This document shows positions 1 through 64,000 of a stretch of DNA of 64,000 bases, in pieces. Position 1 is the stretch's first letter; every line of letters starts with the position of its first letter. The position numbers were made by a program, and so were the translations under genes. The notes under the pieces were generated by a model. That model worked only from the letters and a program-made list of their open reading frames with translations. It had not been told where the DNA came from and did not search any database. Origin of the DNA: Schmidtea polychroa (taxonomy: Eukaryota); NCBI GenBank assembly GCA_044892525.1, contig CM097888.1, positions 33,542,001-33,606,000 of the forward strand. Direction: 5' to 3'.

Positions 1-757
1 CTAGTCTCTTTTTGATTTGAGTTGAAAATAAATCTAATAATTTTAATAAATTGATAAATTATTTTAATAAATGGCTTTAGTAAATTATTTTACCTCCATT
101 CTATTACCTTAAAGGGGTTGTGTCCATTATATAACATGGGGTCTTGAGGGGGAAAGTTATCGTATTTTTATAAGGTTGTTTTATAAATCGGTATGTACAT
201 ACACACATCCACTTATATATACACATACATATACACCCACACATATATACCTATATTGATACCTATATAATTTAAATTAATAATATTGATGTCGTTGTCT
301 ATTTACAAGTTCCTTTACCAAGAAATTTTAAGAATCCCGGCTGAGCCCCCAAATTTGTATGGTGGGTTACTGGTGGTTGAATGTTTGAGTACTGTTACCA
401 GCGTAACCCAGAATACAACGTTATTTTTCCGCTTGGTACCCGTTGAGTGATCAACGTTGGTACTGTACCAAGGGTTGAGTACTCGCAAAAAGTGAGCGCA
501 TCAAAGCACTATAATTGTCGAGCACTCCATGGGTTCACGGACTACCGATAGAAGGTGTGTGTCCGATTTCTCAGGTCCCTTTATCAAAATTGTTTTCCCA
601 ACCTTATGCACAAACTCTCATTTTCCAGGCAATCATAAACTATACTAGTCATTATTTTATCACTACAAAATGTGCATTATTTTAATAAGGAACATATTAT
701 TTGAAGACTACAACAATACACAAATATACTACAAAACACCTAAAACCGAATATAAGT

Positions 758-1216
758 TCAAACAGGCTTATTGGTAGGACTGGCCAATTTCGTCGTGGCT
801 GCTGGTGACGAATTTGCTTGCCGCTCGTATTCGGCCAGCCTAGCTTTCTTCAATTTCTCCCGAATATTTCGGCCAAGCCGTTTCCTTTTGGGCTTATTTT
901 CAGCGGCTGGGGGATATATAGTTGCGAGGTCCACAGCCAGTGGCCGTATTTGTCTGGCTATGGCCCCTTGTACCAACTGCTCGTTTTTCTCAGTTTCGAG
1001 CGCCCGCACCTGTAGCTTCAGGGCGCGGATCTCCATTTGGTCTTGGGCGGCCTGCGTTTGCAGTTGGATGATCTGGGCGGTTTTCTTTTTCATTGCTTCG
1101 GGACTAAACCAGGTCCCTTCGAACTCTCGACATTTTCCCTTCAACTTGTCCACCCGGACCCGGAGTTCGTCGGCTTGGTGCTGGGCCTGCTCCCGATCCT
1201 TCCGGAGATTTTCCAT
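758..1216 (-). CDS. Orphan intronless coiled-coil/basic protein (about 152 aa from ATG 1216), GC-rich, probably mobile-element or virus derived
   Basis: Open frame 1228-758; first ATG at 1216 (MENLRKDREQAQ...); heptad-like coiled coil then basic KPKRKR segment; clearly higher GC than flanking DNA; TATAAG at about 1335 and a TTTAG acceptor-like site immediately upstream on the minus strand. Confidence 0.55.
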   Translation of the reverse strand: MENLRKDREQAQHQADELRVRVDKLKGKCREFEGTWFSPEAMKKKTAQIIQLQTQAAQDQMEIRALKLQVRALETEKNEQLVQGAIARQIRPLAVDLATIYPPAAENKPKRKRLGRNIREKLKKARLAEYERQANSSPAATTKLASPTNKPV

Positions 1217-1505
1217 TAGCTTGTACACTAAAGAGGAAATTCATTAGTTCCCATTACACCCAACAATAAAGTTAGAACGATAAATATTAAAATCAATGAA
1301 TTAATGTTAACATTTCCTACTAGGGCATCCTTATACCACCCCACCTATCAAATGATTTACAAAACACATAAGAATACTTTATTCGAGAATAAACACCCGA
1401 CGTCTATTAATACAAAATTAAAAGATAAAATAAAACACAGCAGATTCCTAATAATTAGTTCATATAAAACAAATTGTCAATGTCGAGCGAATTGTCCTCT
1501 CACAA

Positions 1506-1871
1506 TTACGCGGGGTGCTTGCGGGGCCTTCCCCTCTTTCTCGGGGGTGCCTCGACCTCTTCCAATTCTTCCAGAGGCACTCCCTCCTTTTCCGCCTTGA
1601 TTTGCATCTCGATCTTCTTGAGTCGCATCTGAGCGGCTTCCACCTCCCAGGCTGCTTGATCTCGGGCCTCCTGTAACCGGTTATTCCCCGGCTCCACCTT
1701 CACCCATGCCGGGGCATCTACTTCGGGGCCCGTCCGGATCACTCTATCTGCGCAGTCCAGGTCCCTTCCCTGACCCCACCGACGTATATGGTGCCAGATA
1801 TACCGGGTCCAGAGACGGGTGATCATCTGATGGTCAGTACCCTCGTCACTGCTAGAGCTCGATTGCGACAT
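1506..1871 (-). CDS. Orphan intronless 121-aa protein with C-terminal AT-hook (PRKRGRPRK)
   Basis: ATG at 1871 (MSQSSSSSDEG...), stop 1506; TATTTATAAG about 50 nt upstream and AATAAA downstream on the minus strand; GC-rich; canonical RGRP AT-hook core. Confidence 0.6.
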   Translation of the reverse strand: MSQSSSSSDEGTDHQMITRLWTRYIWHHIRRWGQGRDLDCADRVIRTGPEVDAPAWVKVEPGNNRLQEARDQAAWEVEAAQMRLKKIEMQIKAEKEGVPLEELEEVEAPPRKRGRPRKHPA

Positions 1872-2166
1872 GTCTATAATATGAATATTAAGGCCCGCTC
1901 GTAGCCAACGTGGCTTATAAATAGATGTCACAACAAACATACAGAAAGTTCTTGTTCAAAATCAATAGTACTTAACTACTAAATTTATTATACTACTAAA
2001 TTTATTATACTACTAAATTTATTGTAATTAATATAAATCCTTCTCACATGACCAAATTTTATTTAATCTATTGATATACTTTTTAATTAAATAAAAATTC
2101 ATTAGAGTTAAGTGTTAACATCAGAAAATCCATACCCGATCCGAAAATCTCAAGAATATTGCTTCC

Positions 2167-2330
2167 ATGGCCCCACTGTGACCACTTCCACAAACCTTAG
2201 TGTTATGTGTTGAGTCAACCATTTACGGTCGACCTTACATAAATACAAAGAGTCAGACGGAGGTTTTCCTCGACCTAACTCCATGGCAGGACCATGAAGT
2301 AGTTCGACCTCCGAAGGACCCGAACACAAA
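2167..2330. repeat. Diverged GC-rich module, copy A
   Basis: tggccccactgtgaccac...cttagtgttatgtgttgagtcaac and gacctccgaaggaccc align colinearly with 3347-3540. Confidence 0.6.
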
Positions 2331-3346
2331 AAGAGCCATATAATAAGTGATTAGTATAATATAAATAATGTATGTGTGCATGTGAAATCGAATTCAAAAA
2401 TTAAATGCAGGACTGAACAACGACGCAGGAATACCGGTACGCCGTTGAACATTCGTACATCAAAAAAAAACTTTAATTAAACAAATTCAAAATATAAAAC
2501 ATTTTAATAGCTTAACATAGTTGAGACAACAATACATAATAATAAAATAAAATAATAATAGATAAAATGAATCAATCGTACTCACTGTTGATATTTTGTT
2601 GACACAAAAATTTTGGCATAAAATAATGGTTAATTCTGACTGAAACGCGTCAGTATATATACCTATTTTGTACACGTGTATGTATTGATGCATTAAAACA
2701 AACTCATATTCTTTTTATTCCAGAATTTTCTATTTTACGATTTTGCTATTTTTAATGGCAATTTTTGTGCCATAATTTTTGTTTTTATTTTTATATTTTT
2801 ATTTTTTAATTATTTTTCATTAATTTTACGTCCATGATGGATTTGGAACGGTTCCAGAACATTCTATTTTACTTTTAATTTAATTTTTATTTTAACTGAT
2901 GTTTTTATGAATTCTTTTTGAGATTTTTTATTTTTAATACTAATTTATTTATTTTCCTTAACTTTTGTTGTTCTAGATGACTTTTGTGATGGTCATCGCC
3001 ATTTTTATAGAATGTTCTGGGTTTTTCTGGAATGTTTTACTGTTTTTATCGTCTTTTAAGTTATTCGAGTCTGTTTTTTGTAACTCTGTGTTTATTTGGT
3101 TATTTTTGAGTTAGATTTTTGCATCACTTCTTGCTTTTGTATAATTTTATTTAATTTCTTTGTTTATGTTTTTGTTGCTTTCTCCTTTAGTTAATATTGT
3201 TTATTTGGTGTAGGATTTAATATTTAACTATACTTGGTGCTTTTTTACTTGCTGTGTACCTACGCGTTTCCGTCACAATTAGTATTTTGGGTCTAGAAAT
3301 CAGTTCTAGCCCAACATGGTCAATTAATTAAACTTTACCTATTTTC

Positions 3347-3540
3347 GTGGCCGCACTGGACTCACTACGATAGGCCCTAGTGTTGTGTTGGTCAACGCTA
3401 CAGCAAAAATGCTGCACTGTCGACAAAATTATTAAATTCACATCGAACTCAGAGAGCCCCGCCGCTCCAGAGGACATTTATCGACAAACCCCGTGGCTTA
3501 TAACACTGAGTCAGTATGACCTCCGACGACCCCAATTCAC
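3347..3540. repeat. Diverged GC-rich module, copy B
   Basis: tggccgcactggactcac...cctagtgttgtgttggtcaac and gacctccgacgacccc; also carries CGTGGCTTATAA, identical to the motif at about 1909-1920. Confidence 0.6.
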
Positions 3541-4453
3541 TCTTCCATATATTTCAGGTCATGGACCTGCAGCGTCGAGGGTTGTGGACCCAACGACGAA
3601 AAAAGGTGCATAGGTGTAGGATTGGCTGAGATCTCGCTTCAAAATTAATGATAACCGACGACCTCACTCAAACCCACACCTTTGTAGCTAAATGAAAAAT
3701 GAAAACGAGGTTTAAATAATAATAATAGTAAAAGTATTGGATATCGTTGAGTCAATTGACAGAACTGATTTTTCTAAGAAACATCTAATTTTCTTGGTAA
3801 TTATTGTATTATTTAACAAATATTTTAAATCTCCCGACTTTGTAATTTAATTAAGAATCACAATTGCACGCTGAGTTGTCAAGTAAAATTAAGACCTGAA
3901 CAAATAATATCAACAAATAATAATGTCTAAATTTATGTTTAAATTTTATTTAACTTTGTGTAGATTTTTGTCCAAAATTAATTTTAGAAAAGCTTTTTAA
4001 GTAAAATTATTAGAAATAAAACCTTATTTTGGTAATAAACAAAATATTTAGTTTTTGAAAAGATTATTACAAACTTATTTAAATAAATATTTTACTTTTC
4101 AAATAAAAATTCCTTCATTTTTACTAAAAAAAAATTGTCTAGAATTGTTCTTAAAAATAATACAATTTAAGTTCAAATTATTATTAAAAATAATATTTTA
4201 TTATAAAAACATAACTTACAAAATAAAATTAAAAAATTATATCCTTACATAATAATATCGATATTACGCCTTGGAACAATCATCACTAATTTCTGTCTAG
4301 AAGTTTGGAAATTTCTATCATCAGTCATTGTTTCTATCAAATTCAATCTATTTAATAAATTTTAATTCTAACTTGTTTAAATAGATTAGTTTAATTAATT
4401 ACTTAATTGAAAAATTATCTTATTTGATAAATAGAAGGAAATAATTAATTATT

Positions 4454-7400
4454 ATGGCATTTAAGTACGCTTTTGCTATTGTCAGTAGTTTACCAAATTC
4501 TTTTACCCAATTTATTAAAAATCCATCTTTTAATATTCAAAAAGCCCGTGAAGAGCATTTGAATTTTGTTGAAATTTTACGTGAAATTGGAGTCGATGTG
4601 TTAGAACTTGAACCAGAAGAAAGACATCCAGAATGTGTGAAAGTTGATGATACAGCAGTAATATTGAATGGTACTGCTTTAATGTGTAGTCCATATGGAG
4701 CCCATAGGCAAGGCGAAGTGAGATTAGATTTTAAATGATATTAATAAGCATTTCAAATTAAGGTTAATTTAATAAGACAAACGTTAAAGAAAGAGTTGGG
4801 ATTAAAAATAGTTGAAATCAATATGGAAAATGCTAATTTAGCTGGAAGTGATGTTTTATTTACAGGTAATCATTACATGATACGTTAATTTAATAATTAT
4901 TAATTAATCATATTTTAATTTATTTAATTTAATCAAATTTTGTATTAAATTTCATAATGAAATTTTTTTGATTAGCATTTAAATTAGCATTAGGTATTTA
5001 ATATTTTATACTATTTTGTTGGTTTGGATTGTTGGATATTTTCTAAATGCATTTTAAATTATTTGTGAATTTATTTATTCATTTAATTTAATTAGAAGAT
5101 TAAGAATTAAGTTTGAAAATTTAGGAATTAAATACAAATGAAATTCGTTTTAAATTCAAAGTTAGCTTAGTGAAATAGATTAATATTATATAGAAAGTAT
5201 CAAAATGTTCTTTCATATTTGAATCGTGGAATATCTAAATGCCAGAATAAATGACGTCTAATTTGGCAGTTATAGTGCAAATGGAGTCAAGATTCTGTTA
5301 TCTTTTGACAGATTGTGGGGTTTTTTTGTGCAATAAAATATTTACAAACTGATATAGCTATTTACGATACAATTTTCATAATATGTGCAGTTAGATAACA
5401 AAATATATTTATTTACAATCGTTATTTGAATTACGTTTTCACGTTTTCTTAATTTGTTTTAATTGGAAAAGAAGTTGTTTAAACACTCAAATTGTATTTT
5501 ACAATAATTTTTACAATAGTTTATTGATAGATTGGCGAATACTTCATTTCCATAATAAATTTTTAATAAACTCATAAAGCAATCAATTTGTTCCGGTTTT
5601 AATTTGAATTATCTAATTTATAATCGTGAATGTGTGTCTGTATGTATGTATGTTCGATATACAAATCCAAATTTCAATCAACTTTTATACAGGCCGAGAT
5701 TATAGGCTACTTATCACCCAAAAATATTGACCCCGTGGGGTACCTTATTTACTGATCCTGTTTTCTGGTTACTACGCAAAGTACCAGTAAACAGCATATT
5801 CAGAAAATTATCAGGAACCAAAAGTGTCCCTTGGGGTGGATTTGAATAACAAAATGTTCATGCTTTTTTGACAGCATCCTACCCAAAACAGATAGGTTAC
5901 ACCCCTATAAAACTGGGTTTGGGGGATCAAAATAGGCACAGTGGTTGAAGCAAAAGTTGTTTATCGTGGTGAGTTTGCATACCAAAATTTTAATTTCAGG
6001 GAGGTAGGATTGCATGGGGCCGGGGGAGCATCGAGGGAGCCAAGTGACCTAGCTATCGGTCATTAATGATTGAGGTTCAAATGGTTATATTAGTTTTTGT
6101 ACCAAAAATTTGTATAACTTTGGACTTAAATGACTGCCCAAGACAAAGCTGGTTTAGATTTTTAGTGGTTTCTCTTTCGTACAGGCCCAGATTACTGACT
6201 ACACAATTAGACTCAAAAATCACCAAGATCAACAACAGGCCTTGGAGACAAATATGTTTGAAATACAACTTGGGCTTTAATAATTTCTCCATATCTGCCA
6301 ATTTCTGTATCTATTAGTACTTTGTAACTGCTATTAATAGCTACCACACAGAAGAACTTGAATCACTTCGTAAGACAAAAGTTATAAGTTCCTTCAAAAC
6401 TACAAGAAATCCAGATAAAAAATAAGGTTGGAAAACTGAAACTGATTGAAATTTTTGTAGTGTTATTCTTTGTTTAACTCTTCAGCTTCTTATTTATTTC
6501 GTTGTTATATTCATTGGTGTAATTTTATTGAAAGAAAACAGTTTTACAACACAACTTTTATTGCCCCAGACAACGCCGGGTCCTCCAGCTAGCTCTATAG
6601 ATTTTAAAAGTAATAATATGAATCCAATTCAACATTTTTGGTCAGCATATGACCCGGGATTAAATATAAAATCGTACTCATAATTTTACAGTGTGCCATT
6701 TTTATTTGTAAAAAAATAAAACTATTTAATTATTAAATATAAATAACTTATCATGCAATATCATCATAGTACAAGGTGTCCATTATTGCTGAGTGCAATT
6801 AAGCTACCTGTAGCTATGTAACCATATGTGATAGAAAGAATCTGTAAAAAGCATAAAGAAAGATGAAATACTTAAAAATTTTATTGTTCTTGTTAATTTT
6901 TAAAGTATCCATTACTAATAGAAGGGGAATACGATTTTGCACTTTTCAAAAAACGTTTCCCTTTTAATTTTCAGAAATCGCAACAGTCACAATAGTTATC
7001 CTATCTTGCAAACAAATAGTAAATATATGTTTTAGGGATAAAAAACATATCAAGCTTTCTCCTCATTTTTACAGATTCTTTCTATCATATATACTTTCCA
7101 AGTTAGAAATATTTTTAATTATAGGCGGATTTAATATATGTATAATATAGTGCAGCACAAATGTTGATGATTTTATACTTACCATTAACTACAATTTATG
7201 TAAAGTGATAACTAATTTCCTCAAAAAATATCAATCGTTTTTACTTTTGATAGTCATCATATTTTCGAGTATATCAGTGTTTTTTCTATTGAACATAAAA
7301 ATAGAAAAAATATTGATCTTTAGTCAAAAATATAAGGTAAAAATGAAATTTCAAATGAAAGAAAATAAAAAAACGTGAATAAAAAGATAAATGCTTTCAA

Positions 7401-10400
7401 TGATAATTGTAATTGTTTTTCTTACAAAATATTCATAAATTTTATTTATTTGAACAATTTCTATTTCATCTGACATTCTTTTACTTAATCGAAACATTCG
7501 ATTTCTAATTATTTTGCAACTTTAAATCTTAAGTAAATTCTTTGAACTAACCAAAATTATTTCATTAAATTGGAAAAATAAAAACCAGTTAGTACAATAA
7601 AATATTTTTTAGTAACCTATATAAGGAGATTTTACATTATTTATTTATAATATAAATATTATGTCCACATTTTTTTTGGAGAATTCCCATTGATAATAGA
7701 TTTTTTTGTCAAGAAAATCTTTTAAAAGGTTTTTATTGTACTTTTAATAACCAAAATACAATTTCATTTAAAAATCATTTCTCTCAAAATCTGAATTGTT
7801 TCTCGTTCAAAAAGATATAATTTAAGGATAAATATTATTACTTGGTTATAGAAATCAGTTTAAAAGCTATAGCAATAAATAAATATTTGTAATGAAAATC
7901 AATCTTATTCCGGAAATTATTTTTAATTCCCTAAAGGCAAAGAGATAATCGTTGGATTGTCTGCACATACCAATGAAAATGGTGCTCAAGCTGTGGCTCG
8001 CGCTTTCCCGGAATATCCAACGACAACCGTACATGTATTGCAACCATTCCGTAATCTGAAAGAAGCTATAACAATGGCGGGAGTCAATGTGTTTGCTATT
8101 GGTCAGAGCGAATCTGCTCGTAAAATGCTGATAGTTTGTGATTTTTCTTTACTATCTTTATTAATTATATAATCATAAATATTTTTTCATTGAAATCACA
8201 AAATGAAAATAAAATTTCGCTTACCCTTGAAGAACAATTTAATAAACTAGATTCAAAATATTTATTTTTATATAACAATTAGATAACAGCTAAAATAGAA
8301 GAACTGTGTTTAAATTGCAATTTTTATTAGAATTTAACTCTCATCAATACTTTTGTCTATTCCAATTTAATGTCATTTCAAACATCAAATAAAGTTAAAT
8401 CTCGTTACTATGCCACCTGTCAGGATCGAGCAAGAGTGGCAAAGTAACGAGAGTTTGTAAAAATAGTTTATTTTCTCAAGTTACTTAATTGTCGGTTGGC
8501 ACATTTTCTTTGGCGAATCACGTACATCTCGTTATCTAACTGATCATACCTGGCTTCCCACTTTTCTAGTGCATGAACTTCCCTACAGTACTCCAATAGC
8601 GATGAGCTTCCTTGAATGAAACGACTTCCTCCTCAATAGTTATATCATCATCCTTGCTTCCAATTGGCTCTTCTCCGCATAGTATCTCTTCCGCAATCTC
8701 ATCCAGCGTTAAAGTCCCACTAGTCGCGAGCCGCTCATCAGCTTTGAGAAAGTCAGGCAGCTCAATCTCCTCGTTCTCGTGCATCTTTTCCTCTCGGATA
8801 TTGAATAGCTCCGCATCCTGTGCCTCACTTTTGAACTGACATTATGAGTTGAATTTGAAAAAAAATTTGAGTTGACCTACATAGTTTTTAGGGAAAAAAT
8901 CCTCAGCGTGGGGGTATGTGAGTTAGCGGGCTGATGTGAGTGTTGTAAACTTGTCGCTATACATCATGTGATTGGCTTGTTGTAAATGTTATCTGCGAGA
9001 AGCATCACGTGTTTGACCTTGACACAGTCATAAATTGCGTGTACGTATTAAGTGTTGTTGTGTGCAGTTAAACGTGAGTGATAATCAACCATTTTGCAAA
9101 AACATAGGCTTTTAATAACTCGTACCTTTTGACAGTTACACGATATAGGCATAGAAGCGAGAGTAGAGAGTGGTATAGTATAGTAATTTATATTTAATTT
9201 TGTTGGAACCTAGTAAAAGTGGTGTATAATAGCGAGAGTGGCATAGTAACCAGATTTGACTGTAGTAAATTTCTGTCAGATTATCAGATTAATGAAAATA
9301 TTGAAATTGAAATCATACGAGGATGAATGATGAAGTTAGTTCTCCTGGTAATTTTTATGGAATCAACACCCAATGAATGTGAAAAAAATCTAAATCTCAA
9401 GGCTTATGAAGAACAATTGGATACAATACAGGATTTATATATTCAAAAATTCCTTTTATAAACAAATGTGTTTTTTCCACTGATGCTCTTGAAATGTGTG
9501 AAAATGAATTAAACAGTTGAAAAGAGTGAAAAATTGTTTCTTTTTTCATTAATTTTGTTGTTTATAACAAGTTCATTCTAGAATTGATAAATATGATTTG
9601 GTATTATTAATCACAAATTCATTACTCATAATGGTTGTTAATCAATATTTTCATATTTTTTGATCTTCCGATGACATTTAAATTTATTAAAACCGCACCT
9701 AATAATTCATAATTAGTAATGAAAGCTTGCTATACAAAAATAGATTGTATTGTAAATTTAAGGAATTTTTTAAATTTCGGATGTAGGACTAAGCGATAAC
9801 TTTGGTTGGAGATATTATATTTATTATTATTATTAATATATTTTTCTATTATTAATTTTATTATTTCATTATTAATATTATTATTATATTTTTTTATTAA
9901 TTTATTAATAATTATTTTATTAATAGATTTTTTCATTATTAATTTTAAATATTATTATTTTATTTTTTTAATTATTTATATTAATTTATATTATTTTGTA
10001 ATGTTATTTTTATTATTATCATTTTACATGAAATTATAATTTGTAGCGTGTTGCTATTTTGTTAACTTTATGCTAAAAATATTTTTTAAAAAACTATATA
10101 GTTTAATTATCCCTATAGAAAATTAAAAAATCGATTGCCAAATTAACAACTGAAAATAACAGAAACGAATTTAATAAATTAAACAGTAGATTTAATCTGG
10201 GAAATTAAATAGAAAATTCAAATAACGAATCTAATAAATTAAACAGTAGATTACTGAAGAAAATTTTAGAAATTGAACGGAAGATTTAAGAAACGAAATT
10301 AATAAATTAAACAGTAGATTACAGGAGCAAATTTTAGAAATTAAATAGAAGATTCAAGAAACGAATTTAGTAAACTAAACAATAGATTACAGAAGCAAAT

Positions 10401-12783
10401 TTTAGAAATTGAAAGGAAGATTTAAGAAAAGAATTTAAGAACTAAACAGCAGATCATAGAAACGAATTAAGAAATCAAAAAAACATTAAAATTAATTATC
10501 AGATCCCGGACAGAAATTATCCTCATTCGAACTAGAAAACTATCCTCGATTAATTTCCGACGAATTTAGAAGTAAATCACTTAAAAAAAAGTTTTTTTAT
10601 TTTGTATTGTTCAATAAACTTTGTAAAAGTAAAGTTAGTTTCGTTGTATATTAGACGTTCATTTAATATTTATTTTTCTACTGTTGCGTATTATTTTTTT
10701 TCCACACACAAAAGCACCCTAGCAGTCCCGAAATAAGTTTTAAAAGAGACTTCTTATAACAGTGTTTCTCAAACTATGGGTCGCGACCCATTTTTGGGTC
10801 GCGATGACTTATGGAAAGATCTACAAATATAAATTTTGGAAGTTTAAGCCTTTTAAATTTATTTAATCTTTGTCATGTGGGTCGCAATAAAATTTTTGGC
10901 ATGAAATGTCAAAAATTTGGGTCGTGATCAAAAATGTTTGAGAACCACTGTCTTATAACACATCCAATAATCACAATTAACAATAGTATCAGTAGCAACA
11001 ACAATTAATATTAATTTTATCGTATTATTATTATTTTATTAATTTTATTATATTATTAATATTATTATTATTAATATTATTTATTATTATTATTATTATT
11101 TATTGTTATTAATAGTATAAAGTGATGTCTTAGTAGCAGCATATATTATTTAAAACAATAAAGTGATAATTTAAGCCTTTTGCTGCAAATAATGTATTTA
11201 ATGAAAAATGCTTAAATTATCACTTTATTATTAATATTGATTATAGCAAACGGTTGATATAGCTCTAACAGACACTCGCAATTTGTTAGAAAGTCCTTGA
11301 GCTAGTTGCATTACTGTTAATTCAGTTTTTGTTTCATCATTTGAATTCTTTTTCATTTCATTTTTATCTTTATTTTGTAAATTTGTAGACTTATCTTTCA
11401 TTGTGATATTAGGCAGTGGGATGTTCATTGAATACTGGCATAACACCTCTGATTCTTTAAGATTTCCGAAATCTTGGATAATACTAGAAAATGTACAAGA
11501 GTTTTTCATTTTGAAATTGTCAGATTTGGGGAGATCAAATGAACGAAACTTGTTATTCAGCATATTTTGAATTTCTACTTTATATTTGTAAGAATGTACA
11601 TCATGATCATGTGTCAATTTATTTCTTTCAGTGGAATTAATAAATAAAGATTTTGTCAGATCATCTCTTATTCTTTCTAAAGACTTAATTAAACTATCGG
11701 AAGTTTGATTTTCCATTTTTTAAAACTTCACCAAAATTTAGGTAGTAAAACAATTTTCCAATATCAATTTTCTACCAAAACAAATTACAATACATAAAAA
11801 TATAAAATATACCAATTCTTCGCGTCTGTGTACGCACATCAATATCACAATAATTCTGCAGACTGACGCGATAAACCCAAAACAAAAACTGCCAATCATT
11901 CGCGTCTGTGTGCGCACATCAATATCACAATAATTCTGCACACAGACGCGACACAAAAAAACGCCAAAATCNNNNNNNNNNNNNNNNNNNNNNNNNNNNN
12001 NNNNNNNNNNNNNNNNNNNNNNNNNNNNNNNNNNNNNNNNNNNNNNNNNNNNNNNNNNNNNNNNNNNNNNNNNNNNNNNNNNNNNNNNNNNNNNNNNNNN
12101 NNNNNNNNNNNNNNNNNNNNNNNNNNNNNNNNNNNNNNNNNNNNNNNNNNNNNNNNNNNNNNNNNNNNNNNNNNNNNNNNNNNNNNNNNNNNNNNNNNNN
12201 NNNNNNNNNNNNNNNNNNNNNNNNNNNNNNNNNNNNNNNNNNNNNNNNNNNNNNNNNNNNNNNNNNNNNNNNNNNNNNNNNNNNNNNNNNNNNNNNNNNN
12301 NNNNNNNNNNNNNNNNNNNNNNNNNNNNNNNNNNNNNNNNNNNNNNNNNNNNNNNNNNNNNNNNNNNNNNNNNNNNNNNNNNNNNNNNNNNNNNNNNNNN
12401 NNNNNNNNNNNNNNNNNNNNNNNNNNNNNNNNNNNNNNNNNNNNNNNNNNNNNNNNNNNNNNNNTAATGAGCGTGGTGACCTACAATTACAAACAGATCT
12501 CGCTCCCAGAAGATATTGCTGCTCAAACATTCTACATCAATCACATATTGATTCATTTGTGCGACGAAATGATTCCCAACAGCTTCGGAGTATTTGCTAA
12601 TTATCATTAGTACCTTAACATTTACCTTAACGTGTTTCACAGGTGTTTGAAAATAAGATCGACTTCAACAGGCTACCAATCGATCTCTCAGAGCTCTACA
12701 AAGCCGGAATCACGTTACCCAAAATGGCCCTGCTTGTAGGGAAATTTAAAAATCAAAAAAATATCGTATCAACTTTGGCATAA
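4454..12783 (+). CDS. DDAH: Dimethylarginine dimethylaminohydrolase-like protein (amidinotransferase fold), 5 exons, catalytic triad lost
   Basis: Exons 4454-4717, 4763-4865, 7937-8133, (start in gap)-12589, 12643-12783 with GT-AG introns and compatible phases where visible; motifs YAFAIVS, HLNFVEILREIGVDVLEL, DVLFTGKEIIVGLS, AVARAFPEYP, LKEAITMAG, SLPEDIAA, DLSELYKAG match DDAH order. Confidence 0.9.
5612..6592 (+). mobile_element. Non-autonomous Helitron-like element in DDAH intron 2
   Basis: 5' a|TCTAATTTATAAT followed by (TGTA)n/TGTC microsatellite; 3' GC-rich stretch gacaacgccgggtcctccagCTAG resembling Helitron 3' ends. Confidence 0.55.
8392..9262 (-). mobile_element. Tigger/pogo-type DNA transposon deletion derivative
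   Basis: TIRs (a/c)agt(t/c)aaatct(c/g)gttactatgccac at both ends flanked by TA; internal ORF 8566-8784 (DFLKADERLAT...EEVVSFKEAH) resembles the acidic Tigger transposase C-terminus. Confidence 0.8.
10150..10470. repeat. Degenerate tandem repeat, about 66-68 bp unit, about 5 copies
   Basis: Recurrent gaaacgaa(t/a)ttaataaattaaacagtagatt...aaattttagaaatt. Confidence 0.8.
10760..10950. mobile_element. hAT-type MITE (191 bp)
   Basis: TIR cagtgtttctcaaac / gtttgagaaccactg; perfect 8-bp TSD TCTTATAA. Confidence 0.92.
11231..11716 (-). CDS. Orphan 161-aa ORF nested antisense in DDAH intron 3
   Basis: ATG-initiated (aaaaaATGg) stop-free frame of 486 nt in very AT-rich DNA; no recognised domain. Confidence 0.4.
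   Translation of the reverse strand: MENQTSDSLIKSLERIRDDLTKSLFINSTERNKLTHDHDVHSYKYKVEIQNMLNNKFRSFDLPKSDNFKMKNSCTFSSIIQDFGNLKESEVLCQYSMNIPLPNITMKDKSTNLQNKDKNEMKKNSNDETKTELTVMQLAQGLSNKLRVSVRAISTVCYNQY
11820..11971. repeat. Tandem repeat of about 80 bp running into an assembly gap
   Basis: cgcgtctgtg(t/g)cgcacatcaatatcacaataattctgca present twice; gap follows, probably a collapsed array. Confidence 0.7.
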
Positions 12784-13607
12784 GCGAATTGTTTTGTCTC
12801 GCATTGTTGTTATACTGCCCAACGATTTCAATGCCGAATCTGTCTTTGTGTGTGTCTGTGTGTGTGTGTGCTCGCGTTATTGTGCGTGTGTTTCTATTTA
12901 TTGATTGGTTGGTTATTTGATTTGATTCATTTTTATATATCGATCAGTGAATATTATTGATTATTGACTCAGTCGGTTTGTTGATGCAATTATAATAATT
13001 ATTATTATTATTCTTTTGATTTATAGAACTTTTCAAATTTTGTTTATATTATATTCTTGCACACAGAAATTTCGTTATTAATATTGATTATTGTTAGTAA
13101 TCTTGTTTATTTATTGATTGATTGATTGAGTGCCATAATTGGGCGTCGAGACCTTGCATTATAATTTGACTATATTTTGTTTAAATTTTTGACTGATAAA
13201 AATAAATTATTCCTGCTGACTTCATTTTATATATAAATGATTTATTATTATTATTATCCAATTAAAATTATTTTCAATTTCCTTTATAATTATTGGTTAT
13301 TTTCTAGGCTATAAATTAATGGTAAGCAAACACATTCAAGCTAATCCTATTTGTCTGGGATCAAGTTTTCTATCTTTAATCGTCACTTATTAATATTTTT
13401 TTATTTGGAGAATCTTCAATTTCTGAAGGAGTAGAAGTGTGGTTCAGATTAAATCTTTGTGAGATTGATACCGTCCACTTTTCTGTGATACGCCCTAACG
13501 AGCCCATGGGTCTTTCAAGGTGCACTTCCTACCCATTGTTATAAATCAATATTTTATACACATTTTTTATGTTGCATTTATTTAATCGAAATTAAAGATT
13601 TGAAGAA

Positions 13608-13731
13608 GCGAGACAAAGCAACTTGCTTATACGATTTCTTTTTTAATTTTCTTACAAGCAGAGCCATTTTGAGTAATGTAATGCTGGCTGTGTAGAAGTT
13701 TAAGAGATCGATTGGTAGCCTTTGAAATCGA
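13608..13731 (-). pseudogene. Inverted diverged copy of the DDAH terminal exon and start of its 3' UTR
   Basis: Reverse complement contains aggctaccaatcgatctct, caaaatggctctgcttgta and ttgtctcgc, colinear with 12669-12800. Confidence 0.85.
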
Positions 13732-14682
13732 GCAAGATTTATTAAATAAAACTCTCACAACAATCTAGTAGTCAGTTTTGGTTTCTCAATTTCTGTGTAT
13801 TCCATAATTTCAAAGATATTTGGAATTTATTTTTCATTAGTTTCACGGGAAGAACTTAAAAAGAAATCTTGCCCAAAATTTAAGCTTGAGTTGTCCTACC
13901 ATTGCTTGGATCATAATGTCAAAGTTACATTAAGTACCTAAATATGATGAGGTTATAACAAAGTCTGTTAACAAAAAAGCAGGATGAAAATACCAGTTCG
14001 CAATTTCTATTGAAGTTTCAAAGCATTCATTTGTTATTTTCCTACCTCAACAATTTCAAATCTCAAAATGTTATTACTTGGCCATTTATCTTTAAGAAAG
14101 TCTTTCTAATTCATAAATTATTTAGTGACCTTTTGTTGCTATTGAATGGCGTATATTTCTCCATCTATGGTTATATAAAATATCATTGTTAACAATATTC
14201 ATTGTTATTATTTACGTACATTCGCTAGGTTTCCGCTATTGGTTCCTTCATTTACATAAAATCAGCAACATTGTTGCATTTGTCTTAAAATAACGGATGA
14301 AAAATGTAAAACTTAAACCAGTTTTGAATATGGGGTATGGTGCAACGGATTCTGCACAATTAGCTGTTTACAGACTTCCATAGTTATTTAATTACTCAAT
14401 TATGTCCCAATTAGTGTGAAAATGAAATGAAACGTTTTTAAAATCAAGCCAGTGCCAACACCGTCTCTGTCATTAATACCAGTAAATGAATATATATCAA
14501 CAAAGTTCGCTTAAATTGTCAATTAAACCTGAATACATTTAAATATTAACACTAGATTTACGGACTGAGCCAATTTGACTCATTTAAAATTCATCCTCAT
14601 TGCTTCTTTTATGTGCTCTCAAAAGGAATAATACTTAGATAAAATAAACAGAACTGTTAAAAAGTAGAGAAACTATAGTTAA

Positions 14683-14822
14683 TGTTATGTGTAGAACGCA
14701 GTAACTTTCTGGCCTAACTGACTATTAGAGCAAAAATCAAACTTTTGAGCTGAATTCAGTCGATTTTGAATATTTGTGTAAAAATAAATTGTTTCAGTAG
14801 ATTTGGTATAATGAGATGATTG
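14683..14822. repeat. About 140-bp dispersed repeat, copy 1 (copy 2 at 18056-18196)
   Basis: tgttatgtgtagaacgcagtaactttctggcctaactgactatt...gagatgattgt near-identical in both places. Confidence 0.9.
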
Positions 14823-15928
14823 TAAGAGAGCTATCAGTTACAACGGTTGCAGTTCGAAGATAGCTCATCGTTTATATAATCTGGTTTAATGATAATACAT
14901 CTAATATCTGGATATTTGGTCAGAATTATCAAACTAATCCATAGACATTGATGTGAAAGAAATTAAGAGATTTTATTAAAATAAATACAGTGTTTTAAGT
15001 TGTAAATAATTGCTTGGCGTCTTATCATCCACATCATGTGCAATGAGTCTCACGGTTCTTTAGAGGTTATTTAATAGAGGTTATTTTACGTATATAGTGT
15101 CTTAGAAACATATACCCGATTTAATTATTGCTCAGTGACAAACATTTTGACATAAAACTCCAAGTGCATGAAATTGCATCAGTTGTTAGCTATCATTTAT
15201 TTTTTGGAAAGTGATATTCATTCTTATAAAATTTTAAAATATACCTCGAATTGTAAAGTATGGTATTGCAGTTTTCTTCTGTTTAATTATACATATTCTT
15301 TCAATTATAAAGGGGCAAATGCATTACAGAATGATAGTTGATAAATTTATGAATTTCTGGTTGGAATTTCGACAAAAGATTAACTTCATCACTACTCAGT
15401 ATAAAAAAAGTCTAATCAAGATGATATTTTCCCATTGCATAAATAAATAAAACACCCCCTAACTTGTTTGTTATTTGTTTCCGTACCGAAAACATGATTT
15501 TTATTAAATTTGTATAAAGAATCTTTAACATAAAATCAAAAGTCAATTACAGACAAAAAAATATAAAAATTCTTTCAAATATATTCGTTTTAATTATTTA
15601 TATATTTTATATCAGATTTTACTAAAAAAAATTGAAAATTGATTCAAAATCAAAATTTTTACATAAAATATGAAAAATAAATATCGAAAATTATTATAAT
15701 GTTATTTTTCTTATCTCAAATAGTATTTATAAATTCAATATCTCAGTTTTGTTTTAATTATAAGAAATTGTTATTAACAATATATTTTGACAGCTTTCAT
15801 TTCATGATTAACTAATATATAAAAAATTATAAATATTATAAACAATTTACACATTTTCTATTAATTTAAAAAATTATTTATTAACTTATTTAAACAATTA
15901 AATTTGTTTTAATTTATACTATTTTTAA

Positions 15929-16557
15929 TCCCTTTACTGTCAACTTCTTTTTCTGAAATCGACCTTTAATTGGCGACTTTATTTGCGGCCATAAAAAAAT
16001 TAATCTTTTAAAAATTTTTCAAACATCTTTATCAACAATTACGAACAACTAATAACGAATAACAGTTAACTAATTAATAACAAATTAAGCAGTTTTTAGT
16101 ATTGTTGTAAAATAATGAGTAGTGGATAACAAGGTACTGAATAAGATGAACAATTGTTTTGCAAGTTTTTGTGTCTCTTGCTCCAACCTTTTGTAAGAAT
16201 TTTTTTGTATTGTCTTCAATTTTATTTATCTGACACACTAGAACAGCATAATAATAGTTGTTGTGATGATTTAGCCTATAGCGATGGGGTAATACAGCTA
16301 CATTGAGGTTGGAAACGTTTTCTGAGATTTCATGGGAAATGTTTTTTGTATAATTTTTTATTTTGTTTAGTCCTGCCATACATTCTTGCCCTCAGCAGGG
16401 CTAGAGTTGTAGTAGAGTGCATGGTTATTATGGTTTGATGTTTCTAAATGACCTAGAACGACGTATTTACGTTTAGCCGAGTATATTCGGGTCTACCGTG
16501 CTGCAGTACGCTTTCAAATATATAAAACGGGTTAACTCGGGTCTACCGGTAAAGGGG
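15929..16557. mobile_element. piggyBac-like non-autonomous element
   Basis: TTAA on both sides; termini (t/c)ccctttac and gtaaagggg; duplicated cgggtctaccg subterminal motif. Confidence 0.55.
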
Positions 16558-17336
16558 TTAATAAATATTTTACTATAATTTTTATAATTTTATAATATAA
16601 AAAAACTATTTAAATAAACAAATATTTTTTAATTAATAAACATTTATTAAATCTATAATATCTATATTTTTACTATCCGACTTGATGATAACAGTAAATC
16701 TATTGAAATATATCATTAAAATGAATGTTTGAGTGGCGTTTTTTTATAATTAAATCATTGCCATGTTTATTTAGTTATTTTTTTTAATAAAGTTTAATTT
16801 AATTTTTTCAAAAATTTAATTAATTATGTGACAATGCACACTTGGATTTGATAATTTTCCATTGTGCAAACCGAGTCTTAGTTATCAAAAAATGTGAAAT
16901 TAGTTTTATAAGTCTTTTATTATTATTATTAATAATCTTGTATTGATTAAGGCTGGTGAATAATCAATCAGCACAATTGGTGAAATGTGCAGTTTGAAAT
17001 TTGTGCTGTTCAATTATAATTTTACAATAATTATTGATCACCAAATCTAGACAATTGTCCGTTTATTAAAATGATTGTTAATTAATTTTTATTTGATGAA
17101 ATGTCAATTGTTTAATATTTATTTACACCTATTAACACTACAATTAATTCATCTTTCACATAATTATTAAATTAATTTTGATTAACAAATCTGACAAATA
17201 AGTAAATTAATTGTAATTTTTTTATTTGTTATCATAAATAAAAAAGGCGAAAGATATAGTTAATAAAATATTAAAATTTGTATTTATCGGTGTAAGGGTG
17301 TCTTGGAATGCTTCTTGGAAATGTAACATTTAAAAG

Positions 17337-17586
17337 CAGGGGTTCTTAACCTTTTCAAACTTATGGACCCCATAAATATATAATTGGTACCGACGGACCC
17401 CTGAAATGTTAAAAAATTAATAAATTGATAGTAAAACACATACATTTTTTAATAATTATTTATAAATCTGTTTATTCAGCTTCAAACAAAAATAATAAAG
17501 GTTTTTTGTAAATAGTGCCGCGGACCACTTGGAACCCGATCGCGGACCCCCCTGGGGGTCCATGGACCCCAGGTTACGAACCCCTG
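17337..17586. mobile_element. hAT-type MITE (250 bp)
   Basis: TIR caggggttc / gaacccctg; flanks TTTAAAAG and TTTTAAAG (7/8); internal ggaccc repeats. Confidence 0.85.
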
Positions 17587-18055
17587 TTTTAAAGTGAAGG
17601 AGAGACGTTACTCTAAATTTTTAAGTTATTTACATTTGTATTTATTTAAATTGATAAATAAGAGCTGACTCCTGCCTAAATATTTTAGACTGTAGTGAAT
17701 AACATTGAGATAATTTATATAATGGAATGGTAGTTTATTTCATGCAAGTTTTGGTTATGATAATGAAAATCACTTCTTCTATTGCTTGTCAATGAAGAGG
17801 AAAAGCAAATTGAGGAAGAAGTAACTCTGGAAGAATGTAATTTTCATGATACATAGTACAAATCTGTTGGAGAAAATATGAGTTAAGGGGTAGTAAAAAC
17901 AAAATTTAAATCATTTGGAGTTTCAAGGTGATGAACACCTTAACAATTAATAATTAGTTAATAAATATGTTTAAAGATAGGAAATACAAAATGTATGAAC
18001 AAGGAGGAGAATGATATCTGGAGACCTCAAAGACCGCTTGTTAGTTCATTGCCTT

Positions 18056-18196
18056 TGTTATGTGTAGAACGCAGTAACTTTCTGGCCTAACTGACTATTG
18101 GAGCGAAAATCAAACTTTTGAGCTGAATTCAGTCGATTTTGAAGATTTGTGAAAAAATAAATTGTTTCAGTAGATTTGGTATAATGAGATGATTGT
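18056..18196. repeat. About 140-bp dispersed repeat, copy 2
   Basis: See 14683-14822. Confidence 0.9.
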
Positions 18197-18559
18197 TTAT
18201 TATTGTTGGGCTTTTAAATAAAATTTTATATAAATCATTAATTTCTTTATCAAAAGGTTGATTATAGAAGCTTTTTGAATCATGATAATTTTTTAAAAAG
18301 AGAATATCAGACGAGACATTTGTTTTTTTCTTTTTATTGTCAATTTTTTTACAGGAAAGTTGTTGATTTTTAAAAGTAAAATTTCTAAAAAAATATCTGC
18401 CATAAATAAATTTGTTTCTTATTTGCTAAGACATTTTCTAGTTTTGTCAAAAGGAGTCAAGATTTGTTTGATAAAAATAATTGAGGAAATTTCTTCTTCA
18501 TCGTTGATTATTCAAATTTTGGATTTCTTTGCTGCCAATTGCTGCTTTTTAGAAATCAT

Positions 18560-19271
18560 CTTTTATGCACAAGAGCCGGAGTGGCCCTTGAGATCTCCAA
18601 GTGTGTCGCGAGATTTTTGAAAAATATTAAAATTCCTAGGGTTTTGAAAGAAACAACAAAAGGTCAAGATATTTTTGATCTTATTGATAAGAATCTTCCA
18701 ATTTTTAATTATCACTGGAAAAATTGTGTGAGCATTTGTATTGATGGAGGTCGTCAATGATTAGAACGAATAAAGGATTTGTTTCTTTGGAACAACAGAA
18801 GAACTCGAAAATTTCAGGCGTTTACTGCATGATTCACCGAGAAGCTCTTGTTTCAAAATCATTGCCCGATAATCCCAAATCAGTAATAGATCAAGTAATT
18901 CAGATGGTGAATTTCATCAAAACTCGTCCTCTTCTAACGCCAATTTTTGCTCAACTCTGCGATGCGATAGAATATGACTTCAAATGTCCATTATTCGATA
19001 CTGACGTTCATTTGTTATCAAAAGGAAAGGTTTAAAAGTTGCTGGTTCATCAAAAGATTGAAGTTATATCACTTTTTGAAACCGAAGTAACCTTGAACCT
19101 CGATTTAATTCAATTTGTGCAAAGCAATAGGCCCAAATTTCTTACTAAATAAACAACTTTCTTTAAAAAATATGTTTTGCTCGTGGTCTTAGTTATGGAA
19201 CTTTTGGTGTGTCGCTAAAATTTTAAAGTTTGGCTAGTGTGGCACTACGCAAAAAGGGTTGGGAAACACTG
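18560..19271 (+). mobile_element. hAT (Buster/ZBED5-like) transposase remnant with right TIR
   Basis: Frameshifted motifs TTKGQDIFDLID, CVSICIDG, YCMIHREALVSK, MVNFIKTRPL; ends ggttgggaaacactg at 19271. Confidence 0.85.
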
Positions 19272-19559
19272 ATATAGAGGGTAGAATTCCACTGTTGTGC
19301 AGATATTATTAATGGGAAATAAATTTGAATGTTTTCTAATCATTGGTTGACCTTCTTATATGAACCATAATTGTTCTTACTTTTCTAATAATTGGCAAAA
19401 ACTGGGGTTTAAATTTTTTTCCTTTCAAAATATTTTATGGCTTTCTTCGGCTTTCCATTGTGAAACTAACTTAGATTTCTCTTTTGTTACAGACTTTGCG
19501 TTAACTGTTGAAATATGTTCAGTTCTATTGTTTCAAATTCAAGATCCATCTCAAGTTCC

Positions 19560-19830
19560 GGAAATTCAGTCGTAAGATTTTTCTATTGGACTAGCTGCAA
19601 GCCATCAACCAAACACTTTTATTGCAGAAATCCACTATGTTTTACTTATTTGTGTTGCATAAAGGTTACTGCCTACAATCACATTTTCAAATGCAAGTTT
19701 TGAAGGTTTGTTTTCAAAGTTGAAATTAGTAAAACATCTCTCAGGTCTGTCGTCACAAGAACAACTAACCAACCTGGTTTTCATCAGCGCTAAAATTGAA
19801 TTTTCTACGTTAATATATAAAATTAAATAC
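19560..19830 (+). pseudogene. hAT transposase C-terminal dimerisation-domain remnant (ZMYM1-like)
   Basis: Translates as TITFSNASFEGLFSKLKLVKHLSGLSSQEQLTNLVFIS, matching the hATC pattern (ASxERSFSKLKLIK...QERLxxL). Confidence 0.65.
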
Positions 19831-19869
19831 AAGTAGGGAGAGATAACTTGTTATTTTATCGATGGAGTT

Positions 19870-20170
19870 GTTAAAGAATATTGTAGCGGGGGATACGGAT
19901 TCGTTCTCTCTAGAAATATAAAATTGTAAATTAGAAAAACTTTCCCCTGAAATGGTTATATCTAATTATCCAACTGATCGACTTTATTCTAAAAAACTTG
20001 TCTCTGTTACAGGGAAATTTAAAGATGAGAGTAAGGGTAAAGAATATGATGAGTGGGTGGTCTTAAAAATTAAATGTTACAGTTTGTTAGGTAAATCAAA
20101 ATATCTAAAACCTAAAGGAGTTTATTTACAAAACTAAACCATAAATCTTATAAGGATTGTGTTTAATAGT
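19870..20170 (+). pseudogene. Protein-primed DNA polymerase B (Polinton-type) C-terminal remnant
   Basis: Motif C GDTDS, then SNYP...GKFKDE...KCYS...KGV and frameshifted HKSYKDC; contains a stop and a frameshift. Confidence 0.85.
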
Positions 20171-20188
20171 TCTTGATAATGGAACCAA

Positions 20189-21413
20189 AGTAGGTAGATA
20201 GTAGCCCACGGGAAAAATTACCCCCCCGGGGGGGGGGGGGGGTTTGTTCCCAAATTTTTATTACGCAATTGTTCCCAACTCATTTTTATGCTTTCAGGGA
20301 TTTTTGGTCCAAATTTTTTTATCACACTATAGTGAGGGGGTCTCGATGGTCCTGGGATTTTCAATACAAAAAATTTTTTTCAATACAAAAAGCTGGTCTA
20401 CACTAAAAAAAGCCAAGGATTTTTCAGACTATAGTGCGGGGGTCTCGATGGTCCTGGGATTTTCAATACAAAAAAAAATTTTTCAATACAAAAACGATGG
20501 TCCTGGGATTTTCAATACAAAAAAATTTTTTCTATACAAAATTCCGACTACCACTAAAAAAGCCAAGGATTTTTCAGACTATAGTGAGGTGAGTCTCCTA
20601 GAACCTGAGAAATATGTGGTCTACACTAAAAAAACGTGGTAATTTAAGGTCTCAGGATATTTTCAATACAAAAAGCTGGTCTACACTAAAAAAGCCAAGG
20701 ATTTTTCACACTATAGTGAGGTGAGTCTCCTTGGTCCTGAGAAATAGGTGGTCTACACTAAAAAAACGTGGTAATTTAAGGTCTCAGGATATTTTCAATA
20801 CAAAAAGGTGGTCTTCAATAAAAAAGCATGGATTTTTCTAGGTCAATTCAGGTGAGTCTCCTTGGTCCTGAGAAATAGGTGGTCTACACTAAAAAAACGT
20901 GGTAATTTAAGGTCTCAGGATATTTTCAATACAAAAAGCTGGTCTACACTAAAAAAGCATGGTAATTTAAGGTCTCAGGATATTTTCAATACAAAAATCT
21001 GGTCTACACTAAAAAAGCCAAGGATTTTTCAGACTATAGTGAGGGGGGTCTCCTTGGTCCTGAGAAATAGGTGGTCTACACTAAAAAAACGTGGTAATTT
21101 AAGGTCTCAGGATATTTTCAATACAAAAAGGTGGTCTTCAATAAAAAAGCATGGATTTTTCTAGGTCAATTCAGGTGAGTCTCCTTGGTCCTGAGAAATA
21201 GGTGGTCTACACTAAAAAAACGTGGTAATTTAAGGTCTCAGGATATTTTCAATACAAAAAGCTGGTCTACACTAAAAAAGCATGGTAATTTAAGGTCTCA
21301 GGATATTTTCAATACAAAAATCTGGTCTACACTAAAAAAGCCAAGGATTTTTCAGACTATAGTGAGGGGGGTCTCCTTGGTCCTGAGAAATAGGTGGTCT
21401 ACACTAAAAACGT
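20189..21413 (+). repeat. Left inverted arm built of about 30/60-bp tandem subrepeats
   Basis: Units such as ggtctacactaaaaaa(a)cgtggtaatttaaggtctcaggatattttcaatacaaaaag; 323-bp higher-order repeat (20862 to 21185). Confidence 0.92.
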
Positions 21414-22989
21414 GAAACATCCCCACAAATATTTGTTTTTTTTTTATTAAATTTATGAATTTTATGAAATAATTTTAAATAAATTCAATTAATATACTTC
21501 CATTCTTATCAACCTTCATGTTATCCATGCCACTTCTCATTATTTACCTCCCATGATCCATTAATGGATTATTCTACCAATTATTTTCACCCATTTGAAT
21601 CGAGTAATGAAAAATTTCCTCACTTTAATGAAGATTCTTACCACCTTCATTGTTAATTTTATCAAAGTTTAAAGAATAATTCTCTTTACATTGCTTACCA
21701 CTTTAGAATTTTTATCGAAATTTACGATAATTTGACTAATTCAATGATAAATGAGTTAATTAATATATACTCTGAGTTTATCCGACAAAATATTCTGTCC
21801 CCCTATGGGTATTGCTCACAAGGGTACTACTCACATTCAACATGTCGCAAGGGTATTAGTCGTAAAGGTATTTAATGTTTTTATTTGAATGATTATTTAG
21901 GCAAATTTGTTGTTTAAGGTATTCATAATTTTTAGAGTTGATGGTTTTATTCAAGTAAATTTCTATCTTTTTTGTGAATTTTTATCGTTTTTTTATTGTG
22001 AATTTTTATCGTTTTTTTGTGAATTTCTATTATTTTTGCGGATTTCTATTATTTTCCGTAATTTTTTTGATTATCTGTAATTTTTGTGGATATCTATCAT
22101 TTTTGTGAATTTCCTATTATTTTTGCGATTTGCTATAATTTTTATGAATTTTTATCGTTTTTGTGAATTTCTATCATTTTCATGAATTTTTATCATTTTT
22201 GTGAATTTCTTTGATTTTTGTAAATTTCTATTATTTTTGTGGATTTCATGATTATTGAATGAATATTTAATAATTCAAAGTTAGTTCTAAGATAAATTTA
22301 ATTAATTTCTTGATAATTGGATGTATTTTTAATTTTTAATGAGGTTAATAATTAGAGTTTGTACAATAATCAAGTGGTAGGATAAATTTTTATGAGGATA
22401 TTGAACAATTTTCTAAGAATTTCATGTTGACTGATTAAAAGTTTTAATGGTGATAAATTTAATTGATAAATTTAATTAATTTCTTGATAATTAGTGGTAT
22501 TTTATTGAATAGTTTTTAAATAAAAATTAATTTCAAGTGATAGAATAAATTTTTAATGATAAGTTTGTAATATATTTCACTAAATAATTTTTTCAATAAT
22601 TTTCTAAGAATATTTACTCATTGATGAACTTTAAAAAACATGAGCTAAGAAACTAGTTAACTTTAACAAGGAATTTAAATTTACTTGAAAATGATTGTAG
22701 AATATACTGAAATTTAGTTTGCTGATAGCGCTTGAAAATGATTGGCCGAATCGATGAAGAATTATGATCAATCAATATATATCATCTCCAGTATTTGATG
22801 GTATATATTTGTAGAAAATTTAGTGAATTTTGATCTTTTAGTGGGCTCTTATTATTTGTCTGGTTCTATAACAATTAATTAAAAGTCATATTTTTGAAGT
22901 TCTCTGAGGATTTTAAGAGGATTGATATATATTAAAGGGCTCAAGTGGGTGAAATCTTTAGGGAAAATAAGGGATATAATCGGATAGAT

Positions 22990-23350
22990 GTTTAAAAGGG
23001 TAGAAATATTTGCTGAGAGATCGGATAAGATGGGATATTGTCGGTGAGATTTAATGAGTGATCGGTTAAGATGGGGAAAATATGATCTTTTAAGGGGATA
23101 TAGTCGGTTAGATTTAATGTGAGATGGGTTAAGATGGGAATATATCATTGTAAGGGAGATATAGTCGATTGACTTTAATGAGGAATGGGTTAAGATGGGA
23201 ATATAGTCGGTTAAATTTAATGAGACATGGGTTAAGATGGGAATATATCATTGTAAGGGAAATATAGTCGATTGACTTTAATGAGGAATGGGTTAAGATG
23301 GGAATATAGTCGGTTAAATTTAATGAGACATGGGTTAAGATGGGAATATA
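22990..23350. repeat. Tandem repeat with atgggttaagatgggaatat core (about 104-bp higher-order unit)
   Basis: Core recurs about 8 times. Confidence 0.85.
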
Positions 23351-23799
23351 TGATTTTTTTAATGGTGATGTTGGTAAAATATCATTGTTTTAAGGGAAAT
23401 GTCAATACATTAGTCAGTTATGTATCAATAATAATTATATCGTTTTATTAGATTGTGATTAATTCATTGTATATTTATTTAGATTTATGTTTTAGAACAA
23501 TGTCGATTTACTTGGTTTTGACGATGAAAACTTTACAGATAAATGGGATTGATATCAACTTATTTTTATCTTTATTTAGATGGACAACGACAAAAGTTGA
23601 CCATTTGAAGAAATATATTTTATTGAATGGATAAATTTAATCTTTTAATGGGACCTAGTCAGTTATATTTATTTTAAATTTCGAGTACAGTGATTAACAA
23701 AAAGTTAATTATAACCGGTTTTATCATTAGATTTTATCAATTATTTAGGGTTAATGACCAAATTATTTTACATGTTTTATAATATTCGTGATAATAGGA

Positions 23800-24290
23800 A
23801 TTAAAGTCATTTAAAGGGGATTTTAAGCAATCTTATTAGTCTGAGGTAAATATATAACCTTTTAAGGATATTTATCGATAAAATACTAATCTTTAAAGAT
23901 AGTTATTTCAGGGAAATTTGATGCTTTTTAGATGATTTTAGTGAAATATTTGTAATAATATGGATTAAGGGTAGAAATATAGTCATTTAAGAGATTTTAA
24001 GGAATCTTGTTAGTTTGAGGTGAATATATAGTCTTTTATGAGTACTTATCTTTAAAATATCAATCTTTAAAGATAGTGTTATTTCAATGAAATTTGATGC
24101 TTTTTAGATGATATTTGTAATAATATGAATTAAGGATAGAAATGTAGTCATTTAAGGGGATTTTAAGGAATCTTGTTAGTTTGAGGTGAATATATGATCT
24201 TTAACAAGTACTTATCATTAAAATACCAATCTTTAAATATTGATATATTTAGGGGGAAATGATTCTTTTTAGATGATTTTATTGGAGAAT
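23800..24290. repeat. About 170-bp tandem repeat, about 3 diverged copies
   Basis: agtcattta...ttttaag(c/g)aatctt(a/g)ttagt...gaggt...aatcttta at about 23806, 23980, 24146. Confidence 0.8.
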
Positions 24291-25639
24291 TCACTTGGAT
24301 ATACCAATTATTGTCATTTAAATGAATTTACTGGTTTGTTAGATGTTATCATTAGTTATCTAGTCTCTTTTGGAATTTAATGATAATTATTTTTATTGTA
24401 GATTGCTGACTTTGATAATTGTAATGAATTTATACTGATTTTTTGAATATATTGAGAAATCAGTCAATCAATTTGAGTACATGTATTACTTTTAAAAAAA
24501 TAATTAAATTTAATTTTATTTAAATTAATTTATTCAATCTAAATCAATTATCTACTAGATCTTATTTCAAAATTCTTATTAATTTATTATCTTAGTTGAT
24601 TCATATTAACTTGAATGATCAATGACTAGAATTTAAAGTTCTTTCTTGTCCATTAATTATATTTTTTTAATTTAGTATATTTTGAATAATTTAAATTTTT
24701 ACAATAATTTAATCAATTTTTACCAAGTTATTGATGCCTTGAGTTCAAATATCTTAAAAGTGCCTTGAGTTCAATTAATTTTTCATCTAATTTTTTCAAG
24801 TGATGAGTATTTGCTTTTAAAGATCAATTTGTTAGTACATAGTTGTTGGTTGTAAGTAGTTGGTTGACTTTTTAGATTTTGATAAGAAAATAGTGTATGC
24901 GATGAAGAATAATTTTTTTTATTTAATTGCTATTATTTTTATGTGTTGTTAGTTGATTGTTGGTACTAAGTTGTTGGTTTCTTGTATTTGGTAGTTGGTA
25001 CAGTGTTGTTAATTTCTCGATGGGTTTTGATGGTGGTTGTTAGTACATGGTATCTAGTTGTTAGCTGATTGATAGTAACTACTTAATGGGTAGGTGGGGG
25101 GTTGAGAGTTACCAATACCCCTACGACTAGTACCCTTACGACTAATACCCTTACGACCAGTACCCTTAGGGGGTCAAAACATCCTGTCGGATAAACTCAG
25201 AGTATATATAATAAAACTGATCAACAATAAGTATTTATTGAATGCGATTTTTACATTGCAATAATAAGTTATCATTTAAAAGAAGAATGTTTTGTAAATT
25301 AGAATTCATTAGTCTTTCATTGTAATTAAAATTATTTTGAATTCCACGTGGTGATGAGTTGTGGTTTTTTGATGAAAATCAACATTTTTGTTAAATTTGA
25401 AAAGGTTTTTCTAATGATTGTAATTAAATATATTTTTGAAGATAGATAAAAAATTAATTTAAAAAGCATTTCATAAAATACAATAAAGAATATTTAGTAG
25501 TTAGTTGTAAGTATCTGGTTGTTTGAGAGTTAGTTAGTACGTGGTATCATGGTGTAAGTATTTGTTAGCACCTAGTTAAAAAATAATCAGTAACCGATTG
25601 TTGGTAACTGTTGAATTATTAGTATTTTTATTATTATTA

Positions 25640-25686
<47 letters not shown>

Positions 25687-25999
25687 CATTTAAATTTCCA
25701 TTTAAATTTTCATTATAAATTACATTTCTCAAAAAAGTTGGTGGTTATTCAATCTTTTGATAATAAATTTAAAAATCTTACTTTAATTTACTTATTTAGC
25801 TTTAATTTAAAATTTGAACCATTGGATACTTAATTTTAAATTTTGAACCATTGTTTTCTTTAATTTAAAATTTTTAACTTTAATTTACTTATCCTTAATT
25901 TACCTAATTATTCTTTATTTCTTAATTTTACACCATAATTTACTTAACAACTAAATATAATCCTTATTTTCATATTTAACCAATAATTTCATGTGGTCT

Positions 26000-27130
26000 T
26001 CTGGTTGTAAGTGTTTGGTATCTAGTTGACAGTGCTTAGTACTAGGCAAGTTACTTGGTTGTTAGTACTTGGTTGATAATGCTTAGTGTCTGGTTGTATG
26101 TACTTGGTAGCTAGTTGTTAGTAACTAGTTGTAGGTAATTAATGCTTAGTAGTTGGTAACTGGTTGTTAGTACTTGGTAGGTGGTAGCTAGTTGGTTGTA
26201 GGTACTTAGTAGTTGGTTGATAATGCTTAGTACTTGGTATGTGGTTGTTAGTTGGTTGTAGGTACTTAGTAGTTGGTAGCTAGTTGGTTGCTATCAGGTA
26301 ACTAGTTGTTAGTAACTAGTTGTAGGTATCTGGTTGTTAATACATGTTCGTAATTTACTGGTACTTGGTATCTAGTTGTTAGTTGTTAGCGGGTTGTTAG
26401 TAACTAGGTATCTAGTTGTTAGTACTTGGTTGATAATGCTTAGTACCTGGTTGATGTTGGTTGTTAGTACTTAGTAGTTGGTAGCTAGTTGTTAGTAACT
26501 AGTTGTAAGTACTTGGTATCTGGTTGTTAGTTGTTATCTGGTTGTGAGTAGTTGGTATCAGGTTGTTAGCTGGTTGATAGTACTTGGTATCTGGTAATTA
26601 GTTGTAGGTACTTGGTTGTTTGAGAGTTATTTAGTACGTGTTATCTAGTTGTAGGTACTTGGTATCAGGTAACTGGTTGTTAGTAACTAGTTGTAAGTAC
26701 TTGGTAGTTGGTTGTTAGTTGTTGGTATCAGGTTGTTAGCTGGTTGATAGTACTTGGTATCTGGTAATTGGTTGTAGGTACTTGGTTGTTTGAGAGTTAT
26801 TTAGTACGTGGTATCTAGTTGTAGGTACTTGGTATCAGGTAACTGGTTGTTAGTAACTTGTTGTAAGTACTTGGTAGTTGGTTAATAATGCTTAGTACCT
26901 GGTTGATGGTGGTTGTTAGTACTTGCTAGGTGGTAGCTAGTTGTTAGCTGGTTGTAGCTAGTTAATGGGTAGGTGGTTGTTAGTAGTTGGTATCAGGTAA
27001 CTAGTTGTAGGTATCTAGTTGTAGGTATCTGGTATCAGGTAACTGGTTGTTAGTAACTAGTTGTAGGTATCTGGTTGTTAATACATGTTCATAAGTTACT
27101 GGTTGTTGGTACTAAGTTGTTGGTTTGTTG
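26000..27130. repeat. Cryptically simple G/T-rich satellite (tagttggt / tagtacttggt shuffles)
   Basis: About 1.1 kb composed almost entirely of short G/T-rich words, strong strand bias. Confidence 0.9.
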
Positions 27131-27439
27131 TTGAATTATTATTAAAATTTGTCTTTGAAAAATATTTCATAAAAATTTTCATTAAAAATTATCTTAAAAA
27201 TTTCCATCTAAAATTATCATTGAAAAATATTTCATAAAAATTTCCATTAAAAATTACTTAAAAAATTATTCCATAAAAATTTTCATTAAAAAATTTCAAT
27301 TCTCAAACACCTTCAACTTTTTGTTAATAAATTTTAAAATCTTACTTTAATTTACTTATTTAAAATTTTTTACCATTGATTAGTTAATTTAAAAATTATT
27401 ACTTTAATTTACTTATTTAAAATTTTTTGCCATTGATTA

Positions 27440-28150
27440 CTTAATTTAAAAATTTGGACCTTAATTAACTTTAATTTAATTTTTAGAACCTAAATTTACT
27501 GTAATTCAAAATTTGGATCATAATTTACTGTAATTGAAAAATTTAGAACCATAATTTACTTTTAATTTAATTTTTAGAACCATAATTTACTTTAATTCAA
27601 AAATTTGGACCATAATTTACTTTAATTCAATTTTTAGAACCATTATTTACTGTAATTGAAAAATTTGAGCCATAATTTACTTTAATTTAATTTTTTAGGA
27701 CCATAATTTACTGTAATTTAAAAATTTGAGCCATAATTTACTATAATTTAATTTTTAGAACCATAATTTACTTTAATTTAATTTTTAGAACCATAATTTA
27801 CTTTAATTGAAAAATCTGGACCATTATTTACTTTAATTTAATATTTTAGAACCATAATTTACTTTAATTTAATTTTTAGAACCATTATTTACTGTAATTC
27901 AATTTTTAGAACCATTATTTACTGTAATTGAAAAATTTGAGCCATAATTTACTTTAATTTAATTTTTAGAACCATAATTTACTTTAATTTAAAAATTTGG
28001 ACCATAATTTACTGTAATTTAAAAATTTGAGTCATAAATTACTATAATTTAATTTTTAGAACCATAATTTACTTTAATTTTAAAATTTGGACCATTATTT
28101 ACTTTAATTTCAATTTTTAGAACCATAATTTACTTTAATTGAAAAATTTA
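27440..28150. repeat. About 30-bp minisatellite (accataatttactttaatttaatttttaga), over 20 copies
   Basis: Directly visible tandem array abutting the right arm. Confidence 0.92.
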
Positions 28151-29518
28151 CCACGTTTTTAGTGTAGACCACCTATTTCTCAGGACCAAGGAGACCCCCC
28201 TCACTATAGTCTGAAAAATCCTTGGCTTTTTTAGTGTAGACCAGATTTTTGTATTGAAAATATCCTGAGACCTTAAATTACCATGCTTTTTTAGTGTAGA
28301 CCAGCTTTTTGTATTGAAAATATCCTGAGACCTTAAATTACCACGTTTTTTTAGTGTAGACCACCTATTTCTCAGGACCAAGGAGACTCACCTGAATTGA
28401 CCTAGAAAAATCCATGCTTTTTTATTGAAGACCACCTTTTTGTATTGAAAATATCCTGAGACCTTAAATTACCACGTTTTTTTAGTGTAGACCACCTATT
28501 TCTCAGGACCAAGGAGACTCACCTGAATTGACCTAGAAAAATCCATGCTTTTTTATTGAAGACCACCTTTTTGTATTGAAAATATCCTGAGACCTTAAAT
28601 TACCACGTTTTTTTAGTATAGACCAGATTTTTGTATTGAAAATATCCTGAGACCTTAAATTACCATGCTTTTTTAGTGTAGACCAGCTTTTTGTATTGAA
28701 AATATCCTGAGACCTTAAATTACCACGTTTTTTTAGTGTAGACCACCTATTTCTCAGGACCAAGGAGACTCACCTGAATTGACCTAGAAAAATCCATGCT
28801 TTTTTATTGAAGACCACCTTTTTGTATTGAAAATATCCTGAGACCTTAAATTACCACGTTTTTTTAGTGTAGACCACCTATTTCTCAGGACCAAGGAGAC
28901 TCGCCTCACTATAGTCTGAAAAATCCTTGGCTTTTTTAGTGTAGACCAGCTTTTTGTATTGAAAATATCCTGAGACCTTAAATTACCACGTTTTTTTAGT
29001 GTAGACCACCTATTTCTCAGGACCAAGGAGACTCACCTCACTATAGTCTGAAAAATCCTTGGCTTTTTTAGTGGTAGTCGGATTTTTGTATAGAAAAAAT
29101 TTTATTTGTATTGAAAATCCCAGGACCATCGTTTTTGTATTGAAAAAAATTTTTTTGTATTGAAAATCCCAGGACCATCGTTTTTGTATTGAAAATCCCA
29201 GGACCATCGTTTTTGTATTGAAAAAAATTTTTTTGTATTGAAAATCCCAGGACCATCGTTTTTGTATTGAAAAAATTTTTTTTGTATTGAAAATCCCAGG
29301 ACCATCGTTTTTGTATAGAAAAAATTTTTTTATATTGAAAATCCCAGGACCATAGAGACCCCCTCACTATAGTCTGATAAAAAAAAATTTGTACCTAAAA
29401 TCCCTGAAAGCAAAAAATGTGAGTTGGAACAATTGCATAATAAAAAGTTGGAACAATTTTACCCCCCCCCCGGGGGGGGGGGGGGGTAATTGTTCCAGTG
29501 CGCTACTATCTACCTACT
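28151..29518 (-). repeat. Right inverted arm built of the same subrepeats
   Basis: Reverse complement of the left arm; the innermost about 230 bp give an identical translation (ORF track 21185-21415 vs 28148-28381). Confidence 0.92.
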
Positions 29519-29820
29519 AACCAAGGTTGATATTTCTTTATTCATACGATCAGCAAAATTAGAATACATTGTCGAACTACTTGATAAGACTGTATTGCTA
29601 TATAAATTTTTACAAAAATCTACATCGCATTTCTTAATGCTGTTATAAGTCACATCAAGAATACTATCACTTAAGTCTCTTCCGACTAAATTAATTTTTG
29701 TATTTACTTTTTGTAGGGAATTGAAAATATAAGACAATTAATAGTAGCCAAAATTTATTGTTTATTACATTGATGGTCATGCTTTTATTATAGTCTAATT
29801 GCATTTTTTTTCTTCTTTCT
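29519..29820 (-). pseudogene. Actin-like pseudogene fragment split by the Polinton-type insertion
   Basis: [44 protein letters not shown] matches actin [44 protein letters not shown]; frame continues across the TSD as PLSRTIK (20182-20162) vs actin PSTMKIK; distal part 29700-29820 only weakly similar. Confidence 0.85.
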
Positions 29821-31319
29821 TGGCATTTTTGGAAAGTGCTTCTTCTCCTTTTTCTGTATATTTAAACAAATCAATTTTTATTTAATTATCTATATTTTAA
29901 TAAATTAATTAAAATAAAAGGTGAAGGCACTACATTACTTAATTTTAAAATATTATCCTAATTTCCCATGTAATAGCATTTATTGAAAATATCTTACTAT
30001 AAATTCCTGTACAAAAATACGGGACCTAAAAATATTTAGGCTTTTTAACAAGAATAATTCTTAGGTTTTTTCATTTAGGAAAAAACTTTTAGACTTTTTT
30101 AACGAAAATTTATTTTAGGCATTTTTAGCGAAAGTCAGAAAATAACCCTCCACTAAAGTGCTTCAGACTGATATAACACCTTTAGCCCTTTGCGCCCTAT
30201 TTCCTTTTGACCTGAAAAAAGTTTAGCCAAAAATAGGCCTCACTATAGAGATTCGCAATGACATAAATTTTTTAATTAAATATTACATAATTAATCTAGG
30301 GGGAATTGGGTAAGGTGCAGAGGGCCAATATCTCCATACTAATATATGAAGTGTTCTCTTATATAAAATCTCGTTTTGAACACCAAACTAGTAGGATAAA
30401 ATGAATATTGAGCTTCCATTCTTAAAACGACTGGTGTAAAGTTGTATTTGCATTGATGTATTTGATGCATTGAATTTTTTAGTAATCTTCATTGATATAT
30501 ATCACCAAAACCGAATCTTCGAAACATGGTGCAACTTTGACACCAACATTTCCTTCATTTTCAAAGTCTAACCCTGTCAATGCTGAGTGATCTGGATATG
30601 ATATGACGAGAGAATACGTAAGAAAACATCTGTCATCTTTAATCCAATCTTCGTCATAATTGTCAAGACAATTTTTACTAACTAAAACAGGATCTGATGA
30701 AAAATTTGTAAAGAGAAAAAGTCTTGCAATTGAATCCTGCATTGAATTCTCGCCTTTTAAATTAGAAGTTATGTATGACGGACGTACGGACGTACATTTG
30801 GCGGTAACTATATAATTAGATTATAATAAATAAAATAAACTAATTTTCAAAAGCTAATGAAGTAAACTTCAATTTATTTTATATAAATATTTACATTAAT
30901 ATTTTGTTTAAATACTACAAATAAATTAAAATAAAAGTGCAAAATCGATGAGCGCCAACTGCAAATTTCATAAGTAAATCCCATCACATTTATGCGTACT
31001 CGAATGAATTTGTTGAAAAAAAATTTTAAATCTTTCGTTAAAATCACAATAATTCTTCATTTACAAATGCATTGAAATGGGTAATTCTGAGAATTTTATA
31101 CATTTATTTTAACAAATATAAATCCTGTCATATTTTTTTCAGAGAATTAAATACATCTGAAAACAAATACTTCATTAAGAATTTTTTCAAGTTTTGTTAA
31201 ACATTAGGATGAAGTTGTCATTCTTGACCGCAAACACTTTTTGAACACTGCGATATTAGGGTTAAACAAAATAAGTTTTCTCTTTATAATTCATTTTGGA
31301 ACCCATCTTTTACCTAGAG

Positions 31320-31830
31320 CAAGGATTGGCAACCTTTCTTGTGTAAAGAGCCATTTTTTTAAATATCCTTGTCAAAAATAGAGATAGCCAGCAAAAAGAA
31401 AAGATGTTAATATATGGATTAAAAAAATATGTAAATTTTGAATTTTTTTACTATTTTTAACAAAAATTGATAAAATTAAACAAAATAAATAAGAAAACAA
31501 AACAAAAATAATTATACTTTTAAAAATCACATAAAACGAGTTAAGTACAAAAGGGTTTATTTTCAAATAAATTAATAAAAAATGGCATTATTGAGATTTT
31601 TTTCTCAAAAAGTTGTTTTAATTTTGAGCGGTATTCTGAAATTTTCATATTTAGATCTTTTTCCAAGTTAACATCATTCAGGTGACTTCTTACTTTATTT
31701 GTTATTAAATTCATACTATAAAAAATTTGTTCACATAAATAGGTCGGACCATAAACTGTCAATAAACCAAAAGTAACCTTTCTGAGTTGATTTAGCAATC
31801 TGGTAGGATATTCCATGCGTTAAAGATAAT
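31320..31830 (-). mobile_element. hAT (SPIN/GTF2IRD2-like) transposase 3' remnant with one TIR
   Basis: YGPTYLCEQIFYSMNLITNKVRSHLNDVNL dimerisation motif; terminus caaggattggcaacc at 31320. Confidence 0.8.
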
Positions 31831-33144
31831 TTAATATTTTTTGTTTCATTTTGATAATTCCAACCATTTATGATTCATAGCCAAATCGACTTTTTTTTCT
31901 TTCTAGGCTATATAAACCGGTTTTCAAAACTCGACCACAAATTATTGGTTTCTAAAGAGTATTGTCATGCGTAAAATTGAAAAATGCTTAAAATCATTAG
32001 TGACATCACATTGCAAGAACTATAATAGAGTTAAAATAAAAAAAAATTACATCGCCCTATTGTTAGTCGTTGTGCGAAAGCTAACTATGATTGGTTAGTA
32101 TCTTCCCATTGGCTTTATAACAGAGCTCATTTCCACGTGTTTCCACACTAGTGTTAATCATGCGACGGATTTCAAATGTCAGTGAACTGTCAGGTTTTTT
32201 AACAGTTCGAATTATTGGACAATGTGAGGCAGTGTAGGTCTCCTAGATGTAACTCAAATTAAGGTTGGTTGATTTTTAGATATATTACAATTTATTTAAT
32301 ATATTATGAACTTCATATGTTAAAAGTAATTTTTTTTATCTAACAGTTTTTAATGTGTCATCCAAGAAAATTAAAGATGTTTTAAAAGATTTGATCATTA
32401 TTATAATTGTTAAATATGGGTCAACTGCAATGGTTTTATTTTATCCTCATACCATCATGAAGGTCATGCTTGGATAATTATTTCCCTATGTACAATAATT
32501 ATATAAAAATGTCTAGATCAAGCTTATATCTATGCTGGACGAAAAAGAGGTAAGTCATCAATAGAAACTACGTATAAAAGAAATGTTAGACAGCTAATGT
32601 GTATTATCAAAAACTACATTCGTTTTTCATCACTATACATACAGATTAAATAAAAAGCATACAATACATTTAGAATAATATGATATAGAATAAGTTTTGC
32701 AAGCTTTATGCATAGCAAATTCTGTTACTGAATCGCCCATGTTAAGTATTAAGAGCAAAAATATTATACCTGCATTATCATGTATTATTCTCTGGTTTAA
32801 ATATATACATAGTTACCTAACACGAACTATTGCATTATTTTATTATTATAAGACCTTATTTATGTACGAGTATAGTAACCCTCCATTATTTCAGTAGGTT
32901 TTGGTAGTTAAAGTCAATCCAAGCATTTTAGTCGTTCCTGGTCATTGACATTATTTATATTAAATATAAATAATAACATATTTTAGTAGTATATTTTACA
33001 ATGAGCCTGTAATCTGTTCGAATTTTGACCTGAAGTATTAAATGAATATGATGTGGTGAATGGAATTCGAACCGATTCCAACCGTTTTGTATATAAATGC
33101 CATAAACAGCGGTGATATTGCATTTGAAATTCGTTGTGTACAAA

Positions 33145-41645
<8,501 letters not shown>

Positions 41646-42414
41646 GTCGTAAAATTGGAAATTATTTATTAATTTAGGACAATATATTAGTAATAAATTT
41701 TATTCTTAATGTCTTTTATTAATTTATTCTATTAAAAAATATTAATTTTAACATATTATTTAAACAAAATCATGTTTATTTAGATTTAAATTTTCAATAT
41801 ATTGTTTAAATATAATTATTTAAATAAATTTCTGGGGTATGAGAATATTGCTATTATGTAGAAAACCGTACATTATTTCGAAAATGAATATTTCTATTCC
41901 AATTTAGTTCTTTTTCAAATTTTCTCTACCTATAACCCATGTCTGTTTTGTAGATCGTTACCTCATCATTCTTATCAACTTATATTCATTATGCATATCC
42001 GTTTACCCACACGCAATATATCAAAAGTACTAATTTATTTTTATATTCATTAAAATTACTAAAGAAATTGTTTGGTGTTTGTTGATGTTGACCATTCAAT
42101 CCGATTCAGTACCCTGCCAAATGAACATATCAGAGTTGAGCTCTCCGGCAAAATTATTTACCAATCCATATCATATTTTTGTTTATTCATCCATCGTTTG
42201 TCTGACTGGTGCAGTAACTCGCCATCGCAGCTGGGTATCATACCCGTTAGGATGTCCTCTTTCACCTGCTCTTAACCGGAAATGACTGCCTAAATATCGT
42301 TACAAAATAAAATAACAATCTACAAACGACACTCGTTCGTAAAAAAAAGTTGACAGCATACTTTCTTTTTATTTTTGTCAGTTTTCCTTTACTTCAGTCA
42401 CCATAAGTCATAAA

Positions 42415-42830
42415 CAGTTGCAGCAAAATTGACGCTTTATGGGGCGTCATCTTATTTATTTTATATTTGGTAAAAAGAAGAAATGATGACAATGTTACAA
42501 GTATTGTAGAATAATCAAAAATGTATGTTTCGTCCATTATTTGCAATAACTTGATGGAGTCTTTTTGGGATTGATTTTACGAAGCTTTGAAAAAGTTCGA
42601 GTGGTAAATTGTACCAGATCTCTCTGAGTTTCATCCACATCTGATACACATTTTTTTAACTGTTGCTTCTGGAACTATCGGTCACAATAATCCCACAGAT
42701 TCTCTATGGGATTTAAATCTGATGATTGTAGTGGCCAGTTTTACATTTCTTTACCAACGCAGAGCGATGACAAGGAACGTCATCTTGATGAAAGCCATGT
42801 TCAATGAGAGAGCGAGTGAGTGAATAAGAC
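42415..42830 (-). mobile_element. Tc1/mariner transposase C-terminal remnant
   Basis: QDDVPCHRSALVK...WPLQSSDLNPIENLW...SIPKRLHQVIANNG; possible TIR cagttgcagc at 42415. Confidence 0.8.
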
Positions 42831-44089
42831 AACTATGTACTTATTATGAAAAGTTGAATCAAAATTGAAAATTTTTGACATAAAATCCATTAAATTGTGA
42901 TCAAAATGAGATTGTTCAAATTCTCTTAAATCAATGTCTTGTTTCATTTATTTTTTTCATTTTTGCTGGTGATTTTTTATTATTTATTATTTAATTTATT
43001 TCTCAATTTTTATATTTCCTTTAATTTTTATTAATTGCGACTCCATGATAGATTTCGCATTTTCTTTGAAATTTTTTTAATTATTATTTGATCATTTCTC
43101 TATAATTCTTATTTCTTTTCATTGTTTAATTATATTTTTATATTATTTTAATAAGTAGTTTATTCCTAATTCCTATTTTTATTCGTCGACATAAATTTGA
43201 ATTTGTATTAATTTTATTATCTATTTATGTTATATTTTTGTATTTGTTAATTATTTTTAATTTATATTTATTTTTCTTGATTTTGATGTTATTTTAACCG
43301 GTTTTCCCATGTTTAAATGGTGTTTTTCAACTTAAGGCTATGTCTGCACATTGTGTTCACGGATTTCGGTCAAAAATTCACGATCAATTTGGATCAAATC
43401 AATTTTGTCTAAACAATTTGAAACCCCTTCATTTCAAAAAATGATTTCTATCCAATCACACTTATTTCTTTGTGTATGTGTGTATTTTGTTCACTTTTAT
43501 TGTCTGTGTATTGTCAGAATTGTTTTCTTTCTTTTNNNNNNNNNNNNNNNNNNNNNNNNNNNNNNNNNNNNNNNNNNNNNNNNNNNNNNNNNNNNNNNNN
43601 NNNNNNNNNNNNNNNNNNNNNNNNNNNNNNNNNNNNNNNNNNNNNNNNNNNNNNNNNNNNNNNNNNNNNATGATTAGGATCATTGATTTTTTCTTTTTAT
43701 GAAATTTATATTTGTTTTCTATTACCAATTGCTTCTTTTTTCCAAATTGAAAATTTGAATTAAATAAAAATTATTTCTGAATAACGAATATTTAAATTTT
43801 GCTGAAACTTATATTTTGCATCTCTTTCCTAATGACCTCATTCTCAGATAATTATGTAACAGTTGGAAATAAATATCAATTTAAATTTAAATTTAAATAA
43901 CCATTTTTATATTTATTTAAAAACTTAAGTACGAAGGTACGCTAATGGACCAGTCCAATCAGCGATGTTAAAGATAGGCTAGTTAGTGTGTCGTTTTTTT
44001 CGTGTAGGCTATTTGATAATTTCTTTTATTTATATTTTGTTATTTTTTTGGTAACATTAAAAATATGTTACATTCCAATTTTGCGCCTC

Positions 44090-44600
44090 TTTCAGATGTG
44101 CGCCCTGTACTAATGCACCGCTCGCACCACCTTTGTTACGGCCCTGTCAATATCAAATTGGTGGCTTAATATATTAGTAGTTGATGTTATTTTTTTATTT
44201 CATTTGTTTTTATTTTAGAAAATTTAAAAGGGTCTGATAATTTTTGGCGTGCGCGCTAGATTGTGAAAACTGCGCGGGACTTTCAAAACTGCTGCACAGC
44301 TTAGAAGGAACTTTGCAGCCACCATCAAATCATCTTTCTAAATCATTGGCAAATAATAATGTTGAATCCAACGGAAATTCAAAACATTCAAGTCAAGTTT
44401 CTTTCTCTTCTGGTTTTCTCTCAAAATCAGTTAAAATTATAGAACAGAGTAAAAACAAAATTTTGTCAAATATGCTAATAAATTTAAACAGAAAAAAAAT
44501 CGAAGCAAGGACAAAAATTTTCAAAACGGCGTATAGCTTGGTATAAAGAAACAGACCAATGTCCGATATAGATGCAATTTTATTACTGTATAAAATTAGT
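44090..44600. mobile_element. Cluster of hAT fragments (two termini and an N-terminal transposase piece)
   Basis: ttacggccctg terminus at about 44146; ttagaaggaactttg at about 44315 (same family as 53782); TKIFKTAYSLV*RNRPMSD resembles ZNF862-type hAT transposases. Confidence 0.55.
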
Positions 44601-44949
44601 TGTTCTTGTATGATTAACTTATGACGCTCTAATAAAAATTAATTTCTTTCTTTTCAGGTGGTGCAAGTGTTATATCGGTTCTAGTTGCAAGGTTCTAAGT
44701 CGGGCGGGGTAACACAAGTTTTCCAGGATATAATTAACTGGCATTGTTTAAATCATAGACTACAAATTGTGCTAGATAATGAAAGTTAATTAATCATTTT
44801 AAATCATTTTTAGATAAGATTTATTCGGTTGTAGGTAAAACGCGGGATTGCAGGATGCGGGAGTCGCGAGTAAGCAACGGGTAAAAAGCAGGAAGACTTT
44901 TGCGGGATTATTCAGTGGGAATGTGGGTAAAAAGCGGGAACAATGTTTG

Positions 44950-46640
44950 AAAATATTTGAAAAAATTTTATTTGCACGGCACATTCAAATGAATCTGGAT
45001 TTTCGAATTTAACTTCCGTCGATTTCTTTAATTTTCTTGATTTGTTCGGTTTGTTTGAAATTTTTGTAGGTGGAACGTTGAATTTGCAACAATAATAGAT
45101 TGAATTGTCTATAACTTCGGATTCTAAGTGATGGTCAAACGGAGTTTGTTCTGTCTGCATTGGTGATTGTTCCGCTTGATTTCCAATGACTTCTTCAATT
45201 AGAGCATCTAATTCATGTGGTTCCGCCTCACCTGTGGGAATGATGTCGATATTGCTCATTCTTGGATGATTCCTTCCAGATATTTTATCGAGTCGTTTTC
45301 TTTTGTTTTCTCTTAGCTGTGTCAATTTCATCTGTCGACGCGGAATCACTTCTTTCATGCCTGTATAGATATGTTAACAGTTTGATTTAGTTTGGCAGGA
45401 ACAGGAAATTGTAGGAAAAAGCCACACCAAAGTGGTTCAATTGTTCCCTGGATTGTAAAAACAGCCATCTGAGGATTTAAGAAGATGTTATTTGATTTAA
45501 TAACATGTACCGCTCTTTCATTCGTCGATGCGTTTATTGATTCAGGACCATTCGTCACAGAGTTAATTGTTTCTGAAGTTGTTGAACTAGACGATTATTG
45601 GGGTTCTTCTATTGTGGTAATCTGTACGTTCTGATGATTTCCTTCGTCTATTGTTGTTGTTGGACATCCGGAAGAACGAATTATATCTACTATTTCTTCT
45701 GGAGTTATGACAGATTTTGTTTCTGGAATACATGGATTTTGTGTCAATCCTTCTCGTAATTCGTAATTTTCTAATCCGCTGTATCCTCGCTTAATTTCTC
45801 TCAGTTGATATTCTGTCAGTATACGTAGACTAAGGGACATCGAATCGGTTGGTGCTTCCTTCCAGTCTTGTAAACGTTTGAGAACAGTTTTGAAAGCCTC
45901 TTATTGGTTGGTTGTAGCACGACTGAGGTTGAAATGTAGAAGTTCCCACAATCCCAGATTATGTATGTTGACGTGGACAGAACTTGTGTAATACTCAGAA
46001 AAATGTTGGCTGCATTTTTACATCATGTCGATAAGTTGATCCTTGTATGCGTTTAGAGATGGGGGTTCAAGAAGTGATTCAAACGAGGTAGAATGAAATT
46101 TCATCGCTCTTCGTCACACCATAACTTAGCCACCGCTTAGCATCCTGTTGAATATGATTCCACCATAAAAAGGTTTTCATATTAGGAAATATTTGGATAT
46201 GGCATCAATGATATCTTTTTCCTGATCAATCATCATAACTCCGTTGTTTGCCGTGTTTATGTCCGGACATATCTTCTGTATATGTCTAAAAAATGAATCG
46301 TGCGTTTCTTGTAACTTTTTTTCATGGATCAAGTAGGGAAGTGGAATGATTGGCTTTGAATCAAATTCAATTTCTCTGAATAAGTAAAAGTTTCCAAGTT
46401 TGAAAGTTGTATCATAGGACATCTTTTGTGAGAAGATTTGAGTTGGAGGATAGCGTCTTCTTGAAGATTTTGATGACATCAGGATGATACAATATGAAGG
46501 ACAGATTGGGAAACGTAGTGATGCTTTGAATAAAGTTCGAATCCTGTGCAACCTCATGAGGATTAAAAAGATCATCTCTTAACAATCGTCCACGATTTCT
46601 TTGTATTTTCATACAATTTATTTAATGAAGAAAGATCGAG
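44950..46640 (-). mobile_element. Mutator-like (MULE) transposase pseudogene
   Basis: SYDTTFKLGNFY...PLPYLIHEKKLQETH...DQEKDIIDAI...WNHI (DDE domain), frameshifted SWIM finger CSCQTKSNC*HI, LTQLRENKRKRLDKISGR. Confidence 0.82.
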
Positions 46641-47550
46641 GATGGCAGATCGTGACATTTTAATAAGTGACTATGTGGTAAAAGGCGAGAACGGGTATAT
46701 ATTAGTAAAGATATGCATGTTAGAGGGAGGTTTGAAAACTCATCATGCAGGAACCGGCTTGGGATATGTAGAAAAATGGAAAGATTTTATTAATGAATCA
46801 AATGGCACAGTGAATAAACTCACGAAGGATGAAAAAATAAATGACATGAAGGCAATAGAAGCTATATTAGACAAAATTAAAGAATGATTGTGTTCAGATA
46901 TTAATGAGCATGATAAGCTTGAATTGATGAATATATGATAGATATATGACAGATATAATAGATATAATAGATATATGACAGATATGTCATAGATATATTA
47001 TAGATAGTAATATATATATAANNNNNNNNNNNNNNNNNNNNNNNNNNNNNNNNNNNNNNNNNNNNNNNNNNNNNNNNNNNNNNNNNNNNNNNNNNNNNNN
47101 NNNNNNNNNNNNNNNNNNNNNNNNNNNNNNNNNNNNNNNNNNNNNNNNNNNNNNNNNNNNNNNNNNNNNNNNNNNNNNNNNNNNNNNNNNNNNNNNNNNN
47201 NNNNNNNNNNNNNNNNNNNNNNNNNNNNNNNNNNNNNNNNNNNNNNNNNNNNNNNNNNNNNNNNNNNNNNNNNNNNNNNNNNNNNNNNNNNNNNNNNNNN
47301 NNNNNNNNNNNNNNNNNNNATGATAGATGCATGATATATGATAAAACAATCTAGCATAACAAATATGAACATGATAAAATGAAAGAAATTCCATTCGAAA
47401 CAATTTATTAATAATAAAAGCTTAAACAAGTGTATATATCCATGTCTATTTACAATTAATTATTATTTTGATAAAACTGAAAATGGCAATTTACAATAGA
47501 TAGTAAATTGTAATTTATAATATTAGAAAATTCGTTCACAGAAATATCCT

Positions 47551-50500
47551 TCACTGGCTATCGTCACTGGATGAGCTGGAATCACTACTAGATGATGACG
47601 AAGCTGAACTATTGGATGAGGATGACGAGTCGACAGATGAATTTCTACGCCGTTTCTTTTGATCGGAATTTACAGGATTGTTTGCTGTCTTATTTTCAGA
47701 TACTTTTTGAATTTTCCGATCAATTGACACGCGATTCTCTTCGCTTAATTTCCGCTTCAAATCTTTTTTCTCATTAATATTCTTTTCAGATGATATTTTA
47801 GCATTATGTAATTTTTCTCTAGAATCTTTAGAGGCTTTTTTGTCTGATTCGTTTTCCTGTTTATTGATTGGTTCCGATCGTTCATTGACTCTATATTTAG
47901 AGTCATTTACACGTCGAATTTTATCATTGGTACTATCTCGAGTGTCACTATCACGATAAGATTTCGGTTTCTTTTCATCTCTTTCTTTCGGTTCTCTGTG
48001 TACGTCAGAATCGATTTTAGAAGATCGCGATTCATACTCTCGTCTCGTTGGCTTATCAATATCTTTTTCTTTTTCTCTTGAACTATCTGGATGTTTCTTA
48101 GTCAGTTTATCCTTTTTATCTCTTTCAGATTCATTTTCAATTTCTTTTTCCGATTCTTTTGGACGTCTTTGTATTTCTTTATCTGTTTCTTTCGGAATTT
48201 TTTTCGATTCACAATCGACTTGCTTTACATTTTTCTGTGATTCTTTCACCGTTGCATTTGGCTCTTTTCTTTCTTTGTTCAAGTCTTTTGATTCTTTTCT
48301 GGTATTGATATCATTACTCTTAACATCTTTCTTTGTTTCATTTTTAATTTCTTTAACGTGTTCTTTGAGTTTATTTTTAATGTTATATTCACTTTCCTTA
48401 ATGTCTTTCTTTGTGTCTTTTTCTAAATCGCTAGTTCTTTTTCTTCGTGTGTCTTTTTCTATAAATTTAGGATCCTTTCTTAAATCTTTTTCTATTTCTC
48501 TTTGTTCTCTTCTTCCGTCTTTTTCATCATATTTTTGATCTTTTCTTGTATCTCGAGGAATATCTCGTGTATCTCGAGGAATATCTCGTGTATCTCGAGG
48601 AATATCTCGTGTATCTCGAGGAATATCTCGAGTATCTCGAGGAATATCTCGAGGAATATCTCGAGTATCTCGAGGAATATCTCGAGTATCTCGAGGAATA
48701 TCTCGAGTATCTCGAGGAATATCTCGAGTATCTCGAGGAATATCTCGAGTATCTCGAGGAATATCTCGTGTATCTCGAGGAATATCTCGTGTATCTCGAG
48801 GAACGACTCGTGTATCTCGAGTTATATCTCTAGAATCTCGGGGAATATCTCTTGTATTTCGAATCAAATCTCTTGAATCTTTTTTATCTTTATTTTCTCT
48901 CAATTCCGGCTTTCCTTCTTTAATTTCAATGGCACTTTTCGATCTTTTGTCAATATCTCTAGATTCTTTTCTAGGTTCTCGGTATTCTTTTCGTGATTCT
49001 CTGTTAGTAAATTTTGATTCTTTAGCAGTGTCGCGTTGCCTTCTTGATTCTTTTTCTGAATCATTCAAGAACTCTCTATTATGATCTCTATCTTTGTATG
49101 CATCTTTCCTGCGAGAATCTCTGTGCATTTCATTATTTCTTGCTGAATTATTATAACGATCATTCTCACCGAATCTTCTATGTGCTTCCTCATCTCTTCT
49201 GTTATTATTTTTATCACCACCCATTTTTTCTCTTGATCTATCCCTTATATTTGAACCGTAATCTTTATTCGTGGTTTCATTATGCTTCTCGGATTTTTTA
49301 TTCGAGTGCTTGGACTTTTCAATTTCTTTTTCTTCTTTTTCAACCTTCTCTTTAGAATTCCGTTTCGATGAGATAGATTCACTAATTTGTCCAGATTCTT
49401 TGCTATCTGCATCAGAATCATGCTTCCTCTTCGATTTTTTACTTTTTTTCTTTTGTTTCTTTGATTTTTTCTTATGCTTTCTCTTTTTTTCTTTTTTATT
49501 TTCATCCTCAGAATCTGAAGTATCAATAGACAATGCTTCAATTTCTTTCTTCTTTTTTTTAGATTTCTTAGATTTCTTTTTCTTCGGTTTATCATCATGA
49601 GAATCTTCATTTTTTACATCAGTAATTTTTCTTTTGTATTTTGCCTTGGATGATTTTTCAAAAAAATTATCAGTATCCCTGAAATGAATTCCGAATATAA
49701 ATATAACAAGACATTAAAAAAATATGTTCGATTAATAAACACCAATCTAATCGATTATTTGCACCACTCTGTGACATAAACTAATAGAATTGTGCAACTC
49801 CTAGTACGTAACAAATGATTTCTGTTCATTCAAATATTACAGCTCCGTTATGTCAATCCGTTGATTTTTTTATTGCAGTAAACATTTTTAAAACATAAAA
49901 TGAATATTCAAAACTATTCGTGCCTATTGAATTTTGTGATTAAAAAATATATTTTAAATTATTTTTTTTATTAGGATGGTTAATAAATAATGAATATAAC
50001 TAAATAGGGGATATAAATTTTATGTAAGATTTTATAGTTTCAATTGTAGTATTAGACCAGTGGTGGCCAACCCAAATCAATCGAAGGGCCAAATTTCCGG
50101 AAAAATACTATCACGGGCCACAATAAATTCATTTAAATAAATGTAACTCGTTTTTACGATTCAAGTAAACTTAGAATCAATTTTTTAAATTAAAAACATG
50201 CTTAATTCGAATATGAATTCTAAAAAAAAATTATTGATTTGATGTTTAAAATTGTGTCCGGGCCACATCAAAACGCTTCGCGGGCCACCGGTGGGCCATG
50301 GCTGTATTAGAAGATATTTGATTTTAAAATGATATTAAAATACAACATGAAAGAGACAAATGCATAGATGCAGAAGAATGATGTAATATTACAATTTTTT
50401 CTATTTACATTATAAGAAAATAGGTTTTCTTGTATTGTTTCGTTGAATGATAAATAAAAAAAAGTTAAGGTATTAAATTTCTATCAAAAAGTTTAGAAAA

Positions 50501-52456
50501 AATGCATTGGCTGCGCTGGTGCTGCAATATGTGATCCAGTTTTATAACGATATTTGCTACTGTATCGGGGGGTCATTTGCAATTAAAATAATTTAAATGG
50601 CTTGGTTTATTTAATATTCATCAATAAATTATAATTTATAGCTGTAGAATTAATGATAACCAAATACGTAATGTAACATCAACGCGTAATTTATGGAACA
50701 TTTAATTTCACTCTATCAATGCCGATTTTCGTAAGTATGGATATAATTTTGAAATTCATGTTTTAATAATAATATATTTACTTTTCAATGACTAAATATT
50801 GTGTTTTATTTCTATTTAAATATTATTTTTGGATAAACTATTTACACAAAACTTTTTAATTGAATATTCGGTTTCCCTCACAGATTTGTGTATAGAAGAA
50901 ATATAAATATTCACAAAATTTTAATGTCAATTTTGCACTGATGGAGTTTTATTATTAAAAGGTATCTATAATAAAATTAGTATACTAAATGAATTCACAG
51001 TCCCTTTGAAGCTGTTCTATTTTTTTAATAATAGCAGGAAAAACACTCGTTTATTTAGCATTATTAGAGAATCATCAGCATTGAAAAGTGTATTAAATGT
51101 TGAGACTTTTTGGGTGTTCAATATAGATGTTTTCCTTCTTATATGTCCGTGTTATTTAATTTTAATCTTTCAGTTATAAATGTACTTTTATAATGTAATT
51201 AAGCATAGATATTGATTTTCCCCAAAAAACATAAGGTGCTGTGATATTAGATTTATCAAATTTGTATTTTTCAATAATGTTAGCAGAAACAAAATGAATA
51301 GCAATAAAGGAAAACCATTAAACGTAAAAAATATCTACCAAATAGAGCAGCATCAAGTGTTAAAGAACCTTTGCCAATCCCGAGTTGTTAGAACAGACAA
51401 AATTAATTATTTCTAGAAAATATCGATTTTATTAAAAGTTAAGCGAAAAATGAACAAAACATCAGCGTATTTTATCTACAGATAAAGACCGGGATAGAAT
51501 CAGAATGTTTAATGCGAAATCATAAAGGTGCGTTTAATGAACTCCGAAATGAAAAGTCAGATTATTTAAATCAAATGGTATAATACTTAACTATGTGATA
51601 ATTCTTCAGTGTTGTTATTGATTTTAAAGCATTTCAAAACTCTAATTAATTAATAACATTAATTGTTAAATGAATTTAATAATTTTAAATTGCCTTCATC
51701 TTCAGTTCTTTTCAGACTGTAAATCAATATATTTGAGAAGCATGAAATGAATCTGTCAAGGTAAGTAAAACTGTCCTAATACGGCAATGGGAGTACATCA
51801 ATAAAAAAAATCTAATATAAAATAGTATAACAGCAAAGAGTCTATAATAAAATCACATAAAATTATTTAACAAGATTCAGAATTTTAAATCAATGATAAA
51901 TAAAATTCAAAAATAATAAAATATCGTAAAATTAAGAAAAATATTAATTCAACTTACTTCTCGTCATCACTTTTAATATTGAGAGCATTTTTAAATTTTT
52001 GGTCCTTTAAATTATTTGCAATAGCTATTTCATGGGTTCCTTTTCCGACAATCCTACCACCCATATCCTTCTCGAAATCATCAATCGTAACATCTGTATC
52101 TATTTTCATTTGTTCATTATGCTTATCGATAAGACTTTGACGGTAAACATTAACTTTTGCTTCGATGTCTTCAGCAGAGTATCTGAATGGAAATATAATT
52201 TTGAAATAATTAATAACTTTTTCATATACCCTTGTTTTTCCATTAAATCTTCTAATTCGACGCACTTTAATTCTATTTTTCTTTTCCTCTCATGCTCCAG
52301 AATATCTTTGTTAGGCTTTTTAAAGATAGACTGACCTTTAGTATCGGGTGGCTTATATTCTTCTTGCTTTCTAACAGGTGCATGAGCTAGATTTCTTTGA
52401 ATATAACCATTCGTACCACTTCCTCTCGGAGTAGTTAATCCAATTCCATTATACAT
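47551..52456 (-). CDS. CWC21: CWC21/SRRM2-family pre-mRNA splicing factor with long charged low-complexity tail, about 859 aa, 3 exons
   Basis: MYNGIGLTTPRGSGTNGYIQRNL and HERKRKIELKC...YSAEDIEAKV...YR cwf21 domain; exons 52456-52230, 52182-51958, 49678-47551 with matching phases and GT-AG sites. Confidence 0.9.
48548..48860 (-). repeat. Coding 21-nt tandem repeat, (RDTRDIP)n
   Basis: 11 perfect peptide units, one 12-nt partial unit and 3 degenerate units inside the CWC21 terminal exon. Confidence 0.95.
50058..50304. mobile_element. hAT-type MITE (247 bp) in CWC21 intron 2
   Basis: TIR cagtggtggcc / ggccatggctg; flanks TATTAGAC and TATTAGAA (7/8). Confidence 0.8.
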
Positions 52457-52924
52457 GTTTATCTAAATCTAATAAATTGGATTAAATATAAATTGATAAT
52501 AATTTTATTTTAAAGTTATTTCTATTCAATAAGCAAGATAAAACTAAATATGAAATATAACTATATATTATGCTATTTAAGAGTAGATTTTAAAATATCA
52601 GATTATTAAATCTGTTATTGCTATTTAGAAAAATTAATTGTAATTTTAAATGTCAATATAACACTCACAATTATTAAAATGGAACAAATAATTTTAAAAT
52701 GTAATTTATTTAAACAATTTGCATTCGGTGATTAAATTGATTGAATTGTCGAGAATGTATAATTTCGAAGTTTAAATTTATTAACTTTAAATTTTAAATA
52801 TCATGTCAATTTTTAAGCAAAAATATGTTAGGAAAATATGATTTTCAAAAAAATTTTAGCTAAAATATTAATTAAAACTTACGATGAATAAAAATCATTC
52901 TTAGAAAATATTAATTTTAAAAAA

Positions 52925-53075
52925 TTTTATGGTTGGGTAGGGTTGATAATCAGTTAACTTTCAATTTCAAAAAATATTAATTTTAAAAATTTTATGGTTG
53001 GGTGGGGGTTGAAAATTAGTTAACTTTTGAATTTTGGAAATTAAATAATTTTTAAAATTTTATGGTTGGGTGGGT
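52925..53075. repeat. About 65-bp tandem repeat with G-rich core ttatggttgggt(a/g)ggg, 3 copies
   Basis: Directly visible; lies between the CWC21 start and the Polinton. Confidence 0.8.
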
Positions 53076-53270
53076 CAATATTTATAACACACAACTTGAA
53101 ATCTAAAATTTATTTAATTTAAAAAATTGAAGATGTAGTGATGTATAAAATGGTTGCGGTAAGCCGGTGTTCCCATTATATACACTACTATCTTTAATAT
53201 TGAAATATTGAAAAATATAAATTTATAAAAAGTGAAAAATTAAGGTTGTGAAAAAATATTTTTTAAAAAA

Positions 53271-53781
53271 ATGGCTACTTCGAAAAATTTGAATACCCAA
53301 AGATATTTTTGTGATTTATGTATAAGAAACTTTTAATCAAAAACAGCATTAACTTCTCATAAAAAATCAAAAGATCATTTAATTAATGCAAATCTTTTAA
53401 ATGATACCAACTCTAAAATTTTAACAAATGTAAAGTGAGATATTTATTTTCAGGATTTAATAAACACTATACAAACTGTATTGGAATTAAAAAAATTAGA
53501 AAAACATTTTCTTGTTTAATATGCCATAAAAAATTCAAAACTAAATTTGAATTAAAAAGACATTCAAGAGAATTTTGTCAGGAAAATGAAACAGGTGAAC
53601 AAGATGAAGAAAGTTGGGATGATTTTAATCAGGTTGATATATTTGGTACTGATGAATTTACAACATGTTCAATTTCATCATATATTAAAAAATATTCAAA
53701 AAAGATAAAAAATTCAATGGAACAATCTATAAAAAGTTTCAAAAACTCAAGGTATAATATTATAAAATATATAGTTACAGT
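53271..53781 (+). pseudogene. Zinc-finger ORF remnant, possibly the N-terminus of pPolB
   Basis: FCDLCIRNF*SKTALTSHKKSKDH and CLICHKKFKTKFELKRH fingers, stop and frameshift; truncated by hAT insertion; no polymerase motifs remain. Confidence 0.55.
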
Positions 53782-54600
53782 CAACGTTCCCTCTAATTTT
53801 TTTTAGCTGAGCAGAAAAAAAAATATTGCGCCACGATTAAAAAATTAAATAAAAATTAAGCAATTAGGAATTTTTTTTATTTGAAAAATCATATTTTATG
53901 TTTATATAAGTACATGATAATTATTTTTCTCGCCTATCTTTATTGTGCTTCCAGTAATGGTATACTTTATCCAGATCAATAATATTTTCTGAAACCAAGT
54001 GTGATTTTATTCTTATTAAGTTACTCAAATGATTAACGTCCAATCTATTTCTAAATTTTGTTTTAATCAAATTCATCATGCTAAAACCTCTTTCACAATC
54101 AGCACTCGACGCTTGAAAGGTTCCACAAATATCAAAGAAATATTTTATATATTAAAAACAGTCTCCACGAAGAACCAATTGAAGTAGATCATTGAAATTA
54201 AGACCGTTATTTTTGAATTTTTCCGTAAATAAATATTTTAAATCTTTATACTCATCCATTATTATTTTATTATCCATATTTGGGATGAGATCTCCATATT
54301 TCAATATTATTTTTTTTAAATTTTCATTCCCATAATTAAAATCTGATGTATTGACAATGCCGTTTTGATCAAAAGCATTCCAAAGATCCATGTCACTATC
54401 AGGAAATCTTTTATGCAAATGGTAGCATAACTTCTCAATAAATAGAATTATCTCAGACAATTTTTGCATATCATTATTACCTTCATCTTCGAGAATTTTT
54501 TTCACATCCTCACTTCAATAAACTATATCACCAAGGTACTGACTTCTTAATTTTGTGATGATCGATTTACAATATTTATGCGAGAAATTTACCTTCTTTA
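53782..54600 (-). mobile_element. hAT (ZNF862-like) transposase 3' remnant inserted in the Polinton
   Basis: TFQASSADCERGFSMMNLIKTKFRNRL dimerisation motif; terminus caacgttccctctaa at 53782; other end missing. Confidence 0.82.
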
Positions 54601-54619
54601 ATAATACAACCCTTTTCAT

Positions 54620-55230
54620 TTTGATTTAAATATTGATTTAAACCCCGTATATATTTTGATTTTGAACTACCTCCTACTAATTTTATTAAATGTAAATATT
54701 TTTTTAATTTCAGTTTTATCATCTGAAGAATATCCTTTAATTAATTTATCCAAATCTTTTGTGTATTCTAGATCTAAACGTTATTTCTTGAAACTCTTTT
54801 CCCCTGGAAAGTTATTTTCAGAATGAATATATGGTTCACCATTATTATTTTGATACAAAATAAATCATTGATTATTAATTGTTATAATTTGATATCCATT
54901 ATCAATAGAAAAAGTTGGTTTAATTGTTGCAGGTAATTTTCCACTATTAATTGTTGTATCAACTTTGTATGGTTTTGAATTTATTTCTAAATCTTCAGGT
55001 TCCACATCCCAAAATTATAAATCTTTAGGTGATTCTAATTCTTTTGGTATTAAATATCTATATTCTATTTCTTTAGTTTTTAATTCTTTCAAAGCATCAA
55101 GAGTTGGTTGTTGTTGTTCTGTCATTAATTCATTTAAATTTATAGATTCACTATGTTGAGTCAAATCTTTTTTATTATACTTGTATTGTTCAACATGTAA
55201 TTTTTTAACAGACCTAATCTTTCTTCATTA
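54620..55230 (-). pseudogene. Degenerate Polinton hypothetical ORF
   Basis: Long frame with three internal stops (VKKLHVEQY...LEYTKDLDKLIKGYSSDD...KYLHLIKLVGGSSKSKY); collinear with the upstream Polinton ORF. Confidence 0.45.
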
Positions 55231-55289
55231 ACCATTTTATATATTATAAAAATAGTATATATATATACCACTTTATGGTATGTATTATT

Positions 55290-55829
55290 TTATGATTCAT
55301 CTTCTTTAGAAAAAGGTTTAAAATATAAACCTTTGCCATCTTTTGATTTACAAATACAACCGTTTTTCAAAGACTTGTATATTTTTTTTAAACAATCTTT
55401 TTCTTTTGTGGATAAAACAGATGATGAAATTTGATTTTTGAGAAAATCATTTAAACTTCTACCTTTGAAGGGATCAAGATATAAACCCTGTCCTATGAGT
55501 GTTGTATCAACACTTGTAGGACCTGTTCCTTTCTTTTTTTGAATTGAATCAAATTCCTGTTGTAATTTTTGTTTTTCTAATTCAGTTTTTTGAGCTTCTT
55601 TAGCCTTCTGAACTTTGGTTGCAATCACTCCAGCTATTCCAGCCGCACCAGATAAACCTGCAATGATTGCTTGTATTAAAGCAGCCAAGGGTAAAATCCC
55701 ACCTTCTTTTATTTTCTCACGCACTTGCTCCTTGACATTTTTTGTAACAAAATATTTCTTACCATCAATTACTACTGATTTACTTTTGTCTGAATTTATT
55801 AATTCTTTTAGAGATTCTTCAGTCGTCAT
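55290..55829 (-). CDS. Polinton small protein (179 aa) with Gly/Ala-rich hydrophobic helix; putative core/membrane-active virion protein
   Basis: Intact ORF; EGGILPLAALIQAIIAGLSGAAGIAG resembles the GG-(F/I)LP motif seen in Polinton small ORFs and adenovirus pX. Confidence 0.65.
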   Translation of the reverse strand: MTTEESLKELINSDKSKSVVIDGKKYFVTKNVKEQVREKIKEGGILPLAALIQAIIAGLSGAAGIAGVIATKVQKAKEAQKTELEKQKLQQEFDSIQKKKGTGPTSVDTTLIGQGLYLDPFKGRSLNDFLKNQISSSVLSTKEKDCLKKIYKSLKNGCICKSKDGKGLYFKPFSKEDES

Positions 55830-55843
55830 TTTTTAATAAAATT

Positions 55844-56640
55844 TTGAATCAAAATAATATTTGGAATCCAATTTTAACGCGACACAAAAGTAAATTTAAT
55901 AATAAAATGTTTCCTGATAATTTTAGATTATTAATTGTTGGATTTTCAGGTTGTGGAAAGAATGTACTTCTTTTGAGAATGTTACTCGAGGATGGTTTTT
56001 TAAATTATAATAATTTAATATTTTATTCTACAACTATAAACCAGCCAAAACTACAACTTTTAAAATGTGGATTTGAAAATAAATTAACTAAAAAAGGAGT
56101 CATTGATATTTTTAAAAATCAACACAGATGTCCCGATGAAGTTTTTCAACCGTGTGATATGGTTGATTGGTACAAGGAAAATATTTTAGAATCAAACATT
56201 CCTAATAAAAATGATTATGTTAATAATAATGAATCAATACAAGTTTTATTCTCCAACAAACCTGAAGATGTAGTACATTGTGATTTTCTTTCCAAAGATA
56301 AAAAGAATCTAGTTATATTTGATGATGTTGTAAATATGAAAAATCAAGAAATTCAAAAAAGTTATTTTACTCGAGGTCGTCATAATAATTGTAATGTGAT
56401 TTATATTTCTCAAACTTATTATGCTTTGGATAAAAATTCAATTAGAAACAACTCCAATTGTTTCATCTTTTTTAAATTAGATAAGCGTGACAAGAATATG
56501 ATTTATGGTGATTTATTTTCAAATGTTGAACCCGACAAGAACATGTTTGATATGTTTGTTGATAATCATTGGAAAAAAAATACAATTATATTTATTTGGA
56601 TAAAGAAAAAGATGAGATGCAGAAAAGCTTGTTTAATTAA
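55844..56640 (+). pseudogene. A32-like DNA packaging ATPase (FtsK/HerA superfamily), 3' frameshift
   Basis: Walker A GFSGCGKN, Walker B LVIFDD, FTRGRH, YISQTY, IRNNSN; frameshift in the A-run at 56573-56580, restored frame ends ...KSLFN* at 56640. Confidence 0.9.
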
Positions 56641-56669
56641 AAAGTTGATTTTAAAATTTTGGAAAAATG

Positions 56670-57808
56670 TTAAAAACTTGATTTCTGTAATTCATTATTA
56701 TAAAATCTACCCAATATTTCTTCATTATTTAAATCGATGATACTATATGTAATTGGAATTGTATGATGTATTTTATTTATAATAAAAATTTCATTTGTCC
56801 ATTTCGCTGTGAATCCTTTTTCAAATTTATTTTTATATTTAAATATTCTTACTCGTTCACCAATTTTAAACTTTGGTTTTATAAGTGTTGTATCAACGCT
56901 CATAAAACCTTTTTCTAGACCAGTGTTTCCCAACGTGGGGCCCACGCCCCACTTGGGGGCAATTTCGATTTCCAGGGGGGCAATTTGTATTTCCAGGGGG
57001 CAATTTCAATACGTATATCGATAAAAATAGTTGGAAATTTTTTAAAAACTGTAAAATGTTTTGCATAGGGGGGACAAAAGAAAAAAAATTCAGCTAGGGG
57101 GGACATGAGCTAAAAAAAGGTTGGGAAACACTGTTCTAGACCATTTTCAATATTTATTTCTTTAACTCTTTCAGGGTTTGTAGAAGCATTTAAAGGTGTT
57201 TCTTTTATAGAACTATGTACATCATTATTATATTCATTTACTATCTTTTGTAACAATTCATTGTTCCATTTTTGTTTTCCAATAGCAGTAAAATATTTCC
57301 ACATTTTATTTTTTAATGTCCTATTTAATCTTTCAACTACGACTACTTTTCCTTCGTTTTCTTTTGAATATGATTTAATATCAATTTCTTGCAAAAATTT
57401 TGTAAAAACTTTGTTATAAAATTCTGTTCCTTTATCACACCATAAATATTTTGGAATTTTTTGATGTTTTTCAAATATATTTTCAAATGCTTCTGTAATA
57501 GAATATCCTGTTTTATTTTCTAAACCTCTTGCAAAAGCAAATCTTGTATATAAATCTATTACAGTTAAAATTATTTTATATTTTTCAGGGTCTGATGATT
57601 TGGTTGGCATAAAGACTAAATCAGCAGACCAAGTATGATCTTTTTCATAAACTTGAACTTTTAGATATTTTTTATTTTTTCTAAATTCATTGTGTAATTC
57701 GTTAGCATATTTTATTTGTGATTCTGTTGGGATTAGTAAATCAGTCTTGGATGCATTCTCAGCGTCTGTTTGTTCAATAATCTTTTTATTAGCAACATCT
57801 TTTGCCAC
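56670..57808 (-). pseudogene. Retroviral-type (rve) Polinton integrase with C-terminal PKFKIGERVRI domain, interrupted by a MITE
   Basis: WSADLVFM, LTVIDLYTRFAF, LWCDKGTEFYN, VERLNRTLK; removing 56921-57133 plus one TSD rejoins ENGLE/KGFMS in frame (918 nt). Confidence 0.92.
56921..57133. mobile_element. hAT-type MITE (213 bp) inside the integrase
   Basis: TIR CAGTGTTTCCCAAC / GTTGGGAAACACTG; perfect TSD TTCTAGAC. Confidence 0.95.
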
Positions 57809-58418
57809 CTATGAAAATCTTACGCTTCATTGCTAATTTAACTAGAGCTCTTTGAATCTTTTCTTGGGTTGATGGATTTTGTATATTATTTAAATCATGA
57901 ATTAAATTAACATTAGCAACATGTCTATCTCTAAGATTTTTTGAATTGTAAGTAATGTCGTGTTTTATAGCAGCTTGGTCAATTCTATTTATTGGTTCCT
58001 CTCCTTGTTTGGGATTATTATTTTCATCAAGTCTAATATCTAATCGTGTTCCAGGTGCAGTATAGTTGTGTTTAAATAAATGCCTTTCTCCTGGATATTT
58101 TTCAGTAGTAAAGGGTTTCAATAATGTTGATGTTAATTTTGAAGATTGTAAATGACCCCCTTGTTTTGAATTATAAGGGACTTGTGATTCAAAAGATGGT
58201 TCAAAAGCAAATCTACTCTCAGGATCGAAATCTAACCTTGGAATATTATTTGAAGATGAATTTTTATTTTCAGAATTTGTTTCATCTTCAAATTTATTTG
58301 ATGAAATTTTATTATTTGATCGAATTATATGTTTTTTAGTTTTAAGATGACTCGCTTTATGATGTCTTGTAACATCACAACGACAAATTTCACATGTCCA
58401 ATAACGTTTAGTAGACAT
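57789..58418 (-). CDS. Zinc finger plus parvovirus-VP1-type phospholipase A2 domain protein
   Basis: CEICRCDVTRHHKASHLKTKKH finger; HNYTAPGTRL...EPINRIDQAAIKHDITY matches YxGPG loop and HDxxY catalytic motif. Confidence 0.88.
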   Translation of the reverse strand: MSTKRYWTCEICRCDVTRHHKASHLKTKKHIIRSNNKISSNKFEDETNSENKNSSSNNIPRLDFDPESRFAFEPSFESQVPYNSKQGGHLQSSKLTSTLLKPFTTEKYPGERHLFKHNYTAPGTRLDIRLDENNNPKQGEEPINRIDQAAIKHDITYNSKNLRDRHVANVNLIHDLNNIQNPSTQEKIQRALVKLAMKRKIFIGGKRCC

Positions 58419-58529
58419 TTTAAAAAAATTAATTCCTAAAATCTTTCTTTGTAAAACTTTCTTTTATTGGTAAAACTTGTTTTAGTAATAAAAGTTGTTT
58501 ATTTCTTCAAATTTGTTTGGAGAATAAAC

Positions 58530-59818
58530 TTAATCTCCCCTAACATTCTCAATTATTGAAATCTTTCCACCATATAACTTCATTTCTATTTTCTTCTCTT
58601 CAAGAATTAATGTATATATTTTTTCTTTAAAATTAGAATCCTTTGTTATATGAAGAGTAACATCAACATTATTTATAACTAATCTATCATCTTAATCTGA
58701 AACATTTATACAGAATATAGAATACAAATTTTTGAAATCTTCTAAACTTAATTGTGGTTTTATTTTGAAGTCTTGGCATGTTTGAATATAATTTATATAT
58801 GGGAATATATTTTCATTGTTTTTTATATTAAACTCCATTCTATTTACTGGATAATAACTATTATTCAATTGAATTTGAATTGATTTTAAATTATCATCTC
58901 CAATCTTTTGAATAAACAAGTTGTTATTTTTTTGAAATGATACATCTGTTTCTTTGAATCCAATTAAAATATATCTTGGTCGATATGCTAAATTTGCTAC
59001 CTTTATAGAATATGTTGAACCCTCTCTCATATCAAATACACTACAGATTCTATTTAAATAATTTACATTTATAGACTTGTTGGAATTTAATCTTTCAAGT
59101 AATTTAATTTCAGCATGTGGATTTAATGTCCATTCGGGTATATGTAATTCAATTGTTGTTAATTTTAATTTATCTTTTGTATCTGCAGCTCCATAGAATA
59201 ATACTTTATCATCTTCTATTCTTTTACAAAGTAATTCTATAAAAACATTATGAAGTACACGATTATAATTTTGAAGGAATCCAAATAAATGTTTCAATTC
59301 AAAATAACCCTCAAATTTTTTAGATTTATAAAGTTCAACTCGTTTAGGATAACCATAATTTATATCTAAACCATCTTTATCTAAATCACTTTATTTACAT
59401 CAGGGATCCAACCCATTGATTCACCATATTCGTTTTTATAATCACAACCAGTCAAAACAAAATTTAACATTGAAGAATATACACCTGGATACAAAATATT
59501 TTCAATTTCTGATGATCCTAATTTTATTCTCATGTTGGAGAATAAATTTGGAAAGAAATTATTTTCTTGAGTTATATCTTTATTTGCTTCAATCTCTAAT
59601 TCAATTTTGTAATATAATTTTGCATTACAAATATCTATAGGGTTTGATGTTTGAAGAGATTGAAAAGCTATATCACCTGAACGATTTAAATTTGAAATGG
59701 AACCAGAGATTGAACAGATTTTAAGTACATCATTTTTCTTGATTTCATGAATAAAGTGTTAATCATAATCAAGATTTAATTTATTTTTTTCTGAAATCTC
59801 GAGATTTATATTATTCAT
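58530..59818 (-). pseudogene. Polinton double jelly-roll major capsid protein (about 429 aa; two stops, one frameshift)
   Basis: MNNINLE...NNFFPNLFSNMRIKLGSSEIE...YPG...; LKHLFGF; RPRYILIGF; IQLNNSYYP; LYSIFCINVSD*DDRL... Confidence 0.8.
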
Positions 59819-59884
59819 TTTTTATAATATAAATTTATATTTTTCAATATTTCAATATTTCAATATTAAAGATAGTAGTGTATA

Positions 59885-60037
59885 AGTTAGATATCTGTTT
59901 GTTTAAATAATTTGGAATTGGCGGTTTTTGTGAATTAATTAAAACTTGTTATTTAGAAATTCTTTGATTAAATATATATTGTTAGTTTCAAGATTTTTGC
60001 TGCAAATTTAAAGATGGATCTAAAGATGGATTTAACT
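59885..60037 (+). repeat. Putative 153-bp 5' LTR (AGTTA...TAACT) followed by PBS TGGCGACCACG
   Basis: Begins exactly where the Polinton inverted-repeat match stops (after TATA); PBS-like TGGCG overlaps the last base; 3' LTR not in window. Confidence 0.7.
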
Positions 60038-60079
60038 GGCGACCACGCCGAAAATCAAAATATCAACGCCATTTCGAAA

Positions 60080-61323
60080 TCGACAAAATCGCTAATGGAA
60101 TGCCTACCAAAATCATGCTCACCAAGACATGCTCACACTGAATATCAGACGATATGATGGACGGTGTTTAAAAGAAGCCGAAGAATGGATCAGGGATATA
60201 GAAGAATGATTGCTGACAAATGGACAGCGATTGACAAGCACTTTCGATGTGTTATTAGTGGCAGAAGCAAAGACATTGTGGGGAAACGTTAGAGAAACAG
60301 AAACAACAGATGTAAAATCCAAAGCGTGGTTCTTAAATACGTTCACAATTACAAAATCAATAACTGACAAAATCAGAGAATTGGCAGCTATTGAACAGGA
60401 AGATGATGAAAGGTTTGCAGATACGGCTAAGGAAAGCTTTAGCTGAAGTTATAAATTCAGGACGATCAGAAAAAGATATTGTTCAAGATCTCATCGCAAA
60501 TAAAGCACGCGATGCGAGACGGAGAGAGATACTATTGACGAAACCAGAAACAAAAATTGAAGAAACGAGATCATTGGCGAAAATTTTTGAAAGTAACAAA
60601 AATGGAAACCATAAAACAGAATTTATTAAAGCAATCGGTCAAAGAACATACGCTAGCGTGACTGAGGGAGGGAAGATGAGAATTCAAAAGAATACCCAAG
60701 ATCCCATGCCTACATCATCATAAAGAAGACTATCAGAAGACCCATTTAGTCACCACAGATCAAGAAGAGACAAACATCCTATACGCGGACCAATACAATA
60801 CGAAGGAAATAACCATGGTCGTCGAGAACAATACCCAAGAGAACAATTCTTGAGAAATGTGAGAATCCCGAATAGCTCAGAAAGGAAACTGCCAACAATA
60901 TCCATGAAGAATATTGCAAGGAGGCTGTACAACGAAAGTAGGGGACTACCACAAGCATCGGTCCCAAAATTAACGGTAGGTGATTGTTTTTGCTGTGGCG
61001 AAAGGGGACATAGAAGGTATGAGTGTCCACTGGGAAATAAATGCCTGATATGTGGCAAGGAAGGACACGGGTTCCGAGATTGTTTTTCGTTACGGAAAGA
61101 TGTTCCACGCCGATATCAAAGAATAGAGTGCATAGAAGAAGAAGATTCAAAATCTGAAACAAGAGATTACACCAAGAACAGCCAGGATTTGAGAATGGAT
61201 CACAGCAATATGGAAGATAGATACAATGTCCCTGAGAAATATACTATATTGAGAGAAGACGGAAAAATATCAGCGACTCCATGGGTTTCATTTCGTCGCT
61301 GGAGTCAAGACAATAAATTGTGA
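60080..61323 (+). pseudogene. gag: Gypsy gag with two CCHC zinc knuckles, frameshifted
   Basis: IRRYDGRCLKEAEEWIRDIEE; CFCCGERGHRRYEC and CLICGKEGHGFRDC. Confidence 0.85.
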
Positions 61324-61329
61324 AATAAG

Positions 61330-64000
61330 AAATGAACGACGAAGAGACGAGGCTGAAGAAGAGATGTACCAGACGAAAGATGGAAGAAATTGGAGTAAAA
61401 TAATGTTGAATAATGCCGAAACAGAGATGTTATGGGATTCTGGAGCATCAGTAACAGTCATGAGCAAGAATTTGTGGGAGAAAATAGGCAAACCAGAATT
61501 TAAACGTAGTATGATATTATTGTGCGGAGTCTTTTCAACTGGAGGTGAAGAAGCAATGGGATACATGACTATACCGGCCACATGGAATCAGAAGACCAAA
61601 ATGATCACAGTAGTAGTGGTAAAAGAGATCAAACCCGAATTCATAGGGGGCATTGATACAATGAAAGAGTTTGGAGTAAAGTTAGTGAAAATCAATAATA
61701 TAGAAACGTCATTGATAAACAAATTTTACACTGATGAAGAAAGAATAAATAAAGCACTAGTGGCGATGGCAGGTGAGAATAATAAAGATATTGAAGGAAT
61801 GATCAGGGAATACGGCGGAATTTTTATGGCATCGAAATTCGATCTGGGATTTACAAACTTAGTTCGACATGAGATGCGGATAACAGGAGGCCCAATAATG
61901 CAACATCCTCGACGTCAACCAATGAACATGGAGAAAAGGATTGAAGAACTGATAAAAGAGTTAATGAAAGCAAATGTTACTCGGTGTTGCAAGAGTCCTT
62001 GGAATACCCCGTTAGTGATAGTAGGGAAGAAAGATGGATCTATCAGGATGTGTGTAGATTATCGTGGATTAAATTCCATAACAGAAAAAGAGTCATTTCC
62101 TATGCCTAACACCAAATTCTTACTAGACTGTCTCGCGAATGCAAAAATATTTTCGTCAATCGATTTAGGTCAGGCGTATTATCAAGTGGAGTTAGCTCCT
62201 GAAATTCAAGAGATGACTGCATTCAGTACAAGAGAAGGACAATTTTGCTTCAATAGACTACCGTTTGGCTTAGCAACAGCCCCTGCGACATTCCAGTGAC
62301 TGATGCACACAGTGCTAGAAGGAATGCTATTCAAGGGAGTAGTAGTTTATCTAGATGATATCTTGGTATATGGTAAAAGTCAAAAAGACCACGATGATCT
62401 ATTAAGGGAAATATTCAGAAGAATTCAAGTGGCAGGACCGAAGATAAATCCAGAAAAATGCAAATTCAATAAAACAGAATTGTGTTTCCTTGGTCACACA
62501 ATTAACGAGAAGGGTATCCAGACAAACAGGAAGAAAGTGGAAGAGATCGAGAAAGCAGAAGTAACAAAATGTTCAAAACAATTGAGATCGTTTCTCGGAT
62601 TAACGAACTACTATAGAAGATTCATCAAAGACTATGCCAAAATCGCCGAACCATTACACGCTGCAACATCTGGATGCGATAAAGATATAAAGTGGACTAA
62701 AGAATGCAATGAGAGCTTCCAAACTCTGAAGAGACGGTTGTGTGAAGCACCTATCCTTGAGTCAAATTACAGAAGATAGAGAAGAATCTGTCATAGCTTA
62801 TGGCTCGAGACATATGTCATCACATGAAAAGGGATACTGTGTAACCAGGAAAGAACTGCTCGCCGTACATGAATACGTCATGCATTTTAGAGAATATTTG
62901 TACGGAAAAAAATTCATAATTCGCACCGACCACAAAGCATTGGTTTTCATGAACACTACAAAAACGCCAATCAGTCCGCAGTTCCAAACTTGGTTAGCTA
63001 ACCTGTCGGAATATGATTTTGAACTAAAATATCGGAAAGACGAAGAAAACTCGAATGCAGATGGACTATCAGGATTAAAAAGTATGGTTTGCACCCAGTG
63101 TCAAACAAGACATGAAGAAGCTAAGCAAGGAAAATCAAAGATTAGATATATATATACTATCCAAAGAACAGAAGCTATGGAAAAAGTATGGGAACAACAA
63201 CAAAAGGACATTCGGTTTCAAGAGCTGCGAGAGATATTGGAAAATGGATGTACACGGGAGAAAAAGAATTGTTTTCCTTTTAACGTAAAAAATACACGAA
63301 TTGATGGAGGATTAATAACAGTAGAAAAGAACAAAAATATCTTAATGTTAGTCCCAGAAACATTTGCAGGCCTGTTAACAACAACACTACATGAAGAACT
63401 ATGTCACATTGGAGTTAAGAAATTATTTCATTATATGGAAAAGATATTTTATTGGCCGAAAATGCAAGAAACAATCCAACTCTGTTTACGATGTTGCGAG
63501 ATCTGCGCTAAGAGTAAGATCGATCAGACAAGAACCAAGGAAACATTTATTCCTAGATATAGCTCTGAATTCCTAGAACAGATTGTTATAGATGTGGCTT
63601 ACATGGAAATAAACGCCATGAAAAAATATATGGTAGTAATGGTGGAACGTTTTAGCAAACTGATTTCTTTAACTGCAATCACAAAGCAAGACGAAGGGAC
63701 CATTTTCAAAACAATATACTTAATAGTTGGATCTATCAATTTGGAAAACCAAAGAGCATTTTAACAGATAGAGGCCGAAATTTCGAAGGGAATTTCCTAA
63801 GACAGAAACTACAGAAACTTGGAATCAAACAAGAATTCAGCTCACCTTACCAGCACCAATCAAATGGTTTAGCCGAACGAGCCATACGAACGATAAGAGA
63901 TCTTATTACAGCAACATTGGCAGGCGGATGTGAAGAGAGAAACTGGCACGAACTTCTACCCAGAATAGAGTTCACTATAAATAGCAGTCGACAAAGTGCT
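61330..64000 (+). pseudogene. pol: Gypsy pol (protease, RT, RNase H, integrase) with stop, deletion and frameshifts
   Basis: LWDSGAS, RMCVDYRGLN, LPFGLATAPATFQ*, VYLDDILV, RKELLAV...IRTDHKAL, HEELCH...CEIC, HQSNGLAERAIRT. Confidence 0.95.

What the first reader, a model, noticed from the sequence alone, without database searches (positions are those of the whole stretch)
20189..29518. 9.3-kb gene-less Polinton-type element made almost entirely of satellites
AGTAG...CTACT ends and a 6-bp TSD are established Polinton/Maverick integrase signatures, but the interior has no recognisable gene. It holds kilobase foldback arms of tandem subrepeats plus at least four other arrays. The clean TSD implies it integrated as a unit, so it may be a parasite of Polintons that disperses satellite DNA.
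Basis: partly seen in the sequence, partly recalled or inferred. Interest (0 to 1): 0.75.

Follow-up and report, generated by a model that had tools for sequence, protein, structure and literature searches.

The report
Gene-less foldback transposon with Polinton-type ends
A 9.3-kb gene-less DNA element, about 60% short tandem repeats, was inserted as one unit into an invertebrate genome, most likely by the integrase of a virus-like Polinton transposon; whether it is a multi-copy family that spreads satellites is untested.

Summary
The element is real: 20189-29518, identical terminal 16 bp (AGTAGGTAGATAGTAG), a perfect 6-bp duplication AACCAA (chance about 1e-3), and 1.2/1.4-kb inverted arms (1176 of 1219 aligned bases identical) whose monomer order differs, which argues against an assembly mirror. 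It sits at the end of an actin pseudogene fragment whose frame continues across the site. No gene remnant was found inside (Pfam, PHROGs, polB and integrase profiles). 'Almost entirely satellites' is overstated: tandem arrays cover 58% (67% permissive), all are short, and about 2.5 kb is non-repetitive. Internal duplicates are about 30% diverged while the arms differ by 1-7%, so the element probably moved after it was already gene-less. AG..CT ends with a 6-bp duplication fit Polintons best, and a Polinton-like provirus and a pPolB fragment lie in the same window. But the end is AGTAGG, not canonical (AGT)2, and that neighbour has different ends, so no helper is identified. Copy number and satellite dispersal could not be tested. 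Verdict: probable non-autonomous Polinton-type foldback element, a new variant of known kinds. Interest 0.4.

The parts
20183..20188 (.). left 6-bp target-site duplication AACCAA
20189..21414 (+). left terminal inverted arm (1226 bp): terminal 16-mer, weak subterminal C/G palindrome, 49-bp subrepeats, 13 monomers of 60/71-73 bp in a 323-bp higher-order repeat
20210..20277 (+). left subterminal motif set: one inverted and two direct TTGTTCC(C)A-type motifs around a C7G15 run; hairpin not above shuffles (z -0.2)
21415..21757 (.). non-tandem AT-rich segment with GC skew (-0.38) opposite to most of the interior
21763..21872 (+). left arm of an older internal inverted pair: 25-bp identical core on a TA run, four RRGGTAYT-type motifs at about 15-bp spacing (possible end of a nested TA-target transposon)
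21958..22247 (.). 19-bp array, 15 copies
23032..23355 (.). 42/61-63/103-bp array
23798..24282 (.). 166-bp array, 2.8 copies
24807..25110 (+). GT-rich segment homologous (68%) to part of the large GT array
   Evidence: 0 of 200 null alignments reach the score
25115..25209 (-). right arm of the internal inverted pair, including a 15-bp array
25491..25960 (+). shrunken duplicate (70%) of 27020-27500: GT piece, ATT microsatellite, 12-bp and 29-bp repeats
26001..27133 (+). GT-rich array with 7-bp periodicity and a 170-bp higher-order unit; loosely resembles the terminal 14-16-mer
27158..27298 (.). 13-bp array, 11 copies
27348..28149 (.). 30-bp array, 27 copies
28152..29518 (-). right terminal inverted arm (1367 bp): 14 monomers in an order different from the left arm, expanded 29/49-bp subrepeats, strong subterminal hairpin (-25 kcal/mol, z -4.6, 0 of 200 shuffles)
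29519..29524 (.). right 6-bp target-site duplication AACCAA
29519..29662 (-). flank: actin pseudogene fragment (actin residues 274-320) running up to the insertion site
19877..20146 (+). flank: broken C-terminal fragment of a protein-primed PolB, outside the element

Best explanation
A non-autonomous, foldback-shaped derivative or dependant of a Polinton/Maverick. It keeps only the cis ends: AG..CT termini with short AGTAG iterations, a subterminal palindrome with three copies of a TTGTTCC-type motif, and kilobase inverted arms. Shown: it entered this site as one unit with a 6-bp duplication, and it encodes nothing detectable. Inferred: a retrovirus-type Polinton integrase supplied in trans made the 6-bp staggered cut. 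Also inferred: the interior was already gene-less filler at that time, because its internal duplicates are about 30% diverged while the arms differ by 1-7% and the TSD is intact. The filler grew by local duplication and slippage of its own motifs, and perhaps one nested TA-flanked insertion. The inner arms are kept alike by pairing and conversion between the arms (or by assembly polishing). Whether it is also copied by a helper pPolB, as opposed to only cut and pasted, is unknown.
For: Exact TSD at the unique boundary, P about 1e-3. Arms 96.5% identical, with different monomer order. Actin pseudogene ends at the TSD and stays in frame across the site, reading L-V-P against actin L320-A321-P322. 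Published Polinton features are a 6-bp TSD, AG..CT end motifs and TIRs of 46-1447 bp (PMC8097293 section 7; PMC10045372 passages). The other 6-bp-TSD group named, IS3EU/GingerRoot, ends in TA..TA or TG..CA, which does not fit. Polintons occur in this genome: pPolB fragment, E 2.8e-18, and an element with A32 ATPase, rve integrase and double-jelly-roll capsid ORFs at 53183-59880. Polintons that lack polB yet apparently stay mobile are reported (10.1101/2025.02.07.637071 passages). Internal duplicates are 68-70% identical, against 0.8-6.6% substitutions between the arms.
Against: The end is AGTAGG, not (AGT)2 or (AG)3, and the full-text search for AGTAG with Polinton/Maverick showed 0 occurrences of AGTAG in the 25 listed of 293 papers. 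No Polinton gene remnant was found inside, so descent from a Polinton is not shown. The Polinton-like neighbour has different, TA-flanked ends and no 6-bp TSD, so it is not the helper. Only one copy is seen: the 16-mer has 2 exact matches in 64 kb, the two ends themselves. Library scans have limited sensitivity: Pfam and PHROGs both missed the real pPolB fragment in the flank. The actin continuation left of the TSD gave no hit on its own.
Confidence: 0.6

Rival explanations
1. A non-autonomous foldback (FB/Tetris/Galileo-like) cut-and-paste transposon of another or unclassified DDE group that also leaves 6-bp duplications. The subrepeats in the arms are multiplied transposase-binding sites.
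For: Modular arms (unique outer domain plus tandem domain derived from it, z 23.5) parallel Tetris, whose repeats are thought to derive from its flanking domain (PMC4079207 passages). There is no Polinton coding trace, and the end motif is non-canonical.
Against: Tetris has 8-10-bp TSDs, and IS3EU/GingerRoot have TA..TA or TG..CA ends. No boundary gives a 7-11-bp TSD here. AG..CT plus 6 bp is the published Polinton combination.
Confidence: 0.25
2. A once-complete Polinton that lost its genes and filled with repeats in place after insertion; a one-off fossil rather than a mobile gene-less family.
For: Only one copy is seen. Most vertebrate Mavericks are degraded fossils (PMC8097293 passages). 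Conversion between the arms could hide their true age.
Against: No gene trace was found even with lineage-matched polB and integrase profiles that detect their controls at E<1e-30. Internal duplicates (about 30% diverged) look older than the arms (1-7%), and the TSD is intact.
Confidence: 0.1
3. An assembly artefact: collapsed or mirrored repeats joined by the assembler.
For: The scaffold has six N gaps elsewhere. On the + strand both ends read a C run followed by G15, whereas a true inverted repeat would mirror the run lengths, so the homopolymer lengths are unreliable. The inner arms are 99% identical, which polishing could cause.
Against: Perfect TSD, flanking actin frame preserved, arms differing in monomer order and at 43 positions, and no N inside the element.
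Confidence: 0.05

Closest known systems
Polinton/Maverick elements (Polintoviruses)
   Same: 6-bp TSD, AG..CT ends, TIR length within the published 46-1447 bp (PMC8097293; PMC10748475 passages give 100-1500 bp TIRs and 5-8-bp TSDs)
   Different: No pPolB, integrase, ATPase, protease or capsid gene; 9.3 kb against 12.7-24.6 kb; end AGTAGG rather than (AGT)2; TIRs made of tandem monomers
polB-lacking, apparently still mobile polintons of butterflies (10.1101/2025.02.07.637071, passages); non-autonomous Polintons in Repbase (recalled from Kapitonov and Jurka 2006, which was not held)
   Same: Polinton ends retained while dependent on a helper
   Different: The butterfly elements keep most virion genes and carry TE cargo; this one has no coding sequence at all
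Foldback transposons Tetris / Galileo / FB (PMC4079207, passages)
   Same: Non-coding element with long modular TIRs containing tandem repeats that vary in copy number; proposed source of satellites
   Different: Tetris TSD is 8-10 bp and it is assigned to Mutator; it has one repeat family, whereas here at least eight further arrays lie between the arms; satellite expansion is shown for Tetris but not here
Satellite-carrying non-autonomous Helitrons/Helentrons and MITEs such as miDNA4 (PMC12628747, passages; PMC8268682, passages)
   Same: Conserved ends around internal tandem arrays
   Different: Different ends and mobilisation. That review's main text has 0 mentions of Polinton/Maverick; the oyster satellitome lists one satellite (CgiSat52) with Polinton similarity

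Membership tests
Polinton/Maverick | 6-bp target-site duplication | tested here: met
   AACCAA on both sides; the only duplication longer than 4 bp among the shifts tested
Polinton/Maverick | Terminal inverted repeats of about 50-1500 bp | tested here: met
   1226/1367 bp, 96.5% identical
Polinton/Maverick | End motif (AGT)2, (AG)3 or a similar short reiteration | tested here: inconclusive
   AGTAGG: AG..CT and 5 of 6 bases of (AGT)2; not an exact published motif
Polinton/Maverick | Protein-primed PolB gene | tested here: not met
   Profile of 6 related pPolBs hits only the flank fragment; tblastn likewise
Polinton/Maverick | Retrovirus-like integrase gene | tested here: not met
   Profile of 120 related integrases: best inside E=6.1, control 9e-80
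Polinton/Maverick | Virion module (ATPase, MCP, mCP, protease) | tested here: not met
   No Pfam/PHROGs hit; neighbour's ATPase and capsid ORFs give only E>=0.38; mCP and protease had no dedicated profile
Non-autonomous Polinton | Ends shared with an autonomous Polinton of the same genome | not testable with these tools
   No host genome collection; the one Polinton-like neighbour has different ends
Non-autonomous Polinton | Multiple copies with distinct 6-bp TSDs | not testable with these tools
   One copy in 64 kb; 0 hits in prokaryotic genome contigs, as expected
Foldback elements (Tetris/FB, Mutator-type) | Long modular TIRs with internal tandem repeats, no ORF | tested here: met
Foldback elements (Tetris/FB, Mutator-type) | 8-10-bp TSD | tested here: not met
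   No 7-11-bp duplication at any tested boundary
IS3EU/GingerRoot | 6-bp TSD with TA..TA (or TG..CA) termini | tested here: not met
   TSD fits, but the termini are AG..CT
TE-dispersed satellite DNA | Same monomers occur in long arrays or at many loci outside the element | not testable with these tools
   None elsewhere in the window apart from ATT and short AT-rich matches; genome-wide data unavailable

The most novel reading that the evidence does not exclude
A multi-copy 'gutless' Polinton: a helper-dependent satellite of a polintovirus that keeps only the replication/integration ends and uses self-amplified tandem repeats as stuffer, possibly to stay at a packageable size. Its largest array would be an amplified copy of its own terminal motif, and the family would seed new satellite DNAs around the genome.
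Probability: 0.12. Interest if true: 0.75.

Novelty: new variant of a known kind. Interest (0 to 1): 0.4.

Why it matters
Polinton transposition has not been shown experimentally (own knowledge). A fully non-coding element that moved with Polinton-type ends would show that the ends alone suffice in cis. It also points to candidate signals (terminal AGTAG iterations, subterminal hairpin, three TTGTTCC-type motifs per end) and gives a natural minimal substrate. If the family is abundant, it would add Polintons to the short list of element classes that breed and carry tandem repeats. As a single copy without a known helper it is a well-supported curiosity, not a new mechanism.

Tried and rejected
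Gene remnants inside the element: Pfam, PHROGs, Rfam, polB and integrase profiles, and tblastn with the neighbour's ORFs were all negative. Stop-codon counts in five non-tandem segments do not differ from shuffles (p 0.2-0.99); this test is weak, because the three pseudogene controls reached only p 0.04-0.39. The idea that the element interrupts a polB gene was rejected: the pPolB fragment ends about 20-40 bp left of the TSD and the right flank is actin on the other strand. The neighbouring Polinton-like element as helper was rejected because its ends differ. The idea that 21415-21745 and 25222-25560 are old inverted copies was rejected (155 of 200 nulls score as well), and so was a same-strand match (59 of 200). 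22256-22700 against the reverse of 27060-27500 was borderline (1 of 200) and is not claimed. Terminal 14-16-mer as the origin of the GT array is only suggestive: 4 sites at <=3 mismatches inside the array and none elsewhere in the window, p 0.003-0.03 against order-3 Markov arrays at 3-4 mismatches, but p 0.04-0.11 against dinucleotide permutations of the motif, and 3.3% of outside 16-mers fit the array model as well. The left-flank actin continuation alone gave no hit. The prokaryotic genome scan with an arm 32-mer gave 0 hits. The host could not be resolved beyond an AT-rich invertebrate: best HPD-exon hits were a bivalve, an annelid and a scallop at 74-78% among 113 hits. Literature: nine searches (listings only, plus the passages cited) found no description of a gene-less, repeat-filled Polinton. 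Repbase reports, subscription papers and supplements were not seen and could contain one. Viral and metagenome contig collections stayed unchecked.
Full report
Observation. The element runs from 20189 to 29518. Both ends read AGTAGGTAGATAGTAG inward and are flanked by AACCAA at 20183-20188 and 29519-29524. Among boundary shifts of -3 to +3 and duplication lengths 2-11, only this boundary gives more than 4 bp; the chance that two flank 6-mers match is 7.5e-4 by composition and 9.7e-4 empirically. The arms (20189-21414 and 28152-29518) align with 1176 matches and 43 mismatches. They consist of an outer domain and a tandem domain of 60- and 71-73-bp monomers, 13 on the left and 14 on the right, in different order but ending in the same truncated monomer. 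A mirror made by an assembler would be unlikely to differ in this way. There are no Ns inside, although the window has six gaps elsewhere.

Insertion site. The right flank is a decayed actin fragment on the minus strand, matching actin residues 274-320 (E about 1e-13) and ending exactly at the duplication. Element plus one duplication is 9336 bp, a multiple of three, and the same frame resumes on the left as L-V-P where the solved actins read L-A-P. The left remainder is too short to hit on its own, so this is supporting, not independent, proof. Further left, 19877-20146 is a broken C-terminal piece of a protein-primed PolB (6 hits, best E 2.8e-18, 51-59% identity). It lies outside the element. 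The host is an AT-rich invertebrate; an HPD exon has its best hits in a bivalve, an annelid and a scallop at 74-78%, which does not resolve the lineage.

Interior. TRF covers 58% of the element and 50% of the part between the arms, against 4% outside; permissive settings give 67% (12% outside). With arms and internal duplicates counted the figure is 73%, leaving 2496 bp. 'Almost entirely satellites' is therefore too strong. The arrays are minisatellite-sized: 19 bp x15, 42/63/103 bp, 166 bp x2.8, 15 bp x3.5, ATT, a 1.1-kb GT-rich array with 7-bp periodicity, 13 bp x11 and 30 bp x27. The interior has a history of internal duplication: 25491-25960 is a 70% copy of 27020-27500, and 24807-25110 a 68% copy of part of the GT array (0 of 200 nulls each). 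An older inverted pair at about 21763-21872 and 25115-25209 (74% over 111 bp, a 25-bp identical core on TA runs, four 15-bp-spaced motifs per side) looks like the ends of a nested TA-target transposon. However, DNA just inside its right end is homologous to the array outside it, so its history is unresolved. Most of 21900-27130 is G-skewed, including the non-tandem parts (+0.29 to +0.43, against a background mean of 0.03, sd 0.11, maximum 0.28 in 99 windows); this is unexplained.

No gene. Six-frame scans gave no Pfam family at cut-off in 18 segments (two sub-threshold hits), nothing in PHROGs for 18 interior segments and nothing in Rfam. Both protein libraries missed the real pPolB fragment in the flank, so I added lineage-matched profiles. 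A pPolB profile (6 sequences) finds only the flank fragment (E 4e-31), and an integrase profile (120 sequences) finds the neighbouring element at 9e-80 but nothing inside better than E 6.1.

Ends. Each end has, 21 bp in, a palindrome centred on a C/G run, and three copies (one inverted, two direct) of a TTGTTCC-type motif. All three left copies are of a CCC/GGG type and all three right copies of a CC/GG type. The right hairpin folds well (-25 kcal/mol, z -4.6, 0 of 200 shuffles); the left does not exceed shuffles. Divergence between the arms falls inward: 13 of 196 sites in the outer 200 bp, 7 of 255 next, and 6 of 691 in the inner array (Fisher p 1.6e-5 for outer against inner). This could reflect inherited left/right asymmetry, conversion between the inner arms, or polishing. 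The terminal 14-16-mer resembles the GT array, but the controls disagree (p 0.003-0.11), so this is only a lead.

Mechanism. Shown: insertion as one unit with a 6-bp duplication and no detectable coding capacity. Inferred: a Polinton integrase acting in trans. A 6-bp TSD is the characteristic Polinton length, while the other 6-bp group described there, IS3EU/GingerRoot, ends in TA or TG (PMC10045372 passages). Vertebrate Mavericks end in (AGT)2, (AG)3 or (AC)3A, with TIRs of 46-1447 bp (PMC8097293 section 7). This element fits in TSD, AG..CT ends and TIR length, but its AGTAGG end is one base off (AGT)2. The internal duplicates are far more diverged than the arms and the TSD is intact, so the element most likely moved after it had become gene-less; conversion between the arms could weaken this argument. 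A second, Polinton-like element at 53183-59880 (A32 ATPase, rve integrase interrupted by a MITE, PLA2-like ORF, double-jelly-roll capsid ORF) shows that such proviruses exist in this genome, but its ends differ and are TA-flanked, so it is not the helper.

Comparison. It works like a non-autonomous TIR element and is shaped like the foldback element Tetris, whose TIR repeats seeded a satellite but which has 8-10-bp TSDs (PMC4079207 passages). Satellite arrays inside Helitrons and MITEs are well known (PMC12628747 passages; PMC8268682 passages). Polintons lacking polB that appear still mobile are reported (10.1101/2025.02.07.637071 passages), a Drosophila survey tabulates two non-autonomous Maverick families without structural detail in the passages seen (PMC12694884), and non-autonomous Polintons in Repbase are recalled from a paper that was not held. 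Passages of PMC10748475, PMC5499653 and PMC12910113 added only general features. Nine searches found no description of a wholly non-coding, multi-array Polinton; Repbase and subscription papers were not searchable. It fails membership as an autonomous Polinton, and membership as a non-autonomous one needs a helper that these tools cannot find.

Verdict. A real, well-delimited gene-less foldback element, probably Polinton-dependent (0.6); other foldback transposon 0.25, fossil decayed in place 0.1, artefact 0.05. The satellite-dispersal claim is untested. New variant of a known kind; interest 0.4.

Noticed in passing
window 53183-59880: Polinton-like element of about 6.7 kb with ~60-bp TIRs (CACTACTATC..GATAGTAGTG) flanked by TATA rather than a 6-bp TSD. 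It has A32 ATPase, rve integrase, PLA2-like, double-jelly-roll capsid and C2H2 ORFs, and no polB hit. TA-flanked CACTA-like ends on Polinton genes are unusual.
   Followed up: partly
window 56920-57137 (approx.): hAT-type MITE of about 220 bp with an apparent 8-bp duplication interrupting the integrase ORF of that element; hAT label recalled from end sequence.
   Followed up: partly
window 19877-20188 and 29519-29662: The flank is a mosaic: a pPolB fragment abuts an actin pseudogene fragment on the opposite strand within about 20-40 bp, preceded by hAT-transposase-like remains at about 18500-19840 (hAT label recalled; Pfam gave no hit).
   Followed up: partly
window 21763-25209: Possible nested 3.4-kb TA-flanked TIR element with 15-bp subterminal repeats inside the element.
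   Followed up: partly
window 21900-27130: Strong one-sided G (and T) skew, including non-tandem segments; 21411-21757 has the opposite skew. Unexplained.
   Followed up: partly
window 17338-17586 (approx.): Short MITE-like element with CAGGGGTT..AACCCCTG ends.
   Followed up: no
window 14683-14823 and 18056-18196: 141-bp direct duplicate at 97% identity; other small dispersed repeats at 32515/33772, 11142/38211 and 16586/36325.
   Followed up: no
window 33139-39604, 47554-52462, 60364-64000: Host HPD (4-hydroxyphenylpyruvate dioxygenase) exons, a cwf21-domain SRRM2-like gene with a 21-bp coding repeat, and an LTR-retrotransposon gag-pol (RT, RNase H, integrase; Gypsy-type by recall).
   Followed up: partly
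window 756-2023: GC-rich stretch with two minus-strand ORFs (160 and 149 aa, no Pfam family at cut-off) followed by a 17-bp ACTACT-containing triple repeat; unidentified.
   Followed up: no

Follow-up and report, generated by a model that had tools for sequence, protein, structure and literature searches.

In the excerpts of the vertebrate Maverick survey drawn on here, 96% of 3,511 loci are degraded, the intact ones measure 12.7-24.6 kb and carry inward-facing gene blocks, and terminal inverted repeats of 46-1,447 bp are given for these elements (PMC8097293). A PLA2 domain is common in group 2 Mavericks, as stated in 10.64898/2026.06.19.733378. The adintoviruses, as described in the consulted parts of PMC8502044 and PMC11071296, are animal-type integrating viruses with (i) a hexon-like capsid; (ii) an FtsK/A32 ATPase; (iii) an integrase, followed by a chromodomain; (iv) PLA2 and a pX-like segment, fused as PLA2X; (v) OTU-PolB and adenain.

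The element investigated here (53131..59884) lies in a window of 64 kb, the whole stretch of DNA that was analysed, and is real: it is what remains, in decayed form, of an integrating virus of the Polinton/Maverick type with a DNA genome (Table 1). The endogenous Polinton-like identity proposed by the sequence-only reading is borne out, the capsid, A32 ATPase, integrase and PLA2 domains all being above the Pfam cut-offs. The double jelly-roll capsid, A32 ATPase, RVE integrase, inverted ends starting with AG and inward-facing genes are shared with the Mavericks/Polintons (Polintoviricetes), and the element is most like group 2, a placement following from PLA2 content only (10.64898/2026.06.19.733378). 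In contrast to Mavericks, about 13-25 kb in length, this copy is decayed, holds 5,704 bases of its own (viral) sequence and carries no replication gene or protease and no recognisable penton. Like adintoviruses, it is of the animal-type integrating kind and combines a hexon-like capsid, an FtsK/A32 ATPase, an integrase, PLA2 and a pX-like protein; unlike them, it has no OTU-PolB, adenain or chromodomain, and its PLA2 and pX-like segment are located on separate genes, PLA2 being apparently joined to the integrase.

Table 1. Features of the element and of the adjoining retrotransposon (positions within the window)
Feature	Position	Strand	Characteristics
Left terminal inverted repeat	53131..53240	.	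begins AG; partner in window for 53179-53240 only; outer limit presumed
Zinc-finger gene, 5' part	53271..53781	+	C2H2 fingers (two); acidic stretch
hAT transposon remnant	53782..54610	-	one end and C-terminal part of transposase; inner boundary approximate
Broken ORF	54576..55235	-	~215 codons, three stops, frame changes; 3' end adjoins hAT remnant
Core protein candidate, pX-like	55290..55829	-	open, 179 aa, hydrophobic Gly/Ala segment
A32-like packaging ATPase	55853..56637	+	PF04665
RVE integrase	56670..57808	-	PF00665, E 7.3e-11; split by MITE
hAT-type MITE, 213 bp	56921..57133	.	14-bp perfect inverted ends
PLA2 frame	57789..58418	-	open, 209 aa, N-terminal C2H2 finger and PLA2 domain
Double jelly-roll capsid	58530..59818	-	PF21738, E 1.9e-16
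Right terminal inverted repeat, inner part	59810..59884	.	severed at 59884
Gypsy-type LTR retrotransposon, not viral	59885..64000	+	LTR-like 59885-60037, then gag, protease, RT, RNase H, integrase

The two ends pair over ~60-75 nt (53179-53240 with 59810-59884; blastn 80% over 75 nt, E 2e-13), with a local score of 94 vs a maximum of 50 among 300 shuffles, and the left end points to a full repeat length of ~110 nt. Position 59884 had been taken for the right end of the virus, which does not hold: the outermost 48 nt on the left side are unpaired within the window, and the gypsy element starts at the next base. That element sits inside the right repeat and extends past the window edge, its second LTR being absent from the window; the true right end and the target duplication, which in Mavericks measures 5-8 bp, lie beyond. 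Start codons close to both repeats are confirmed, the capsid ATG (59818) lying within the exactly matching repeat arm, ~10 nt from its end at 59828, and the zinc-finger ATG (53271) following the left arm, which ends at 53227, by ~43 nt (claimed ~45). The densovirus-like ambisense logic read into this arrangement is rejected: vertebrate Mavericks, in the consulted parts of PMC8097293, ordinarily have two gene blocks, one on each strand, both directed inwards. A parvovirus-type PLA2, inverted ends and genes on both strands are shared with densoviruses and bidnaviruses; unlike these, which have an NS1 HUH/SF3 replicase and a single jelly-roll capsid, the element has no NS1/SF3 helicase (no SF3 motif), and its capsid is a double jelly-roll accompanied by an ATPase and an integrase.

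The genes kept are those of the capsid, the A32 ATPase, a core-like protein, PLA2 and the integrase. The model of the capsid relative P0002 (pLDDT 80.5) matches the PBCV-1, mavirus and Sputnik capsids with E < 1e-12, all fold matches being at 7-14% identity; an Adintovirus protein ranks 14th in the fold search (TM 0.59, 10% identity). The capsid gave no sequence match in PDB, and its motifs no match in the searched parts of two paper supplements. The parvovirus-type PLA2 domain (PF08398, E 1.5e-6) lies in a frame overlapping that of the integrase by 20 nt, and no Met precedes the first catalytic Asp motif of the integrase; the PLA2 frame is probably the 5' part of the integrase gene. The latter runs to a stop codon at 56670, which leaves 32 bp to the end of the ATPase, and for a C-terminal chromodomain there is neither a Pfam match on the C-terminal piece nor room. 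The MITE inside it is flanked by an 8-bp target duplication (56913-56920 / 57134-57141). The ATPase is recognised by PF04665 (E 3.5e-8) and by profile A2 (E 2e-96), with a frame change near 56578 and no ATG at the position where its relatives start (~55853). The proposed gene content stands for four genes by Pfam, while the core protein is a supported lead: the Atlas puts 55290-55829 nearest to clusters of Preplasmiviricota proteins, at scores of 0.95 and 0.91, and in the latter cluster 20% of the members carry Adeno_PX; the recognition score is low, and a pX-like core protein is suggested by sequence. A distance of 14 bp between the head-to-head ATPase and core frames had also been claimed; it would require the TTG at 55844, whereas the two ATGs (55907 and 55829) are 77 bp apart and the start set by relatives leaves ~23 bp.

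The absence of a polymerase, a protease and a recognisable penton was also claimed and is upheld at the level of motifs: no motif match of note was found within the element, and the bases without assignment amount to 250, spread over five gaps, the largest of 111, none large enough for any of the three. For the protein-primed family B polymerase (pPolB) and the cysteine maturation protease, this copy gave neither a motif nor a Pfam match. The single jelly-roll penton is only tentatively absent: motifs, a weak test here, gave no match, and one broken ORF (54576-55235) has no assignment. This ORF belongs to no Pfam or NCBIfam family and may resemble the adintovirus GasderminX/PZ class. A homology of this ORF to an insect protein was rejected, the six weak PDB matches (E 0.07-0.6) being to an unrelated protein.

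The description of the element as a compact virus has to be given up. Three transposons (hAT remnant, MITE and gypsy) have inserted in it, 1.05 kb of its 6.75 kb is foreign transposon DNA, five of the seven viral frames are broken by stops or frame changes, and the zinc-finger frame is severed at the hAT end. This last gene, with stops near 53334 and 53436 and a frame change near 53490, is open into the hAT end and has no continuation past the remnant; its 3' part is absent. The remnant (PF05699, E 3.5e-4, just under the cut-off) retains roughly the last 230 transposase codons and has lost its 5' end, and no partner for the hAT end at 53782 exists in the element. The deletion is located exactly at the junction of hAT and zinc-finger gene, in agreement with the earlier suggestion that genes were lost at a one-ended hAT junction. 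The small size of the element most likely results from this transposon-linked deletion. An assembly join that skipped repeated sequence, leaving the real locus longer, is very unlikely: the window contains six runs of N and the junction is repeat-derived on both sides, but no N falls within the element, and one-ended hAT deletions are an ordinary result of hAT activity.

The zinc-finger gene is possibly the start of a replication gene. The last 45 residues of the fragment may resemble the start of the pPolB terminal-protein domain, a lead by sequence likeness, and are modelled as one long helix with no strand after it; the fold of this domain is described in the consulted part of PMC11071308. 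The predicted model of the protein is poor (pLDDT 57). A search of representatives returned 140 matches, nearly all limited to the fingers, with no whole-length relative; the Atlas gave no match, and none of 17 candidates scored in the word search. As a point against the deletion reading, neither the searches nor the model link this gene to a polymerase.

In the consulted part of PMC4028283, penton genes usually adjoin the capsid gene or sit one gene away. Here the capsid has the repeat on one side and the PLA2 frame on the other, so the three absent genes were either all in the deleted block or never present. The second option describes a small capsid and integrase satellite with borrowed replication, from which the hAT deletion removed little; we consider it scarcely probable. 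Either a complete Polinton or some large DNA virus would act as its helper, perhaps also supplying protease, penton and transcription. No polymerase-bearing relative is tied to the family, the genes are packed very tightly (gaps of 23-111 bp), and all five assigned starts have T-A-A-A(n) before the ATG and at least 16 A/T-only bases, a context found at 6 of 227 ATGs in the element vs 5 of 1,807 elsewhere. Such start contexts may resemble the compact late promoters of cytoplasmic DNA viruses. VC40, a PLV subgroup, is reported to lack detectable replication genes (10.64898/2026.06.19.733378). Against this, A/T-rich start contexts are expected at the GC content of 23-27%, the deletion is demonstrably placed where a large gene would continue, and the element is a single, heavily decayed copy. 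Very little credence is given to an animal Polinton lineage that always lacks its own replicase, protease and penton and exists as an integrating satellite of 6-8 kb, whose zinc-finger, PLA2 and integrase parts form one fusion protein and whose A/T-rich promoters are ultra-short.

Polinton-3_NV (16.6 kb) and P_Od1.2 (24.7 kb) likewise have a capsid and an ATPase with no identifiable penton or protease, a likeness by the gene listing of the consulted PMC4028283 Table S1, against 5.7 kb here. The same table contains Repbase families labelled N, of 11-15 kb, and these would be consistent with a later spread of the deleted form, full-length helpers having mobilised it as a non-autonomous family of 6-7 kb, as would the surviving left end and inner right repeat. 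The 64-kb window contains no second copy of the element, and we hold such a family to be most improbable.

The element is quite probably a deletion derivative of a Polinton lineage, an ordinary viral fossil for which no named close relative was found. A Polinton/Maverick-type virus would have integrated into the genome of its host, an AT-rich eukaryote and probably an invertebrate animal, and then decayed, the MITE entering the integrase and the gypsy element the right repeat, and one deletion starting inside the hAT may have taken the rest of the left inward-facing block. The lost block may have contained the gene for replication, either pPolB or the helicase/primase fusion that many group 2 Mavericks have, and perhaps also the protease and penton. 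This account as a whole is considered likely. In the intact parent, linear DNA would be replicated from the terminal repeats, the A32 ATPase would load it into the double jelly-roll capsid, PLA2 would serve membrane passage and the RVE integrase insertion; the present copy is capable of none of these four steps. As degraded Mavericks are the rule, a copy read in this way matters little; its use is as a pointer to a lineage whose capsid and ATPase genes occur, intact and near-identical, in public data and for which named viral structures offer no close match. If the lineage turned out to lack a replicase by nature, animal Polintons would include a capsid-encoding satellite that depends on a helper, of which the consulted parts of the literature contain no report, and it would allow a test of whether Polinton parts act in trans.

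The closest relatives of the capsid and ATPase (family P0002 / P0026; clusters of 9 and 10 members) have intact frames, are 85-87% identical to this copy and form 100/100 clades with it. More distant rotifer relatives are the Rotaria ATPases P0205, P0206 (~39% identical) and P0215. The contigs of the 19 closest relatives all measure 968-3,699 bases, too short for gene content; those of more distant ones measure 9,190-16,716 bases for the capsid and up to 31,964 for the ATPase, lengths that would accommodate a full-size element. No relative carrying a polymerase, protease or penton was found; capsid and ATPase queries had no match in the phage collection, and in prokaryote genome contigs none of 45 and none of 222 pattern matches was confirmed. 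Pure neutral decay was rejected as the source of the 13-15% divergence, since the changes concentrate at variable positions, with 3/115 conserved vs 47/311 variable positions changed in the capsid (p 1.4e-4) and 2/46 vs 27/191 in the ATPase (p 0.08).

Through a Pfam scan of 22 fragments, four domains scoring above the cut-offs have been identified in the element: a double jelly-roll capsid (E 1.9e-16), an A32 ATPase (E 3.5e-8), an rve integrase (E 7.3e-11) and a parvovirus-type PLA2 (E 1.5e-6). The Polinton-type nature proposed by the sequence-only reading is thereby confirmed; the element is a real but decayed, internally deleted insertion, and the searches made turned up no close named relative of its lineage. 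Its 6,754 bases consist of about 829 of hAT, 221 of MITE and 5,704 of viral origin, 250 bases spread over five gaps being unassigned. The closest Atlas clusters of the 179-aa core-like frame belong to Preplasmiviricota, with Adeno_PX on 20% of the members of one; because the Atlas recognition score is low, the core-like (pX-type) identity is treated as a candidate and a lead only. A further open reading frame, missed by the sequence-only reading, has no match in Pfam or NCBIfam and no convincing one in PDB. Motif scans of the element, using known motifs or motifs taken from the alignment in PMC4028283, gave no match of note for polymerase, protease, penton (as had been claimed) or helicase.

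Features of the element and its surroundings (positions in the window)
Feature	Position	Strand	Condition
Mirror-image repeat arrays	20446-21410; 28225-29353		
Host cwf21-domain gene and low-complexity frame, perhaps one gene	47551-52456	-	
66-bp repeat	52905-53074		2.5 copies
Polinton-type element	53131-59884		
Zinc-finger gene	53271-53781	+	two stops, one frame change, truncation
hAT remnant	53782-54610	-	
Additional ORF	~54576-55235		three stops, frame changes
Candidate core-like gene	55290-55829	-	open
A32 ATPase	55853-56637	+	start absent; frame change near 56578
Integrase frame	56670-57808	-	split by MITE
MITE	56921-57133		213 bp; 14-bp perfect ends, 8-bp duplication
Finger-PLA2 frame	57789-58418	-	open
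Capsid gene	58530-59818	-	stop 59761; frame change ~59390-59420; stop 58694
Gypsy-type retrotransposon	59885-64000		pol broken by stops and frame changes

Five of the seven viral frames are broken. The integrase frame overlaps the finger-PLA2 frame by 20 nt and lacks a Met ahead of its first catalytic Asp motif; from these two features we infer that both were probably parts of a single finger-PLA2-integrase gene, broken near 57790-57810. A literature search on this point showed no account of proteins fused in this way. A second copy of the MITE end, matching at 20 of 21 bases and without the MITE interior, lies at 19251-19271.

The terminal inverted repeat is 80% identical over 75 nt (E 2e-13), scoring 94 against a maximum of 50 in 300 shuffles. 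The capsid ATG is located about 10 nt from the exact right arm and the zinc-finger ATG about 43 nt from the exact left arm, as described from the sequence. The left end starts with AG at 53131, its outer 48 nt being unpaired in the window. The right repeat is interrupted at 59885, where a 153-bp LTR-like stretch begins; behind it, as far as the window edge, come frames for gag, protease, RT, RNase H and integrase. The LTR-like stretch of this retrotransposon is short, with a 5-bp inverted pair at its ends, and a second LTR was not found within the 64-kb window. Position 59884 is therefore not the genuine right end of the element, which would lie outside the window together with any target duplication. 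Just outside the left end, between element and host gene, lies the 66-bp repeat.

The zinc-finger frame is open up to the hAT end inside it. Beyond that end lie about 230 codons from the C-terminus of the transposase (PF05699, E 3.5e-4, slightly below the cut-off), and these directly abut the 3' end of the additional ORF. No partner hAT end occurs in the element; matches elsewhere in the window are few, weak, short and mismatched, all within 44296-46720. Since neither the remainder of the zinc-finger gene nor the 5' portion of the hAT is present, the deletion previously suggested at this one-ended junction is upheld; that the junction is an assembly join instead is improbable. An ordinary history is the likely explanation: a Polinton-type element would have integrated and undergone point decay, three transposons would have inserted, and a deletion starting within the hAT would have taken the remaining left gene block, including the replication gene. 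Spread of an already deleted form has only a slight probability. The weak step of the deletion reading is that no tie between the zinc-finger gene and a polymerase was found in relative searches, Atlas, word search or model; moreover, there is no room for a penton gene near the capsid gene, its normal site (PMC4028283).

The 14-bp spacing reported between the ATPase and core frames proved wrong, the ATG-to-ATG distance being 77 bp. ATPase relatives start about 18 codons upstream of the annotated ATG, at ~55853, a position without an ATG in this copy; a start there leaves a gap of about 23 bp, so any divergent promoters have to be very short or else extend into coding sequence. All five assigned starts (53271, 55235, 55829, 58418, 59818) carry T-A-A-A(n) before the ATG and 16-26 A/T-only bases, a context found at 6 of 227 ATGs within the element versus 5 of 1,807 outside. 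The internal ATPase ATG at 55907 shares this context. Such contexts may resemble late promoters of cytoplasmic DNA viruses. Such uniformity would suit a natural, helper-dependent satellite without a replicase, but an AT-rich start context accounts for the pattern as well, and a satellite origin is unlikely.

Vertebrate Mavericks are described as having two modules that lie on opposite strands and are both directed towards the centre; they are 12.7-24.6 kb long, their repeats measure 46-1,447 bp, and 96% of loci are degraded (PMC8097293). Phospholipase is common in group 2 Mavericks, where pPolB is often replaced by helicase fusions, and one PLV subgroup of 15-20 kb has no detectable replication genes (10.64898/2026.06.19.733378). 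Some Polintons have capsid and ATPase with no identifiable penton or protease, and elements <10 kb are treated as incomplete (PMC4028283). The element works like a Polinton, but this copy shows no polymerase or protease and falls short in size, and is therefore filed as a derivative, not a complete member. Adintoviruses are defined by OTU-PolB and a chromodomain integrase (PMC8502044; PMC11071296); this copy has neither and is not classed among them.

Searches with the capsid fragment found 13 proteins among 1,175 candidates, and searches with the ATPase 24 among 103. Full-length proteins of the best clusters (9 and 10 members, respectively) share 85-87% identity with this copy, and the clusters group with it at 100/100 in trees built from 16 and 22 rows, which are subsets of matches leaving out fragments and most cluster members. 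Capsid changes affect 3 of 115 conserved versus 47 of 311 variable positions (p 1.4e-4), ATPase changes 2 of 46 versus 27 of 191 (p 0.08). This avoidance of conserved capsid positions indicates that much of the distance separates living subfamilies, decay being a later addition. The 19 closest proteins all lie on contigs of 968-3,699 bases. Remoter capsids are found on contigs of up to 9,190, 10,456 and 16,716 bases; for an ATPase cluster at ~38% identity, including Rotaria members, contigs reach 31,964 bases. These lengths permit full-size elements while not showing gene content. For P0002, a relative from the close capsid family, the model (pLDDT 80.5) resembles capsids of giant-virus, virophage and PLV type at 7-14% identity, none of the fold-search matches being a close named relative; rotifer proteins are the only named relatives.

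Most of the window has a GC content of 20-35%. The adjoining cwf21-domain gene starts ~0.7 kb from the left end of the element and contains, at ~52183-52229, what is probably a 47-nt GT-AG intron (read by eye); farther down lies a charged low-complexity frame of 720 aa that includes 21-bp repeats, perhaps of the same gene. Taken with the rotifer relatives, these features point to an invertebrate animal as the likely host. The mirror-image arrays of 49-, 60- and 131-bp repeats, ~7 kb apart, enclose other satellites and have the appearance of long inverted arms belonging to a different element.
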